Of a stretch of DNA of 64,000 nucleotides, positions 1 to 64,000 are shown one piece after another (position 1 is the stretch's first letter; the number at the start of each line of letters is the position of its first letter). A program made the position numbers and the translations under genes. The notes under the pieces are model-generated. The model did no database searches. It had not been told where the DNA came from and saw only the letters and a program-made list of their open reading frames with translations. Source of the stretch: an archaeon (GTDB lineage: Archaea; Iainarchaeota; Iainarchaeia; Iainarchaeales; JAAZKV01); NCBI GenBank assembly GCA_041659525.1, contig JBAZYC010000001.1, positions 205,731-269,730 of the forward strand. Direction: 5' to 3'.

Positions 1-3000
1 TAAACTTTTTCAATTAATTCAACAAATCCATTTAGTGACATATACCATTTAGTTTTTCCATATTTGTTTGGCACAGAAGTCATACCTAAATTAGTAAACA
101 TCCCCTTGTATGCTGGGTTATCATCAATTTCAAATAACAAACTACTTTTGTCTTTAATTTCATTACTCTTTAATACATTACTCATTGACCAAAGCGCCTT
201 ATCAGTAGGTTTTTGTATAGGCATATTATAATCTGCAGTTAATGGAGGATTTACTAACCTATAAGGATCAGCAATTAATCCTTTATCCCCATTCAAATAA
301 TAATTCAAGTCCCCATCTTTGCACAAACTTATTTTTGGCCCAAGTGCTTCTCTATATAATTTATTCAAATCATTATTCTTCATGTTTAAATCTTCTGTAG
401 AAGTAATTTGAAGATTTAATTCATTAAATCTCTTTAGTAAGAATGCTTTCAACATTTCAGCGTTACAGAATTTAGTTGTACAATCAACTGGAGTATTCCA
501 ATTTAATTTTGTTGTTTCTATTAAGTTCATTCCATATGCTGTGGTGTCTGTTCCGCATGCTTTTGCTGCTGATCCTGCTCGGATTATTGATTTAACTACT
601 TCAGTATTAACATATTGAGTACATCCTTTGTTTTGTGCTAGGAATCTATCTGAAATACTGGTTGCTTGTGCAGTTAATTGTGCATCTGTAGAATCTGTTG
701 CTACAAGAGAGCCTGCCATGAATGCTTTCAAATCAGCTATGCACTTAACTTCGCTTCCTTCAGCTACTACCAAACATTGTTCTTCAACATTTCCAGTTAT
801 TGTGTAACCTGGTTTTGTTACAAGTATTGTTAGTGGCCATACTAGTTCTTGTGAATCAAATGTAGCTGCTCTTGATACTGTTCCTTTTACTGGAACACTT
901 ATTAGCAGGCAGTCTTTTGTCATTCCGCTTCTATCTACTTCAACCATTAAATTTGATCCTCTACTATTGTTAATCAAACTTCCAGAAGAAGTTTCGCTTA
1001 CAGTGATTTTTACTCCGCCAGTCTTTGATGGATCTACTGTTGATTGTAATTTGATTCCGTCAAGTAATCCGCAGTTCTTTGTAGCACTTCCTGCTTCTGT
1101 TTGAGTTTCTGCTTTTCTACTTTGGTAATAGTACATGTCATATTGTGGATAAGCTGTACTTGTTTGTGTTGGTGCAGGACCTATTCTTAGTGCTGCTGGT
1201 TCTGCTATGTAAACATATCTTGATCCAACGTAAGCTGAGTCAGGTACTGCTCCAGTTGAGCCAGCGTTTCGAGTTATCCAATAATTTCTAATATCAAGTG
1301 AACTTAGATTTTGACAATCTTTTGGTCTTGCAGTTGGATCTCCCCAGTTAAGTGCTGAGTCAATACTCTCTCCAATTCTCCACATATCTTCAATAGTAAT
1401 TGGGAATTCCATGCATTGTCCAGAACCGTATTGGTTAGTATAAGAGATATTTAAATTTCCGTAAACGTTTGTTCGTGCATCTGTCTCTGTCCCCCATTGT
1501 CTAATGCTTCCTAGTGTTTGGAATGGTCCTGCTTGTTGTGTTCTTGAATCAAATAATTTTCTTTGAGGAATGTATTGTGCACTTGGCATTACTTCGAAAT
1601 CAACTTGTTCAATTGATCCACTATCTCCTTGGATTATTTCTCTAGTTCTTGTTCTTGTTCCTGTTATTAGTGAGCAATTACTTGATGAAGCGCATCCACT
1701 TTGTTGAGTGTATTGTGAGTAAGAACTATATTGCGAATTAATTGGATAAGAGCTTGCATATTGTGATTCCATTCCTACTTGGAAGTAAGGTACACTTGAT
1801 TGCATTCCGTAAGTTGAGTTAGGAGCAGAGCATTCTATTGTTGCCATGTTATTTCCTCTTGAAAGCATTACTCCTGTATCATAACAGTAATTGTAAGCAG
1901 TGTATTTTTGTGGCTTATAGATAAATGAATTTAGATTAATCATTGTTACATTTGTTTTAATACAATCTTTGTCAGTGTCTCCAAGTTTTCTTACTAGTAC
2001 TGATACATCTGCAACTTTTTTCTTTACCTCTTGTGAGCCACTTGCTTTTGCATTTACTTTAATAGTGTATTTTCCTAAGACATATCCTGGGCTTACTATT
2101 ATTGTTGCATCAGAGTCTTTTGAAATTGTAACTTTTTCTTCTGAAACATTTACTCTTGAATCAGGATCTAAATCAATTTCTATATCCACTGTACAAGAAT
2201 TTTTAATTGTAAAAGAATTTTGTTGGAAACTATTGTTAGCAGTTGCTCCGCTTTGTCCAATACCACTATAACCTGCCCCATATCCCATGCTTCCGTATCC
2301 ACCCATACTCATTCCAGGCATCATCATGCTACCCATTCCGTATGGAGAAGATCTATTAGAGAATCCACCGTATAAAGATAATTGTGGAGAGTAATTACTT
2401 CCCATTAGTGCGCCGTAACCCATATTCCATGGAGCCATATCTAATATTAGTCCGCCAATTGGTTTGTCTATTTCAAGACACTTTGAAAGATTGCTCATTG
2501 TTGTGCTTGTTTTTATTTGTGCTTCTACTTTTTCAACTGACTTGTCTTCAAGAATATTTTTTCCAATAATTGAAATTGTAAAGTCTTGTGCTCCGCTTGC
2601 AACTGTTCCGCTTGGAATAAATGTAACAGTTAAATCTTCTTCTGCATTCTTTTCAAGATAGTCTCCTAACTTAGCGTAACTATCAGTTAGTGTTCCATTT
2701 GATAGTCCTTTTCCTGTTATTGAAATTGTTCCAAACTTAGCCGATTCACTTAACTTTGCTTCTAAATCATTTAGTGCAATATCAGTTCCTTCGGCAGTAC
2801 AAGTATTTGTTAGTGTAACTGTTTTTGTTGCGTTTCCATTCGCAGTAATGAATTCTATTGTTGCTGGATTAACTTTTAGGCACTTTCCACTATCAATCAT
2901 TCCGGGCATTGATAATCTTACAGCAATATTTATTTCGCTAGTGAATGATTGGTTTGTTCCGCTTATTTCTGAATTAATTATTAATTTTCCAGTTAGATCT

Positions 3001-6000
3001 TTTGGTTCTTTTAGTCTCATTGCGTTGCTATTTAGTTTCATTGATAAAATATAATTTCTGTCTTTTCCTTGTTCAATTACTGTTCCGTTTATTGTTCCAT
3101 TGAATTTAATGTCAACGTAGCTCTTTACGTCCCCATTTATCTCTGCGCTAGTTATTTTTACGTTCTTTGCAGTATCATTTTGAATTATTACTGATTCTTC
3201 TAGTCCAGTTATTTCTCCAATTTTAATTGTTTCATTTATTTGTGGAGGAGTAATTGTTAGTACTGAATCATCCACTATTTTTACAAATTCTTGCGAGTCA
3301 TATCCTTCTTTCTTTGCTGTAATTGTAATTTCGTCTCCGATTCTTGGTTCAGCTAGTTCGTACATTGCTAGTCCTTCTCCAGTTGTCTCAACTGTTGAAA
3401 GCAGATCTCTTCCTGATTTAATTGAAACCATTACTCCATCAAGTGAATCGTTTCCATCAGTTGCTTCAAAGAATAAAGTGTTGTTTATGTATGGAACAAT
3501 TACTTTTGGAACCATATCAAAAGTGAATTTCTTATTTGCTTTTACATTAATTGTAACTGTTTCATCTAACTCTGATTTTGAACTAGAATTAATTGCTAAT
3601 TTAATTCCACTTGTTCCTGATGCACTTGCAGTAAATAATATTTGTATTTGTATTGGAGCATCTATTCCTACAGTTCCAAGATTAATTGTTTTTTCAGCTT
3701 GTTCCGCTCCGTTAACACTAATTGCATTAATATCAATGCTCTTTCCTTGTACGCTTAGTACTGCTCCAACTAGTGCTTTTCCACTATAGTTTGTCAAGTC
3801 TGCAGTTAGTAAGTATTGTACTCCTTTCTTTGCTTCAATTGTTCCATTAACGTATTTTGTTTTTCCTGCTTCGCTTCCATCAAGTATTTGTAGAGTATAA
3901 GATTTGCAGAATGATCCAACGCATTGATTTGTTGCTCCTGCTAGTAGTACTCTTTTCTTTGCAGTCGAGTATAATTCGTTTGTGCCTGAAGAAGTTGATT
4001 GTGGATCTTTAATTATTGATCCTCCTTTTGCCCAAGCTCTATAGAATAAATTTAGTGGAGCATTTGGATTTGTTTCAGTAACAGTTATTTCTGCTTCTAC
4101 TTCGTAAGTTCCTTCTTGTGGATTCTTCCAAACAGAATTTGCCCACTTAGCATTCCCAGTTGTTAAATTCTTTGCATCTTTATCATATCCACTTGGCGGA
4201 GTGTAAGTAGTTCCCATTGTGATTCTTCCTGAAGAATCAATTTTGCTTAAGTATAATCCGTCTTCTTCCATTAGGTTAGTTACGTTTGCTGTTTCTTTTC
4301 CTGTTCTTAAGTGTAATCCTGCTTCAGTGAAAGATCCTTTTGGTACTTGTACTATTGTTCTTACTGTGTAAGTTCCTTGTGCTACACTTGCTGCGCCACT
4401 TTCTGTTTTTGCTGATACTTCTGCATTCCCACTATATACTCCAACTAGAGTAGCAATGATTTGTGCACTTGGTCTTACTAAAATTATTCCTTTTTCAGTT
4501 CGAGCATTTGCACTAGAATAAATTGCTGATGAAAAGTATTTTGAAAATCCTGTGCTTTCTACTACAAAGTAAACTTTCTTATCTGCTCTAAGAATAAATT
4601 CTGCTACCCCATCAGAGGAAGTTAATTTTGATTGTCCTTCTTGTGTTGAAGTGAAATAATTCATTGCTTTTACGCTTACTCCACTCAAAGGATTTTTTTC
4701 TGGATCAAGTACTTTGATTGCGATTGTTCCTTCTCCAATATCAAATACTACTTCTAAAACTTTTTGTGTTCTTGGAACAATTTGTATGCTTGTTGAGTTA
4801 ACACTTCCAAATCCTTCTTTTGAAACTGTTGCCATGTAAGATTTTGTTAATTCTAAATTGAAGAATTCTGCTTCTCCGCTCGCACCAGTAGTTTTTTCTC
4901 CAATTATTGGTTCAGCTGGATCAATTTTCTTTAGTACTACTCTTGCATTATCAATTGGGTTCTTTTTTCCATCCACTACTTTTACTAAAATAGAATTGCT
5001 TGTTGATGCATCTACTTTTGTAAGTAAAACTTCTACATTGTCTCCAGCTGTGGCAGCTTTTGTTTCTCCAATTACATATTCTGGGTGATCTACTGTTACA
5101 ATATATTCTCCATTTTCTGCTACATCAAAAGTTACTTGTCCCGTAGCTCCAGTTAATTTTGTTCGTACATCATTACTATTAGTTGCAAGTGTTAGTTTTA
5201 CTTCTGCTCCTAGAATTGGATTATTATTAGCTGCGTCTCTTACTATTACTTTTGTTGTTGCTCTAACTGCTTTTTGTAAAGTTACATCAAATTGAGTAGT
5301 AGTGTCTTTTAGAACATCTTTTACTTCCCCAATTTTGCTTCCATCATAACTAGAATAATTTCCATCTGGAGAAGTTATTAAAATATAATATTTTTTTACA
5401 GGAACATTATCAAATGAAACAATTGCTGTTCCTAGTGAAATATTTTCTATTGGTGCTGTTCCGTCCATTGGAACTAATTTTACTCTTAAACCAGCAGGAA
5501 CACTAGTTGAAGATTCAGCTGTAATTGTTACATTTACTTTTCCAAATGTTTGTTCTATTTCTTCTACTGTTACTGCTCCGTTCCCCGAGAATGATGCAGT
5601 TGCGTTAACTAAATTATAATTTTGTAAACTTAGCACTTCTATTTCTTTACAAGATGGACTTACTGTTGCTTGGAATACTCCATTAGTATAATTTGCTACT
5701 GATTCTTCGTTTGCTCCTTTGCATTTGTAAATTAAACTTCCGCTTCCACTAATTAGTGAGCCATTTGCTGTTTTTAAGTAAACTGCTTTTGAAATAGTTG
5801 CATCTTCTAAGCTTAAAGTAAATTCTTCTTCAACATTACCATTTAGAGTTATCTCTCTTGTTTGAGTTGCACTATTTTCTTTATCAATTTTTATTGAATA
5901 ACTTCCATTAGGGAGTAAGAATACTACTTTTCCATCAGTGCTTGTTGTTTGATTTCCTTTTTCAACATCATTTTGGAGTACTATTACTGTAGCTCCTTCG

Positions 6001-6254
6001 ATTGCACTTTGAGTATCATCAGTAACAATTACGCTTAGAGCAGAATTTCCGCTTGAAGTTATTACTACAAAGAGTAATAATAATATTAAAATAAGAATAA
6101 CTATTGCTAAAGGGAATGTTGGAATGTTTTTTTCTTCTAAAGCATCTACTATATTTCCCACTGCAGGAACTTTTTCACTAACGCCGTCCACTAAATTGTA
6201 CCATTTGTCTTCTAAAGAGTAGTAAACATCTTTTAGTGATTCAATTGCAGCCAT
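1..6254 (-). CDS. Giant membrane-anchored surface protein, paralog A (GP-A); 5' end complete, 3' end beyond window (>=2084 codons)
   Basis: Absent from the ORF track because no stop lies in the window. ATG at 6254 (plus-strand cat 6252-6254) sits 5 nt after GGTTGGG. Hand translation: MAAIESLKDVYYSLEDKWYNLVDGVSEKVPAVGNIVDALEEKNIPTFPLAIVILILILLLLFVVITSSGNSALSVIVTDDTQSAIEGATVIVLQNDVEKGNQTTS.. This shows an EDKWY motif, one TM helix, then a CarboxypepD_reg/PEGA-like beta-sandwich unit. I hand-translated nt 3-780 in the same frame and found it open (..QCLVVAEGSEVKCIADLKAFMAG..AKACGTDTTAYGMNLIETTKLNWNTPVDCTTKFCNAEMLKAFLLKRFNEL..NPAYKGMFTNLGMTSVPNKYGKTKWYMSLNGFVELIEKV). The track lists no minus-strand ORF fragments in 1..6254, consistent with one uninterrupted frame. 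Confidence 0.85.
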   Translation of the reverse strand, partial: MAAIESLKDVYYSLEDKWYNLVDGVSEKVPAVGNIVDALEEKNIPTFPLAIVILILILLLLFVVITSSGNSALSVIVTDDTQSAIEGATVIVLQNDVEKGNQTTSTDGKVVFLLPNGSYSIKIDKENSATQTREITLNGNVEEEFTLSLEDATISKAVYLKTANGSLISGSGSLIYKCKGANEESVANYTNGVFQATVSPSCKEIEVLSLQNYNLVNATASFSGNGAVTVEEIEQTFGKVNVTITAESSTSVPAGLRVKLVPMDGTAPIENISLGTAIVSFDNVPVKKYYILITSPDGNYSSYDGSKIGEVKDVLKDTTTQFDVTLQKAVRATTKVIVRDAANNNPILGAEVKLTLATNSNDVRTKLTGATGQVTFDVAENGEYIVTVDHPEYVIGETKAATAGDNVEVLLTKVDASTSNSILVKVVDGKKNPIDNARVVLKKIDPAEPIIGEKTTGASGEAEFFNLELTKSYMATVSKEGFGSVNSTSIQIVPRTQKVLEVVFDIGEGTIAIKVLDPEKNPLSGVSVKAMNYFTSTQEGQSKLTSSDGVAEFILRADKKVYFVVESTGFSKYFSSAIYSSANARTEKGIILVRPSAQIIATLVGVYSGNAEVSAKTESGAASVAQGTYTVRTIVQVPKGSFTEAGLHLRTGKETANVTNLMEEDGLYLSKIDSSGRITMGTTYTPPSGYDKDAKNLTTGNAKWANSVWKNPQEGTYEVEAEITVTETNPNAPLNLFYRAWAKGGSIIKDPQSTSSGTNELYSTAKKRVLLAGATNQCVGSFCKSYTLQILDGSEAGKTKYVNGTIEAKKGVQYLLTADLTNYSGKALVGAVLSVQGKSIDINAISVNGAEQAEKTINLGTVGIDAPIQIQILFTASASGTSGIKLAINSSSKSELDETVTINVKANKKFTFDMVPKVIVPYINNTLFFEATDGNDSLDGVMVSIKSGRDLLSTVETTGEGLAMYELAEPRIGDEITITAKKEGYDSQEFVKIVDDSVLTITPPQINETIKIGEITGLEESVIIQNDTAKNVKITSAEINGDVKSYVDIKFNGTINGTVIEQGKDRNYILSMKLNSNAMRLKEPKDLTGKLIINSEISGTNQSFTSEINIAVRLSMPGMIDSGKCLKVNPATIEFITANGNATKTVTLTNTCTAEGTDIALNDLEAKLSESAKFGTISITGKGLSNGTLTDSYAKLGDYLEKNAEEDLTVTFIPSGTVASGAQDFTISIIGKNILEDKSVEKVEAQIKTSTTMSNLSKCLEIDKPIGGLILDMAPWNMGYGALMGSNYSPQLSLYGGFSNRSSPYGMGSMMMPGMSMGGYGSMGYGAGYSGIGQSGATANNSFQQNSFTIKNSCTVDIEIDLDPDSRVNVSEEKVTISKDSDATIIVSPGYVLGKYTIKVNAKASGSQEVKKKVADVSVLVRKLGDTDKDCIKTNVTMINLNSFIYKPQKYTAYNYCYDTGVMLSRGNNMATIECSAPNSTYGMQSSVPYFQVGMESQYASSYPINSQYSSYSQYTQQSGCASSSNCSLITGTRTRTREIIQGDSGSIEQVDFEVMPSAQYIPQRKLFDSRTQQAGPFQTLGSIRQWGTETDARTNVYGNLNISYTNQYGSGQCMEFPITIEDMWRIGESIDSALNWGDPTARPKDCQNLSSLDIRNYWITRNAGSTGAVPDSAYVGSRYVYIAEPAALRIGPAPTQTSTAYPQYDMYYYQSRKAETQTEAGSATKNCGLLDGIKLQSTVDPSKTGGVKITVSETSSGSLINNSRGSNLMVEVDRSGMTKDCLLISVPVKGTVSRAATFDSQELVWPLTILVTKPGYTITGNVEEQCLVVAEGSEVKCIADLKAFMAGSLVATDSTDAQLTAQATSISDRFLAQNKGCTQYVNTEVVKSIIRAGSAAKACGTDTTAYGMNLIETTKLNWNTPVDCTTKFCNAEMLKAFLLKRFNELNLQITSTEDLNMKNNDLNKLYREALGPKISLCKDGDLNYYLNGDKGLIADPYRLVNPPLTADYNMPIQKPTDKALWSMSNVLKSNEIKDKSSLLFEIDDNPAYKGMFTNLGMTSVPNKYGKTKWYMSLNGFVELIEKV

Positions 6255-6393
6255 TTATTCCCAACCAACACAACTTAAGTTCAATAAACTTGCCTGTAAG
6301 TTTGTGAAACAAACTTATTCACTATACTAATATACTATTCAGGGCTTTATTAACTTAACTTTATTCTATAATCTGTTTATACTTTATCTTTTA

Positions 6394-6428
6394 AGTGCCT
6401 GTACTCCTCATTAGGAGTGCCTGTACTC
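6394..6428. repeat. 13-nt direct repeat pair with a central hairpin, intergenic (between the pilin-like gene stop and the GP-A start)
   Basis: AGTGCCTGTACTC occurs at 6394-6406 and 6416-6428. The junction forms the palindrome CTCCT-CATT-AGGAG (6404-6417). Function unknown; it could be a terminator or an operator. Confidence 0.8.
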
Positions 6429-6444
6429 TTTCTTTTTATTTATT

Positions 6445-7899
6445 TTAAGTACAAGTTCCGCTTGAACCTACTCCTGTTGAAGTGCAAATTCTTCCTGAAC
6501 TTAATAAAGAAGGCCCTGTCACGTTTTGAGTTCTTGTCATTGCTTCGTCACTTACTCTTATTTGGTAAACATTGCTTTTTCCCCCATCATAAGTCCCTTT
6601 TACGATGTAAGCTAAATTGTCTTCTTTATATGCAAGGTCTGCTGAAACCCCTGTTATTTTTCCACATTTTAATAAAGCTCCTGCACTAACTGCTCCTGAA
6701 CCTGTTTGTACAATAAATTTCGCTTCTTGACCTGTAGAAATTCTTAATCTATAAATTCCACAATTATTAATTGCTCTTTTTCTTTGTGGGTCTTCAGGGG
6801 GTAGAGTGGTATTTAAAATTTTAAAATCTCCACTCGTTAAATCAAATGCATCCGCATCAAGTAAGGCTTGGCAAACTACTTCTGATCCTTTTGCAAATAA
6901 TCCTTCATCTCCCGCTCGAGAATCTCCCGCAGTGTATTCAGTTACCCCTAATATTTCAGCAATTGTTACTTTTAATGTTCCATCACAAGGTTTTGCCCAA
7001 CTACTCAATCCTCCAGCGAAATCTGAATTTGGTTGGCAACCATTACAAAAACCTAATTCATAACTATCTAAATCATCATGTGCTTCTACGAGTCCATTAG
7101 CAGCTTTTCTTGCTTCGTTTAGTGCTTTAAAAAATCTTAATGGAATATAAATTTTCAAATTTGTTCTTGGAAGTATAGCCATTTTTATTTCTTCATTTGT
7201 AACCAAATCTTTTACTACAATTCGAGGAAGTGATTCATATGCTTCGTCACTTAATTTGTTTAATGGAATGTTAAAATAAAAAGTTCCCAGTGGACAATCA
7301 TCTTTAGTGCATCCTACTACATCCAAAAAACTTTCATCAGCTAAATTTGCTTCACTAACCGCACTTTTTACTACAGTGTAAAGCGCATTTTGTGCATCCA
7401 CTCTATTTTTGTATCCACTTAAATAAATACTAAATCTTCCATAAGTGTCTTCATTGAATTGACTAATAGTATTATCTGCAACGAATCTAATTGCTTTGTC
7501 AAATCCTTGTCCTGTGTTTGCGTCCATGTAAAGTATTGATTCTTCAAAAGTTTTTTTTACATCATCAAAAACAAATTCTTTACCAGGTTGTCTTAGTACA
7601 AATAAATTAAATCCTTGTTCTTCTTTTAATTTCGAATCACTATAAGAAAGAAATCCTTCTAGTTGTTCACGAAAATTGTAATTAAATGTCTGTAACGCAT
7701 CTGCTCTTGCAATATTTGCCGCATCCGCGAGTTGGTAATTATTTAGCATTGAATAAATTTGTCTACTAGTTTTTTCTTCAGTAGTAATTAGAGTACTTGT
7801 TAACACTACTCCAGTCATAATTAGGATAGTTGCAACTATCGCAGAAAACATATTGAATCCGCGTTCGTGCGAAAAACTTTTTTTAAAAAACTTTTTCAT
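6445..7899 (-). CDS. Secreted type IV pilin-like protein (archaeal class III signal peptide), 484 aa
   Basis: Track ORF 6445..7908 starts at TTG. The first ATG (7899) gives MKKFFKKSFSHERG|FNMFSAIVATILIMTGVVLTSTLI. That is a basic n-region, R-G at -2/-1, then a ~22-residue hydrophobic stretch, matching the prepilin-peptidase (PibD/FlaK-type) substrate pattern. The rest is a large Cys-containing soluble domain ending ..GRICTSTGVGSSGTCT. I recognise no family for the globular part. Confidence 0.6.
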   Translation of the reverse strand: MKKFFKKSFSHERGFNMFSAIVATILIMTGVVLTSTLITTEEKTSRQIYSMLNNYQLADAANIARADALQTFNYNFREQLEGFLSYSDSKLKEEQGFNLFVLRQPGKEFVFDDVKKTFEESILYMDANTGQGFDKAIRFVADNTISQFNEDTYGRFSIYLSGYKNRVDAQNALYTVVKSAVSEANLADESFLDVVGCTKDDCPLGTFYFNIPLNKLSDEAYESLPRIVVKDLVTNEEIKMAILPRTNLKIYIPLRFFKALNEARKAANGLVEAHDDLDSYELGFCNGCQPNSDFAGGLSSWAKPCDGTLKVTIAEILGVTEYTAGDSRAGDEGLFAKGSEVVCQALLDADAFDLTSGDFKILNTTLPPEDPQRKRAINNCGIYRLRISTGQEAKFIVQTGSGAVSAGALLKCGKITGVSADLAYKEDNLAYIVKGTYDGGKSNVYQIRVSDEAMTRTQNVTGPSLLSSGRICTSTGVGSSGTCT

Positions 7900-7968
7900 T
7901 AAAATCAAACAAAGAAATGTATTAAGTAGTTAAAAAGAATTTGCTCTAGAAGAAATTAGTTTAAAGTT

Positions 7969-8029
7969 TTATTGCGGGCAATTAAACTTCATTTCAAACA
8001 ATTATTGTGGGCAATGTTATTGCGGGCAA
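7969..8029. promoter_or_regulatory. Three copies of near-palindromic TTATTG(C/T)GGGCAA, spanning the GP-B stop codon and the region upstream of the pilin-like gene
   Basis: Copies at 7969-7981, 8002-8014 (one C>T change) and 8017-8029. The core TTGCnnGCAA is an inverted repeat. Copy 3 encodes the last codons and stop of GP-B (..FCPQ*). Copies lie 70-130 nt upstream of the 7899 ATG on the same strand. Confidence 0.7.
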
Positions 8030-11000
8030 AAGTCGCCTACTTCTTGTCTTGATTTACTATAGATTGCTATCCATAGTGTTGAATCTCTTACAAATTGCTC
8101 TAACAATTTTTGATCAGTTGTATTAGGGAATACTGCTTTTGCAACAGTTAAATCAACTTTGTTTTCAGAATTTTTACTTATTGCAACTAATGCAGTAGTT
8201 AATTTTCCTTTTAACCAAGTACTTTTTCCTTCTGCTTCTTGTACTACACTATCAGGAGAGTATTCTCTTTGACCTAATTTAGTTGTAGCAATAGCAATTG
8301 CAATTGGTTCTGCAGCATTAGGAGTAGTCCCATTAATTGTAATTAGATTTGGATTTGTTTTACAATCAAGTCCGCTTGTTGAAGTGTATCTAAATAATAC
8401 TTCTGGGAATTTTGAATCTTCTCCAAACATTCTCTTGTAAGGATTAGTTTTGATTACATTTACTGGATCTCCGCTAGCATAATCATCAACGTAATCTGTT
8501 TGTGTGCTCTTCATTAATTCTACCGCTACTTTTCTTGAAGTAACTATTGGATAAGCTCCAAGTAATCTTTGTTCAGGTAATAATCCCCCAACTTCTTTAG
8601 AGTATTTTTGTTCAGGTAATTTTCCGTTAACTGGTCTCTTCAAATCTAAAACATTTTGTATTTCGCTAACAACTAAATTATGTTCAGAATCAAGTCTCAA
8701 CATATACAATTTTCCTTTTGTAACGAAAACAGATTCTTTCATCTTAGTCATGTCACCATTGATTTTTGTAATACTATCCCCAATTTCATCCTTGTAGGCT
8801 TTCATTCCAACAGCATTTGAAACTAATCCACAAAAAATCCCTTTACCTAAAGCAGCCGCACCCGATTTAGACCACATAGAGTTTATTTTAGATCTCAAAT
8901 TATTTGTTTTTGTCATATCAGCTAATCCTAAGTCTCCGCCAGCTTTTACTTTAGGGCTAATTTCTTTAGCAATATCATCAATAGCTGTAGTCAAACTCGA
9001 ACTTGATTTCAAAGCAACTTCAATTTCTGGTTTAGCAGCAAGTTTTATTTCATTAATAATACTGTCTACTCTGTACCCTGTTCCAGCCACTAATCCTTTT
9101 TTGCCTACCTGCGAACCCATATAACTTTTCACAGGAATCTTATTATGTATTTTATCTATTAAATCTATTTTATCTTGACCCTTAATCCCTGGAACAGTTT
9201 GGCTAACTAAATCCTCAATTAGTGGGCGTAACTCAGCATGGTCTAAAGGTTGTACTAAAGAACCTAAATTATCAGCGTACCCTGCAAAAGAACTCTTTAA
9301 AGTTGTATTAAATAAAGTAAGATCTAATTTTAGTTTAGCTTTTATGATTTTTTCTAATGGAGAACCAGGTATCATTAATTTTGTAAGGTCATCTGCGTTT
9401 TTAGGAAGACGTCCTCTTGCTTTAAGCATTTCCTCAAAATTAGTAAGTTTTGATCCAGCTGGTTTTGTGAGTACATAACTTGCAGGATCTTGTATTAATT
9501 TATTATTTTTTATTGATAACTCTATATTTGTTTCTACTGAATTGTATTGTGGAGGAGTTAAAAGTCTTGATTTGGCTGATTGTAAAACAGTTGGTTTTGT
9601 AGCGGGTTTGATAAGATTGTTTTTTTGCATTTCTTTAGTAAGTTCCGTTACTAATTCATCTTTGTATCCTGTGCTCATATAAGCTATATCAAATTGACTA
9701 ACCTTTTTTGGATCAAAGGACTCTTCAAGTATTTTTTCAAATTCCTTTACATATGGTTCTGCCACATCACTTGCAATTGTTTTAATATTTGAAGAATTAA
9801 TTCCGTTCGCAAATCCTCTTCCTGTAGAAGCTCTGAATCCATTTAAAACTGCATTATTAAATGCTCCTTCTCCAGCAGCAAGTCCAGATTTAGTTAATGA
9901 ATACCCCGAGAGACTTTGTGATTCTATTTTTGTCGGAACAAACCAATCTAAATTCCAATCACTTTTTTTACCAAATAATCCTAGCACTGATTCAAATATA
10001 TCTAAAACCCCATTAACAAATTTGTCTGCTCCTGAAAGAGCTACTCTTCCACCCTTGGTTTCTGCGAAATCTGATTGTAAAACAGTCATTAATGGAAGTC
10101 CACAATCAGTTAATACTGAAAGAGCAGCTCCCCAAATTCCACCAGTAAGTGCAGTATTACAAACTGCAGAAGTTATTCCACATCCTATAGCATAACTCTT
10201 TACAGCACCTTGTCTTGCTGCAGATATTGCTGATAAATCTTTTTCTGTTTGTTCATTTCCTGCTATCGAGTATGCATCAAAGTTTCCTTGTCTTACAAGT
10301 GCTGTTTCGTATGCAGTTAAGTCAATTGTTTGTGGTCCATCTTTCCACATTGGAGTAAAGTAATATCCTTTTCCAGTTTCAACTGATTTACTTAGTACTA
10401 ATTGCAATAAATCTTTTGGATGTAGAGTTCCTGTATTAATTGTGATTAATTGTTTTGCACTTGATTCTGGTTGTGATTGGTTGAGTGCAACTATTCCTAA
10501 AGTAAATTGTACTCCATTAGCAAGTACATAAACTGGAGTTCCATCAGTTGATGATGCAGTAGTATCTTTAGTTGGATCTGATGCTAGCGCACAGATTTTA
10601 ATATTTCTATAATACTTGTAATCTTTAGAATTTTGATTGAACTTTAATTCAATTGGGTAATTTATTTTTTCTTCAACTAAATTTCCACCCATATAACTTA
10701 CTGTGTAATAATCTGTTCTCAAATTTCTTGTACTAACAGTTGAAGGAACTGAATTAACATTTGTAGTGTTAGGTATTTCTGCAGTTGGAACAGCTGGCAC
10801 TGTATCAGCAAATGAAAGTGCAGGCACTACATCTGCAAATGAAAGTTTTTCAACTTTAGAATCATCAGCAGCAACATTTGTTTTTGTTGAAGTACTTGCT
10901 CCAATTGGATTCTTTGTTGGAATTGCATCATTCACTGCTTGTCTATCTGCTTGTGAATTTTGGTTAGCAATAATACTTTCAGTAGTTGAGTTAGCATTAA

Positions 11001-14000
11001 CAGTTATTCCACTTTGTCCAATTGTAGTTAGTTTTGTTTCAGGCCCTACTATTGAATCATTTGCTTTTACTTGGATTTCTCTTATAGCATTAAAGTATTT
11101 TCCAGATGCACTTGGGTTAATTGGCTCTACTTGTACTGTTAGTGTTTCAGGAACGTTTGAGTAAATTGTTCCAGTTACACAACTCTCTACCCCAGAAGTT
11201 GAAGAGTTCATTGCTAACATAGAATTAGTTAGTTCTAATCTTCTTCTTCCTAAATTTCCAGAGTCATTTAATTTAACACAAGAATATACTTCCCCAGTTT
11301 TAATTAAGCAATTGTCTCCGAAGTTTCCTACTAAAGTATCTTGTACTAGATCTACTATTGCATTAGTGAAAGTAGCTTTTGAGAGTGCATCTGCTTTTGC
11401 AATTGAACTATCTACTGTAACTGTAATTATTTTCTTTTCTCCACCAGTTAAACAAATTTGTGCAATTGAATCTACTAGTGCTCCTTGAACTATCTTTACT
11501 TTGTTTCCTGATCCTGCTAGTGTTCTATTATCTGAACCAAATCTTGCTTTAGCAATCTTTGCAGCCATATCTTTTAGTAAAGTATCTGATTCTACTGTAG
11601 TCAACCATGTTCCATAATTTGAAGAGGTAGTTAACCCTGTATCAATTGGATTAAAGTTAGGAATATTTGTAATTGAACTTTGACATTCTCTTGTTACTAA
11701 TTTATTACTTCCTCCTTGAGGAACTGCTTTAATTGATAACACTGGGGTCATTGAATTAATTCCTTCTACTCCTGCTCCAAATGCTCCTGTAATAAATAAT
11801 TTGTAGTATCCGCATCCTTGGAGTACTGGGTCTAAGAATACTGTTTTATCATAAGCCATTGCTCTCATTTTCAAAAGAGTGGTATCTGCTTCGCCTGGAA
11901 CTACAATGAATCCTGTTGCGTCGCTTGTTTCTCTAAATGGAGTGGATGATGCTCCTTCGTTTTCTTCTCCATTCATTTGCTTTTGTAAAATGTATGGAGT
12001 TAGTGCATCATTTTGTAAGTATAGATCAATGTATTCTGGTTGCATTCCTATTTCTTCGAATGTACAAGCCCCAGTGTTTTGACAATCATAAGTTTCTTCT
12101 AAATTTTTAGCAGAGTATCCTTGTGATTGTGCTTTGCTTCTTATTTGTCTAATTATTTTATCCAAGTACTTTGCCGCTTGTACTGCATCACAATAAGCTT
12201 CTCCACAATTAGCATTATCACTAATTTTTGGAATAGTTACTTCTTGAGTTAATTCTTCTCCTACTTTTCCTCCGCAAACTTTTATTTTTACATTATTTGC
12301 TTTAACATGTTCGCTTGCCATGTCAAGTCCTGAGAAAATATTTATTGTGAATGGTTTTGAAATAATTGGAGTTTGACTTACTTCAGTTATTCCATTTACT
12401 ACTACTGAATAATTTTTTCTATTAACATTAGGAATTGCTGTAATTATTGTCATTGGAACATTTATTTGTTCGCCAGGTCCAATTGTTACCATTGGTAGTG
12501 ACATCATTATTGAACTTGAGGTTATTGGGAATCCGATTATTGGATTAACTTGGTTCATTGCTTGTCCTGCTGGAGTTGCTCCCACTATTCTTACTGGTTC
12601 TGCACATTTGTTGGTTACAGAAATTTTCTTTGCAAGTTGTCCGCCTTCGGGAGGGAATAAGTAATCAAAGTAACCTAAGCTATCTGAAACAATATTTGCG
12701 CTTAAGCAATTGTAACCTGAGTAGTACACTATTACCTCAATTAATCCTAGTGTTTGATTTGTGTTTTGGTAGTAATTTACATTAGAAGTTTTTGGATAAT
12801 AATTATTTAGTGGAGTAGTTCCGTCATAGTAATCATTATAGTAACCGTATCTATCATTTTGTCCTGATTGATTATTTAGTTGACCCATTTTTCCAGTTAT
12901 TTGAATTTGTGCTCTTGCTGGTTCGCTTATTTTATTATTTGCTGTAGCAATAACTAATTTTGTAGGAATAATTGCCTGTCCAGGTAAAAGACTTGTAGTT
13001 CCTGAGGGTTCTACACTTATTTTTACATTTGCTCCTGAAGTGTAATCATTATCCACACTAAATCCAATATTATCCACTGGGAATGCAGAAGTATTTGTAA
13101 CAAACAATGGTTGAGCTGCAATTGCTTTTTCTGCTGCACTATTTTGTGTTAACCACAGAGTTATTTGTGGGGGATAAGTTAGTGCTAGTGCTGGATTAAT
13201 TGTTTTTACATTAACACTTACTGTTTTCTTCAAATAATTTGAATCATAAACCACTTCATAAGAGAATATTTGTTCACGTGAATTAGCTCTATCTATTCCG
13301 TTTGTTGCTGTAATTGTAATATTTTTTGTTTCTCCTTGCTGTAAATCAATATCATCAGCTTCTATTCTAATGTAAGAATTCTTTGTTACCGCTCTTATTC
13401 TCTTTGTTAAATTTATTGATTGGTCACAATTATTTGTTACTTCTATTACATCTGAATCAGTTGAGCCTTGTGTTCCAAGTAAATTAATTATTGCTTTGTT
13501 TGGAGTTATTACTAAGCATGAAGCATCAAGTTTTCTATTATAAGTCATGTGAACGGTTGCACTTACTTTTGTTAAGAATTTTCCTTCAACCAGTCCTGAA
13601 ATTGTTATTGTTGAGGTTTCATCAGCAGAATCATCACTCTCTCCAATGTAACTAACAGTTATTTGTACTGATTGTTTTTGATCTTTACCAAGTGCAGAGG
13701 GGGCAATTGCAGTAATTTTGAATTTTCCACTTTCACTTGTTAAAGTATTCTCTCCAACCCCTGTAGAATCTTTTAGTTCTTCTCCATCAGTTGAAACAAA
13801 AATATTTTGTACAGTGAATTCAGAATTGTTTGATAATATTTCTGAAATCATATTTGATTTTGTTCCTAGTGGCATCTTTACTTCAATTGCATCTGTGAAT
13901 GACAAAATATTTTGAGTAGTAATTAGTAATGGAACTGTGTTTGTTGCGTAAGTTGGTACACTTACTTCAGCTGTATAAAGTCCAACTGATAAATCATTTT

Positions 14001-16959
14001 GTATTCTATAATATCCGTTCTTTCCTTTTCCGTCAGTTCCTTCTCCAACTACACTTTTCACTATTTTTCCATCTTTGTTAATTATTTTTACAAGTGCATC
14101 AGTAATTCCTTTTAATCCTTGGTCATTTACTTTTACAGTAAAGTTCTTTCCAGCCATTATTTGTGATTCTGATAATTCAACTAAAAGAGTTTTTTCTTGT
14201 ACTACTTTGAATGCTAAATTTTTCTCAACTGTTGCTACTCCTACTGCTTTTACACTTATTTGTGCATTTCCAATATTATTTGTTTTAAAGTAGAATCTTG
14301 TTTTTTCTTTTCCATTTTTAACTAGTGCTATTGCTGCACTTGCTTTTGATGATCCTGTCCCTTTAGCCTCGGCTTCTCTTACAAAATTAAAATTTCCTGT
14401 TTGGGTAGAAACGAAACTAATTGTATTATTATCAGTGCTTGCTGTTAATTGAACATAATCTGCTTCCATTGCAGTTACTTCTATTTCTAGTGCGTAAACT
14501 TTTTGAGTGAGTGCTTCAAATCCAACTTCTTTAATTAGTTGTTCACTTTCATCAAAGAAATTTGTTGTTAAGCAAATATTATCTTTACAATCAGGAAGGG
14601 CTTCGTATAAAGTTAAGTCCTCTGTATTTGTTGCCGCGTATACTCCAGCTTTTTTGTCGCTATAACTTTTTGTTAATAGTTCTACATCATCAGGTAATCT
14701 GTAGTAATCTTCTCCTACTACTGACCATGCTCTAAAGTGTAATTGTACTTTCCCTTCAGAGAAATCTTCCGCTCTTACTTTTACTTTTACAGTGTATGTT
14801 CCTTGCGGGTCAGTTATTACTCCTTCTATCCATTTACTTTTGTCTCCTTGCATTGTAGTATTTGATCTATCTACTACTTCGTTTCCTGGTACTGGAGAGG
14901 GAGTATAGGTATTTGATTGTGATATTTGTGCGCCTTGGAAACTTAAATCATAAACAGCGAATTTTTCTGATTCTGCGAATGGTACATTATCTGCTCCGCT
15001 TCTAAAGTGTACTCCCCCTTTTGTTGCAGCAAGTGGGTATGCAACACTAAATTTTGCCCAGTAAAATGCACCAGGGGTAAGTCCTTTTACTTCTGTTCCT
15101 TGTTCGTCTTCAAGTCCAATATATTCCATTACTGGAGTTAATGTACTTGCGTCTTTACTATACACTACTACTTCAACGTAATCTTTTCCCTTCACTGTAA
15201 CATTTTCTGTGAAAACATTTCCATCATCAAGAGTTACTTGTACTTCAATTATTTCTCTTTGTCCCGCGTCTAAGAATACTCTTGAATTACTAATTAAATC
15301 ATCAAATAAAAGTGTTCCATCTAGTCCCGATATTCTTGCTTTGCCAGTAACATCTTTTCCATATACATCAATAAATTTCATTTCAAGGACTTGTTCTTTT
15401 TTTGCCATAACTAAGTAAACTTTTTTATCCGCCTCTCCAGCTTTTACTTCTACTACGCTTCTTCCTCCCATTATTTCTGTTGTTCCTATTATTTCGTATG
15501 TTTTTGCGGGTGAAACTGTTGCTGCATAATATCCAGCGAATGTTGTTTGTCCTCCAGCTAATCCGTAGGGTAATTTGTTTCCATCTTTAATTTCAAAGAA
15601 TTCTAAATTCACTCCATTAATTGAAGTGCCTAATGAATCAGAAGTGTAAATATCAAGTCTTGCAGAATTAGTTGCACCTACGCTTTCCATTAATATTTTT
15701 ACCTCTTCAGTAGTGCTAACTAGTACTTGTTCTCTTTTTGGCAGGTAATTTTCTTTTGAAGCAGTAATGTAAATTGTTGCGTTTGAATCAATTCCAGTAA
15801 AATCTGTTCCTGCAATTGTTGAAGTTTGTTCAGCAAAAACTTCTCCATTTAATTTGTAAATTCTAACTATTGCATTATCAATTGCAAATCCTGATTTAGA
15901 ATCAAGTACGCTTACGTGTAATTTTTGTCCACCTTGTTTTAGTACAATATCAACTTTGTCTTCTTGTTTTCTAATTGTAATTCCTGCTCCAGAATCATCT
16001 GAATCATTTGTTAAATATCCTTGTTTTGTTACTACTATTCTTAGTGAAGTTCCTGCTTCTACCTCTCCAATTAATACTCCGTCAGCAGTGTAACCATTTA
16101 GTACTACTAAATTTTTTTGTTTATCATAAACATCTACTTTTGCGTCGCTAATTGTTTTTCCATCTATATCTTTTACATTAATTAATATATTTGCTTTTCC
16201 AACGTAGGATTGGTTTGATGGAATTAGTTCAATTGTTTTTACTTCTTTAGAACTAAATGTTACTTGTTGTTCGTAATTGTTATATCCTTCTGCACTTAAT
16301 TTCAAAAGCATTGTTACGCCTGTAGGAACTCCTGATTTTTTATAAAACCCGTTTGAATCTTCATCAAATTGTAAACTCAAATCTTTTGTAGAGGCAATTA
16401 CTGTTGCTCCATAAATAATTGTTTTTGTTTCATTATCAATTAATCTAATTTTTCCTTCAATTCCCTCGTAGGCTTTGCTAAATGAAACTCTTGGAGCGGT
16501 ATTATCTTTTCCAACTGTAAAATCAAGTGACTTTGGTTGGAAACCATCTTTAGAAGCAGTTAGTAATATTTTTTCTCCATTATAGAGTCCGCGATTTAGT
16601 GCTACTCTGTCCCCATCACTCTTTAATCCATCAAAAAGTACAGCTCCTTTTTCATCTGTTATTACTAGCTTTACGTTTTGCATTGCGCTTCCGTCAGCGT
16701 CTCTTAAAGAAAGAGTTAATTCATTTACATCCGGTCCTTTGTAAGTAAAAAGAAGTGAGAGTATTAGTAATAATAATACTATAATAGCGATTGTAACTAC
16801 AAAACTTGGTATTCCTTTGTTTTCGAAAAAATCAGAGTACTTGTAGACAGGAAGGCCTTTTCCGTCAAGGAAATCTAGTGTGTCAAAGTATTTGTCTTCT
16901 GCTTTTGTATAAATGCCGGCTAATTTTTCAGATATCAAAATACCCCACCAACGCCACAA
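8017..16959 (-). CDS. Giant membrane-anchored surface protein, paralog B (GP-B), ~2973-2980 aa
   Basis: Track ORF starts at TTG 16959. The TTG at 16938 is the more likely start, judged by alignment to GP-A/GP-C and a GGTGGGG-N4 SD-like motif (MISEKLAGIYTKAEDKYF..). The protein has an EDKYF motif plus a TM helix (IPSFVVTIAIIVLLLLILSLLF). A long array of beta-sandwich units follows (e.g. NVKLVITDEKGAVLFDG, ISDAKVDVYDKQKNLVVLNGYTADGV, IDNAIVRIYKLNGEVF). It then has a central block NCGEAYCDAVQAAKYLDKIIRQI shared with the paralogs. A ~770-aa C-terminal extension is unique to this copy. Confidence 0.9.
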   Translation of the reverse strand: MWRWWGILISEKLAGIYTKAEDKYFDTLDFLDGKGLPVYKYSDFFENKGIPSFVVTIAIIVLLLLILSLLFTYKGPDVNELTLSLRDADGSAMQNVKLVITDEKGAVLFDGLKSDGDRVALNRGLYNGEKILLTASKDGFQPKSLDFTVGKDNTAPRVSFSKAYEGIEGKIRLIDNETKTIIYGATVIASTKDLSLQFDEDSNGFYKKSGVPTGVTMLLKLSAEGYNNYEQQVTFSSKEVKTIELIPSNQSYVGKANILINVKDIDGKTISDAKVDVYDKQKNLVVLNGYTADGVLIGEVEAGTSLRIVVTKQGYLTNDSDDSGAGITIRKQEDKVDIVLKQGGQKLHVSVLDSKSGFAIDNAIVRIYKLNGEVFAEQTSTIAGTDFTGIDSNATIYITASKENYLPKREQVLVSTTEEVKILMESVGATNSARLDIYTSDSLGTSINGVNLEFFEIKDGNKLPYGLAGGQTTFAGYYAATVSPAKTYEIIGTTEIMGGRSVVEVKAGEADKKVYLVMAKKEQVLEMKFIDVYGKDVTGKARISGLDGTLLFDDLISNSRVFLDAGQREIIEVQVTLDDGNVFTENVTVKGKDYVEVVVYSKDASTLTPVMEYIGLEDEQGTEVKGLTPGAFYWAKFSVAYPLAATKGGVHFRSGADNVPFAESEKFAVYDLSFQGAQISQSNTYTPSPVPGNEVVDRSNTTMQGDKSKWIEGVITDPQGTYTVKVKVRAEDFSEGKVQLHFRAWSVVGEDYYRLPDDVELLTKSYSDKKAGVYAATNTEDLTLYEALPDCKDNICLTTNFFDESEQLIKEVGFEALTQKVYALEIEVTAMEADYVQLTASTDNNTISFVSTQTGNFNFVREAEAKGTGSSKASAAIALVKNGKEKTRFYFKTNNIGNAQISVKAVGVATVEKNLAFKVVQEKTLLVELSESQIMAGKNFTVKVNDQGLKGITDALVKIINKDGKIVKSVVGEGTDGKGKNGYYRIQNDLSVGLYTAEVSVPTYATNTVPLLITTQNILSFTDAIEVKMPLGTKSNMISEILSNNSEFTVQNIFVSTDGEELKDSTGVGENTLTSESGKFKITAIAPSALGKDQKQSVQITVSYIGESDDSADETSTITISGLVEGKFLTKVSATVHMTYNRKLDASCLVITPNKAIINLLGTQGSTDSDVIEVTNNCDQSINLTKRIRAVTKNSYIRIEADDIDLQQGETKNITITATNGIDRANSREQIFSYEVVYDSNYLKKTVSVNVKTINPALALTYPPQITLWLTQNSAAEKAIAAQPLFVTNTSAFPVDNIGFSVDNDYTSGANVKISVEPSGTTSLLPGQAIIPTKLVIATANNKISEPARAQIQITGKMGQLNNQSGQNDRYGYYNDYYDGTTPLNNYYPKTSNVNYYQNTNQTLGLIEVIVYYSGYNCLSANIVSDSLGYFDYLFPPEGGQLAKKISVTNKCAEPVRIVGATPAGQAMNQVNPIIGFPITSSSIMMSLPMVTIGPGEQINVPMTIITAIPNVNRKNYSVVVNGITEVSQTPIISKPFTINIFSGLDMASEHVKANNVKIKVCGGKVGEELTQEVTIPKISDNANCGEAYCDAVQAAKYLDKIIRQIRSKAQSQGYSAKNLEETYDCQNTGACTFEEIGMQPEYIDLYLQNDALTPYILQKQMNGEENEGASSTPFRETSDATGFIVVPGEADTTLLKMRAMAYDKTVFLDPVLQGCGYYKLFITGAFGAGVEGINSMTPVLSIKAVPQGGSNKLVTRECQSSITNIPNFNPIDTGLTTSSNYGTWLTTVESDTLLKDMAAKIAKARFGSDNRTLAGSGNKVKIVQGALVDSIAQICLTGGEKKIITVTVDSSIAKADALSKATFTNAIVDLVQDTLVGNFGDNCLIKTGEVYSCVKLNDSGNLGRRRLELTNSMLAMNSSTSGVESCVTGTIYSNVPETLTVQVEPINPSASGKYFNAIREIQVKANDSIVGPETKLTTIGQSGITVNANSTTESIIANQNSQADRQAVNDAIPTKNPIGASTSTKTNVAADDSKVEKLSFADVVPALSFADTVPAVPTAEIPNTTNVNSVPSTVSTRNLRTDYYTVSYMGGNLVEEKINYPIELKFNQNSKDYKYYRNIKICALASDPTKDTTASSTDGTPVYVLANGVQFTLGIVALNQSQPESSAKQLITINTGTLHPKDLLQLVLSKSVETGKGYYFTPMWKDGPQTIDLTAYETALVRQGNFDAYSIAGNEQTEKDLSAISAARQGAVKSYAIGCGITSAVCNTALTGGIWGAALSVLTDCGLPLMTVLQSDFAETKGGRVALSGADKFVNGVLDIFESVLGLFGKKSDWNLDWFVPTKIESQSLSGYSLTKSGLAAGEGAFNNAVLNGFRASTGRGFANGINSSNIKTIASDVAEPYVKEFEKILEESFDPKKVSQFDIAYMSTGYKDELVTELTKEMQKNNLIKPATKPTVLQSAKSRLLTPPQYNSVETNIELSIKNNKLIQDPASYVLTKPAGSKLTNFEEMLKARGRLPKNADDLTKLMIPGSPLEKIIKAKLKLDLTLFNTTLKSSFAGYADNLGSLVQPLDHAELRPLIEDLVSQTVPGIKGQDKIDLIDKIHNKIPVKSYMGSQVGKKGLVAGTGYRVDSIINEIKLAAKPEIEVALKSSSSLTTAIDDIAKEISPKVKAGGDLGLADMTKTNNLRSKINSMWSKSGAAALGKGIFCGLVSNAVGMKAYKDEIGDSITKINGDMTKMKESVFVTKGKLYMLRLDSEHNLVVSEIQNVLDLKRPVNGKLPEQKYSKEVGGLLPEQRLLGAYPIVTSRKVAVELMKSTQTDYVDDYASGDPVNVIKTNPYKRMFGEDSKFPEVLFRYTSTSGLDCKTNPNLITINGTTPNAAEPIAIAIATTKLGQREYSPDSVVQEAEGKSTWLKGKLTTALVAISKNSENKVDLTVAKAVFPNTTDQKLLEQFVRDSTLWIAIYSKSRQEVGDFCPQ

Positions 16960-17147
16960 AGCTAACTTATCTATTCACTATAAGTAATTACATTTACTTA
17001 CTTAATAAACCTTTTTACTTAGCCCAAACTCTAAGCAATCTCACTCAATTGGGCATGAGAAGGTACAAATTTAACTAAATAAACTTAAAATTAACTTAAA
17101 ATGAAACTAAAGCAGGCAAAAACCCCAATAAAAATTCAAAAAATATT

Positions 17148-17816
17148 TTATTTTCGTGATTTTTGCTCTTTTCCATTAGCCCAATAGAACCAAAGAACGT
17201 AAAATCCTACGATGTAAACAAACAAAATTACTCTAAATAGCAAATCATGAGTGAATTCTACTATTTGACCTTCTTGTCCAAGGATAATGTTTACTGTTAT
17301 TACTATTCTTAGTAAATTAAAAATTACACCAAGTATTATTGCAACTAAAATTCCTTGTAATTTCTTTTTCCAACTTACTCCAAAGCTTGCAAGTATCGCA
17401 CTTGCTAAAACAATTATTTCTAAAATCCCTGTGCAAAGCCAAGAAATAAAAATTACTTTTTCAATAGTAGTATTTGTTTGAAAGAAATAACAATTACTTG
17501 GAATTTCTGCCCCAATCCAATTTGCTTCAGTGCAACCAATAAAACTTCCTTCGCTTGTTGGAATTCCTTGTAAGGAAATAATTGATTGAACACTTTTTCC
17601 AACAGCGGCTTTGTAAAATTCACTTGGAATTAGCAAAACTAATCCAGTAATTAGGAGGTAAAAGAACACAAATCCTAACACAAAAAAAACTAATTGTTTT
17701 TTATTATCTGAAACAATTTTTTCTTCTTGAGCTTGAAAATATTTTTTAACTGAATCAAAAATATTGTCATTATTTTTTTTAGAATTTTTTAAAACTGCTT
17801 TTTTCTTAATGCTCAT
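17148..17816 (-). CDS. Exosortase/archaeosortase-family-like polytopic membrane protein (putative transpeptidase), ~222 aa
   Basis: ATG at 17816 immediately follows GGTG (the track start at 17819 is GTG). Several TM helices are apparent. The ordered motifs ..VIFISWLC-TGILEI.., ..GVIFNLLR-IVITV.. and ..EFTH-DLLFRVILF.. match the Cys/Arg/His catalytic signature and spacing of the EpsH (exosortase/archaeosortase) family. The call rests on motif recognition only. Confidence 0.5.
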   Translation of the reverse strand: MSIKKKAVLKNSKKNNDNIFDSVKKYFQAQEEKIVSDNKKQLVFFVLGFVFFYLLITGLVLLIPSEFYKAAVGKSVQSIISLQGIPTSEGSFIGCTEANWIGAEIPSNCYFFQTNTTIEKVIFISWLCTGILEIIVLASAILASFGVSWKKKLQGILVAIILGVIFNLLRIVITVNIILGQEGQIVEFTHDLLFRVILFVYIVGFYVLWFYWANGKEQKSRK

Positions 17817-17949
17817 CACCAGAATAGAGGTTTATTGATATTAAATAACTTTCTTTTAGATTTGTCAAAAGAAATAACTTTTTCTTTCGTATAATTTGAC
17901 AGCCCTCAAGTTTTTATATCTCTTTCACTCTTTACAATTACGTGAAAGC

Positions 17950-20253
17950 ATGAAGATTGGCGGATTCAAAGTAGGTGACTTTGTCATCAAAGATATTGGT
18001 GGAAAGCGTGCGCTGATTTTTGATTGTAAGAACTGTGTTTATTCTGCAAGTATTGCAGAGGACCATCACTGTAGATTCCACGCAATAAAAATTTTGCAAG
18101 AAGTGGAAGCAGATAGAGTTGTTTTAGCTGAAGTTTACGAACGTGTTTACGAAGAGAGTCAAACAAAAATGTTAATGGAGGTTGCAAACCTTTCCCAAAA
18201 ACTTTCAGTGGAAGGGGTTTGGAGTTATAACCATTTAGGAAAACCAATTAAAGAATGTGAAGCTTTTTTCCCTGAGCGCCACCAAATAATTGTCAGAGTA
18301 GCAAATGATTTGATTAGTTATGATCCAATTTTAGCTTATCTTTCTCTTTTGCAAGAATTAAGAAAAGAAGAAGAAAAAGTTAGACAGAGTGATCAATTAT
18401 ATGTTTCTTGTGCAGAACCTTATGTTGCTACTCTTGTTGAACTAAAAAATAGATTTGATTCTTTACTTTTAGTAATTAGAGCTAAAAGAATTTTAACAGA
18501 GCTTCAACAAACTCCTGACACTACTCAAATTTACAAATCGCTTTTTGAAGCAGATATTAAACCTAGTTTTATTGGTTCAAAACTTTCTTTCGCAGGAATG
18601 GAGGATTTTGAATTACTTGATGAGTACACTGTTCGTGAATCAAGTGTACAAATTTTAGCGGATCCAAAAAAAGTAGAGAAACTTTATTTCATTAATCCTC
18701 CTGAATATTCTTTAGCGCCTGATCAATATTTTGTTTTAAGTAAAACTAGAGAAATTGTTGCAACATACAAACCGGGTAGAACTTCTCTTTCAACAGTTGC
18801 TACTTCAAGAAAATATTTTGAAAGATTATACGAATCAACAATTAAAGAGGTTGCAGCTTTTAGTAGAGTTCCTCTTTCCCCTGAAGAAATGTCTTCTCTT
18901 GCAAAAGTTGTTGCAAGATATACTGTTGGTTATGGAATTTTAGAAGTAATTTTGAATGATAGAAAAATTACTGATGTTTATATTGATTCTCCAATTGGTT
19001 CAAGACCAATTTATATTGTTCACTCGGATTATGGTCAGTGTCAAACAAATGTTACTTTCACTGAGAACGAAGCAAATTCACTTATTTCAAAATTAAGAGC
19101 AATGTCTTCTCGTCCTTTTGATGAAGCTCACCCAGTACTTGATTTTGATTTACCTGATCTTGAGACTCGTGTCGCAGTAATTGGCCCTCCGCTCTCTCCA
19201 TCAAGTTATGGATTTGCTTTTAGATTACACAAGATGACTCCTTGGACGCTTGAGCAATTCATTGATGTTAATTATCTAAATCCACTCGCAGCAGGAATGT
19301 TAAGTTTCTTTATTGATATGCAATCAACTACATTAATTGCTGGTTCAAGAGGATCTGGGAAAACTTCTTTACTCCAAGCAGTAATGCTTGAGATTCCACA
19401 GAACTCAAGAATAATTGTTCAAGAAGATACTCTTGAATTACCAATCCCTTATATGAAAGAAATTGGTTTTAATATTCAAAGATTAAAAACTCGTTCTCCA
19501 ATTAGTGTTTCTAAAACTGAAACAGAAGTTGATCCTGCAGAAGCACTTAGAACTGCATTACGTTTAGGTGACTCTGCACTAATTTTAGGAGAAGTTCGTT
19601 CTAAGGAAGCTAAAGTACTTTACGAAGCAATGCGTGTTGGTGCTGCTGGTAATGTTGTACTAGGAACTATTCACGCTGATAGTGCTTACTCTGTTTGGGA
19701 CAGAGTAGTAAATGATTTAGGAGTACCAACTACCTCTTTCAAAGCAACTGATTTAGTTATTGTTGCTCGACCAATTAGATTTAAGGGAAGTTTAAAGAGA
19801 GTTAGAAGAATTGTTGAAATTACTGAAATTAAAAAACACTGGACTGAAGATCCTTCTACTCAAGGAGGATTACTTGATTTAATGAAATATGATGCTGGCA
19901 AAGATACTCTTGAATTAATTGAAGATAATTTAAAAGAAAGTGAATTATTCCAAAAGATTCAGAAAACTAGCGGACTTACTGTTGATGATATTTGGGCTGA
20001 GATAAGACTACGTGGAAATACTAAATTGTTTTTAGTTGAACAAAAAAATGCGCTTTCTCTTCCATCTTTACTTGAAGCAGAGAACACTAGTCTTGCTACT
20101 AACAAATTATTTTTAATGAAAGAAACTATGCTTGAAGAGGAAGGTAAAACTAATTACGAACAACTCTTAGGCCAATGGAAGAACTGGGTAACCACTGATT
20201 TGATTCCAAGACTGCAAAAAGCAAAACCTGTGAAAAAAGATAGTGATGATTAA
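17950..20253 (+). CDS. Type II/IV secretion-system ATPase (PilB/FlaI/VirB11 superfamily), 767 aa
   Basis: Track ORF begins at TTG 17896; the first ATG is at 17950 (MKIGGFKVGDF..). Motifs: Walker A GSRGSGKTS, Asp box IIVQEDTLEL, Walker B DSALILGEVR, His box GTIHADSA. It has a ~330-aa N-terminal region and a ~130-aa C-terminal extension, making it longer than typical FlaI. Confidence 0.85.
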   Translation: MKIGGFKVGDFVIKDIGGKRALIFDCKNCVYSASIAEDHHCRFHAIKILQEVEADRVVLAEVYERVYEESQTKMLMEVANLSQKLSVEGVWSYNHLGKPIKECEAFFPERHQIIVRVANDLISYDPILAYLSLLQELRKEEEKVRQSDQLYVSCAEPYVATLVELKNRFDSLLLVIRAKRILTELQQTPDTTQIYKSLFEADIKPSFIGSKLSFAGMEDFELLDEYTVRESSVQILADPKKVEKLYFINPPEYSLAPDQYFVLSKTREIVATYKPGRTSLSTVATSRKYFERLYESTIKEVAAFSRVPLSPEEMSSLAKVVARYTVGYGILEVILNDRKITDVYIDSPIGSRPIYIVHSDYGQCQTNVTFTENEANSLISKLRAMSSRPFDEAHPVLDFDLPDLETRVAVIGPPLSPSSYGFAFRLHKMTPWTLEQFIDVNYLNPLAAGMLSFFIDMQSTTLIAGSRGSGKTSLLQAVMLEIPQNSRIIVQEDTLELPIPYMKEIGFNIQRLKTRSPISVSKTETEVDPAEALRTALRLGDSALILGEVRSKEAKVLYEAMRVGAAGNVVLGTIHADSAYSVWDRVVNDLGVPTTSFKATDLVIVARPIRFKGSLKRVRRIVEITEIKKHWTEDPSTQGGLLDLMKYDAGKDTLELIEDNLKESELFQKIQKTSGLTVDDIWAEIRLRGNTKLFLVEQKNALSLPSLLEAENTSLATNKLFLMKETMLEEEGKTNYEQLLGQWKNWVTTDLIPRLQKAKPVKKDSDD

Positions 20254-20387
20254 AAGGAAACTATTTTTTAATCTAGTTTTATAAAAAAATTAATTTTTAA
20301 AAAAGTTTTCCAACTTATTGTAAGATGTGTCCAGGAATTTGAGTTATTAATTAAATAAAAAACAAAAAAAATTAAAGAATTGAGATT

Positions 20388-22292
20388 TTATCTCAATCTT
20401 ACAGTTTCAAGGTTTCTTATTGCGGTTGAAGAGATTCCAAATTTAGCTGCGCAGTATTTAGAGAATTCTACTGCTCTCATTGGGTCTCCGTGGTTTACTA
20501 TAATCTTTTTTGGTTTGGGTTTTAGTGAAGCAACATAAGAAGTTAATTGATTAAAATCAGAGTGTCCACTAAATCCATCAATTGTTTCTATTCTCATTTT
20601 AACATCAAGTCTCTTTGTTTTTCCATTATCAGAAATCGGGAGTGTTTTAAGTCCTTGTTGAATTTTTCTTCCAAAAGTTCCTTCAGCTAAGTAACCAACG
20701 AACACTAAAGTATTTGCAGGATTCTCAGCGAGTTTGTAGAAGTAATCCATTATTGGTCCGCCGTTCATCATTCCGCTTGTAGCAAGTATTACTGCTCCGC
20801 TTCCTGCACAAATTTTTTCTCTATCTTCTTTCTTTGCTTCTTTAAATAAATTTGAATCAAATGGAGAATCATTTGTTAAAATTCTTTTCTCAATACTTTG
20901 TCTTAAGTATTCAGGATAAGCAGTGTGTATTGCACTTGCTTCTCTAACCATTCCGTCAACGTAAATAGTATTTTTTTCACTCAAGAGTCCTCTCTTGTAT
21001 GCATCTTCAATTACCATGCACATCTCTTGTCCTCTTCCTACTCCAAATACAGGAATGATTACGTTTCCGCCGAATTGAGTTGTTTCTTGAATTATTTCAA
21101 TTAATTTTTGTTCAGCTTGTTCGCGAGTCATTTGAACTGCGTCTTTTGATCCATAAGTACTTTCAATTATTAGTGTTTCAATTCTAGGATATTTTATATC
21201 AATATTATCAAACAATCTAGTCATTCCATATTTGATATCTGCACTGTAAACTAAATTATGAGAACCTTCTGCAATGTTTAAGTGTACTGAAGCTGAACCC
21301 AAAATGTGAGCAGCATTGTGTAGAGTTAGTCTCATATCAGGAGCAATATCAGTTACTTCTCTATATTCTCTTGTGATTGAATGCATTAATGCATTTTTTA
21401 CATCTGCTTCTGCGTAAGGAGCAATTTTTTCTTGAGCAACACTTACATCAAGATAATCGAATTGTAGTAGAGTCATTAAGTCTCTTGTTGGTTCTGTACA
21501 ATAAACTGGTCCATCATAACCCATTTTGTAAATGAATGGAAGTAAGCCAGTGTGATCTGAGTGTGCGTGTGAAATTACAATTGCATCTATTTCACTTAAA
21601 GGATAACCTAGTGAATCAATGTAAGGGTAGGGATCATCTGCACTAAAATTTAATCCAGCATCAAGTAGTACTTTTGTAGCTTCGGTTTCAACAAGCATAC
21701 AACTTCTCCCAACCTCTCTAAATCCACCTAACGCAGTGAATCTAATCCATTGTCTTTTTGTATCAGATTTTTCTGCATAAATTTGTTCAGCTGTTTTTAA
21801 TAAGAATTTTTTTCTTTCATCAGCATGTTTGAATAAGTGTTTTCTAATTCCAGAAAGAGTATCAGATTTTGTTGTTGGTGCTCTTAATATTCTAGGAGTC
21901 CATCCTGTTTCAAGTATAATTCTTTTTGATAATTCTCCGCCCTTTCCAATTACTAGTCCTTTTTTTACTGCTTCAATTACTACTTCGCAAAATGGTTCTT
22001 CAAAGTAAATATCTTTTACATCCGCTTCTTTTGGAATCATTTCCAATATTTTTTTTCTTGCTTCTTCAGGATTTGATAAAAGTGATTTGTCTGTTCTAAT
22101 ATTAACTCTCTTTTTTAATTCAAAAGCTATTTTTGAAACTAAGTTTTCTGTTCCAAAAAATCCAGCTGGGTTTCTTGTGTAAATAACTACTTCAGGCCCT
22201 TCCATCTCTACTTTTGTTACTCCACATGAAGAGGGAACTATTTTTTTTATTATTTCGTTTATGTCGTCCAGTATTTTTATTTTTTGTACCAT
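20388..22292 (-). CDS. fttA: aCPSF1/FttA: KH-domain beta-CASP metallo-beta-lactamase ribonuclease (archaeal transcription termination factor)
   Basis: Track start is TTG 22301; ATG at 22292 (MVQKIKILDD..). It has N-terminal KH-like segments (LVIGKGGELSKRI), the MBL motif ISHAHSDHTG, and beta-CASP/RMMBL-like C-terminal parts (..GFSGHSD.., ..VNHGDP..). The ~634-aa length is typical of aCPSF1. Confidence 0.92.
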   Translation of the reverse strand: MVQKIKILDDINEIIKKIVPSSCGVTKVEMEGPEVVIYTRNPAGFFGTENLVSKIAFELKKRVNIRTDKSLLSNPEEARKKILEMIPKEADVKDIYFEEPFCEVVIEAVKKGLVIGKGGELSKRIILETGWTPRILRAPTTKSDTLSGIRKHLFKHADERKKFLLKTAEQIYAEKSDTKRQWIRFTALGGFREVGRSCMLVETEATKVLLDAGLNFSADDPYPYIDSLGYPLSEIDAIVISHAHSDHTGLLPFIYKMGYDGPVYCTEPTRDLMTLLQFDYLDVSVAQEKIAPYAEADVKNALMHSITREYREVTDIAPDMRLTLHNAAHILGSASVHLNIAEGSHNLVYSADIKYGMTRLFDNIDIKYPRIETLIIESTYGSKDAVQMTREQAEQKLIEIIQETTQFGGNVIIPVFGVGRGQEMCMVIEDAYKRGLLSEKNTIYVDGMVREASAIHTAYPEYLRQSIEKRILTNDSPFDSNLFKEAKKEDREKICAGSGAVILATSGMMNGGPIMDYFYKLAENPANTLVFVGYLAEGTFGRKIQQGLKTLPISDNGKTKRLDVKMRIETIDGFSGHSDFNQLTSYVASLKPKPKKIIVNHGDPMRAVEFSKYCAAKFGISSTAIRNLETVRLR

Positions 22293-22343
22293 TTTATTCA
22301 AATCCTTTTTTGTTTTTTTTAATAATTTTTTATTAATGCAATT

Positions 22344-22420
22344 AATTAATCTTTATCAACAATTAATCTTTTTTAATAATTAATCTTAATGTAAATTAAT
22401 TTTTTTAGGCAATTAATTGA
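22344..22420. repeat. AT-rich 17-nt periodic repeat upstream of fttA
   Basis: AATTAATCTT occurs at 22344, 22361 and 22378 (exact 17-nt spacing). Degenerate copies follow (ATTAATTTTT, AATTAATTGA). Confidence 0.6.
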
Positions 22421-22472
22421 ACTCATTTTTTTCAAAGTGAGTTTAAAGAAAAATAATTAAGCAGCGAACAAA

Positions 22473-23225
22473 TTACATTTTTGGTAGTTTTGCAAAATTG
22501 ATTTTTGTTTTGCTAATTGCTTTTTCTATTTCTTTTGGATCAACTATTCTAAATCCTTCTTTATCTATTATTACTGCTGAAATTGTTTTTCCACCAGTGT
22601 AAATATCTCTGTTCTTTGAAGCCATTACTGCTTTTACTGCGAGTGCAATAGCATCGTCTTCGCTTAGTCCTTCTTTGTAATCAGCATCAAGTATTGAAAT
22701 TGCAAAGTCAGATCCTGAACCTGTTACTCCGTATCTTTTTTTATCAGCTATGCTTCCAACTGGATCAATTTCATATAATTCAGCAATGTGATTTACTCCG
22801 CCAATTAAAGGCATAAACATAAATGGGTAGTATCTGTTTCCGTTTAATACATTTGATAATAATGAAGCAACTGCTTTTGGAGTTATTTTTGTTCCTCTTT
22901 CTACTTCATATAATGCTGCTTGGGCTTTTAAAAATCTTATAATTGCTAGTGCGTCTCCTACTCCTCCTGAGATTGTTAGTGCAACAAAATCTGTTATTGG
23001 GTAAATTTTTTGTGCATCTTCATCAGCTACAACGTTCCCCATTGTTGCTTGTTGATCTGCTGCTAATAAAACAAAATCTGCTCCAACTACCCCTACCGTA
23101 GTTGTTCCTGTTTTTTTGTTCTCCATTTTGTGATTAGGATTAACTGGAGTATTAACTGAACTAAATTTTACTCTTTCGCTTATCATACTAATTGGTAATC
23201 CTTCAATTTCTCGGTAATGATTCAT
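22473..23225 (-). CDS. psmB: Proteasome beta subunit (start uncertain)
   Basis: ..MENKKTG|TTTVGVVGADFVLLAADQQATMG.. shows the classic propeptide-G/TTTVG catalytic Thr N-terminus of the archaeal 20S beta subunit. In-frame ATGs occur at 23225, 23186 and 23126. The 23126 start would give a 7-aa propeptide like known archaeal PsmB. The track start 23294 is probably too long. Confidence 0.9.
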   Translation of the reverse strand: MNHYREIEGLPISMISERVKFSSVNTPVNPNHKMENKKTGTTTVGVVGADFVLLAADQQATMGNVVADEDAQKIYPITDFVALTISGGVGDALAIIRFLKAQAALYEVERGTKITPKAVASLLSNVLNGNRYYPFMFMPLIGGVNHIAELYEIDPVGSIADKKRYGVTGSGSDFAISILDADYKEGLSEDDAIALAVKAVMASKNRDIYTGGKTISAVIIDKEGFRIVDPKEIEKAISKTKINFAKLPKM

Positions 23226-23375
23226 AAAAATCCCTGCTCTCCAAAAACACTTTACTACTTTTCTTTTAACTCTCTTGCAAAAAATAAAAGGCAATTCAAC
23301 TAAAAACAGTTACTAATTAATTTGCATTTGAAAACCTTTAAAAAGCTATCCAGAACCCTCTTTCGCTAGCTAAAT

Positions 23376-23609
23376 TTACTCACTTAATCTTACTCTAATT
23401 TGAGCTAATTCACTTCTCATTTTCGCAAGTGATTTTTCCTTTAAAGTTCGGGCAGTTTCTGACATTAAACTATAATTTCCTGGTCTACCAATTTTTTGTA
23501 TTGCCACCTCTAAAGATTCTGCTCTTGATTTTAAAGATCTAACTTGAATAGGAGTTAGTGCCGCTTTAGCTAAACCAATTTTTGCACCAGTTTTTCTTCT
23601 TGGAGACAT
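23376..23609 (-). CDS. Small basic hypothetical protein, 77 aa
   Basis: ATG-initiated ORF on the same strand as its neighbours, with K/R/E-rich helical-looking sequence (MSPRRKTGAKIGLAKA..). No family recognised. Confidence 0.4.
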   Translation of the reverse strand: MSPRRKTGAKIGLAKAALTPIQVRSLKSRAESLEVAIQKIGRPGNYSLMSETARTLKEKSLAKMRSELAQIRVRLSE

Positions 23610-23671
23610 AAGTTCACTTCAACAATAAGTAATTCTCTAAAGAATATAAAACTTTCTTAGTAATCAAAAAT

Positions 23672-24193
23672 CTATTTAAACTTTTTTTTCATTACTTTTC
23701 TAATTTCAAACAACGTGGCGTGCACCCCAAGTTCTCCGTTTTCTGCTAGTCTTCTTGTTTCTCTGGCCATTGCTCTACTTGCACGATTGTTTTCTGCTAC
23801 TGTTGCTGTTCCATTGAATTGCTTCTTAAGACAATCTCGTTCTGTTTCATTTAAATTTGCTTTTGCAATCATGAAAAGAAAAAAACTTGCGTTTTTATTT
23901 TTTACTTTCTTACTCAAAGTTAAACAAAGTTTTCTGCTTCCAAGAAGTCTTGCCGCAAGTTCATTTTCAGACTTAATACTTTTCTTTAATAATTTTAACC
24001 CAGCAAATTGTGAAACTAATATTGATATTGTAGCAGCAACCGCTTTTGGTGAACTAAAAGTATTCATCACCCAAAAACCTATAGGTATGGTTCCAAAAAC
24101 TGTCCCTGTCCCTACTTTCTTTGAAGACTCAAGTCGGTCTAAATAAGAAGCGGTCTTATTAATGGTTTTCTGTCTATTAAACGCTTTACGCAT
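23672..24193 (-). CDS. Hypothetical protein (~173 aa)
   Basis: Track ORF starts at TTG 24202; ATG at 24193 (MRKAFNRQKT..). I prefer it over the antisense ORF 23715..24146 because its composition resembles neighbouring genes and the strand matches. No family recognised. Confidence 0.45.
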   Translation of the reverse strand: MRKAFNRQKTINKTASYLDRLESSKKVGTGTVFGTIPIGFWVMNTFSSPKAVAATISILVSQFAGLKLLKKSIKSENELAARLLGSRKLCLTLSKKVKNKNASFFLFMIAKANLNETERDCLKKQFNGTATVAENNRASRAMARETRRLAENGELGVHATLFEIRKVMKKKFK

Positions 24194-24319
24194 TAAATAC
24201 AAACGTATTTAGAATATAAAAAACGTAATCCTCCCTTTTAAAATTTGAAACCATCGCAATTCCAAAGTTAACCTATTTGTGCACGCATTTTCCCTAAACT
24301 CGCCATTGCAGATTAAACA

Positions 24320-27300
24320 TTAAATATTCTTTTTTTTCTTTACTATCTGATTCACTGTTAAAATAATTAGAATCACTAAAATAAAAATAACTCCGAAGCT
24401 TATTGAAGAAGTTGTATCAAGTCCAAAAAATGCTGTCGGACCCAAAGTATTTTCCTTAGGCGCTTCTTTTATTGAAAAAGAAGGAACAACTATTTCTTCC
24501 ACCCCCCTAATTTGTTGATTTGAACTACTATCTAATTGAGCAACTATTGATTTATCAACAAAAACATTTTCATCAGAATCAATTATTTTATTTTGATCCA
24601 CTACTGGAATAGTTACTACAATAGGCGCTCCACTTCTTCCACTTCCCCCACTAGATCCACTTCCAGAACTTCCCCCTGAATTATTTGTAGAAACAGTACT
24701 TATAGCATTACCACAAACTTGACCAGCTGAACAATCAACTTCAGATTGAGTTGAATTCAAAGAAAGAACACTTGGAGATGAATTCACTGACTCAGATGCA
24801 GAATCCAAAGCTAAAGCAGGAACTGAAAGTGGAGCCGATTCTTGTTGCCAATTTAATATAGGATAATTATTACTCACCTCTTTCCAATTATTATTAAAAT
24901 CCCAATCCCTAAAAGTTAATTTTGTTTTCATTTCGCTAGTTGTTTTACCAATTCCGCCCGCACTAATTATTTGTCCTGAAGAGTTAATATCCCAAAAAGA
25001 ATTAGTCACAGTCTTCCAAGGAGAATAACCTACTAATCCTCCAACATTATTTTGTCCAATTACTTTTCCAATTGAGTAAGAATTATTTACTTTAAAATAA
25101 TAATCTAAGTTTCCTACAAGACCACCAACATTACTTGCTCCATTTACATCCCCTGCCGAATAAGAATTATTTATCAAAGAACCATCTAGCGAACCATAAA
25201 CTCCAGAAAATCCAACAAGACCACCAACATTACTTTTCCCAATTACACTTCCGACTGAAGAAGAATTATTAATTTTGCATCCATTAAAAGCACCCATTAA
25301 TCCGCCTACATTATCCCCAGTTCCAACTATCTTTCCAGTTGAAAAAGAATTATTTATTACACATTCCCCATACATAGAATAACCGGCTAATCCTCCAACA
25401 TTATTTGTCCCACTTACGTTTGCAGTTGAGTATGAATCAGAAATTGTCCCTCCATTCCAACCAACAAGACCACCAACTTGATCTATTCCATTTACCTTTC
25501 CAGTTGAATAAGAATTGTTTATAGAACCAACAAAAAATCCAGTAAGCGCACCAACTTGGGTACCCCCAGTTATATTTGAGTTAACTAACCCAACATCCTT
25601 AATTGTAGCTCTGAAAGTATAGACAAACAAACCAACTTGTTTTGCCGAAGGCTTATTTATGTACAAATCAGAAATAATTTTTCTGTTTCCATCAAAAATT
25701 CCAGTAAATCCTTGATTACTATTTCCAATTGGATTAAATCCTGCTCCACCGTTCCAATTCTTTGTTTCAGAACAATTAATATCTTGACCCAAAACATAAT
25801 TTCCACTTAAATTATTAGAAACACTTTGCAAATCAGAACAATTACATAAAACAGAAGCACCATTAACTTTTGAGCTACTTACACAAGTTTGACCACAAAT
25901 AGTTGATTGGTTTGCAAGGAAAGTACACTCTAGTGCATCATCAATACCAATCCTGTTGCCTGATGCTGAATTAGACGTTGCATTAATGCACTCACTCCTA
26001 TAATAATTTGTGCACAAAGTGTTGCCTGTGAAAATATTATTTGAGCTTGTTCTAATCTCAAATGCTCTTTTATTATCATAAATATTATTATTAATAATTT
26101 TATTTCTTTGAGAAGATTCTAAATAAATTCCTCCAGCAAAATACCAAGTTCCAACACGGCCATTGTCATGCAATTGATTTTGTTGTATAAGACTATCATT
26201 TACTCTTGAAAAATAAACTGCCGCACCATAGTCACTTCCATAAACGTCATTATTTGTTATTGTAATAAAATTTGAGTCAGTTACATATATTGATGAATCC
26301 CAAGAAGAGGAAAAATTGTTGTCAATAATAGCAATATTTTTTGATCGCTGAATATTTATTATAATATTCGCTTCACGAGTAACACGACAATTTTTTATAG
26401 TTACATTATTTCGATCTATAATAGTGAATACTGTTCCATTGTACCCAGGAAATATTTGAGTATTTCCACAATCAACTACAACATTATCAGCAACAATATT
26501 CATATTAGTAAAAGCTTGGCTTTGAGGGCAAAATGCTATTGAAGAAGTTACTTGCATATTGCTTATAGGATTAACGCAAGTTGAAGCTGTCGGTGTATTA
26601 GTGCAAGAACTTGAAGTAGTTGCAGGGCTCAAGCAAACATCAGTGGTCAAAAAATTGTTATCGTTGCACTGAGAATCATTAATACATCTAATAGGAGTAT
26701 AACTACAAGCACTAGAAATTGTTCCTGGATTTGTACAAACATCTTGTGTATTAGCATTGCTATCATCACATGCTGCATCATTTAAACAAGCTATTGCTTG
26801 ATGAGTACAGCTACTTGAAATTGTTCCAGGGTTTATGCACTTATCAAAAGTAAAAAAATTATTATCATTACAATTCAAATCAGTGGAACAAGTAGGAGTA
26901 ATACATAAAGCATTATTACAAATTTGACCAACTGAGCAACTTGTTTTCAATTGATTTGCATCCACCGAGGAACAAGCAGCAGAAATAGTTCCAGGATTAT
27001 TACAAGTAAAAGTTCTAAATGTTCCCCAAATATCATTTGTGTTACAAAAAGCATTTCCAACAAAAGCATTAGTTCCACATTGTTCACTAATTGTGCAAGC
27101 AGGAGTCATGCAATTTCCTGCATTACAGATTTGTGGAGAGTCACAAGCAGTTATTGTTGTATTTGAATCACTAGAACTACATACTGAATTGATTGTTCCC
27201 CCATTTGAGCAAATATAAGTTCTATACGTTTGAGTAGAATTATTTCCTAAACAAAAAGCAGTTCCCAAATATCCATCGGCTCCACATTGAACATTACTTG

Positions 27301-28963
27301 AGCAAGTAATTGCAATTGGGGTATTGGTGCAGGAACTCGAAGAAGTACCCGAATTTACACAAACATCCATTGTGAGCGAATTATTATCATTGCATTGTAA
27401 ATCATTTATGCATCTAATAGAAGCATAAGTACAAACACTTGAAGCAGTTCCAGCATTCGCACAAATATCTTGAGTATTTGAATTATTATCATTACATTCA
27501 GAATCTGATGAACAAACTATAATTGGAATATTGTAAAGTACATTTTGTACACTATCAACTTTTGATTTTACCCCAGGAACTTTTTTCAAGAAATATTGAA
27601 AGTCCTTTGAGCCATCTTGGTATTGTAAAGCATTGAATGCTGATAATGCAATATATGATTGGCTCAATGTTTCAAAAATGTTTTTTCCATCTGAAGTATT
27701 TACTCCATTATAAGAAGTTTGATTTGCATAAGGGCTTGTTGTTACAACAAAACCAAAAGGATAAGTTCCTGTGTTAAAATAGTATCCTGCATTATCGTCT
27801 TTTACCATGCTAATCTTTGTCATCAAGATATCAAGAGTTGTTTGTTTCAAATCAGGAAGAACGTTTAGGGGAAGGAAAAATGCGTGTGGGGTGCTATGCG
27901 CTGGTGCAGTTGATGGAACCTGCCCACTTAAATTAGGGGGCAAATAATATCCAACAAATCCTTGTGTCATTGCATCAGAAAATCCAGGATAAGTTACTCC
28001 TAATAGTGTTCCATAAGCAAGTTGAGCCTCAGTCGCTGGAACAAAAGAATCTTTACTATAAGAAGTTCCAATGACTGGTATTCCTGCTAGTGAACGAACT
28101 CCCCAAGTAAACATTGAACTAAACCAAGCAGCTTCTTTGACAGTAATTCCATTCCATGTTGCGCTTGAACGCATTTGTGAACTTATAAGAGTAGTAAATG
28201 TAGATAAATCAGTTGAACCTGAAAGGTATTCAATAACAGCCATAAGCCCGCCTTCATCAGCATAAACATCCCATTTTGAAGCCCCACGTAAACCAGTATT
28301 TGCATTAATAATATGAGCCGCATATTTGTTTGTTCCTTGGGTAAAAATAAATCCATCAAATTTCATTCTTGAATAAATACTTTTAGACAAAGTTGAAAGA
28401 GCTGAATAATTATTGTCTATTGCCCACCCGTCAACAATTACTAATGATTGATAAAACAAACCATTGTCTATTGAAGGAATATCAGGACTTGAATCATGAT
28501 AAGGGAAAACATCCACTCCCGGATAATATGAAGCTGTTACTTTATAATAAGGGTAAAATAAATAATTGTAATTTTGTCCCGCAGTATCTTGCAAAGCTTT
28601 TACCGTGTTTAAAGTAGTTGTTATTTTTGCTAAAGCTGCAGATTTAGTTATTTTTCCTCGTTCAGCAGCAGCAATATACGCTTGAAGTAAATACCCCCAC
28701 TCAGTTGGATTTGAATAACCAAATCTTGACCGATCACCAACCTTGTAAGCACCAACAGGCATACCATAAACAGTAACAGCAGTACTACTCAAAAAGTAAT
28801 CAAAGTGAGTATTCATTATTGCACTCAAATCATTGTATTGTTGAGTACTCAAAGTTGCAGCAAAAGTGCTTGCAGAAAATAAAACTAATAAAAGTAAAAC
28901 TAACAAGAAAGAAAAAAGATGAGTCCTTATTGAAAATGACTTTTGACTAAAACCAAACCCCAT
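24320..28963 (-). CDS. 1547-aa multidomain secreted adhesin-like protein: signal peptide, (alpha/alpha)6 glycosidase-like N-domain, Cys-rich modules, parallel beta-helix (PbH1) repeats, GLUG-motif repeats, Ser/Gly linker, C-terminal TM anchor with Lys tail
   Basis: Signal peptide: MGFGFSQKSFSIRTHLFSFLLVLLLLVLFSASTFAATL. Residues ~60-480 (..NPTEWGYLLQAYIAAAERG.., SIDNG, YADEGG, PGFSDA) resemble putative-glucoamylase/DUF3131-type six-hairpin domains; this assignment is low confidence. Residues 484-796 hold Cys-rich modules. Residues ~845-985 look like a right-handed beta-helix (VTIKNCRV..NIAIIDNNF..ITITNNDVYG..NKIINNNIYDN). Residues ~1085-1345 carry about 8 units of the type NVGGLVG..NNSYSxG, which is the GLUG motif. 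The block ends FWDINSSGQ..GKTTSEMKT..WDFNNNW..YPILNW. The C-terminus is ..GPTAFFGLDTTSSISFGVIFILVILIILTVNQIVKKKKNI. Confidence 0.85.
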   Translation of the reverse strand: MGFGFSQKSFSIRTHLFSFLLVLLLLVLFSASTFAATLSTQQYNDLSAIMNTHFDYFLSSTAVTVYGMPVGAYKVGDRSRFGYSNPTEWGYLLQAYIAAAERGKITKSAALAKITTTLNTVKALQDTAGQNYNYLFYPYYKVTASYYPGVDVFPYHDSSPDIPSIDNGLFYQSLVIVDGWAIDNNYSALSTLSKSIYSRMKFDGFIFTQGTNKYAAHIINANTGLRGASKWDVYADEGGLMAVIEYLSGSTDLSTFTTLISSQMRSSATWNGITVKEAAWFSSMFTWGVRSLAGIPVIGTSYSKDSFVPATEAQLAYGTLLGVTYPGFSDAMTQGFVGYYLPPNLSGQVPSTAPAHSTPHAFFLPLNVLPDLKQTTLDILMTKISMVKDDNAGYYFNTGTYPFGFVVTTSPYANQTSYNGVNTSDGKNIFETLSQSYIALSAFNALQYQDGSKDFQYFLKKVPGVKSKVDSVQNVLYNIPIIVCSSDSECNDNNSNTQDICANAGTASSVCTYASIRCINDLQCNDNNSLTMDVCVNSGTSSSSCTNTPIAITCSSNVQCGADGYLGTAFCLGNNSTQTYRTYICSNGGTINSVCSSSDSNTTITACDSPQICNAGNCMTPACTISEQCGTNAFVGNAFCNTNDIWGTFRTFTCNNPGTISAACSSVDANQLKTSCSVGQICNNALCITPTCSTDLNCNDNNFFTFDKCINPGTISSSCTHQAIACLNDAACDDSNANTQDVCTNPGTISSACSYTPIRCINDSQCNDNNFLTTDVCLSPATTSSSCTNTPTASTCVNPISNMQVTSSIAFCPQSQAFTNMNIVADNVVVDCGNTQIFPGYNGTVFTIIDRNNVTIKNCRVTREANIIINIQRSKNIAIIDNNFSSSWDSSIYVTDSNFITITNNDVYGSDYGAAVYFSRVNDSLIQQNQLHDNGRVGTWYFAGGIYLESSQRNKIINNNIYDNKRAFEIRTSSNNIFTGNTLCTNYYRSECINATSNSASGNRIGIDDALECTFLANQSTICGQTCVSSSKVNGASVLCNCSDLQSVSNNLSGNYVLGQDINCSETKNWNGGAGFNPIGNSNQGFTGIFDGNRKIISDLYINKPSAKQVGLFVYTFRATIKDVGLVNSNITGGTQVGALTGFFVGSINNSYSTGKVNGIDQVGGLVGWNGGTISDSYSTANVSGTNNVGGLAGYSMYGECVINNSFSTGKIVGTGDNVGGLMGAFNGCKINNSSSVGSVIGKSNVGGLVGFSGVYGSLDGSLINNSYSAGDVNGASNVGGLVGNLDYYFKVNNSYSIGKVIGQNNVGGLVGYSPWKTVTNSFWDINSSGQIISAGGIGKTTSEMKTKLTFRDWDFNNNWKEVSNNYPILNWQQESAPLSVPALALDSASESVNSSPSVLSLNSTQSEVDCSAGQVCGNAISTVSTNNSGGSSGSGSSGGSGRSGAPIVVTIPVVDQNKIIDSDENVFVDKSIVAQLDSSSNQQIRGVEEIVVPSFSIKEAPKENTLGPTAFFGLDTTSSISFGVIFILVILIILTVNQIVKKKKNI
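24929..25711 (-). repeat. GLUG-motif repeat array inside the adhesin gene (protein-level repeats)
   Basis: Repeated ..[NQ]VGGL[VAM]G.. units at ~25-30-aa spacing: QVGALTGF, QVGGLVGW, NVGGLAGY, NVGGLMGA, NVGGLVGF, NVGGLVGN, NVGGLVGY. Confidence 0.8.
26576..27514 (-). repeat. Cys-rich module array inside the adhesin gene (protein-level repeats)
   Basis: About six units follow the pattern C-x-N-D-x-x-C-x-D-x-N-x-x-T-x-D-x-C-x-N-x-G-T-x-S-S-x-C (e.g. CINDLQCNDNNSLTMDVCVNSGTSSSSC, CLNDAACDDSNANTQDVCTNPGTISSAC). Two longer units are CSSNVQCGADGYLGTAFC..TYRTYICSNGGTINSVCSS..QICNAGNCMTPAC and CTISEQCGTNAFVGNAFC..TFRTFTCNNPGTISAACSS..QICNNALCITPTC. Confidence 0.8.
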
Positions 28964-28984
28964 ACTTTAACATTCACACACAGC

Positions 28985-29021
28985 TATTTAAATATCCTAC
29001 CGTTATACTACTTTATACTAC
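28985..29021. promoter_or_regulatory. Divergent promoter region: palindromic TATA-like box plus tandem 9-nt operator-like repeat upstream of the RHH gene
   Basis: TATTTAAATA (28985-28994) is its own reverse complement and lies 22 nt from the adhesin ATG (28963) and 41 nt from the RHH-gene ATG (29035). TTATACTAC occurs at 29003-29011 and again at 29013-29021 (10-nt period). Confidence 0.5.
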
Positions 29022-29034
29022 CAAGGAATTTTGT

Positions 29035-29904
29035 ATGAAAAATAAGATTTCAATTACTCTTGATGAGAATGTTGTCGAAGGAATAAAAACAATAATTGAT
29101 GGAATCTATATCCGAAATACCTCTCAAGCAGTAGAATATTTACTGAAAAAAACTCTTTCAGGAAACAACAAAGCAATTTTCCTCTGCGGAGGAGGAAGTT
29201 TTAAGCGAACTGAGAACGGGTACTTTAGACCCTGCACCCCTTTTATGGACAGCACCGCAATAGCTCACAACTTGCGATTTCTAAACCTTAACGGGTTTAA
29301 TGAAATAGTAATAGTTGCTCAAGAACCTAATCTTAATGAAATAAAAATCGCGGTTGAAAAAGAAAAAATAGTTGGAATGAATGTAAAATATATTGCAAAT
29401 GCAGAAGATACTCAAGGGTCCATGGATACTCTTCGCATGAGTGGTCTTCTTACTGGAACCACCCTTGTTTGCTTTGGAGATATTCTTTTTTTCGATAGTA
29501 ATCTTCAAAATTTTTGGAAAACTCATCTTTTGTACAAAGGAATTTCTACCCTTTATGTTCAAGCATTCACTAACAAATTAGGTAATGCAGGAGTAGTAAA
29601 TATGGAAGGAAACCAGATCAATAGTTTTGTTCAAAAACCAGGTACTCAGTTTTCATTAATTCATTTCAGTGCGGTTTTCATTACTGAGCCAAGTATTTTG
29701 GATTACAAAGGACACAGTTTAGAATTCGATATTTTTCCACAATTAGCAAAAAAGAAACAACTCATTGGTTACTTGAGTAATAAACCAATTCACCACTTTC
29801 ACACAGAAAAAGAAATCAAAAAATTAGAAACCCAATTAAAGAAACCTCTTCAATCAGAGAGTTCTTCTAACTCCCTTAAAAGAAAAAAGGTGAAACAAAA
29901 ATGA
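29035..29904 (+). CDS. Ribbon-helix-helix (CopG-like) domain fused to a sugar-phosphate nucleotidyltransferase-like domain, paralog 1 (289 aa)
   Basis: The N-terminus MKNKISITLDENVVEGIKTIIDGIYIRNTSQAVEYLLKKTL has an RHH beta-alpha-alpha pattern. The rest is collinear with RmlA/GlmU-type NTP-transferases (AIFLCGG..RPCTPF..IAHNLRFL..GFNEIVIV..GSMDTL..FGDILF..GVVNMEGNQINSFVQKP..EPSILDY..DIFPQLA..QLIGY). The canonical GGxGTRLxPLT loop is degenerate (CGGGSFKRTENGYFRPCTPF). Confidence 0.65.
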   Translation: MKNKISITLDENVVEGIKTIIDGIYIRNTSQAVEYLLKKTLSGNNKAIFLCGGGSFKRTENGYFRPCTPFMDSTAIAHNLRFLNLNGFNEIVIVAQEPNLNEIKIAVEKEKIVGMNVKYIANAEDTQGSMDTLRMSGLLTGTTLVCFGDILFFDSNLQNFWKTHLLYKGISTLYVQAFTNKLGNAGVVNMEGNQINSFVQKPGTQFSLIHFSAVFITEPSILDYKGHSLEFDIFPQLAKKKQLIGYLSNKPIHHFHTEKEIKKLETQLKKPLQSESSSNSLKRKKVKQK

Positions 29905-30716
29905 AAACAAAAATTTCTATTACCCTTGATGAAAACGTTATTGAAGAAATAAAAACAATGGTAGATGGAGTGCACATTAGAAATACTTCCCAAGCAGTAG
30001 AATACATGCTAAAAAAAACTCTTTCAGGAAACAACAAAGCAATTTTCCTCTGCGGAGGAAACATGAAGAAAACTGAGAGTGGTTATTTTAGACCATGCAC
30101 CCCTTTTTTGGGAGTCCCTGTAATAGTTCACAATATTAGATTTTTGAGGGATAATGGTTTTAGAGAAATAATTATACTTGCACAAAAACCAGCACTTATT
30201 GAAATAGAAAAAACAATTAATAGTGCAAAAATTAGTGGGGTAGAAATAAAATATTTAGAAGATCCTTTGAATTCTCAAGGAACAATGGACACTTTAAGAG
30301 AAGTAATTAAACTTGAAGGGACCACCCTCATTGCTTTTGGAGATGTAATCTTTTTTAATAATGATATTCAAAACTTTTGGAAAACCCATTTATTATACAA
30401 AGCAACTGCCACTCTTTATGCCCAAGCATTCATTGAAAAAATTCAGTGGGCAGGAGTAATAAGTATGGAAGGCAATCAAATAAATAGTTTTGTCCAAAAA
30501 CCTGGGAAAGTATTTTCCCTAATTCATTTTGGAGGAGCATTTATAGTTGAACCAAACATTATGGAGTATAAAGGAAACAGTCTTGAGTATGATATTTTTC
30601 CAGTACTTGCAGCAAAAAATCAATTAATTGGTTATATGAGTGAAAAACCAATTCACCACTTTCACACAGAAAAAGAAATAAAAGAACTAGAAACAAAACT
30701 AAAAAAGCCTTCCTGA
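29901..30716 (+). CDS. RHH + nucleotidyltransferase-like fusion, paralog 2 (271 aa)
   Basis: An ATGA start/stop overlap joins it to paralog 1 (29901-29904). It has the same architecture (MKTKISITLDENVIEEIKTMVDGVHIRNTSQAVEYMLKKTL; CGGNMKKTESGYFRPCTPF). Perfect nucleotide identity tracts with paralog 1: 48 nt (29146-29193 = 30012-30059) and 35 nt (29782-29816 = 30645-30679). Confidence 0.65.
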   Translation: MKTKISITLDENVIEEIKTMVDGVHIRNTSQAVEYMLKKTLSGNNKAIFLCGGNMKKTESGYFRPCTPFLGVPVIVHNIRFLRDNGFREIIILAQKPALIEIEKTINSAKISGVEIKYLEDPLNSQGTMDTLREVIKLEGTTLIAFGDVIFFNNDIQNFWKTHLLYKATATLYAQAFIEKIQWAGVISMEGNQINSFVQKPGKVFSLIHFGGAFIVEPNIMEYKGNSLEYDIFPVLAAKNQLIGYMSEKPIHHFHTEKEIKELETKLKKPS

Positions 30717-30830
30717 GAAATATTTAATTCAAAATAACTAAAAAAATTTAAACTAAAGTCTAATTTAATTTACCTAAAAAGATTTTTAGTTTTGAATGTT
30801 TTTTGGCGAGGATTTTAGAAAAAAACATTT

Positions 30831-32039
30831 TTAGACTTCATTTACTATACAGCGAACCCCTCCCCCATACTCCAAATTTGACTTTAATGGAACAATAGTG
30901 GAATGAACTTTGATTCCCGCTTGTTCTAAAGCTCTCCTAGTTTTAATTGCTCTTTTTTCAAGAAGTACTTCGTTTTCACCAAGCACTAAGAAATTAGCGG
31001 GGTGAAAAATTATTTCTGAAGAAGGAATTTGGACTATTCTTAATTGCTGTTCACGCACAGCTTGTTGCACTACGCCTTGGTTTTCTTTTAAGAAAAAAGG
31101 ATCAATTAACAAAGTCTTTCCAACTACCCCTAAGAAAAGATCCACATGAGTAGATTTTAAAAATACTTTTGTTTTAAATGCACGACTCAACCCTGGAGAA
31201 TACCGATTTCCTTTTTCTTCTAAGAAATATACTTTATTCCCTTTCCCAATTAATTTTTGGACAGCATAATCCTCTTTTAAGCGAGGATATGCAAAAAATG
31301 CAGTTGAATTAATATCAACTGAGAGTCCCCCCTCCCCAAGAGCGCTAGTAGAATTTGCAACAAATTTTAGTCTTTCTTTTCCAACTTTTTTGTAAATATC
31401 TCTCGCCCAATAATTATTTGCGGGGACAACATCTTTTTGCAAGGGAAATTTCCCGGGATATAGGTCATCAACATAAGGCATCCCAAATCTTAGCATTCTT
31501 TTTACAGGAAATGTCTTTGCATCTTTTCGCAACTTTGGATAAATACTTGTGGGTTCTTCTTTTCCCATTTCAATATATCTTGGTACCACTACTTTAAATC
31601 CAAGTTCGGCTAATTGATGAATTACTCTTACTCTTTCAAGATTTGTCTGAATAGAACTTCTTCGACCATGCACAAGTTCTAATTTAGAATCAAGATAACC
31701 CTTTAATGATTTAGGCAAATGTTCTTTGTCAATAACAAATCCTTGTTGAACGCGAACAATTAATTCACGGGTGTATTTGTTGGCTTGGCAGTGTTTCATT
31801 AGTTGAACAATCGAAGGGGTTCTGGCAGTCGGTGCTCTTCTTCGAGAAAAAAAACTTTCATCAGGAGCAAAATGAGGCATTAAGGCAACAAATTTTATTC
31901 TCCGATCTTTTTTTTCTCTTACCGAACTAGATATTTTTATTAAAGAAGTTTGGGTTTGCGACTTTTTAAAAGAACTAAATATTTTTTTTAACCCCCTTCG
32001 GGTTTTTGCGAAAGAAGGCTTAAACATATAATAATTCAT
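30831..32039 (-). CDS. Guanidino-group-modifying-enzyme superfamily protein (amidinotransferase / arginine deiminase / DDAH fold), 402 aa
   Basis: The C-terminal ..LEYGGGVRCIVNEV matches the catalytic GGG-x-x-C end of this superfamily. Upstream motifs STHVDLF (H-x-D) and FHPANFLVLGENEVLL are consistent with it. The basic N-terminal ~90 aa have no recognisable match. Substrate unknown. Confidence 0.5.
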   Translation of the reverse strand: MNYYMFKPSFAKTRRGLKKIFSSFKKSQTQTSLIKISSSVREKKDRRIKFVALMPHFAPDESFFSRRRAPTARTPSIVQLMKHCQANKYTRELIVRVQQGFVIDKEHLPKSLKGYLDSKLELVHGRRSSIQTNLERVRVIHQLAELGFKVVVPRYIEMGKEEPTSIYPKLRKDAKTFPVKRMLRFGMPYVDDLYPGKFPLQKDVVPANNYWARDIYKKVGKERLKFVANSTSALGEGGLSVDINSTAFFAYPRLKEDYAVQKLIGKGNKVYFLEEKGNRYSPGLSRAFKTKVFLKSTHVDLFLGVVGKTLLIDPFFLKENQGVVQQAVREQQLRIVQIPSSEIIFHPANFLVLGENEVLLEKRAIKTRRALEQAGIKVHSTIVPLKSNLEYGGGVRCIVNEV

Positions 32040-32155
32040 GCACTAAAGTATATTAGACTATTTGTTTCAAAAACAATTTGTTTGAAAAAAAGCATAATTT
32101 CTTTTTTTATTAAAAATAGTAACTTATCCCAATCGCTTAAAAATCAGATTTATTC

Positions 32156-32356
32156 TCATGCTTCTTTCTTTTTCTTCTTTTTTAATAGTAAGAACAATAA
32201 TAAAAACGCAATTATTAACAAAGGAATTCCTACAACAAATATATAATTAATTTCGTTTTTTTCGTTTTGTGAAGAAGTATTCACATCTATTTGTATTGCC
32301 TTGTGTAATTCAAACAGTGGAATACAAAAAGTAAATCCCCTTTCCAAAACTTGCAC
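32156..32356 (-). CDS. Small ORF ending in a TM helix plus poly-Lys tail (possible remnant of a surface-protein C-terminus)
   Basis: GTG-initiated 66-codon ORF. The C-terminus ..YIFVVGIPLLIIAFLLLFLLLKKKKKKEA resembles the anchors of the 1547-aa and 590-aa proteins. The coding status is weakly supported. Confidence 0.25.
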   Translation of the reverse strand: MQVLERGFTFCIPLFELHKAIQIDVNTSSQNEKNEINYIFVVGIPLLIIAFLLLFLLLKKKKKKEA

Positions 32357-32391
32357 AAAGGGCCAAGCAACAAATACTAATTTTCACAAAA

Positions 32392-32922
32392 CTAGGCTAT
32401 CTGTTCAGCAAGTTTCCTTGCAGTATTAACATTTCTCACTGTCATAAACTTATATTCATCACAACTAATAATTTTATTTAATTTACTTTTATTATAATTC
32501 TCTCTTTTAACATTCCAAAAAAGTGCTCCTTTTATGTATTGAATTTGAACATATTCTTTATTTATTGGCAAAACATCCAATATTTTTTTAGAATCAATTT
32601 CACTAAAAAGATAAGCTACATCAGTTTTTTGGGCATCATCATTAACCCAAGTCAAAGGTATTTTATGGGCAATGTTTTGTAATTCTTTTCTTGTTTTTAT
32701 TAAAGTAGGAACATCAAAACCCAAATTCTTTTTTAGTTCTGCTTCAACTTCTTTCTTAATCTCACTGCTATTTTTATTAGATTCAAAAAGTACATTTCCT
32801 GAATTAATGTACGTGAACACATTTGAACACCCAATCGACTCAAAAATAGTTTTGAGTTTTTTCATGTCAACTTTATGGTTTCCGCCAACATTAATTCCCC
32901 TAAGTAATGCAACATATTTCAT
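32392..32922 (-). CDS. DUF1697 family protein
   Basis: MKYVALLRGINVGGNHKVDMKKLKTIFESIGCSNVFTYINSGNVLFES.. is the characteristic DUF1697 N-terminus (ALLRGINVGG..K..M..L). The 176-aa length is typical. Confidence 0.85.
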   Translation of the reverse strand: MKYVALLRGINVGGNHKVDMKKLKTIFESIGCSNVFTYINSGNVLFESNKNSSEIKKEVEAELKKNLGFDVPTLIKTRKELQNIAHKIPLTWVNDDAQKTDVAYLFSEIDSKKILDVLPINKEYVQIQYIKGALFWNVKRENYNKSKLNKIISCDEYKFMTVRNVNTARKLAEQIA

Positions 32923-32998
32923 AATATCTAAAAAATAGTTTAACCTTTTAATTATTATTACTAACTAAAAACACTGGTTAGTAAAAAGTGTAATCCCC

Positions 32999-33030
32999 CC
33001 TCCCCGAGTGCCGCAGCCAGCACCGTTCCG
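32999..33030. repeat. 32-nt GC-rich direct repeat, copy 1
   Basis: CCTCCCCGAGTGCCGCAGCCAGCACCGTTCCG is identical to 34304-34335. It lies 13 nt downstream (minus sense) of the stop of 33044..34192. In minus sense it can form a 7-bp stem with a GCUG loop (GGUGCUG/CGGCACU). It overlaps the att-like 14-mer by 6 nt. Confidence 0.9.
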
Positions 33031-33043
33031 CCAAACATGCCAA

Positions 33044-34192
33044 TTAGGAATTAAGTAACTCAATACATTTACTTCTTAAGTTTTCAGACAATTTCGGAAA
33101 ATTTACCGATACAAAATTGTTAGCCTCAATTCTTGCATAATGCCCTGTATCTCCTCGCACATATCGTATATATTCAAAACACTTTTCAAGCAACACGGGA
33201 GATTCTAATATATCTTTGGAATAATAATTTGCTAAAACCATTACTTGCGTTTGAGTATTCCAACTTGCTGATTTATCTTTAAAACTTTTTATCAATATAT
33301 CATTAAACTGAGATTTAACGAATGTGTTTTTTATTTTGTTTTCATAATCAACATCACAAAGCAATTCCACTCCGGTAGCACCAAATAACATTACTTTTTG
33401 GTAAATTGCAGTAGCAATATGCTCAATTTCCTGTTGACTTAACAAAGCAACAAAATGCTTCAGATTGTATCTGAAATAACTTGTTTCCATAAAAAACAGG
33501 GCAAATAACTTTTCATTAAATCCATTACGTTGTAAAGAAGTCATTTTTGAAAATAGATATTCAAAGTCTTCAAAAGAAAACACATCCTCTTGTAAACAGT
33601 TCAAGTCCATATCAACAAGTAACTTGTCCATAATCTCCTTTTTTTCTGAGGAATATTCCTTTAGATTAACAGGCTTATTAATCTCAGCAGCTTTCTTAAT
33701 CAATTCTTTTTCATCCTTAGTCACCATACTATTCTTCAATTCATCCAAATTTTTGTTTGCGCTTAACAGTATTCTTTCTTGCATCTTAATCCAATCTTCA
33801 TCCCCAGGAAATTTTCTCCCAGAAAGTTCTTCAAAATACCCCAATACTGTTGTAACTTTTTTTTCATAATTCTGGTCTTGAGTTTCCAAGTTATGTTTAA
33901 AATAGGCTCTGAAAGCAGGTAACTTTTTTAAATCACCAGTATATATCTCAGAACTTTGTACACACTCAAAAAAATAAGAATAGGCATTTTCTATAAAATA
34001 CCCAAAAGTTTTGTCATCAGAAACTGGCTGGCTAAGTCTTAAAGGGATTGTTTCATAATTTGTTGAGGCTTTAAAAATAGTGATGCCCCCCCCTGTTAAT
34101 GAAAGTTCATTTATTATTTTCCTACTTTCGGTGATTTTTGCTACCACCTGTTTAAACCCCGCCTCCTTTCTTTCTATTAATCCAAAATCCAT
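33044..34192 (-). CDS. Hypothetical protein, 382 aa (bracketed by the 32-nt repeats)
   Basis: ATG at 34192 is preceded by GAGGGTGATTAA, a strong SD. The protein looks helical and soluble; no family recognised. Confidence 0.6.
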   Translation of the reverse strand: MDFGLIERKEAGFKQVVAKITESRKIINELSLTGGGITIFKASTNYETIPLRLSQPVSDDKTFGYFIENAYSYFFECVQSSEIYTGDLKKLPAFRAYFKHNLETQDQNYEKKVTTVLGYFEELSGRKFPGDEDWIKMQERILLSANKNLDELKNSMVTKDEKELIKKAAEINKPVNLKEYSSEKKEIMDKLLVDMDLNCLQEDVFSFEDFEYLFSKMTSLQRNGFNEKLFALFFMETSYFRYNLKHFVALLSQQEIEHIATAIYQKVMLFGATGVELLCDVDYENKIKNTFVKSQFNDILIKSFKDKSASWNTQTQVMVLANYYSKDILESPVLLEKCFEYIRYVRGDTGHYARIEANNFVSVNFPKLSENLRSKCIELLNS

Positions 34193-34303
34193 TTAATCAC
34201 CCTCAGCAGGACTAAAAGAATTCATAACATTAAATTTAAAGATTCATCTAGGCCAGCAAAATTAAAAAAAATACCCAAAATAAATCTTTTAAGTGTCTAC
34301 TCT

Positions 34304-34335
34304 CCTCCCCGAGTGCCGCAGCCAGCACCGTTCCG
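34304..34335. repeat. 32-nt GC-rich direct repeat, copy 2
   Basis: Identical to 32999-33030. It lies 9 nt downstream (minus sense) of the stop of 34345..35232 and ~110 nt upstream of the 34192 ATG. Confidence 0.9.
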
Positions 34336-34344
34336 TTTAATTTG

Positions 34345-35232
34345 TTATTCTACAAGTTGCATCTTTGATGTACCGATTTTAATAATTTTTTTAATTGGCT
34401 CAGAATTATCAGAATAAACAATAATCTCAAAGTCATAGTTTTCATTAATTGGCAAAGAAACCAAATTTCCATCTTTATTATCTTTTACTTTTAAATGCCA
34501 ACAGTCCAAACTTGCAAACTCCCCAACTAATTCCTCTTTTAATTTTTCTAAAGACAAAACAATTTCTGACCCCTCCGAAGTACGAATTACAGCACTTGGA
34601 GAATCCTTAGTTTTAAGTACTTCATATGCAATATCCAAAACGGCTTCATCATTTTTTGCAAGTTGAATAGAATCATAATTTTCAGGACCTGACCAAGACA
34701 ATCTTGTACCTTCATAAGAAAAATTGGCTGGAAGAGGCTTAATTTTTGACAATTTAGCATACACATTCTTTGCTGTGGCTGGCCCGACATTAACCACTTT
34801 TAACTTGTAATAATTTGCAAGATAATCAATAACTGCAGATTGTCTATCTTGTAATTCAACAATAACATGCGACCCAACATTCTCTCTTAGTATTATTTCA
34901 TGATCAAACTCGAGTTTTGCTTTTTGATTCCAATCTTGGAAAAGAGCCAAAATAACTACACTAACAGTCCCTATTGCAATAAATATATTCAATATTATAT
35001 TATAAATTGGCTCATGCTCTGCATGTACTCCAAACATACCCAAACTTGTGGAAATATAATTTATGTTTAATGTAACTGCCCCCAATAAAACAATTAAAAG
35101 AACTGGAACTAACAGCATTCTTCCTTGAAGAGAATTAAAAATACTAGCAGACGAAGTTCTTATCCACTTACAAATCCCATCTAAAGTAACACCCATAGTT
35201 ATCAAACCCATAAAAGAATTTAAAAATCTCAT
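34345..35232 (-). CDS. Membrane-anchored hypothetical protein, 295 aa
   Basis: ATG at 35232 is 5 nt after the stop of the upstream gene (operon-like). It has three N-terminal hydrophobic segments, then a ~190-aa beta-rich-looking domain. No family recognised. Confidence 0.55.
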   Translation of the reverse strand: MRFLNSFMGLITMGVTLDGICKWIRTSSASIFNSLQGRMLLVPVLLIVLLGAVTLNINYISTSLGMFGVHAEHEPIYNIILNIFIAIGTVSVVILALFQDWNQKAKLEFDHEIILRENVGSHVIVELQDRQSAVIDYLANYYKLKVVNVGPATAKNVYAKLSKIKPLPANFSYEGTRLSWSGPENYDSIQLAKNDEAVLDIAYEVLKTKDSPSAVIRTSEGSEIVLSLEKLKEELVGEFASLDCWHLKVKDNKDGNLVSLPINENYDFEIIVYSDNSEPIKKIIKIGTSKMQLVE

Positions 35233-35237
35233 TATAC

Positions 35238-36101
35238 CTATTGGTCAGCATTACCCCGCCACATAAATCGTTTATTTTTTTTGGTTACATTTACGTCTTT
35301 TAAGAAAGAAACCTTTGGTTTTTCTTTAAGCGGAAAAAGGTCAACCACAAAATAAATACCAGTCATTATTTTCATTATTGGATTAGTAATAGTATAATAA
35401 AAAGACCAAGTTGGAGAAAGTTCCCCCCAAAATCTATTACTTAATAATTTGAGATATCCTGTGTGCTGAGTCATCATAAAACCCCCTATAGAAAAAGGAA
35501 TAATAATGATCCCCAAAGCATAGCTACTGACTAATAATAAAGTTGAAAGACTTACAATGGATACACCTTGAACGAGCAAAGTTTGACTAATGACTACAAT
35601 CAATGCAAGTAAAGCCATTAATGAAAAATTAACAAGCCCAAAGCCAATGCTCACAAGCAAAGTTTTCAAAGATGCCTTTAATATTTCACCATCTTTAATT
35701 GTCTTTAAAAAAATATAACGAAATACTTGTAAGTAACAAATTAGAAACAAAATAATTCCAACTAGCGCAAGGCCTGTGGCAAATGGTTCAACAAGAGTAA
35801 CTTGTAATTGAAACACCACTTGCACAATCACAATTAATGCAGAAACAATAGTCAAGATTGGAGAAAATGCAAATATTACCGAAGCAAGAAGGATAAAAAG
35901 GCTAATAACTATTGCTGCCAGAATTGTCAAACTAAACTCTTCAGCTTGAAAGTCTAGTTCTGCATTTTTACCATATGTGGTGTTTCTAAAATAAAATATT
36001 AACCCCAACCCCGGTAGCAAAAAAAACAAAAAAAGAAAATTATAAGGATTGCCAGCAAGCAACTGAATCAATTGAAACAATTGAGCGATATATTCTAACA
36101 T
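35238..36101 (-). CDS. Polytopic membrane protein (~287 aa)
   Basis: Track start is TTG 36119; first ATG at 36101 (MLEYIAQLFQ..). It is hydrophobic throughout, with an estimated 7-8 TM helices. No family recognised. Confidence 0.55.
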   Translation of the reverse strand: MLEYIAQLFQLIQLLAGNPYNFLFLFFLLPGLGLIFYFRNTTYGKNAELDFQAEEFSLTILAAIVISLFILLASVIFAFSPILTIVSALIVIVQVVFQLQVTLVEPFATGLALVGIILFLICYLQVFRYIFLKTIKDGEILKASLKTLLVSIGFGLVNFSLMALLALIVVISQTLLVQGVSIVSLSTLLLVSSYALGIIIIPFSIGGFMMTQHTGYLKLLSNRFWGELSPTWSFYYTITNPIMKIMTGIYFVVDLFPLKEKPKVSFLKDVNVTKKNKRFMWRGNADQ

Positions 36102-36270
36102 AACACCACAACTTAACAATATAGCGATTGTTTTTTAACTACTTATTTCAAGACTCACTAACAACAAGTCAACGATAAGTATAACTGAATGCTGCAGACA
36201 GAGCCATTCAGTTTAGCATATAGACATTTCATTTACTGCCAAAGTGATAATACAAACTACTGGAGGTACC

Positions 36271-37806
36271 TTAGCAATTAAAGTCTAATAAAAATGATCC
36301 CGCTTGAAAAGGAAATCCAGGTACATTCAGGTTAACTAACGTGTTATCTATGTCTTTTTGTTGTTTCACATCACAACTACTACCTTGTTGGGAAGAAACA
36401 CAACCAACGAAGTTTGCATCCTTCGCTCCCGAAATATTAAACCTGAGAAATGTTTCTTTATCTGATCTCGGCACATAAGAAATATTTATGTCACACGACT
36501 TTGGAATGTAAGCATAGTTAATAATTGGGAGCAACTTATTTGGAGGATTATCTGAATGGAATATAGGATTAACACTCTGTTCAACATAAAATTCATTTAC
36601 AAAATTTAAATCCCTAAAAAACAAGCTATCTAATCCCCAAAATAATTTATTAAAATTTAAATCAATATTTATTGGAGCATGAATAAAACAACTATCCTTA
36701 GTATTTTCCAAACTATATGAAGTCGCTGCTACTTTGACCATATTAATATTTGGGAGAGTACTTGTAGCTTTTGCATAAGACAAATGAGACACGTTTTGCG
36801 CTGATTCCAAGATATTCTTTTTGTCAATCTCAAACTTACTGCAAGTTAATGGGCCGTTAGAACCTTCATTTGATTGATAATAAGTAGTTAACTCAGGATA
36901 TTTCTGGTTCGCATCAAAATAGAAAAATTTTTGTCGAACAAGTGAAAAGCGAATCATAACATTATCAGAATGACGTTCTTTGATGGTGTATATCAACAAG
37001 CTATTACTACTGGAAAAATCCGCATTACCATTTAGTTCAAATAAATATACTTGCGGGGATACTATTACTTGGGGCGTTGAAAAAAGAATTAATAAAAAGA
37101 ACAAAAAGGCCCCAACCAGAGGCAACAAAATAAAAAGAATAAAAGCTTTTTTTGTATCCAAAAACTTTAATGTTGCAGCCAAATTATCACGGATTGCCAT
37201 ATTTCCAAAAATTAGTTCATAAAAAAATTCTGTTATAAATATACAAAAAGTGAATGCCGCCACCCCCGTAAGAAATTTTATGCTAAGTAAAATATAATAA
37301 TTAGAATCAATAGGCCTAAACAAAAACGAAAATAGAAAAAATCCGAATAAGAACATTGCTAAAATAAACCCAAATTTTTGAATAGAATCTACTACTTTTC
37401 TCCAAATTAATTTTTTAGTTGTCCTTGGCGGAAATTTTACAAACTCTGCATAAAACTTGAACCAAAAGAAGAAAATCACGATAATTGTGACAAAGGTTAT
37501 TGTCAAAATCAAGCTAGTATCTTTAGAAATAAACCCCTGCGGGCTATTTGCAAACAAAAAATCAAATGTTGACAAGCCAGTCGAAAATGTGCTTATTGAA
37601 AGTAAAGATAAAACTCCAAGCGCCAATGCAAAAAGACTTGAAGAAAAAAAGTTTTTTAAAAAATTCCCTTTTTTATAAACTAACACTGAATAACATATAA
37701 ATGCAAGTAGAATAGACAATAAAGCTGTGCTTTCTAATGATAACCCTGTAAGCGAAAAAAGATAACTTGACACAAAGGTCAAAACCATTTCAACAAAATC
37801 TACCAT
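36271..37806 (-). CDS. Membrane protein with multi-TM N-terminal half and ~260-aa C-terminal soluble domain, 511 aa
   Basis: ATG start (MVDFVEMVLTF..). There are at least 6 hydrophobic helices in residues 1-245, then a polar Cys-containing domain. No family recognised. Confidence 0.6.
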   Translation of the reverse strand: MVDFVEMVLTFVSSYLFSLTGLSLESTALLSILLAFICYSVLVYKKGNFLKNFFSSSLFALALGVLSLLSISTFSTGLSTFDFLFANSPQGFISKDTSLILTITFVTIIVIFFFWFKFYAEFVKFPPRTTKKLIWRKVVDSIQKFGFILAMFLFGFFLFSFLFRPIDSNYYILLSIKFLTGVAAFTFCIFITEFFYELIFGNMAIRDNLAATLKFLDTKKAFILFILLPLVGAFLFFLLILFSTPQVIVSPQVYLFELNGNADFSSSNSLLIYTIKERHSDNVMIRFSLVRQKFFYFDANQKYPELTTYYQSNEGSNGPLTCSKFEIDKKNILESAQNVSHLSYAKATSTLPNINMVKVAATSYSLENTKDSCFIHAPINIDLNFNKLFWGLDSLFFRDLNFVNEFYVEQSVNPIFHSDNPPNKLLPIINYAYIPKSCDINISYVPRSDKETFLRFNISGAKDANFVGCVSSQQGSSCDVKQQKDIDNTLVNLNVPGFPFQAGSFLLDFNC

Positions 37807-37926
37807 AGTAATATTCTAGTTAGGACTTATTAAAAGCCTTTTTGATTACTTTCCAGCTTTGCTGCGCCAGTACTGAACCAAGCGTCATTCCATTAATTTT
37901 TATTCTTTTTAGAGACTCATATTTGT

Positions 37927-38502
37927 ATGCTTGAGATAAGTGATAAAGAACGTTACGCAATGAATATGTTTCTAAGATCCCAAAAAACTGCTTTTTTGAA
38001 TAGCAAATCACCAACTGAATTCCCTGAATTTTCTGCACGCACAGACATTGCAATTGTTTATCCAATTCGTGAAATCAAAGGAAAAATCAAGAGTTTATTT
38101 TACCAGCCATTATTGTTGAAAACTGGAGAAATAGAGTTCATAAAAGTAAAAAGGCCCAGAGGGCTTCCTTACGTTGACAAAAGTAAAGGTACAATTAAAC
38201 TAAAAGGAAAAGTTGTTGGATTACAAGCCTTGACTTACACTTTTACCGACAAAGAAAATAATGAACGAGGAATCTTTTTTGACAAACAACTTTTGTATAA
38301 AGACAAATACTATTTGCTGAAACTCTTTGCAAAAGAAATTTATCCACACTTAAATAAATTATCCTACAATGATTGGGAACTCGGAGCTTTTATTGAAATG
38401 TATAAAGATATTAAACCAAACGAAGATCTCCCAAGATATGCAAACAGAACTTCATTTACTCGTCTTTTAAGAAGATATATCAAAACAGATAAAATCCTAT
38501 AA
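37927..38502 (+). CDS. Hypothetical basic protein, 191 aa (start may be at an internal Met)
   Basis: ATG ORF divergent from the 36271..37806 operon. K/R-rich; no family recognised. Confidence 0.5.
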   Translation: MLEISDKERYAMNMFLRSQKTAFLNSKSPTEFPEFSARTDIAIVYPIREIKGKIKSLFYQPLLLKTGEIEFIKVKRPRGLPYVDKSKGTIKLKGKVVGLQALTYTFTDKENNERGIFFDKQLLYKDKYYLLKLFAKEIYPHLNKLSYNDWELGAFIEMYKDIKPNEDLPRYANRTSFTRLLRRYIKTDKIL

Positions 38503-38547
38503 TAATACTCCCCCCGGGTCAAATAGCAGTATAATGTTATAATTTAT

Positions 38548-38724
38548 ATGGATCAAACTGAAACCAAAATTTGTTCTTGCTGCGGGCAACCAATCTACAC
38601 CAGCAAAGAGCTCGAAAAAAAGCTTGGCTTACCAATTGTGTACTTGCTTGAACAATATGACTTGTGGAAAAAGCTTAATGATGAAAACCCCACACACACC
38701 CATAAACAGGAGGAATTAGTATGA
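38548..38724 (+). CDS. Small Cys-motif protein, 58 aa (below the ORF-track length cut-off)
   Basis: Hand translation: MDQTETKICSCCGQPIYTSKELEKKLGLPIVYLLEQYDLWKKLNDENPTHTHKQEELV*. Its TGA overlaps the next gene's ATG (ATGA at 38721-38724). The AGGAGG for the next gene lies within its 3' end. Confidence 0.45.
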   Translation: MDQTETKICSCCGQPIYTSKELEKKLGLPIVYLLEQYDLWKKLNDENPTHTHKQEELV

Positions 38725-38972
38725 AAGAAGATTTTCATAAACAGATTTTAGATTTTATGGATATTTTAACGAGAAAAGGACTTAATCAAGTTCCAGTGGA
38801 AAAACTGAAGCATGGTATTGCTGAGGTGTTTGGAGATGATAGGCACAGAGTTTCATTTATACTTAAACATCTAATAGAAATTGGTTTTGTTAAAGTGGAT
38901 AGAAACAATATAGCTAGGATAGATAGTTCTGTTGAAGAAAAGTATAGATTAGATAGATTATTTTTCATGTAG
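38721..38972 (+). CDS. Small winged-helix-like protein, 83 aa
   Basis: AGGAGG lies 8 nt upstream of the ATG. ..ILTRKGLNQVPVEKLKHGIAEVFGDDRHRVSFILKHLIEIGFVKVDRNN.. has an HTH plus wing-like pattern. The family assignment is tentative. Confidence 0.5.
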   Translation: MKEDFHKQILDFMDILTRKGLNQVPVEKLKHGIAEVFGDDRHRVSFILKHLIEIGFVKVDRNNIARIDSSVEEKYRLDRLFFM

Positions 38973-38990
38973 GTGTGGGTGGGTGGTAAA

Positions 38991-39476
38991 ATGACTTCAG
39001 AAATACAAGCAAACTCAAATAAAGAAAATGCTCAGAAAAGTACTGGACCAAACGACACAAGTGTTACTCGCTTTAATGCTGTAAAGTATGGTTTGACTGG
39101 AAAGTGCTTTATGACACCTGAAGAGGTACAAGTTACGGAAGAAATTTATGAAGATTTGGTACAAACATTCAATCCCAAAGATTCTATTGAAAGATTTCTT
39201 GTTTATCGTATGGCTCAAATAATAATCCGGCTTCAAAAGATTAATCAAATAGAATCAGCAACTCTTCAAAATTCTCTAACTTCTAAAGAAAATTGGGAAA
39301 GTAATCCCGTGTGCCAAGCATTAGAAGAACCTTTGAAAAACCCTGACGAAAAACCTTTGCTTAAATATGAAGATTTAACAAAAATTGAACTCTTAGCCAG
39401 ATATGAGACTAACCTAGAGAACCGATTGACCAAGATACTCAAGGTTTACTATGAAAAACAAGAACAACGCAATTAA
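38991..39476 (+). CDS. Hypothetical protein, 161 aa
   Basis: Track start is GTG 38973. ATG 38991 is preceded by GGTGGGTGG-TAAA (SD). The N-terminus MTSEIQANSNKENAQKSTGPNDTSVTRFNAVKYGL.. resembles a motif (N..NA.KSTGP....N..KHGL) that I recall from uncharacterised mobile-element proteins. This is unverified. Confidence 0.5.
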   Translation: MTSEIQANSNKENAQKSTGPNDTSVTRFNAVKYGLTGKCFMTPEEVQVTEEIYEDLVQTFNPKDSIERFLVYRMAQIIIRLQKINQIESATLQNSLTSKENWESNPVCQALEEPLKNPDEKPLLKYEDLTKIELLARYETNLENRLTKILKVYYEKQEQRN

Positions 39477-39644
39477 CTGGGTTCGTTTCGCAATAATATT
39501 GAGCAAACCAATAGAAAAAGAGTATTGAAATAGTATTACAAATTGCGTTAAAATGCAATTCAAATACTGCAATTTTGCTTCACAAAATTCCCTAAATGCG
39601 AGTCCTTTCCAATTAATCATTGGGTTAAAACTTATACTAATTTG

Positions 39645-39980
39645 TCATACTTTAATAAAATGAGACTTGCAAATAGGACAAGAAGGATCAACTTTATCCC
39701 TAATATAGATTCCAACTAAACCGCCCCAAAAAAATATCCAAAGCAACCCCTGAATTGAAGGATAAGGCACTAAAAACCAAAACAAAGCCACGTAAATCAA
39801 ATAAGCCATAACAATCTGTTTGGCCCACTGCATAAGAGTCATGCGTTGAGGCTGAACATTTTGTTTACAATTAACACAATATCTGGGTCCATTTTTCCCA
39901 TTAACAAAATTAGTTAAAGGGGCCGATTTTACCCAATCAGTAAAAGAAAATTTAGAGTCACCCTTCAATTTATCACTCAT
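39645..39980 (-). CDS. Small membrane protein with split zinc-ribbon-like CxxC pairs, 111 aa
   Basis: ATG at 39980 (MSDKLKGDSKF..) avoids overlap with the divergent 40032 gene. It has CVNC .. two TM helices .. CPIC. The 36 upstream codons in the track are probably not coding. Confidence 0.5.
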   Translation of the reverse strand: MSDKLKGDSKFSFTDWVKSAPLTNFVNGKNGPRYCVNCKQNVQPQRMTLMQWAKQIVMAYLIYVALFWFLVPYPSIQGLLWIFFWGGLVGIYIRDKVDPSCPICKSHFIKV

Positions 39981-40031
39981 GGTAAGTAAATGGTAACTAA
40001 ACATATTTAAAAGGTAATATGTCTTATTCTC

Positions 40032-40253
40032 ATGAAGACTAACTGGGAAGAAATAGCATTCATAAAAGCAAGCAAATACAGAAAACAAATACTAGACTCT
40101 TTATCCGAACCAAAAACCCCAACAGAATTAGCCAAAATAACTGGCCAAAACATAAGCCACATAAGCAGAACACTTAAAGAATTACAAGAACGAGAACTAA
40201 TCAAATGCTTAACTCCAAATCTACGAAAAGGACGACTTTATAAAAAGTTATAA
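40032..40253 (+). CDS. ArsR/MarR-like winged-helix transcription regulator, 73 aa
   Basis: ..ASKYRKQILDSLSEPKTPTELAKITGQNISHISRTLKELQERELIKCL.. shows a typical wHTH (recognition helix ISHISRTLKEL). Confidence 0.7.
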   Translation: MKTNWEEIAFIKASKYRKQILDSLSEPKTPTELAKITGQNISHISRTLKELQERELIKCLTPNLRKGRLYKKL

Positions 40254-40275
40254 TCAAATTAAATTAGTTGAAAAT

Positions 40276-40869
40276 ATGACTACAAATAAACAATCATTAG
40301 CTTCCCTAGCTAAAGCAGCATTTAATCCAGTAGCTAAGTTATGCAATAGTGAAAAAGATGATGAACGATTAGTTGGTATTAATATTATTCTTTTTATTTT
40401 TTGTTTAGCTCTTGTAGGAACAACACAACAATTAACCGATTTAAACAGTATTGGACTAGTTGCATACTTAGTTGTATTTGGTTTATTTGCATCAATAATC
40501 TCATTAGCATATAGACCTGCCCTTTTAGCAATTGCAGGATTTGTAAATAGAGATATTTTCGCACTAAAATTTTCTGTAGGAGTAATGTTTATCCTTAGCG
40601 GCCTAAGCTTTTATGCCGCATATTACCTTCGTAAAGATTTACTACCCCTACTAATTTTTGGAATTATTGCCCAACTTATGTCAATAGTAATTATTGGATT
40701 CGCAAAAATTCCAATAAAAACTTTCCAAACTCAATCAAAGGAGACAAACAAATTAACATTTTGGGAAATACTAGAAAAAATAGATACAATAGGAGGAGTC
40801 ATTGGTTTAATAATATTTTTGATTCCTTTCATTAGCGGAATTATAACTTATTTATTCTCTCTTTTGTAA
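40276..40869 (+). CDS. Polytopic membrane protein, 197 aa
   Basis: ATG start, 22 nt after the regulator gene. Five or six hydrophobic helices. No family recognised. Confidence 0.55.
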   Translation: MTTNKQSLASLAKAAFNPVAKLCNSEKDDERLVGINIILFIFCLALVGTTQQLTDLNSIGLVAYLVVFGLFASIISLAYRPALLAIAGFVNRDIFALKFSVGVMFILSGLSFYAAYYLRKDLLPLLIFGIIAQLMSIVIIGFAKIPIKTFQTQSKETNKLTFWEILEKIDTIGGVIGLIIFLIPFISGIITYLFSLL

Positions 40870-40937
40870 TTGTCTCTTCAACAACTACTTAAAACCAATG
40901 AAACTAAACAGAATTAAGACAATAAAAAAAGCAACGT

Positions 40938-41282
40938 TTATCTTCGTTTTATCTTTTTTGGCGCAGGAAGTAATAATTGCTTATCCATTTTATTGAGTTC
41001 AGCAAATAAATTTTTAAAAACCAATGTAGCTTGTGCAAGATTCTTTTTTTGAGCCACTGAATCTAATACTGCAAAGTTAATCCTATGGACTTGCTGAGTT
41101 GATCCAGACAAATTCGCCCCCGCTAAACTAATATCTATTTTTCCAGAGCTTTCTTTAGTAGTTGTTACAGAAATGTCAAAATTTAAACGCCCTTCTAAAT
41201 CAAATCCCTCTGGCAAAGCATCCTTAATTTGATTCAAAGTTTTTGCAACAAAATCTTTAATTTCATTTTCTGACATTATCAT
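40938..41282 (-). CDS. Small protein with Trypco2-like (effector-associated) sequence pattern, ~114 aa
   Basis: ..GFDLEGRLNFDISVTTTKESSGKIDISLAGANLSGSTQQVHRINFAVLD.. has alternating beta-strand segments ending in H-R-I-x-F. It resembles the trypsin-co-occurring domain 2 family from memory; not verified. Confidence 0.35.
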   Translation of the reverse strand: MIMSENEIKDFVAKTLNQIKDALPEGFDLEGRLNFDISVTTTKESSGKIDISLAGANLSGSTQQVHRINFAVLDSVAQKKNLAQATLVFKNLFAELNKMDKQLLLPAPKKIKRR

Positions 41283-41300
41283 CACCCTTAAAACTATAAA

Positions 41301-41771
41301 CTAAGCCTCTTTAACTTTTGAAATGCAAAAAACCTCATATTTATTAGTGTATTCTTGATTAATTTTTTCAGATACAATCTCGTAAATTTCAGTTACCCCA
41401 TTTTGTTCAATTTTAGCTATTTGAGACTCATTTAAATTAATTCTATGTCCAAGGATTTTTTCAGCAATGATTGAATCCTCTCTTACTACTTTTATGGCAT
41501 TGTTATTCTCCCCCTTATAAGTAGTAATATTAAGATGAGGGCCGCTAGAATCATGCTCATGCTCTCGGTCCACACGTATCTCTTCAATCAGCACAATCGG
41601 ATCCTTTGACCAAGGTTTTTCCACAATAGTAAGTTCAATACGATTGTCTTGAATCTCCCTAAATATCAATATAGCATTTCCTGCCTGCGCTTTACTTCCG
41701 CCAACACTATTATAAGTAAACCCCATTTGAGTTGCTGTTGAATTAGCAGTCGTATTATAAGCCCTTTCCAT
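41301..41771 (-). CDS. Hypothetical protein, 156 aa
   Basis: ATG ORF 15 nt upstream of the previous gene on the same strand (operon-like). No family recognised. Confidence 0.5.
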   Translation of the reverse strand: MERAYNTTANSTATQMGFTYNSVGGSKAQAGNAILIFREIQDNRIELTIVEKPWSKDPIVLIEEIRVDREHEHDSSGPHLNITTYKGENNNAIKVVREDSIIAEKILGHRINLNESQIAKIEQNGVTEIYEIVSEKINQEYTNKYEVFCISKVKEA

Positions 41772-41835
41772 TAAAGACTAGCCCAATAATAGTTTTTTAA
41801 ATTAATTTATAGTCGTTTCAATTCCCCAGTAACAA

Positions 41836-43080
41836 TTACTTTTTAACATTTTTTTGCAAAATATTGATTTGTTTTTCCATTTGCCGCATTTTATTAAAGA
41901 ATTCTTCGGGCGATTTCATATATTCAAGCAAAGCATTTTCCTTAACCTTATTTTCAAGCGCTTCTTTTTGTACCGTTTCAACATTTAGAGGCATTGCGCA
42001 TCTAAAACAGTAAGATGCGTTTGGAGGATTCTTTTCATTGCAACGTGAGCAAACTTTGGGTTTGAGTTTGCTTTCTTTTATATCTTCTTTTGGTTTTAAC
42101 CCGTTAACAGCTAGAATTGCATCATCAACATTTCGTCCAGACATGTGAACGTATCTTGCAGCCATGTCTGAGCTTTGAGTCCACCCGAAGTATTCTTTCA
42201 TTTGTGCTTCGGTTAGTTTGTTTGCTAAATCTGTTGCTCTTGCGTGTCTGAATTGGTGAGCATTATGTTTTTTCTTTACTCCTGCTCTTTCGAAGGCTGT
42301 TTCAAGTATTTTCTTTACTCCGCTATAACTTAGTGCTTGTACATTTCCAAGTTCAAGCGGTCTTCCTTTTCCTTTGCTTGGGCGATTCATTAATTTGATC
42401 CAAAGTGGTGCGTCAGGATTGTCTTTCAAAGGATGCATATTCAACCAAGTAGAAAGATAATTTGTTGAAGAGACTAACGGAATTCTTCTTTGGCCAGTTT
42501 TCCCATTTACTTGAATTGAAGTTATTTGTTCCCCAAAATGAATGTCCTTTATTCGAAGCGGCAGTATTTCTCCAATTCTTCCACCAGATTCAAACAACAT
42601 GAAAATTAAGCATTTGTCTCTTGGGCTTTGAGCATAACTAACAACTTTCAATAGTTCTTCTTCAGTGATTAAATCTTCAGGAAGTTGAGTATCATTTGGA
42701 CTTTTTATTTTCAGCCACTTAATACAGTCAGGATAATATTCATCATTTCCTAATAACCACTTGTAAAATCTTTTCAAGACAGTTTTGTAATCAGCTTTTG
42801 TCCATGCAGCGTAGTCTTTGTTATTTTCTATTTTCGCAATCATCTTTTCGCAATCATTTTTTGTTGCTTCTCTAAATGGTTTATTATTTCCTTGTGAAAT
42901 AAAACGAAGCACGATAACATTTTTTATTAATCTTATTTTTTTGATTCCTAAAGCTTGCATTGATGCAATGAAATTTTCAATGTCTTTCTTATCAGTAGAG
43001 GAAATTTTGCTTTCGTGTAGAGTTTTGAGTGCTGAATCAAGTCGTGCGTCACAGTAGTAAATGTCTTTGTGTTCAGCCAT
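41836..43080 (-). CDS. Tyrosine recombinase/integrase with C-terminal zinc ribbon, 414 aa
   Basis: N-terminal SAM-like core-binding region. Catalytic motifs: ..ESGGRIGEILPLRIKD.. (Arg I), ..HQFRHARATDL.. (H-x-x-R), ..GWTQSSDMAARYVHMS.. (catalytic Tyr). The C-terminal CSRCNEKNPPNASYCFRC is a Zn ribbon. The gene starts 58 nt from the tRNA-Tyr 3' end. Confidence 0.9.
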   Translation of the reverse strand: MAEHKDIYYCDARLDSALKTLHESKISSTDKKDIENFIASMQALGIKKIRLIKNVIVLRFISQGNNKPFREATKNDCEKMIAKIENNKDYAAWTKADYKTVLKRFYKWLLGNDEYYPDCIKWLKIKSPNDTQLPEDLITEEELLKVVSYAQSPRDKCLIFMLFESGGRIGEILPLRIKDIHFGEQITSIQVNGKTGQRRIPLVSSTNYLSTWLNMHPLKDNPDAPLWIKLMNRPSKGKGRPLELGNVQALSYSGVKKILETAFERAGVKKKHNAHQFRHARATDLANKLTEAQMKEYFGWTQSSDMAARYVHMSGRNVDDAILAVNGLKPKEDIKESKLKPKVCSRCNEKNPPNASYCFRCAMPLNVETVQKEALENKVKENALLEYMKSPEEFFNKMRQMEKQINILQKNVKK

Positions 43081-43137
43081 AATTACTGCATGCGCAATTC
43101 AATTTATAAATAAAACGGAACTGCACTCCAGTACTAA

Positions 43138-43252
43138 TCCCCCCTCCCAGAATTGCACCGGGGATATCTCGGTTACCGCACCAGAAAGATTATTTCTTTC
43201 ATGGGATTATAGATACTACAGCCGAGCGTTCTAGCTACTAAACTAAGGGGGG
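43138..43252 (-). tRNA. tRNA-Tyr (GUA) with a 42-nt intron at the canonical 37/38 position (intron ~43174..43215); no encoded CCA
   Basis: Hand fold of the minus strand: CCCCCCT-TA-GTTT-AGTAGCTA-GAAC-G-CTCGG-CTGTAG[42-nt intron]A-CCGAG-ATATC-CCCGG-TGCAATT-CTGGG-AGGGGGG-A. All stems pair (one G.U in each of the D and T stems). C1:G72 is the archaeal/eukaryal Tyr identity pair. The T-loop has G instead of U at position 55, and the D-loop lacks GG. Confidence 0.85.
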
Positions 43253-43386
43253 ATAAGGAGCTTTGCTTTCTTGTCCTTAATTGAAATAGTGGCAGAGGAG
43301 TTTTTTAAAGGTTTTGAGTGGGTTTTTGAAGTAAAGTTTTTGGTTTTAGTTAAGTTGTTTTTTAAAAAAAATAGAGTTTAAGAGAG

Positions 43387-44295
43387 TTATTTTTTCTTTT
43401 TCTTAGAATTAATTTTTTTCTTAGCTTTACCTGTAAAGCGATTAGCTTTAACTTCTTCTCTTTTTTTAACAAATTTTGATATTACTATTGGCCAAATTAG
43501 GGTGATGAATATTCCTGCTGAAAAGAAAGTTATTTGAGCTATTATCCCAGTAAATACAAAGTAAGCTAGTGCTCCCATTACCCCAAATATTGCCGTTCCA
43601 AAGAATAGTATCACTATTTTTTGATTTGTTGTTTTTGCTCGCACCATTACTTCAGCGAGTTTTGTGTGTCTGTATATTGCGTATCCTAAAAAGTATCCAA
43701 GTAGAGCATATGCTCCGTAGTATTCAGAGGGAACAAATAAGTTGAATACTATTAGTGCTACAAAAAATATTACTATTATGAATTCTTCTCTTATTTTTGA
43801 AATATGGAACTCTGTTTTGTTTATTTTTGCTTCAAATTTATAAACAACTAAAGCAATTATTGATCCTAAAAATAATCCAGCTATTACATCACTCAAATAA
43901 TGTACCCCTAAGTACATTCTTGAGATTGCTGTTAGTAGTGCTAGTACTAATATTAAGTATTTGAAATTCTTTTTTATTTCTCTTGAAAGAAAAGCATAAA
44001 CAGCAGCTATTCCTGCGATTGTTGAGTGTCCTGATGGAAAAGAAGATCCTACTACATTATCAAGAATCTTTATTCCTTCTGGTCTTGGTCTTGCAATAAT
44101 GCTTTTGAATAACCCTGAAAAAAATGATCCTATTAGTAAGAGTGACATTACGGTGAAACTCTTTTTTTCTTTTCCCAACCAAAATAACCATGCCCCAAGA
44201 ACGAACCAAGGAATTGGACTACCAAAATAAGTAATTATTTTGAAAAATAAATCTAAAAGATGGGTTGAGAAGGATTGTATGAATTGATTTATCAT
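43387..44295 (-). CDS. PAP2-family membrane phosphatase (phosphatidic acid phosphatase type 2 / undecaprenyl-diphosphatase-like)
   Basis: Three signature motifs: KSIIARPRP (KxxxxxxRP), PSGHS, SRMYLGVHYLSDV (SRxxxxxHxxxD). Multiple TM helices and a Lys-rich tail. Track start is TTG 44325; first ATG at 44295. Confidence 0.85.
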   Translation of the reverse strand: MINQFIQSFSTHLLDLFFKIITYFGSPIPWFVLGAWLFWLGKEKKSFTVMSLLLIGSFFSGLFKSIIARPRPEGIKILDNVVGSSFPSGHSTIAGIAAVYAFLSREIKKNFKYLILVLALLTAISRMYLGVHYLSDVIAGLFLGSIIALVVYKFEAKINKTEFHISKIREEFIIVIFFVALIVFNLFVPSEYYGAYALLGYFLGYAIYRHTKLAEVMVRAKTTNQKIVILFFGTAIFGVMGALAYFVFTGIIAQITFFSAGIFITLIWPIVISKFVKKREEVKANRFTGKAKKKINSKKKKK

Positions 44296-44373
44296 TATTT
44301 CTTCGAAAACCAAAATCTTCACCAACCATTTTCAAAATATGTCCATGAATTTGAGTTTTTTATTTTCTCAAAT

Positions 44374-44467
44374 TCTTTAGACTCTTTAGAGTCTTTAGAC
44401 TCCTTAGAGTCTTTAGACTTTTATTTATAAAAAAATTTATTCTTTAGACTCTTTAGAGTCCTTAGCA
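44374..44467. repeat. 9-nt tandem repeat TC(T/C)TTAGA(C/G): 5 intergenic copies plus 3 copies forming the gene's 3' end
   Basis: Copies at 44374-44418 (tctttagac tctttagag tctttagac tccttagag tctttagac) and 44441-44467, inside the CDS. In the CDS they encode ..KDAKDSKESKE*. The two blocks are separated by a stop codon and an A7 run, and the distal block is out of frame by 1. Confidence 0.85.
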
Positions 44468-44904
44468 TCTTTTGGAACTTTTTTCTTTAGTCTTCCCATA
44501 CCAGGTATTTCTATTTGAGAATAATCAACCATGAGTCCGCATGCTTTGAGACATTTTCTTGTAGCGTATGTTCTCAAAAAGTCAGCTACTTCTTTTTGCT
44601 GATTTTTTTGCAAGGTAGGTATTTGAGAAATTTCATTTATCACTTTTGAAATAGTTCTTGAATTAATTTCTTCTAAAGCTTTTACTGCATCCCCTTTAGC
44701 AAGTCCAAGTGTTTGGATTGCTGCGTCAAGTTTTGGTAAATCAACTTTTTTGCTTAAGTTAGATTCAACTTTAGCATCAACACTATTAGTAAGGCTTGCA
44801 AGAAATTCCATTACAGTTAATGGATCAGTTTTTTCTGTTACTGTTTGTTTCTTTACTGCTTTCCAACCATCATAATTAGCTACAAATTGAATACTTCCTT
44901 CCAT
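44437..44904 (-). CDS. Hypothetical protein with Lys/Ser/Glu-repeat tail, 155 aa
   Basis: ATG ORF (MEGSIQFVANYDGWKAV..). No family recognised. Confidence 0.55.
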   Translation of the reverse strand: MEGSIQFVANYDGWKAVKKQTVTEKTDPLTVMEFLASLTNSVDAKVESNLSKKVDLPKLDAAIQTLGLAKGDAVKALEEINSRTISKVINEISQIPTLQKNQQKEVADFLRTYATRKCLKACGLMVDYSQIEIPGMGRLKKKVPKDAKDSKESKE

Positions 44905-45026
44905 CTCAACACACCTTTCCTTTAATTTTTTAATTGACCCCTATTAGGGTAATCCTTCACTTATCTTGTATTCATTTTGTTTAAAAGGATTCTCTATCAA
45001 GAAAGTTTTTATAGGGTTGAATTAAT

Positions 45027-45998
45027 TTGGATAAAAATAATCTAAAAAAAGATTTTTCTCACAAAAAGTATGGTTTCTTTGAAGACGCCTCTGTTCAAGT
45101 TTGCGAGTGGAACAAAAAAGCTCTTCGTTCAGAAGGAAAGAATCATTGTTATAAGCAGGATTTTTATGGAGCTGATACGCTTTCCTGCCACCAAATTGCT
45201 CCCACTACTTTTTGGTGTAATAATTCTTGCATTTTTTGTTGGAGACCAAAAGAATACATGGGTAGTACTCCTGACAACACTTCAGATCCCAAAAAAATGA
45301 TTGAAGGATTAATTGAGGAAAGAAAAAAATTGATTAGTGGTTTTGGAGGACATGATAAGGTTAGTAAGAGTACTTTTGATAGTGCTTTGCAAACAAAGCA
45401 CTGGGCGATTTCTCTTTCAGGAGAACCAACTTTATACAAAAAACTTCCCGAGCTTGTAAAATTATTAAAAGAAAGAAAAGGAACTGAAACTGTTTTTATA
45501 GTTAGTAATGGAGAGAATCCTAAGATGATTCAAAAAATGTGGAAAGAAAATTCACTCCCCACTCAATTATACATTTCAATGGTTGCTCCTAATGAAAAAT
45601 TGTTTAAGAGTATTACTTGTAATAAAGAGAAAGATGGTTGGAAAAAATATTTGCGTACCCTTGCAATGCTGGCTCTTCTTCCTTGCCGAACGGTTATTCG
45701 ACTTACTTTGATTAAAGAATTAAATGAGTCTATAGAAACTATTGAAGAATTTGCAAAAATTTTAGAAGTAGTTAAACCAGATTTTGTTGAAATAAAATCT
45801 TACATGTGGTTAGGTTATTCAAGAGAGAGACTAAGAGAAGAAAATACCCCTTCTTATGAATATACAAAAGATTGGACAAATAAACTCCTTGCCTTAATGC
45901 CTTCTTTTAAATTTGAATCAGAGAAAGTTAATTCAAGAATAATTCTTTTGAAAAGAAAATCTTCAAAGTTCCCTACTAAGATAATTGATAGAGATTAG
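45027..45998 (+). CDS. taw1: tRNA 4-demethylwyosine synthase (radical SAM, Taw1/TYW1)
   Basis: ..VQVCEWNKKALRSEGKNHCYKQDFYGADTLSCHQIAPTTFWCNNSCIFCWRP.. carries the auxiliary-cluster Cys residues plus the radical-SAM CxxxCxxC motif, arranged as in archaeal Taw1. ..AISLSGEPTLY.. is also present. The ~320-aa length is typical. The start is apparently TTG (no in-frame upstream ATG). Confidence 0.85.
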   Translation: MDKNNLKKDFSHKKYGFFEDASVQVCEWNKKALRSEGKNHCYKQDFYGADTLSCHQIAPTTFWCNNSCIFCWRPKEYMGSTPDNTSDPKKMIEGLIEERKKLISGFGGHDKVSKSTFDSALQTKHWAISLSGEPTLYKKLPELVKLLKERKGTETVFIVSNGENPKMIQKMWKENSLPTQLYISMVAPNEKLFKSITCNKEKDGWKKYLRTLAMLALLPCRTVIRLTLIKELNESIETIEEFAKILEVVKPDFVEIKSYMWLGYSRERLREENTPSYEYTKDWTNKLLALMPSFKFESEKVNSRIILLKRKSSKFPTKIIDRD

Positions 45999-46038
45999 GC
46001 AAGTTCGCTAATTCAAAACTTATTAGGTTAAAATTAAT

Positions 46039-49000
46039 TTACTTTACACAGCTTACACTTGAATCATTTATTTTTGTTGAAAGCTTTTTCCCCTCATTTC
46101 CAGCTTTAGCATAAATTGTATCTTCTGGCCACCAAATTAGTTCTCTGTTTCCTAGACTTGAAACGCAAATACTTTTTGCTTCTACCCCTTTGAATGCATT
46201 ATACAAAGAATTAGGAGTGGATGAATTCGATTTGTCATTTGAAACCATTGTATTTATTCCTCCAAGCGGAAGTGGGTTACTCATTCCTTCTAAATCATTT
46301 GTGCTAAATATTTGTCCGTTCTCTGGTTTTACTATACTATAATTTTCACTAACAGGAGAATAAGCTACAGTTTTTAGATAACTTTTTCCACTTACTTGCG
46401 CAGTACTAAGTCCTACCCCATATAATTTTCCAATTCCATAATCAGGAGTTTTTTTGAAGAAAGTAGATAAAGGACTATCTACAAAGTCTGAGCATTCCCC
46501 AACAGAAGATAGTAAGAACATGTTACTCAAATTCGAGCTGAATGGGTTATTATCTTTGTTAATCATGTAAACAAAATCAGTTTCTTTTCCCTCTATTCCA
46601 TTTAATTCAAACAATAAAGGAGTGGCTGTTGTTGGAGAAAAGATTATTTTTGAATTATTATCATTGTAATTTTTTGTATTATAATTGTAAGTGTAATCAA
46701 ATATTTTTCCCCTCATTGATGGGAGTGCATTTAGGAGTGCAAAATTATTTACTTTAGTAAACCCTACTCTTGAAAGTGAATCTTTTTGATTTGATTCTAA
46801 AATTGCTCCCGCCGCATTTGATACTACAAATTCGTCTCCTGAATTCATTATTGATGAACCATATTTTTCGCGGCTTCCAGCATATTTTGTTCCAACTGAA
46901 CCATCAATTGGAGTATAGAACCAAGGACTATACCCATTATTTACCGGATCTAATAAATAGAGATCAACAATTATTTTAGCATTAGGTATTCCGCTTTCAA
47001 ATAATTTTGTATCATCAGCAAAATCAATTACTAATTTTACTCTGTATTTTCCAGCATCAGGGAGAGTCCATTTTAGATTTGGATTCAAAAAATTTGCTTG
47101 TGAACTATAATAGAAATAATCTTTTTCTTCCAGGTATTTCTTCGATCCGCTTACAGGATCAACAAATGAAGGCCCTGCTTTTAGAATTGCTCCAGTATAA
47201 TCATTTACAAAATCATATTGGAAAGCGGTTCCATACCCATCTCTCATTAAGTTAACATTGAAATCTATTATATCAGTCATTTCTTTTGCATTATTTATTT
47301 TTTCTACATCACTAAACCAATAATCCCATTCAGTTGGAGCAGCATCTTCAAAGAAATAATAAATTGCTGGCTTACCATCATATTCTCTTGTAGTCATTGG
47401 CAAGTAACAAATTTCTTCACTATCATTTCCACCAGTATACTCAGTTCCAGTATCAGGATTAATTAGATTTATTCTTACTTTTGTTAAAACTTTTTTTGCA
47501 GGATTCTCCGGGCAATAAGGTGAAACAGTTTGTAAGAAATTTGTTAGTGCCCCAATTTTTTTGCTAATTAAAATACTCATTTGGGTTGCATCAAGGTAAG
47601 GTTCTTCACTACTTCCGCTTCCAACTGCTGCGCTTGTTAGTGAACGGTATGAAGTTGATGCGCTTGAGAGTGATCCAATTCCTTTTACACTATTCCAATC
47701 CCATGAAAGAATTGTTTTTGGTAAAGCACTAGTTCCTGTTGTTCCTCTTAGTAATCCGTTTACACAATCATTTCCTACGAAAGCAACGTAATTATTTCCT
47801 TTCCTTGGTTCTGCATTAAATTTGAAGTGGTACTTTATAGTAGTTGGTTCTACGGCAAAGTCAGGTACATTAAATGGACCAAAAGTTGAATTAGTTATTG
47901 TGGGGTTTGAATGAGTGTGTTTCATTACATTAAATTCTACTAATCCGTAACCATTTTGTCTAATTCCATTTGAAGCAAACACTGCTCCTACTTCTTGGGA
48001 TTCGTAAACTCCAAATACTTGTGCATCAGAGAAATCCCAAACCGCTTTTACTCCATTATTTGAAATAGTAATTTCTTTTCCATCGTGAACCAAATTAATA
48101 ATATAATCAGGCATAGTCATAGTAACTATATTTGCACAATCTTCTTTCAAAAGTGAATCATTTTGTGAAGTAGTTGTTTCTTCATCAGCGAAAAAAATCT
48201 TTTTAGTTGTTTCGATTTGAGGAGCACTAGTTGCTGATCCGCTATTTGAAGTATCAATATCACTACTATCTCTTAGTGGAGAGGAACTTGTCGAGTAAGA
48301 AGTATTTTTTGTAGTGTAAACTCCTCCTTCATAAGCCCCATTAACAAATCCAGTACTAACCGCTGAACCAATTATTCCAATCATTCTTTTTTTGTTATAC
48401 TCTCCATCAAGCGGAACAAATGAATCACTTACTTCAAACGTAGAAGCTTCACTTGAATTCTCTTCTTGTTTAGATAAATTTCCAGCAGCAGTTATAGCAG
48501 GAGTAATACTTGCATTAGCTAAAGTTATTTCATCTTGCAAAGCATAAATCGCATCAATCGCAGAAGTTATTTTAGTAGTAGCGTCAGAAAGTTGAGGAAC
48601 ATAATCAGTAGTCATTTGCTGATAGGTTCTGAAAAGACTATAAAGTTGATTTACCTGTCCAATTAAAGAAATTATATTAGCATATTGGAGAGTTGCTTCA
48701 GATTGCGCAGTTGTAACCGCGGTTTGCGCAGTAACTAATGTACCAACAGCAGCACAACAAGTAGGATCTCCAGCTTCAGGAGTCAAGTCACATGAAGCTT
48801 GTGCCAAAGGCATTGCTGTAACAATAGCTCCACTTGTGGCTTTAAGTCCTGCTTGAATTGATCCAACTGTACCCGCTTCTGGAGCAAGCATTCCTATTAA
48901 ACTCACAATGGAACTTAAAGCTGATATAATAAGATCTGTTTTTGCATTATCATTATCAGTTAATGCAACTGTAATATCATCACTTGAAGTTAGCAATGGA

Positions 49001-51291
49001 TCAAGTGCTTCTGTTAGAATTGGTTGCATTGATGAAAGTTCGGCTTTTGCACTCATTAAATATTCTTTTGCTTGCTCATCATCACTCGAAGCAGAAGTTA
49101 AAGAATTTACTGAAGCAGATGCAAGCATTAATTGCATGTAATCATTTGCTTTGATTGCTTTTGCTTCTAATTTAGAAAGTTTATCAAGAGAAGTTTTTGT
49201 ATTACTAAGTGCACTTTCAGCATTAATTGTTTCCTGATCTTTTGATAATGCTACCAACGAATTATAAGTAGAATAAAGAGTACCCATTGTAGACAAAATC
49301 AGACCTGCCGTTTTGTAATGCAATACCCCTGCTGATGTCGCATCAGTCATACCTGCAGTCATCGTAGCTTTTTGCTCAGATATCACAGCACAAGGTAACA
49401 CTGCTTTTTCAGCAGTAGAAGCTGCTGTTAAACTAGTTGACAATACAGTTGCTGTGGATACAAGGCTAGTAATTGAACTAAAAATGCTGACTATTGAAGA
49501 TGCCATATCCGCAGCGCCAAAGCTATTCGCATTTCCAATCGCATCTTGTAAAGCTTTTGTCGAGTCATTTGATTTTTCTGCTGCATCTATTACTGCTTTT
49601 GTTTTTGCTAGTACTCCTTTTGAATCAGTATAAGCTTGTTTGATTTGAGAATTTTTTTGTGAAGAGTATTGTTGGGCTGCCATTGAAATGCTGTCAGTTG
49701 CACCCAAAGTGTTTATCATTGCTGCTTGATATTTTCCTGTTCCTGAGTAGTAATCATAATTTGTTGCAAGTTCGTTCCACCAAGTTTTTCCGAGTCCAAC
49801 ATAAGAAGTCATTGCTGCTCCAATTGAAGTGTCCCCTTTTATTCCTAGTGAGCTTTTGTAAAGAGAACAAACACTCGCTTCAACTGGAATATCTTCTGTC
49901 AAAGTATTATTTTTGATTCTAATTGAATCGCGTGTTCCTCCTAAGAGAGAGATAACAAATTTGTTAGGAACAATATTTTCTGCCTGTGTTGGTTGAACAA
50001 TTAATACTTTTTCATCAATTAGTACTTTTAGCATTCCCGGAATTCTGGCATAAACTGGTATTCCGTATGCTCCCGAAATTTCTTTTCTTGTAATTGAAAC
50101 TGATTTAGTAGCATTTCCTTGTGGACTTAAAGAAAAACTCATTCTATCAAGTTCAATTCCTCCTTCTGTATTCCCAGAGCATTCGGGATCATTATCGCAA
50201 AGAGAAATTTCTACGCTCTTTGAAGAACAAGAAGAAACATCTATGATCATTTGAGTGGATTCTTGATTTGGTTTTATTTCCATACTGGTTGGAGTTATTT
50301 TTACACATTGTTCTAAATTATCTAAAGCTAAATCGAAATTTATTTTTCCCTTGCTTTCCCCTATTCCAAAGTTTAGTACAAACATGGCTGTTCTTCCAGC
50401 ATATTCTCTAAACGGAGTAAAAACTATTTTTGTATCATATTCTCCTTGAGCAGGAACTGGAAAAATTGGTCTTTCTGAACTAAAGAGTACCCCTCCATAT
50501 TTGTTATTCCCTAGAGTTACTTCCACATTCCCCATTTGTTCCCCAGTCCAATTCACAGAGGAAACTAAATCATTGTAAGATTCGCAATTAACTTTTATTC
50601 TTGTGTTTAATTCAAACGAACCATAGTGAGTAGATTCTTTTATATTTGTTCTCTCAAGAGAGATGCAACCCGTTTCTACAAATTCTACAAAAGAGTAATC
50701 TGAAGGAATTTCTATTATGGTTGTTTCATTAGTGTCTTCATCAGTAATTACAAATTGGAAAGTTAAATCAGTGCTCCCTCCTTCTGGGAAAATATAAGTT
50801 TGAGTATTTTCATCAAAGTATCCTTCAAGCCCAAAGTCATTAAGAGGATTTAGAGTAAAATGAATGTTTCCATTTTCGTCAAGGTAAGTTCCATCTGAAA
50901 CAGTTTTCACTACTATTTGCCCATTAGAATTTTTTACCACAAGTTTTATTGTTTGGTTTTGTCTTACAAGCATATTTGTTTTTATTGAAGAGTTTACTAA
51001 ATCATTGGGATTTCCTTTTAAGTGTAATATGTTTCCGTCAGTTTCGTAAGAATCAATTAATTCTCCATTTTTTGAAATACTTACTTTTGAAGAGATTTTT
51101 TCCCCATTGGGTCCAAAGAGAGGATTGTTTTTTTGATTGGTTAAACTAAAGAAAAGTGCTAGTACTATTATTAATACTAATATAATCGCTCCGATTGTAA
51201 TCATCTTTCTAAAAGGAAAAATTGGCTCTTCAGCATCTTCTTCTTTTTTGTAAGAATAATAACTTTCTTCTTCTAACTGTTTTTTAGACAT
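46039..51291 (-). CDS. Giant membrane-anchored surface protein, paralog D (GP-D), 1750 aa
   Basis: ATG is preceded by GTGATTAA. The N-terminal acidic/aromatic tail is followed by a TM helix (KMITIGAIILVLIIVLALFFSL). A beta-rich N-terminal third follows, then a ~500-aa Ala/Ser/Thr-rich helical middle (residues ~490-990). The C-terminal third is collinear with GP-C (..YLDATQMSILISKKI.., ..YSPWFYTPIDGSVGTKYAG.., ..SICVSSLGNRELIWWPEDT..). Confidence 0.9.
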   Translation of the reverse strand: MSKKQLEEESYYSYKKEEDAEEPIFPFRKMITIGAIILVLIIVLALFFSLTNQKNNPLFGPNGEKISSKVSISKNGELIDSYETDGNILHLKGNPNDLVNSSIKTNMLVRQNQTIKLVVKNSNGQIVVKTVSDGTYLDENGNIHFTLNPLNDFGLEGYFDENTQTYIFPEGGSTDLTFQFVITDEDTNETTIIEIPSDYSFVEFVETGCISLERTNIKESTHYGSFELNTRIKVNCESYNDLVSSVNWTGEQMGNVEVTLGNNKYGGVLFSSERPIFPVPAQGEYDTKIVFTPFREYAGRTAMFVLNFGIGESKGKINFDLALDNLEQCVKITPTSMEIKPNQESTQMIIDVSSCSSKSVEISLCDNDPECSGNTEGGIELDRMSFSLSPQGNATKSVSITRKEISGAYGIPVYARIPGMLKVLIDEKVLIVQPTQAENIVPNKFVISLLGGTRDSIRIKNNTLTEDIPVEASVCSLYKSSLGIKGDTSIGAAMTSYVGLGKTWWNELATNYDYYSGTGKYQAAMINTLGATDSISMAAQQYSSQKNSQIKQAYTDSKGVLAKTKAVIDAAEKSNDSTKALQDAIGNANSFGAADMASSIVSIFSSITSLVSTATVLSTSLTAASTAEKAVLPCAVISEQKATMTAGMTDATSAGVLHYKTAGLILSTMGTLYSTYNSLVALSKDQETINAESALSNTKTSLDKLSKLEAKAIKANDYMQLMLASASVNSLTSASSDDEQAKEYLMSAKAELSSMQPILTEALDPLLTSSDDITVALTDNDNAKTDLIISALSSIVSLIGMLAPEAGTVGSIQAGLKATSGAIVTAMPLAQASCDLTPEAGDPTCCAAVGTLVTAQTAVTTAQSEATLQYANIISLIGQVNQLYSLFRTYQQMTTDYVPQLSDATTKITSAIDAIYALQDEITLANASITPAITAAGNLSKQEENSSEASTFEVSDSFVPLDGEYNKKRMIGIIGSAVSTGFVNGAYEGGVYTTKNTSYSTSSSPLRDSSDIDTSNSGSATSAPQIETTKKIFFADEETTTSQNDSLLKEDCANIVTMTMPDYIINLVHDGKEITISNNGVKAVWDFSDAQVFGVYESQEVGAVFASNGIRQNGYGLVEFNVMKHTHSNPTITNSTFGPFNVPDFAVEPTTIKYHFKFNAEPRKGNNYVAFVGNDCVNGLLRGTTGTSALPKTILSWDWNSVKGIGSLSSASTSYRSLTSAAVGSGSSEEPYLDATQMSILISKKIGALTNFLQTVSPYCPENPAKKVLTKVRINLINPDTGTEYTGGNDSEEICYLPMTTREYDGKPAIYYFFEDAAPTEWDYWFSDVEKINNAKEMTDIIDFNVNLMRDGYGTAFQYDFVNDYTGAILKAGPSFVDPVSGSKKYLEEKDYFYYSSQANFLNPNLKWTLPDAGKYRVKLVIDFADDTKLFESGIPNAKIIVDLYLLDPVNNGYSPWFYTPIDGSVGTKYAGSREKYGSSIMNSGDEFVVSNAAGAILESNQKDSLSRVGFTKVNNFALLNALPSMRGKIFDYTYNYNTKNYNDNNSKIIFSPTTATPLLFELNGIEGKETDFVYMINKDNNPFSSNLSNMFLLSSVGECSDFVDSPLSTFFKKTPDYGIGKLYGVGLSTAQVSGKSYLKTVAYSPVSENYSIVKPENGQIFSTNDLEGMSNPLPLGGINTMVSNDKSNSSTPNSLYNAFKGVEAKSICVSSLGNRELIWWPEDTIYAKAGNEGKKLSTKINDSSVSCVK

Positions 51292-51423
51292 TTAATCACT
51301 TGTAAAATCAATAGATTAAACGTTTTTTTTATTTAAATACTTTGGGAGTGAAGAAATTAGCAAAAAGAAGAGAGTTTTCTAAACTAATTTTTTACCTTTA
51401 TACAGCAAAGGGTTTGCCAAATT

Positions 51424-53196
51424 TTACTTTTTTTGCTTTTGAGTTAAAATAAATAGAACTGTGATTAAAAGAACTATAACCATTAACGGACTTGAATCAG
51501 GAATATTCATTTTCGCAGCAAACTTATTAAAAGACAAAAAAGTTTGTCTACTACAAACCACACAATTAGGTAAATAATTTGAAACATTACAAGTAGCTAA
51601 AAGAACCCTGGTTTTTTCAATTTCAATAGAAGAATCCAAATTAATTTGGGTAGTCGCCCCACTAGTTGTACAATCAATAACACTAGGGCTAATACTAATT
51701 GGCTCTAAAGTATTAGCAAACACTAAATTCAAATCAACTGAAGTATTACTAGAACACCTAGCATTTATGAAAACATTCCCATCTATGGCTTCTCCTGTGC
51801 AAGAAAGAATTGAATTCTTACCCCCTCCAGGACCAATTATTGAAGTACCCCCCCTTGTAGCTAAGCACCAAACAGGATCATTATTTTCATCTGCACAAAC
51901 CCAAGTAGAGGATTCACCAAAAATTGGATTTTTTGGCAAGGTTTGAAGAGGCCTACTATAAAGACAATAATCCCCTCTTGGGAAACTTTCGTTTGCAGAA
52001 TAATCTCCAGCAGCAGTTCCACAAAAACTATCACTTTTTTTTGCGATACAATGAGGAGTTGCTTTTCCGGAATCCCCTACACAAACCCAATCAGTAAATC
52101 CCCCTATTGGTGGGAAATTACTATCTGTTAAATTTGAATTTGGGTTTCCATATGCACAAAAAGTATCTGTGCCAAAAGAATTTTCATTTCTTAAGTAAGT
52201 TTTTGCTGCGCTACCGCAAACCCCATTCCCATCAAGCCTTTCTCCTTGACCTGCAAAGCAACCTGTTTCGCCACCATCTAATCCATTACAAGTCCAATTC
52301 ACAGAATTCCCAGGAGCAGGAAATCCAATAATTGCGGGACTGGGTGTTCCAATATTACAAAAAGTATCAAATCCAAATCCAAATGAACCAAATGGATAAA
52401 CTTTATTTGCCGAGCCACACTCAGTGAGACAGTTAGGGTGATTTGTTCCCACAAATTCTGTTGTAGTTATAATAGTATTATTACAATCACAAGGACAATT
52501 ATAATCCCCATTTTGAACATACCAATATCCATTTCCACAAAGACCTGTATAAGTCTGTTTATTAAAATATCCATTTCCACAACCACAATTCATAGAATCA
52601 GGAATAATTATGTCAGGAGTACAAACCCCTTCCCAACTAGTGCAGTTCCACTCTCCTCCGCATTCATATTCTACTGTTTCACAAACATTTTCACAAAACT
52701 CAAAAGGTGCACTAAGACACCCATTTCCAGCGTCATAATAACAATTAGTTTCGTCATCATCTGCAAAATTTTCTCCTAAACCTTCACAATAATCAACTTG
52801 ATCATTAAAACTTGGATCCCCAAGTGGCTCACAAATCTCTTCAGTCCAACACTCAGTAGTGCATATTTCTTCAGTACAATAATCAGGAACCCATTCTCCT
52901 TCAACACATTCAATAGTACACACCCCATAAATAGTCACTCCATTTCCACATGGGCAAACAGTAGTTTCAGGAACCCAAGTATTTACATCATAAGAACAAT
53001 TATTTGTATCAGGAACCCATACCGCATTATTATCACATTTACAAGTAGGGGCTTTTTCTACGCAATCATTTGTAATAGTAGTTTTCCAAAGATTAGTATC
53101 CTTGCAAAAATAATCATCAACAGCATAAGTAAATGATAATCCTAAAGTTAAAACTAATAAGAAAATAAAATAATTCAATATTTTTTTTTCATTCAC
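51424..53196 (-). CDS. Cys-rich secreted protein with C-terminal TM anchor, 590 aa
   Basis: GTG start. Signal peptide ILNYFIFLLVLTLGLSFTYAV. There are dozens of Cys in the N-terminal half (..CPCGNGVTIYGVCTIECVEGEWVPDYCTEEICTTECWTEEIC..), followed by three ~55-aa repeats. The C-terminus is ..NIPDSSPLMVIVLLITVLFILTQKQKK. Confidence 0.8.
   Translation of the reverse strand: MNEKKILNYFIFLLVLTLGLSFTYAVDDYFCKDTNLWKTTITNDCVEKAPTCKCDNNAVWVPDTNNCSYDVNTWVPETTVCPCGNGVTIYGVCTIECVEGEWVPDYCTEEICTTECWTEEICEPLGDPSFNDQVDYCEGLGENFADDDETNCYYDAGNGCLSAPFEFCENVCETVEYECGGEWNCTSWEGVCTPDIIIPDSMNCGCGNGYFNKQTYTGLCGNGYWYVQNGDYNCPCDCNNTIITTTEFVGTNHPNCLTECGSANKVYPFGSFGFGFDTFCNIGTPSPAIIGFPAPGNSVNWTCNGLDGGETGCFAGQGERLDGNGVCGSAAKTYLRNENSFGTDTFCAYGNPNSNLTDSNFPPIGGFTDWVCVGDSGKATPHCIAKKSDSFCGTAAGDYSANESFPRGDYCLYSRPLQTLPKNPIFGESSTWVCADENNDPVWCLATRGGTSIIGPGGGKNSILSCTGEAIDGNVFINARCSSNTSVDLNLVFANTLEPISISPSVIDCTTSGATTQINLDSSIEIEKTRVLLATCNVSNYLPNCVVCSRQTFLSFNKFAAKMNIPDSSPLMVIVLLITVLFILTQKQKK
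51859..52419 (-). repeat. Three tandem ~55-aa four-Cys modules (protein-level)
   Basis: The three modules are CGSANKVYPFGSFGFGFDTFCNIGTPSP..GNSVNWTCNGLDGGETGCFA, CGSAAKTYLRNENSFGTDTFCAYGNPNS..GGFTDWVCVGDSGKATPHCIA and CGTAAGDYSANESFPRGDYCLYSRPLQ..GESSTWVCADENNDPVWCLA. The pattern is CG[ST]A-x(n)-[FY]C-x(n)-W-x-C-x(n)-C-x-A. Confidence 0.8.
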
Positions 53197-53292
53197 TAAT
53201 AAATCCCTTCAAAAATAAAAATTCTTCAACTAATCAATTTTTTTAAAAAATTTACTTAATTATAAAGTATCTTCTATTATATTTAATCCTAT

Positions 53293-56200
53293 CTAACAAC
53301 TATTAATTCCGCTTGAATCTATTTCTGCTTGTATTTTCTCTAAGTAATCTGGGTTCCACCACACTGTTAATTTGTTAGCAGAGTTTTGAGACATACACAT
53401 TTGTTTGTTCGAAATTCTGTCAAAAATTCCTTTTAGGGTAGTATAATCTTGTATTCCCTGGTCATCAAAGTACTTAAGTATTAATTTTACATTTTGTATT
53501 GAGGTTAGTGAAGGAACTTTTTTAGAAGTATTTAGTTTAACTGAATTTAATTGAGTTGTTTCAACCATTGTTATTCCTGATGATTTAACTGGGGGGTTAA
53601 AGAAAGTGGTTACAAGTTCTAAAGTTCCTTTCTTTTGTCCGTTAGGCCAACTTATTACTCTTTTTCCATTTATCTGTTGGTCAGTAAAGAATACTTTTTT
53701 GTTTCCTTCAAAGTCTAAGCAACCATTCTTTAAAATTGTAGAAGAAAGTAGAGTCCATTTCTTTTGCATTGTAGCAGGTACCCCAAATCCACTCATTAAA
53801 TATTCTGCATTAACTGCTCCGCCATTACTAGTAATTGTCATAAGAACAGGAGTAGGTTGTGAAGGATAGAAATTCATTTGTTTGGTATTATTATCGTAAG
53901 CAAGAACTATTTGCTTATCTAGTTCTGATAAAGAATTTGTAGTTAATAAATTAATATTTGTAAGAGGATTTCCTTGGTAAGTGGTGATTGTTGGACCGTC
54001 TTGGTATAATTGTAAACTTTGATTTTGATTTACACTCGCCCCATAACCATCTCTAATCAAGGTCCCACCATTTTTTCCAACCTCTCCATCGAAAGGAGTT
54101 TCATAAAATGGATTGTAATCTTTTGCTTCGTTTACAAGTCCAACTGTCACAGTGACATTCGCGTTTGGAGTATTATCATCAAGTAATCTATTAACATTTT
54201 CATTTATATAATTCAAATCAATTTCTACTCTATATAGTCCACCCTTTGAAAGATTAGATCGGTTTTCTACAACTCCATCTGTTTTTATTTTGAAATTCAG
54301 CATATTTTGCGAGATAAATTGATCGTACCCTTTAGAGTTTTCAGTTGAATTAAAAATTATTCCAGTGAATGGAACTGATGAATAGTAAGTATCAAAGTCA
54401 CTAAGGAATGCAGAATTATAATTATCTTTTACTAAGTAAGCATAGAACCCAGTTAGTTTAGGAATTTCTGCCTCTTTATTTCCGCCCAAAATTTTCAAAT
54501 CATTTATTTTTGCAAGTCTCTTAAACAAACTTAATGTGAATTGAGTAGCATCACAGTAGGTATAATTAGGGTTTAGTGAATCACATTGATCATAAGTAAT
54601 AATTGAAGGGCTCCAATTAAACAATAATCTTGGAACAAATTCAGGTCCAGTAAATCCTGGAGTTCCGTCAGTTGAGTAACAATTTGTAGGGTTTCCAATT
54701 AACTTTACTTGGAAAATCTTTTCTTGTTTTTCAGTATTATTAATCCAATCTTTAACTGTAATTATTGCGTATTGTTCGCCTAACAAATTAACTCTTGTAA
54801 TTACTACATTGATATCAGGACTAGCTACAGTTGGTTTTCCAATGTATTCAGCGTAAACGTGTCCGTTTTTCAAAAACATTCTTGTTTCATCAGGAATATT
54901 ACTTAATTCATATTTTATTCTTCCAGAAGCATCATATTCTATTAGAGAACTATTTTCATCCCATCTTGATGCAAACATTTTTGGATTTCCTTCGTTTGCA
55001 TCAGGGTTAATATAAAGTTCTGGTGCAACAAATCCTATTCCTTGTATCCCTAGTGTTTCTACTCCCCCAGGCAGCCCTGCAATTTCATCTTCTCTCATCC
55101 ATTGGGGAGTAGGAGAGGCTTCGTATCTTCCAAGATCATAAACTTTTCCCTCTACAGGAATAAGGTTAACATCTTTTTCCCAAACTTTGTTTTGTATTTT
55201 TGCGTAAGAAATATTTCTATACATTTCTGGTTGTAGGGTAATTGATGAAGTCGCACAGCATCTGAACCAATTAAATATCTTGCAACTCTTCTTCCATCCT
55301 TTTGTGTGCACAATGAAATCTATTCCGCTTTCACTAGGCGTAATTCCTTCTAAGTCAGCATTTCTGTTTGATGAAATTATTTCTACTTTTCCAAGCCCTT
55401 GTTCATCTACTCCAGCTACACAATAATCAGGATTTTGCGAATCAACACAAACATTAAATTCAGGAGGGATCGGTGCAGTAATAACTGGAAGAGTATAAGC
55501 TTTGTCATAACAATGTTGAACTGTTGCTTCAGCTATCCCGAAGAATTCCCCATATCCATAAGAGCCACATGAGTTTGAAACCTCTTCAAGTTCTGAACAA
55601 ATATTTACGTTTGTGTTTTCATCAGTTGATGATTCCCAATCAGTACCAATTGGTAAATTTTCATCAATAGTAGATAAACTTCCATCAGCATTATGCAAAA
55701 CCCAATTTCGATCATAATAAGTTCCATCAGAATTATAACAAAATCCAGTACTAGAATTATAATTCATATCAATAGCTTCGCAATCAGTAATATAATTTGC
55801 ATCGGAAGAAACTACTCCTGGTTCTTCTGCAAAGTGGATTATTGTTTCTTTTTGCACTGCTTCAAGTCCTGCACCAGTAGTTGCCTGTGCTCCCCAGGAA
55901 ATGTTATCTCCATTTATTTCTGAAACAATTTTGTTTTGAATTGCAATTGGGAGTGAGTAAAAAGGGATTGCGGGATTTGTTGTATCTAAATCAGGTTCTG
56001 GTTTTTCAGTTGCATCTGTGTCTGTTAAATTATCAATTATTGAATTACAAATATCTGTTGCCTCATCAGAAAAATAAAGATCATCTCTTTCGCTTATCGC
56101 TCCAGTTGAACAAGAAGGACATTTGCTTCTTTGAGATATTTTCATCCCCCAACCATAACAGTATACTATTGCTTCTATTGCTGAACCCACTACTTTTGGC

Positions 56201-59200
56201 CGTAGGTTTATTACTTCAGGAGTACCTGGTTTGTTATAAGAAAGAGAAACAGTATTTGTCCCAATATCCAATTGAGGGTAATAATTATCTTTTCTTCCAC
56301 TGAACGCATTATTTTTTATAATTGCATTTATTTGTTCAGTGCTTCTAAAATCAAATATGTATTGCGAGAATTCAAATGGATTAGTAGGGTCAGTTACTAT
56401 TGCATCAAAGAACCAATTCTGTCTTACTGAACTTGTAGAAAGTGCTTCTATTTTTACAGGGTAAGCTCCAAGCATTCCCCCTCTTGTTTGAACTGTATTA
56501 TGAGCAAGTAAAGGGATTGTTTTTGTTTCCCCTTGCTTAATTACAAATCTCAAATACGGGGAAGCATCTAAATCAGTTAAAACCCCTACTAAAATATCCT
56601 CTCCAGAACAATAATTATTATCAGTAGAATATTCTACTTCAAAATATTTGTTCGTTGCATTAACATCTATATTTATTACTGGATTAATAGTGCCAAAAAT
56701 ATCGACTCCATTAATTTTTACTTTTAAGCAAGGGGGGATTTCTGAAGCCTGTTCAGGGAACGGATCTGAAACAATTATTTCCAAGTGTGCAGGATTAGAA
56801 TTATTTTCATCAGTTGCTTCAAAAATTAATTTTGTTCCAGCAGGAATATTAGAAGCATCAAAGCTTACTATATCTACCCCATTTCCATCAGTGGTTCCGC
56901 TTTGAAATGCCATCGCATCCCCTTCTTTTTTCACTGACCAATTAGCTTTAACCCCAGTTCTTGAAATCATTGTTTTTACTAAAAACATTGGGTAAACCGC
57001 ATTTTGATAAATAGTGTTCTGTACACTTGTCGCCATAATAAGAATATTCAAGTCACTCTTGTTTCGAACATCAATTCTAACAAAATCTGTTCTTCCAGGA
57101 TAATCAGCTAACGCATCATTTAATCCGCTTTTTTTCTCAACTCTTTCAAATATTTTTGCCCCTACTGCTGCTTTGATTAAACTTAGAGGAAATTCTTTTA
57201 CTCCGCTATTAGCTATTGGATTAAGTATAATTTGTTGTGAAGTTAGATTCGCATCAGCCCCATTTACTTTGAATAATATTGGAGCATCCGTTCCACTCTT
57301 TTCAAGTGAAAGTGCAAGAGTTGCCTCTCCAACTGCTTTATCAGTGTTATTTGCTACAATGGTCTTTAGAGTATAACTATCCCCTATTTGTACTTTAGTT
57401 ACATTTTGTCCAGCTACTAATTCTATTGGATTAACTCCATTAGCAGGAGCTACTCCGGTTTTTGTCCAAATTAAATAATTAGAAAACAAAAATGAAGGAC
57501 AATCATCCCCTAAGCAAAATGTTTGTCCAATAGTAAACTCTTTTGAGTTCTTCAGAACTGGTTGTAAATTATTAAAACTAGGTTCAAAATAAATCCCCGC
57601 TAACCCTTTAGCATTAATGTCAACAGCTATTTCCAAAATAATTGGAATTACTTTAGGGCCGGTTTGATTAGCAATAATCACATTTGCTTGTTTAGCATTT
57701 TCTACCTCTTCATCTACGTCAATTGAAAAGTTTTTGTTTGTAGCAGATTTTTTTACTAGTGCTCCATCTACAGAGTAAGCTTTTGTAATTGTAATAGGAG
57801 TATTATTATCTAGAGTGTTTTTGTCTTTTGGACCTACATAAAAGTTTGCAGTAGCATCCCCAGCCCCACTATTATTTAAAATTAAATCAAATGCAAAATA
57901 ATATTTACTCCCAGCAATTAATTTTCGGGATTCATTTTCAGTTGCAATTAATGGGTTTGTATCATAAACCTGTCTTAGGATTAATTGAACATTATTATCA
58001 TTTGGAAGAGAGGATTGCGAATATAAGAAAACATTTTTTTCTTGAGTAGTTCTTTTTACCGTGTAAACTGGAGTTTCATAAGACAAATAATTTTCATCAT
58101 TAATAATTATTTTTACTTCATTCCCAGCTTTGAGTTTTGTTAATTGTTTAGTAATGTATTTTCCATTAATTGCTCTTACCGCTTCTATTCCATCAAAGCT
58201 TCCTGAAGAATTTTTCAAGTAAAGCATTCCGGCAGGATTTACTTTTCCCACACTATCAAAAAAGTTGAAAGTAATTGTCCCTCTTCCTGTTACTAAAACT
58301 AATGTTACGTTTTTGTCCGAGCTACCAACTGAAATTCCAGTTAATGTTCCTTCATCAGTATCTGTTTTTGCAGTTAACGAATAAGTTCCACTGGGAACTC
58401 CATAGTAAGTAGTTATTCCATTTCCATCAGTAGGAAGAGCTTTGTCAAAATATCCTTTGAATGAATTATTGTACAAAGTTGTAGAAATATTTTTTTGAAT
58501 AACGTTTTGATCATCAACAACTTTTACAATTAATTTTACTCCTCCTTGAGTCATTTGAACTATTTGCGGCCCTTCACTCATTGTTTTTAGCGTAATTGGA
58601 ACTATTTGTGTTTTGTAACCATTTGATTTTATTATAGCAGTAAAAGTTTTTCCATTAATATCAATCATTGGAATTGGACCCATTGTCCCATCCATTTTTC
58701 CAGTTAAGGGAAAAAGATAATTAGTATCATTTCCTTTTGTAAAAAATATATTTGCATTAGCAAGTATTACAGGAGAATTTTTATCCATTAATTTTAGATA
58801 AACATTTTTTGTTGTGTCTAAATTTATTTGTCGATTTACATCTGCAGTTAATCCTTCAAAATAAATATTTACATCTCTTGTTTGTTTACCCATTACTTCA
58901 AAAGTTCCGTTCGCAGATAGTCCTTTTACCATTGCTGAGTAAGAATAAGTTCCTTCAGTAAGTTCTCTTGTTATTCCCCCACTAGAAAGAGTAATTAGTG
59001 TTTCACTTCTATCAAAATCATCTGTTATTGTTATTACAGCTCCAACTTGCGGACCTATCGGACTATTAGCAGTAATTATTACGGTCCCTTTTACTAAACT
59101 GCTTTCAAGCACAATTGTTTTAGTTGTTTCTTCTCTTCCAAGCGTAATTGTATTCTCAATATAATCTTGTGCAGTTGCTTTTAGTTGAACACTTGTACAA

Positions 59201-59826
59201 GAAGATAATACACTAAAAGAAAATCCCGCGTTTGGTTGAGTATTGTTTGATTGAAGTGTTTTTACTTGTTGTTTGTTTGAATCATTCCCATTAACACAGA
59301 TATATTCTAATTTCGCGGTTGAAATAATTTGCCCAATTTCGTTTTGTACTCTCACTTGGACATTTTTTTGAGGAACAGGCATTGCAGTTAAACTAACTTT
59401 TTGTGCTTTTTCTTCTGTAAAATCAATTATCTTTGAGAACTGCATATAATTTTCTTTATCAATTGTCACTTCAACTAATTCAGAACAAGAAACAAACTTG
59501 GCTTTTCCTTCTGCGTTTGTGGTAACACTTAGTTCTTGGTCATCCCCTTTGGCACAAGTAACAATTAAATTTACTATTGCTCCATCAACTGGATTCTTAC
59601 TTGGACTTAACACAGTTAATTCAACATCATATTGCGGATTAACTCCTAAAAAGGTAAATCCTAGAACCGCTATTAGTAATACTAATAGTAATACTAAGAA
59701 AAGAGCAAAACTTGGAACTACTTCATCAATTTTGTCAGTAATTTTTAGGATTGGAACAAAATTATTTACCCATTCAAGTGAATCATACCACTTATCTTCA
59801 AGAGTAGAATATAGCCCCACAACCAA
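53293..59826 (-). CDS. Giant membrane-anchored surface protein, paralog C (GP-C), ~2175-2177 aa
   Basis: The start is TTG 59826 or GTG 59820; there is no ATG. The N-terminus MVVGLYSTLEDKWYDSLEWVNNFVPILKITDKIDEVVPSFALFLVLLLVLLIAVLGF has the EDKWY motif plus a TM helix. An array of beta-sandwich units follows (NPVDGAIVNLIV..NAEGKAKF; PQVGAVITITDD..). Distal blocks: LLFNWSPSIITYDQCDSLNPNYTYCDATQFTLSLFKRL, YNPFYETPFDGEVGKNGG and the C-terminal QMCMSQNSANKLTVWWNPDY. Confidence 0.9.
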   Translation of the reverse strand: MVVGLYSTLEDKWYDSLEWVNNFVPILKITDKIDEVVPSFALFLVLLLVLLIAVLGFTFLGVNPQYDVELTVLSPSKNPVDGAIVNLIVTCAKGDDQELSVTTNAEGKAKFVSCSELVEVTIDKENYMQFSKIIDFTEEKAQKVSLTAMPVPQKNVQVRVQNEIGQIISTAKLEYICVNGNDSNKQQVKTLQSNNTQPNAGFSFSVLSSCTSVQLKATAQDYIENTITLGREETTKTIVLESSLVKGTVIITANSPIGPQVGAVITITDDFDRSETLITLSSGGITRELTEGTYSYSAMVKGLSANGTFEVMGKQTRDVNIYFEGLTADVNRQINLDTTKNVYLKLMDKNSPVILANANIFFTKGNDTNYLFPLTGKMDGTMGPIPMIDINGKTFTAIIKSNGYKTQIVPITLKTMSEGPQIVQMTQGGVKLIVKVVDDQNVIQKNISTTLYNNSFKGYFDKALPTDGNGITTYYGVPSGTYSLTAKTDTDEGTLTGISVGSSDKNVTLVLVTGRGTITFNFFDSVGKVNPAGMLYLKNSSGSFDGIEAVRAINGKYITKQLTKLKAGNEVKIIINDENYLSYETPVYTVKRTTQEKNVFLYSQSSLPNDNNVQLILRQVYDTNPLIATENESRKLIAGSKYYFAFDLILNNSGAGDATANFYVGPKDKNTLDNNTPITITKAYSVDGALVKKSATNKNFSIDVDEEVENAKQANVIIANQTGPKVIPIILEIAVDINAKGLAGIYFEPSFNNLQPVLKNSKEFTIGQTFCLGDDCPSFLFSNYLIWTKTGVAPANGVNPIELVAGQNVTKVQIGDSYTLKTIVANNTDKAVGEATLALSLEKSGTDAPILFKVNGADANLTSQQIILNPIANSGVKEFPLSLIKAAVGAKIFERVEKKSGLNDALADYPGRTDFVRIDVRNKSDLNILIMATSVQNTIYQNAVYPMFLVKTMISRTGVKANWSVKKEGDAMAFQSGTTDGNGVDIVSFDASNIPAGTKLIFEATDENNSNPAHLEIIVSDPFPEQASEIPPCLKVKINGVDIFGTINPVINIDVNATNKYFEVEYSTDNNYCSGEDILVGVLTDLDASPYLRFVIKQGETKTIPLLAHNTVQTRGGMLGAYPVKIEALSTSSVRQNWFFDAIVTDPTNPFEFSQYIFDFRSTEQINAIIKNNAFSGRKDNYYPQLDIGTNTVSLSYNKPGTPEVINLRPKVVGSAIEAIVYCYGWGMKISQRSKCPSCSTGAISERDDLYFSDEATDICNSIIDNLTDTDATEKPEPDLDTTNPAIPFYSLPIAIQNKIVSEINGDNISWGAQATTGAGLEAVQKETIIHFAEEPGVVSSDANYITDCEAIDMNYNSSTGFCYNSDGTYYDRNWVLHNADGSLSTIDENLPIGTDWESSTDENTNVNICSELEEVSNSCGSYGYGEFFGIAEATVQHCYDKAYTLPVITAPIPPEFNVCVDSQNPDYCVAGVDEQGLGKVEIISSNRNADLEGITPSESGIDFIVHTKGWKKSCKIFNWFRCCATSSITLQPEMYRNISYAKIQNKVWEKDVNLIPVEGKVYDLGRYEASPTPQWMREDEIAGLPGGVETLGIQGIGFVAPELYINPDANEGNPKMFASRWDENSSLIEYDASGRIKYELSNIPDETRMFLKNGHVYAEYIGKPTVASPDINVVITRVNLLGEQYAIITVKDWINNTEKQEKIFQVKLIGNPTNCYSTDGTPGFTGPEFVPRLLFNWSPSIITYDQCDSLNPNYTYCDATQFTLSLFKRLAKINDLKILGGNKEAEIPKLTGFYAYLVKDNYNSAFLSDFDTYYSSVPFTGIIFNSTENSKGYDQFISQNMLNFKIKTDGVVENRSNLSKGGLYRVEIDLNYINENVNRLLDDNTPNANVTVTVGLVNEAKDYNPFYETPFDGEVGKNGGTLIRDGYGASVNQNQSLQLYQDGPTITTYQGNPLTNINLLTTNSLSELDKQIVLAYDNNTKQMNFYPSQPTPVLMTITSNGGAVNAEYLMSGFGVPATMQKKWTLLSSTILKNGCLDFEGNKKVFFTDQQINGKRVISWPNGQKKGTLELVTTFFNPPVKSSGITMVETTQLNSVKLNTSKKVPSLTSIQNVKLILKYFDDQGIQDYTTLKGIFDRISNKQMCMSQNSANKLTVWWNPDYLEKIQAEIDSSGINSC

Positions 59827-60016
59827 TCACACAAAAGTCTAGTAATAATTAGTCATTTTTATTTAATAAACCTTGCTGTAAAGGCTTAGAAAAAATAAAC
59901 TAAAGAAATTGCTTAATATATTCAAAAATTAGAATTAAAAATTTTAAGAATTATTTTTTAATAATTAAATTAATTAATTTTCTTACCCATAATCAATTAA
60001 TTTGTTTTCTAAAAAG

Positions 60017-60184
60017 TTACTTTTTAGTAATTAAGTATACTCCAATTGCCACTAGTGCAAAAGCTAAGAGAGTACAAACTTTGGCGTCAAAGAGTTGAAA
60101 ATCAAGCATTTCAAGCCCTGACATTAAGAAAAATGCTGCAGCTATTAGGACAACTATCCCTAATTGTGAGTCTTTTTCAGTCAT
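60017..60184 (-). CDS. Small two-TM membrane protein, 55 aa (below the ORF-track cut-off)
   Basis: Hand translation: MTEKDSQLGIVVLIAAAFFLMSGLEMLDFQLFDAKVCTLLAFALVAIGVYLITKK*. AAGGTG lies 7 nt upstream of the ATG. It is antisense to the weaker track ORF 60046..60303. Confidence 0.45.
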   Translation of the reverse strand: MTEKDSQLGIVVLIAAAFFLMSGLEMLDFQLFDAKVCTLLAFALVAIGVYLITKK

Positions 60185-60420
60185 TTAGTACACCTTTTAC
60201 TAACATTAAATGCTCTTTTACTATTACTAATTATGCCCTAAAACCTATAAAAAGCTTTCTTTCACTGGAAAAAGTTATTTCTCTTCTCCGGCAGAACGCT
60301 TAGGATAGCTTTATAAGCATCTTCAAATAAAAATAAGTTATAAAGGCAGTAAACTTCAAGGGCTCTTTTTAAGAAAACTTGTTTTTTAGCTAGCTTTTTG
60401 TAAAATAAGGTGGAATAAAA

Positions 60421-60651
60421 ATGGATAATAATAGAAGATTCGGAAATAGTAGACCAAGCTTTGGCGGTCCAAGAGAAATGCATAAGGCAACATGCTCAGA
60501 TTGCGGAACTGAAACAGAAGTACCTTTCAAACCAATTGAAGGAAGACCTGTTTACTGCAGAGATTGTTACCAAAAGCACAAAACTGATAGACCAACAAGA
60601 GGCGGATTTAGAAACGACAGATCTAACGACTCTGAAGGATCAGAAGAATAA
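60421..60651 (+). CDS. CxxC-x17-CxxC zinc-ribbon domain protein, 76 aa
   Basis: MDNNRRFGNSRPSFGGPREMHKATCSDCGTETEVPFKPIEGRPVYCRDCYQKHK.. has two CxxC pairs 17 residues apart with the flanking PF.P...RPVYC..C pattern. Both tails are basic and disordered. AAGGTGG lies 7 nt upstream of the ATG. Confidence 0.75.
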   Translation: MDNNRRFGNSRPSFGGPREMHKATCSDCGTETEVPFKPIEGRPVYCRDCYQKHKTDRPTRGGFRNDRSNDSEGSEE

Positions 60652-60677
60652 AATTGATTGATATTTTATCAAAACTA

Positions 60678-60720
60678 AGAGGGCAGAAATGCCCTTCTAA
60701 TTCTTTTTTTTAATTTTTTT
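60678..60720 (+). terminator. Hairpin plus oligo-T tract downstream of the zinc-ribbon gene
   Basis: AGAGGGCA-GAAA-TGCCCTTCT forms a 6-bp perfect stem (longer if one bulge is allowed). It is followed by TAATTCTTTTTTTTAATTTTTTT. Archaeal termination typically uses oligo-T runs. Confidence 0.5.
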
Positions 60721-60853
60721 GCTTAAGAAAAGACTAAACTCTAATTACCCTTCGAATTAAGAAATTCTTTTTGTTTTAGAATTAAAAATTAAAAAAATAG
60801 AGTAATCTTTCCAAAGAAAGATTACTAAAAATCAATAGAATTCAACTCAAACT

Positions 60854-61255
60854 TTACTGAGTTTCCCAATTGAATGTTTGTGCTAGCGCACCTCTATCAG
60901 CAAAGTGCTTTGCTGCTTCAAGAACCATTTGTAGGTTTAAGCATCTCTTTGAAGGGTAGTGTCCTTTTTTTCCGGCAACAGTTAATTCTATTGGTGCTTT
61001 GTAAACATCACATTTGTTTGCCATGAAATATTTTTTTCCTTTTAGTAAAGCATAAACTGCGTATTTTCCGCCTTGTCCGCCCCCAATAACCATATAGTTT
61101 TGAGAATCTTTTTGCAATAGTACAGCTGTTTTGTTTTCTCCGTTAATTTTTTCAACTGCTTCTTTTACTTGAGGCAATTCTCTTAATTCGCTAATTATGT
61201 CTTCTTCTGACTTACTATTCAAATCTTCTTCAATAATTTTTTTTACAAACAACAT
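60854..61255 (-). CDS. Hypothetical protein, 133 aa
   Basis: Track start is GTG 61279. ATG 61255 is preceded by TTGGTTGGTGGGTAC (SD-like). No family recognised. Confidence 0.5.
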   Translation of the reverse strand: MLFVKKIIEEDLNSKSEEDIISELRELPQVKEAVEKINGENKTAVLLQKDSQNYMVIGGGQGGKYAVYALLKGKKYFMANKCDVYKAPIELTVAGKKGHYPSKRCLNLQMVLEAAKHFADRGALAQTFNWETQ

Positions 61256-61339
61256 GTACCCACCAACCAAATTCTCCACCGAGCGTATTATATTACCTGC
61301 TGGTAGAACCGAAAAGTAAGAATTTTTAAAGAAAAAGAA

Positions 61340-61426
61340 AGCCTCAGGTGGGATTTGAACTCACGACCGCCGGTTCGTTTGCTTTTATGATACAAAACCG
61401 GTGCTCTACCGCTGAGCTACTGAGGC
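61340..61426 (-). tRNA. tRNA-Thr (UGU) with a 15-nt intron at the canonical 37/38 position; no encoded CCA
   Basis: Hand fold of the minus strand: GCCTCAG-TA-GCTC-AGCGGTA-GAGC-A-CCGGT-TTTGTA[TCATAAAAGCAAACG]A-ACCGG-CGGTC-GTGAG-TTCAAAT-CCCAC-CTGAGGC-T. The T-loop is canonical (TTCAAAT). There is one A:C mismatch in the T-stem. Confidence 0.85.
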
Positions 61427-61450
61427 ATACAAATACTTGATTCGGTATCG

Positions 61451-61458
61451 TTTATAAA
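61451..61458 (-). promoter_or_regulatory. TATA box for tRNA-Thr
   Basis: Minus-strand AAAAGA-TTTATAAA, then 24 nt to the tRNA 5' end. This matches archaeal BRE/TATA spacing. Confidence 0.55.
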
Positions 61459-61471
61459 TCTTTTATTTGAC

Positions 61472-61870
61472 CTAAAAATACAAATAATCTTTCGCATCAC
61501 GGATATTCTTTTTTTGATTATTCTTTGATTTTTCAATCCTCAAAGTTATCTCAGTCATACCCGAAACTACCTCTATTGGTAACAAATACCCACTTTTACT
61601 CTCAGCGTCATACAATCCAAAATAATCAATCTCATTTTTCGAATATTTTTTGACTTGCCAATTATTAGAAGACTTTAATCTACCAAATAATACCCCATTT
61701 TTTGATTTTGTTGACTTTATTTGAATTCGTTTAAACTCTCCGTTTTTTTGAATTAAAAGATCAATTGGACTATCCTCCCCATAAGGCAAGAAAACATTCC
61801 ATCCTTTCCTAATAAATTCAGCAGCAAATCTTAATTCCCCTTCTTTTGCCAATTGTTTTTTGTCAGTCAT
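61472..61870 (-). CDS. PD-(D/E)xK nuclease-fold protein (archaeal Holliday-junction-resolvase-like / restriction-endonuclease-like), 132 aa
   Basis: ..GELRFAAEFIRKGWNVFLPYGEDSPIDLLIQKNGEFKRIQIKS.. has E .. D-x(n)-[EQ]-x-K arranged as in small PD-(D/E)xK endonucleases. Motif-level call only. Confidence 0.5.
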   Translation of the reverse strand: MTDKKQLAKEGELRFAAEFIRKGWNVFLPYGEDSPIDLLIQKNGEFKRIQIKSTKSKNGVLFGRLKSSNNWQVKKYSKNEIDYFGLYDAESKSGYLLPIEVVSGMTEITLRIEKSKNNQKKNIRDAKDYLYF

Positions 61871-61984
61871 ACCAACGTTATACTATACCGATGGTTTATT
61901 ATTTGTTTCTATTTATTATAAAAGAATAAAAAATAAATCTAAGATTATCACGCTTTTTTAAAATCTTGCAAACACAATCCTAAA

Positions 61985-62683
61985 ATGAATAAGCAGCCTA
62001 AACTCTCAAAAAAGGAGGAAAGTGATAGCTGCCTTGCTTGCGGAGAGTGCTGTAAGAAGTACTGGATAACCGTTCTCCCTAATGAGTCGGATAAAATTTC
62101 TAAAGAACTGGGCATTTCAAAGAAAGAGTTTTTAGAAAAAAATTGTGTTTTGCACGTAAAGTTATTTCCAAAAAGCACTCCTGGAGTGTTAACTTTTCCC
62201 AGTACTTTTTTCCCTAAAAGAATTTTTGATTTATTAAAAAAAGAATTTGGAAACTTCCCAGAAAGTTTTTTTATTGTCCCACAAGTTGTGTTAAAACGAG
62301 AAGAGAAAATTACTTTTAGTTTTAAAGAAAAAAAATCTAAACAAGAAAAAAGACTTGCTTGTTCTTTTATTGATGCAACTAACGCTTGTTCAATTTACCC
62401 AGTTCGACCCGCTCCTTGCAGATTATTTCCTTTTATTGCAGTAAGTGGTTTTCGTGAGCAATATCCTTTTTGCGAATTGTTTTCTAAAACTTTCAAAGAT
62501 TATTCTATTGAATCAAAAATTTATTATGCAAAAGTCCAAGGATATTTTAAAGAAGTTAATGATAAAACTTTTACAAAACTTTGGAAATCTCCACCTAAGA
62601 AAGGTATTTTTTACTTGCAAGATAAATACTTAGGCGAAATCAATCTTAGTGAACTTGAAGAAATGATGCCTAAAAAAGAGTGA
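61985..62683 (+). CDS. YkgJ-family (CxxCxxCC) putative zinc/iron-sulfur-binding protein, 232 aa
   Basis: The N-terminal CLACGECCKKYWITV matches the YkgJ/UPF0153 signature. Downstream Cys residues are also present (..ACSFIDATNACSIYPVRPAPCRLFPF..). Confidence 0.6.
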   Translation: MNKQPKLSKKEESDSCLACGECCKKYWITVLPNESDKISKELGISKKEFLEKNCVLHVKLFPKSTPGVLTFPSTFFPKRIFDLLKKEFGNFPESFFIVPQVVLKREEKITFSFKEKKSKQEKRLACSFIDATNACSIYPVRPAPCRLFPFIAVSGFREQYPFCELFSKTFKDYSIESKIYYAKVQGYFKEVNDKTFTKLWKSPPKKGIFYLQDKYLGEINLSELEEMMPKKE

Positions 62684-62744
62684 ACTTCAGCCTTATTAAA
62701 AAAAATTAATTTGATTAAAAAAAGTTAATTAAATTAAATAAAAT

Positions 62745-63494
62745 TTATTCTAAATAATTCATATCAGTAATCACTGCATTTGAATAAGAAAGCAGAACTA
62801 TTTTTTTTGCTTCAACATATTTTCTCTCCAAAGAAGTAGAGTTTTGAATTAAAAGTTTTTTTGTTCTAACATAATCCTCAAATATTTCTTTTGCAGTGCT
62901 TAAGAAAACTTTTCTTTCGCGCTCATTTTCAAACAACTGCATAAGCTCATCATCATTAAACAAAACTGGAGTATTAACATCAGTTACAAGAGCAGTTGCT
63001 ATTTTTTCTTCTTTATTCGCTTCCCCAATTTCAAAAGAAAAATCCACATTCAATTGAATAATATACTCTGCACTCATTGAGAGCGCAGCTTCTTTTGCAA
63101 AAACATCGTTACTTGGTTTTGAATAAAATATCTCTTTGTTCTTTGCCTGTATCCACTCAAGATCATCTTGTATTGAGTACAAATAATCATCATCAAGAGT
63201 GCTCTCTACAGGATTAGCCATTTCAAGTAATAGATTTTGTTTGTATTCTTCAGTAACCATGTTAAGATCTAGATAAATTTGTTTTGCAAGTCCAGCTTTT
63301 TCGCTAGCCCCATCTCCCAAGTAATAAGCGTAAGTAAACAAAAGAATAATGATTATTGAGATAATTAGAGCTATTACAAAATAAGGTTTTTCTTTGGCAA
63401 AGCTGTTAATTTTGTGAACAAAGGAATTAATTTTACTTACCTGTTTTTTTTGAACACTTTTTTTCATACAATCAACAAAATTAATCCATTTCAA
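62745..63494 (-). CDS. N-terminally membrane-anchored hypothetical protein, ~240-249 aa
   Basis: TTG start in the track (internal ATG at 63467). One TM helix (YFVIALIISIIIILLFTYAYYL), then an acidic helical domain. No family recognised. Confidence 0.5.
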   Translation of the reverse strand: MKWINFVDCMKKSVQKKQVSKINSFVHKINSFAKEKPYFVIALIISIIIILLFTYAYYLGDGASEKAGLAKQIYLDLNMVTEEYKQNLLLEMANPVESTLDDDYLYSIQDDLEWIQAKNKEIFYSKPSNDVFAKEAALSMSAEYIIQLNVDFSFEIGEANKEEKIATALVTDVNTPVLFNDDELMQLFENERERKVFLSTAKEIFEDYVRTKKLLIQNSTSLERKYVEAKKIVLLSYSNAVITDMNYLE

Positions 63495-63529
63495 TTAATA
63501 AACATATTCAGTTAAGATAACTTTTAATT

Positions 63530-64000
63530 TTAACAAAATTTTTCTTTTAATAATTCACGATTCTCTTCGCTCAATCTGATTTTTTTTAGTAAATCTGAGC
63601 TTATTATTAATACTAACGAAACTATTCCTGCAAATAACCAAAACACTGGACTTATTGGAGTTACTTCAAACAATATATTTAGAGGAGTATAAATTACAAC
63701 TGCGGTTGTAACTAGCGAAGCAATTGTTGTCCAAAGCAAATATTTGTTTGAGTTCAATGGCAGTTCGTGTACTCCGAATCTAAATGATCTAAAACAAAAC
63801 GCATTAACTAATTGCAGGAAAATTAAAGTTACTAATGTAATTGTTCTTGAAATTTCTAAAGTATTTTGCATAATGTTTAATGAAGTCCAAAACACAGCTA
63901 AGGAAACAATTCCCATTACAAGCGCTGAAATAACTATAAACAAAATGGATTCTTTATCAATAAGCGAAGAATTTTTTCTAGGTTTTGCTCGCATTGCATC
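63530..64000 (-). CDS. P-type cation-transporting ATPase, C-terminal membrane domain (5' part beyond window)
   Basis: The frame stays open to nt 64000 (..DAMRAKPRKNSSLIDKE..). The pattern [D]-x-M-x-x-x-P-R, followed by TM helices with ..RTITLVTLIFLQLVNAFCFRS.., is typical of the C-terminal (M7-M10) region of P2-type ATPases. Confidence 0.7.
   Translation of the reverse strand, partial: DAMRAKPRKNSSLIDKESILFIVISALVMGIVSLAVFWTSLNIMQNTLEISRTITLVTLIFLQLVNAFCFRSFRFGVHELPLNSNKYLLWTTIASLVTTAVVIYTPLNILFEVTPISPVFWLFAGIVSLVLIISSDLLKKIRLSEENRELLKEKFC

Follow-up and report, generated by a model that had tools for sequence, protein, structure and literature searches.

The interval 33005-43134 of the window (the whole 64,000-nucleotide stretch of DNA that was analysed) is very probably a composite mobile element, integrated by its own integrase into the chromosome of a member of the Iainarchaeia (DPANN), with a tRNA-Tyr gene serving as attB. 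The original prediction, of an integrase-bearing element at tRNA-Tyr with a short att-like direct repeat, was supported by every proposed test that was run, with revisions, as set out below, of the nature of the repeat, of the unity of the island and of its distal flank.

The tRNA-Tyr target and the island boundary

The features that define the integration site are as follows.

43138..43252, minus strand: tRNA-Tyr(GTA), the integration target, assigned from exon conservation and ARAGORN on the spliced sequence (5' exon 43252-43216, intron 43215-43174, 3' exon 43173-43138)
43135..43148, minus strand: attL core GGGAGGGGGGATTA, made up of 11 nt from the tRNA end and 3 nt of trailer
32978..32990, minus strand: displaced native tRNA trailer, which with the core TTA reads TTACACTTTTTAC, including an oligo-T terminator

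No tRNA is called at the island end by default ARAGORN or by Rfam, and intron-aware ARAGORN gives 43137-43253 (minus strand) an Asn label with an intron at 36/37. That label is overruled because the exons are conserved across 17 orthologous loci, one ortholog (L026) has no intron, and ARAGORN assigns the spliced sequence to Tyr; the gene is thus a tRNA-Tyr(GTA) whose intron, 42 nt long, occupies the canonical position 37/38.

The 14-mer TAATCCCCCCTCCC (plus strand) has exactly two exact copies in the window, at 32991-33004 and 43135-43148, as had been predicted for a sequence covering the tRNA 3' end and recurring once in direct orientation. It is not frequent, and the expectation of 0.09 per window, with up to 2 mismatches allowed, bears out the view that its recurrence is improbable by chance. 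Its tRNA portion runs from the final 3 nt of the T-stem through the 3' strand of the acceptor stem to A73. A third copy (12/14, 31323-31336) falls within an ADI-like ORF as the codons for ALGEGGL and was set aside as a coding coincidence. As to the earlier reservation that 14 nt is short for a tRNA att site, this length falls inside the range documented for archaeal cores, which are 14 bp in SNJ2 and 11 bp in Msmi-Pro1 (PMC8371274, PMC5861418).

The two copies enclose 10.1 kb in which most genes are ORFans or encode membrane proteins, and after the distal copy comes a tRNA trailer of native appearance; the trailers in integrase-free species are TTTACTTTTT (L011, L012, L020, L032) or TTACACTT (L029). 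In blastn, homology to L032 and L034, the nearest hosts (Taw1 83%), neither of which has the integrase, spans PAP2 and the tRNA gene and stops at 43136; in L032, PsmB-lipoprotein-Maf-125aa adjoins the tRNA. An independent Logan contig, L001, matches 43164-34306 at 100% identity and starts exactly k-1 = 30 nt from 43134, the position that a graph branch at the core edge would give; the core edge is an assembly break in three independent samples (L001, L005, L008).

On the distal side, the DUF1697 gene, previously taken as the native flank, is not proven to be a core gene: it has no ortholog above 67% identity. The PsmB-to-tRNA-Tyr interval varies between species over its whole length, so that older accretions beyond 32991 are possible.

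The proposed course of integration is that a circular form carrying attP would recombine at the 3' end of the tRNA-Tyr gene, where attB would consist of the tRNA followed by CACTTTTTAC. The element's tyrosine integrase would catalyse the reaction, with strand exchange probably falling within the shared 14-nt core GGGAGGGGGGATTA. Integration would restore an intact tRNA at attL (43135-48), leave the integrase and its promoter immediately 3' of the tRNA, and move the original trailer out to attR (32991-33004).

Arm repeats and the composite structure of the island

Inspection of the sequence around the cores reveals further att-related features, and a single-gene block between two of them.

32986..33030, minus strand: copy A, the element (P) arm CGGAAC...GCACTC together with the attR core (32991-33004)
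33044..34192, minus strand: 382-aa ORFan (o382), alone in a 1.3-kb block between copies B and A
34291..34335, minus strand: copy B of the 45-nt arm repeat, with degenerate core GGGGAGGAGAGTAGAC, an internal att-like site at the end of an 8.8-kb integrase module
43103..43134, minus strand: integrase-proximal arm (P') GTACTG-GAGTGC-A-GTTCCG, with its motif at 43128-43116, an inverted repeat of the distal arm
43110-43103, minus strand: TATA-like TTTATAAA, the probable int promoter

The repeat had been described as a bare 14-mer; the core is real, but its distal copy is embedded in a conserved, GC-rich 45-nt repeat (32986-33030) that forms an element arm. On the integrase side, AGTGC-N-GTTCCG occurs 10 nt after A73 and is followed by TTTATAAA in the window and in L002, L006, L009 and L047, the last having the arm at the same fixed distance though its tRNA core differs. 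When the island ends are joined, inverted repeats CGGAAC/GTTCCG and GCACTC/GAGTGC flank the core, an arrangement attained by 7 of 2000 shuffles. These repeats are short, at 6+6 nt, and of the five elements with the arm, four are related to each other. The joined ends thus look like an attP site, at which the integrase is predicted to bind the inverted arm motifs, CGGAAC...GCACTC in the distal arm and GAGTGC.GTTCCG in the integrase-proximal one.

The second occurrence of the 45-nt arm, at 34291-34335 and with a degenerate core, makes the island a composite of an 8.8-kb integrase module and a 1.3-kb single-gene block. The predicted island of about 10 kb measures 10.1 kb between the core copies but is not a single unit. 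Copies A and B are the same at 32/32 nt of the arm and differ by five mismatches clustered in the core, and the sequences to the left of the two arms are unrelated; Logan contigs L001 and L042 both break at copy B. The integrase module would close with the second arm copy and its mutated core, and the single-ORF block would follow, closing in a functional-looking attR; this structure would have arisen through accretion in tandem or through capture of a cassette. The order across the 31-32-nt repeats comes from the source assembly alone, and the k=31 graph fits the o382 block equally well as a 1.3-kb circle.

A refinement that deserves serious consideration, while somewhat short of an even chance, is that only the 8.8-kb module (34304-43134) is now mobile, the o382 block being a decayed sibling remnant or a captured integrase-less cassette, CIME/integron-like, that uses the same arm-plus-core site in trans. 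The duplicated arm with unrelated sequence to its left is consistent with this proposal, as are the overlap of 28-30 nt between the ends of L042, from which the k=31 graph allows the 1.3-kb circle, and two relatives. In L002 a homologous arm and core (13794-13835) close the integrase module and precede a small block ending in another tRNA 3'-end copy, every one of its tandem modules being closed by such a copy, and in L026 four single-ORF blocks lie between tRNA 3'-end copies with no integrase. By contrast, attL and copy B should recombine poorly, since the copy B core has five mismatches in 7 nt; the perfect core with a native trailer occurs at copy A only; and o382 was not found independently in any other context. 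The o382 block is described as either cassette-like or a sibling-element remnant.

The location of both 45-nt copies just past the stop codons of minus-strand ORFs, with a T5 run after copy A, might instead suggest that the repeat is a regulatory or RNA element, such as a terminator or a structured RNA following two ORFs, whose likeness to the tRNA end is accidental, the integrase being an unrelated resident recombinase. This can hardly be credited: the folding z-scores are -0.6 and -1.2, a terminator-like site is absent, the arm motifs match those of the integrase-proximal arm as inverted complements, the arm is found together with this integrase family in L002, and the boundary matches the end of homology to relatives.

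The integrase and the cargo

The genes of the island other than o382 are listed here.

41836..43080, minus strand: tyrosine integrase, 414 aa, intact (Pfam Phage_integrase, 1.7e-18)
40938..41771, minus strand: pair of small soluble ORFs, of 156 aa and 115 aa, that follow int immediately and in its orientation
39414..40869, both strands: regulatory and membrane block
40032-40253, plus strand: wHTH regulator, 81% identical in L009
40276-40869, plus strand: 6-TM protein
39645-40088, minus strand: Zn-finger/TM protein
39414-39620, minus strand: 68-aa ORF with 2 TM
37927..39476, plus strand: conserved backbone operon o191-o58-o83-o167
34345..37806, minus strand: cargo ORFans, namely a 511-aa protein (6 TM and a C-terminal domain), a 293-aa polytopic membrane protein and a 295-aa 2-TM protein

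The integrase ORF lies near the tRNA with both on the minus strand, as predicted, and starts 57 nt, not 58 nt, past A73. It has the full set of catalytic residues (R168, H275, R278, W300, Y310) and a C-terminal Cys4 zinc ribbon (residues 344-361). It aligns to Pyrococcus abyssi XerA (4A8E); assignment as XerA, which had been named as a point to check, is rejected at 83.6 bits vs a cutoff of 220, and assignment as IntI at 55.7 bits vs a cutoff of 265 for the integron-integrase model.

Some 14-15 ORFs lie between the core copies, in line with the 14 predicted, with family matches for the integrase and one wHTH only. Family searches gave no match for the two small ORFs after int, which, by analogy with Orf2/Orf3 of SNJ2 (PMC5861418), are possible accessory or directionality factors. 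Three genes of the backbone operon (o191, o58, o83) are common to L002 at 57-76% identity. Family and profile searches recognised no replication, conjugation or virion genes in the island. Modification of the cell surface is a possible function of the cargo, which consists mostly of membrane proteins.

Among viral integrases, the nearest belong to the archaeal pleomorphic proviruses ThalV2 (BK065158) and GacPV1 (BK065156), with which identity is 36-38% across 90-95% of the protein. Together with their genomes of similar size (13-16 kb) with int first, and the six membrane proteins among 14 cargo ORFs, including the 511-aa protein, this raises the question of whether what is integrated here is the provirus form of a DPANN membrane-vesicle virus, pleomorphic and pleolipovirus-like. 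That identity is decidedly improbable. In phmmer searches, neither the island nor the relatives' cargo resembled VP3, VP4, RCR Rep or the conserved proteins of ~470 aa and ~340 aa; PHROG gave no matches; and cargo is not conserved between elements with near-identical integrases. VP4 has a signal peptide and a C-terminal anchor, a layout unlike the six N-terminal TM segments of o511.

Relatives, known systems and the tRNA-Tyr locus

In L002, L006 and L009 the integrase is 83-90% identical in amino acids and 78-84% in nucleotides, whereas the host flanks are only 41-70% and 64-71% identical, respectively, a discordance that argues for horizontal transfer. The gene block is not shared with relatives: post-integrase cargo differs in these three, and the integrase is absent from L032 and L034. 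The integrase family also occurs at the same tRNA-Tyr site in L047, L015, L016, L023 and L024.

It is rather unlikely that the island is a fixed relic of past integration, now immobile, with the integrase retained for another role or decaying and the locus varying by ordinary recombination. The occurrence of the integrase at one and the same locus in many species is compatible with a relic, as is fully ameliorated composition, the proposed comparison of island with flanks having revealed neither a GC nor a tetranucleotide shift. So too is the result of searches for a circular attP junction or this strain's exact empty site, which found none in viral contigs, JGI matching a known relative only; excision or an empty site in the source strain is only indirectly indicated. 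Against a relic, the integrase has an intact ORF with intact catalytic residues, the attL and attR cores are both perfect, the integrase identity despite far more diverged host flanks points to recent transfer, and assemblies break at the core edge in the three samples.

As a mobile element, the island resembles SNJ2, a temperate pleolipovirus of Natrinema (PMC5861418), in integration at a tRNA gene, a 14-bp core direct repeat, an integrase gene kept intact, a bacterial-type R...HxxR...Y tetrad and small ORFs beside int. It differs in that tblastn matches at E<=1e-5 do not include SNJ2, the target is tRNA-Tyr in a DPANN host rather than tRNA-Met in a haloarchaeon, pleolipovirus structural genes are lacking and int is first in its transcription unit. 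ThalV2 and GacPV1 likewise have int at the genome end beside att, but no other gene is in common, VP3, VP4 and Rep being absent from the island. As in the non-suicidal pNOB8 type (PMC8371274), the int gene does not contain att and thus stays intact on integration; however, the catalytic signature is HxxR, vs YxxR in pNOB8 and KxxR in the suicidal SSV, and att identity is 14 nt vs 40-60 bp in the pNOB8/SSV-type comparison (PMC8371274).

The Tycheposons of Prochlorococcus (bioRxiv 10.1101/2020.12.28.424599) operate in a like manner, being tyrosine-recombinase elements at specific tRNA 3' ends in a streamlined genome, with flanking partial tRNAs, cargo that is for the most part unknown or niche genes, and successive integrations that shift older ones deeper into a variable island. 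They are, by contrast, bacterial, have their own integrase clade and usually carry a replication module (primase/helicase) that is not recognisable in the island. Tandem accretion of ICE/IME/CIME elements and integron arrays also place modules between copies of one recombination site, some being integrase-less single-ORF modules as in L026, L002 and the o382 block; here, however, a tRNA 3' end takes the place of attC/attI, and conjugation genes are absent.

Across the Iainarchaeia, the tRNA-Tyr locus holds tandem arrays of modules between att copies. The island is thus an element of an ordinary kind in a little-studied DPANN host, and tRNA-Tyr is a repeated landing site for integrase elements and small gene cassettes across the Iainarchaeia.

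The tRNA-Tyr target and its integrase

The integrase-bearing island at tRNA-Tyr is real, essentially as first proposed. The two genes concerned are:

43252-43138, minus strand: tRNA-Tyr(GTA), from ortholog comparison and ARAGORN on the spliced sequence
43080-41836, minus strand: integrase ORF, 414 aa, starting 57 nt past A73 of the tRNA-Tyr

No tRNA is called at 43.2 kb by default ARAGORN or Rfam, because the gene contains an intron; intron-aware ARAGORN detects it, labelling it Asn. Once spliced, the sequence from the window gives a call of tRNA-Tyr(GTA). At 17 orthologous tRNA-Tyr loci the exons are kept and the intron, at 37/38, is 0 to 116 nt long, being absent in L026 (L-numbers denote relatives' loci or Logan contigs). 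At the level of sequence comparison, the identity of the target as tRNA-Tyr is settled by these seventeen loci. More generally, default tRNA finders overlook intron-bearing archaeal tRNAs, such that att sites can be hidden in annotation. The 37/38 intron of the Iainarchaeia loci (L002-L034) has little sequence conservation, the exons being nearly invariant. Elsewhere in the window, another intron-bearing gene (61340-61426, minus strand) is called tRNA-Asp(atc) by default ARAGORN and, when introns are allowed, tRNA-Thr(TGT) with a 15-nt intron; the syntenic tRNA-Thr(TGT) genes of relatives are intron-less.

The 14-mer TAATCCCCCCTCCC, comprising the final 11 nt of tRNA-Tyr and 3 nt of trailer, has two exact occurrences in the window, 32991-33004 and 43135-43148 (plus strand), as had been predicted for a repeat covering the tRNA 3' end and recurring once; fewer than 0.09 matches are expected by chance in the window with two mismatches allowed. 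A candidate third copy at 31323 (12/14 match) lies inside an ADI-like ORF, where it codes for ALGEGGL, and is a coincidence. The expected position of the integrase, just past the tRNA 3' end and likewise on the minus strand, is borne out, the measured distance being 57 nt after A73.

The integrase matches Pfam PF00589 (1.7e-18), and its catalytic set (R168, H275, R278, W300, Y310, aligned to XerA 4A8E) is intact. Membership of the XerA clade, the check on which was raised with the original prediction, was judged by a score above the NF040815 cutoff, a length of ~280-330 aa and a lack of att/tRNA association. The integrase falls outside it, scoring 83.6 bits against the cutoff of 220 of this NCBIfam equivalog for archaeal XerA; its length of 414 aa, its additional Zn ribbon and its place beside a tRNA also contradict a XerA identity. 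An SSV-type (suicidal) integrase is contradicted by the unsplit gene, by the att site 57 nt upstream of the ORF and by the motif HQFRH rather than KxxR. As in the pNOB8 type, the integrase gene is intact after integration; the signature of that type, R...YxxR...Y (PMC8371274), is not matched, the window integrase having H275-Q-F-R278. An integron is contradicted as well: the integrase reaches 55.7 and 23.2 bits with the integron-integrase models, whose cutoffs are 265 and 435, and the sites in the window derive from tRNA 3' ends rather than from attC hairpins. Among annotated integrases the closest, with 36-38% identity, come from two archaeal pleomorphic viruses, ThalV2 and GacPV1.

With an intact recombinase and tRNA 3'-end direct repeats at both borders, the island follows the pattern of a classical tRNA-integrating tyrosine-recombinase element. 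The most similar archaeal system is SNJ2 (PMC5861418), with which it has in common a 14-bp core at a tRNA gene, an R...HxxR...Y (RHRY) tetrad and an intact integrase gene. Membership of its integrase in the IntSNJ2 family was not detected by sequence; SNJ2 is absent among the 25 phage records matched by the integrase at E<=1e-5. SNJ2 integration requires the accessory Orf2/Orf3; in the window two small ORFs follow the integrase gene, as candidate counterparts.

Probable attachment sites, arm repeats and assembly evidence

The distal repeat had been described as a bare 14-mer; the 14-mer is there, as part of a 45-nt GC-rich unit (32986-33030, copy A) that had been missed and that recurs at 34291-34335 (copy B). 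The left 32 nt of the unit (CGGAACGGTGCTGGCTGCGGCACTCGGGGAGG) are identical between the two copies, the core of copy B being replaced by AGAGTAGA where copy A has GGGGATTA, and the sequences beyond the unit on either side are unrelated. A minus-strand ORF stops just ahead of each copy. A reading of the unit as an RNA or terminator is not supported (folding z of -0.6 and -1.2, no terminator-like site), nor, by inspection, is one as a tRNA fragment, T-arm pairing being absent.

In species that lack the integrase, the trailer behind the tRNA reads TTTACTTTTT... (L011, L012, L020, L032) or TTACACTT... (L029), and in the window copy A is followed by TTACACTTTTTAC. To judge from these trailers, TTACACTTTTTAC is the displaced native trailer with its oligo-T terminator. 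Because a native-type trailer follows it, copy A has the structure expected of attR, i.e. element arm, core and host trailer. Excision would rebuild attB by joining window 43165..43135 to 32990..32960 (minus strand), giving the tRNA end followed by CACTTTTTAC.

The cores are 10,130 bp apart, and joining the island ends gives CGGAAC-N13-GCACTC-G-[GGGAGGGGGGATTA]-GTACTG-GAGTGC-A-GTTCCG, in which two pairs of 6-nt inverted repeats surround the core, an arrangement whose score is equalled by only 7/2000 shuffles; the relative's locus L002 has the same joined-end pattern. In the window and in L002, L006, L009 and L047, the motif AGTGC-N-(G/A)(T/C)TCCG stands exactly 10 nt past A73 and is followed by TTTATAAA. 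The tRNA acceptor of L047, and hence its core, differs, yet the integrase-side motif is kept. The arm motifs fit predicted core-type binding sites of the integrase, with a putative int promoter in the P' arm. That a 14-nt repeat is short for a tRNA att site, as originally cautioned, is correct; such short identity segments do, however, have precedent in SNJ2 (14 bp) and Msmi-Pro1 (11 bp) (PMC8371274, PMC5861418).

Logan contigs of SRR18595301 identical (100%) to the window cover 43164-34306 (L001) and 34333-33001 (L042). Their ends overlap by 30 nt at the A/B repeat, and the assembly therefore used k=31. The other end of L001 lies exactly 30 nt from 43134, as expected of a graph branch at the core edge, with a second sequence in SRR18595301 that shares the tRNA end and diverges at 43134; a SNP at 43165 could also end the contig there and is the less likely cause. 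The break is an indirect hint of an alternative junction at 43135|43134. Contigs bearing relatives' integrases (L005, L008) start 84-93 nt upstream of the integrase gene, at the att copy/tRNA 3' end. The searchable collections yielded no attP, a 23-nt arm pattern giving 0 matches in IMG/VR and only an already known relative in JGI; contig P0006, considered as a possible circle, turned out to be an integrated copy. The order across the A/B repeats comes solely from the source assembly, and the k=31 graph equally allows the 1.3 kb between copies B and A (the o382 block, named for an ORF of 382 aa) to be a circle.

In the SRR18595301 assembly (L001, L042, L043, L046) the integrase module came out whole, as an 8.9-kb contig, and the Taw1 side as a 16-kb contig. 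The lower flank next to the module is in fragments, of which a single 1.8-kb contig was recovered, and the PAP2-tRNA stretch is not recovered. This contrast between contigs may reflect a higher copy number, or a lower strain heterogeneity, of the element.

Relatives, cargo and composition

Integrase relatives and Taw1-anchored loci assign the window, which comes from a contig of about 985 kb, to Iainarchaeia (Diapherotrites, DPANN). The frame giant protein-Taw1-DUF2666-PAP2-tRNA-Tyr is kept across the class Iainarchaeia, and the window, L032 and L012 agree in gene order over the frame aCPSF1-PsmB ... tRNA-Tyr-PAP2. The stretch from PsmB to the 3' side of the tRNA (window 23300-43138) is hypervariable, with 19.8 kb in the window, 2.6 kb in L032 and 5.5 kb in L012 and no shared genes. 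The nearest hosts, L032 and L034 (Taw1 83%), have no integrase, and their nucleotide homology spans PAP2 and the tRNA and ends at window 43136, so that the proximal boundary lies within 1-2 nt of the repeat edge. Related integrases occur at the same position in other hosts (see table).

Identities to the window of three relatives' loci with closely related integrases
L002: integrase 90% aa, DUF2666 79%, PAP2 47% aa; int region 84% nt, host flank 67% nt
L009: integrase 88% aa, Taw1 63%, DUF2666 65%, PAP2 41% aa; int region 80% nt, host flank 64% nt
L006: integrase 83% aa, Taw1 70%, DUF2666 80%, PAP2 51% aa; int region 78% nt, host flank 66-71% nt

The element is absent from the same site in the nearest relatives, and its distribution is discordant with host phylogeny. 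One way in which the proposal might have failed, the same gene block being present in all relatives, is not seen: L032/L034 are without the island and the cargo of L002, L006 and L009 after the integrase gene differs, that in common with the window being only o191/o58/o83 (ORFs named by length in aa; L002) and the wHTH gene (L009). Further hosts have a 69%-identical integrase (L047) or ~50%-identical ones (L015, L016, L023, L024) at this position; for the latter, no distal att copies were found in the 5.8-8 kb of sequence at hand. Of 13 Taw1-anchored tRNA-Tyr loci, four have an adjacent integrase and four others have extra tRNA 3'-end copies. To judge from this locus, tRNA-Tyr appears to be the main hotspot of gene flux in the roughly 1-Mb Iainarchaeia genomes.

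The DUF1697 gene next to the distal repeat had been proposed as a flank by which to recognise an empty site. It proved unsuitable, having no ortholog above 67% identity anywhere and thus being unable to anchor one; exact-protein lookups of DUF1697, PAP2 (two alternative starts) and DUF2666 gave no record of an empty-site contig. The best matches of the gene (32392-32922, minus strand), 65-67% identical, come from CPR/Patescibacteria and several DPANN lineages, a scatter suggestive of horizontal acquisition rather than of a core gene. The window PsmB-tRNA-Tyr interval also has a 1547-aa surface protein, two NTP-transferase paralogs and the ADI-like gene, for whose product no relative was found in JGI metagenomes; no att remnant was detected in window 23-33 kb. 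The paralogs are in tandem (29035-30716, plus strand; 77-84% nt identity) and encode proteins of 289 and 271 aa with an RHH-like N-terminus and a nucleotidyltransferase. Three giant predicted surface proteins of 2980, 1547 and 1750 aa (8017-16959, 24320-28963 and 46039-51291, all minus strand) share this one 64-kb window of a ~1-Mb genome, that of 1750 aa being syntenic in relatives and only 31-48% identical. A 9-nt tandem repeat (TCTTTAGAC/GTC; 44336-44488), coding for KESKDSKE... on the minus strand, runs over the 3' end of DUF2666 and the spacer ahead of PAP2, and a Logan contig breaks inside it.

Apart from the integrase and wHTH, no cargo protein matches a family in Pfam, PHROGs or NCBIfam; TM segments are present in 6/14 cargo ORFs, and the island has no gene recognisable as one for replication, conjugation or a capsid. 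The suggested search against archaeal virus proteins succeeded for the integrase (ThalV2, GacPV1) and for none of the other proteins: when the ThalV2/GacPV1 proteomes were compared by phmmer with the island and with the cargo of its relatives, only the integrases matched. At the level of a sequence-based test a Pleolipoviridae provirus is rejected, there being no VP3-/VP4-like proteins or core block and no PHROG hits. For o191, a conserved backbone gene, 5.8 billion proteins yielded a single homolog and, in addition, one weak representative; its AF2 model has a pLDDT of 67.6, and Foldseek gave nothing at E<=0.001 with TM above 0.3. The shift in composition against the flanks that had been looked for is absent, the island being indistinguishable from the host in GC and tetranucleotide profiles.

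Composite islands and tandem arrays

In L002 (GCA_037141515.1 JBAXCL010000009.1, 5486-14612), six tRNA-Tyr 3'-end copies delimit tandem modules, in the order tRNA, HicA block, Fic block, AAA_14/DUF4143 ATPase block, integrase module and ORF189 block. Every module terminates in a tRNA 3'-end copy, that with the integrase in a homologous arm and core, and two share at their end a ~50-nt left arm, identical in both (CCTTCTGACATCTGCAACACGAGAATAGACCTGC...). By analogy, copy B in the window would be the end of an 8.8-kb integrase module and copy A the outermost attR; the 1.3-kb o382 block could then be what remains of a sibling element, or else a cassette that was captured and that carried in or kept the same arm. 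The clustered core changes of copy B may have arisen by recombination with a variant site, or by inactivation.

In L026 (JABIDZ010000078.1, Ca. Iainarchaeum SI048_bin86, 1-2700), the intron-less tRNA-Tyr has on its downstream side four blocks in tandem, of 0.5-0.9 kb, each with a single ORF in the orientation of the tRNA (three lipobox proteins, one membrane protein) and each ending in a 15-25-nt tRNA 3'-end copy; no integrase is present in this locus. The block architecture is like that of an integron cassette array. The motif TTCCC-N4-GGGAAGAC(CAAC), a small hairpin, occurs directly after the att core in different species (L002 at 13822; L012, 527 nt past the tRNA; two copies in L026; approximately in L011), and has the look of a conserved left end common to a family of small integrase-less modules.

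It is conceivable, albeit improbable on present evidence, that the Iainarchaeia tRNA-Tyr is a gene-capture platform, at which one integrase family mobilises both complete elements and integrase-less single-gene cassettes that accumulate in tandem. On such a platform the integrase family may recognise a tRNA 3'-end-derived core with conserved arms, and the cassettes may encode mostly lipoproteins and membrane proteins, as in the four cassettes of L026, the five modules of L002 and the o382 block of the window. Irrespective of this, tycheposon islands offer a parallel at the locus level, as att-bounded accretion of modules in a streamlined genome. Tycheposons combine a tRNA-targeting YR or LSR, of their own integrase clade, with a replication module; the island is analogous in architecture, and no primase or helicase was found in it.

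DPANN mobile elements are, to our knowledge, poorly characterised, and the searchable literature yielded no account of this element family. With its 414-aa integrase, 14-nt core and short arm motifs, the locus provides a clean, experimentally tractable recombination system from a lineage for which we know of no genetic tools. Most worthwhile for further study are the cassette-like arrays that occur at tRNA-Tyr across the lineage. Mobilisation of such arrays in trans, if true, would explain surface-protein variation in streamlined, symbiont-like archaea, and a gene-capture platform, if real, would be an archaeal counterpart of integrons/tycheposons by which ultra-small archaea, probably dependent on hosts, diversify their cell surface.
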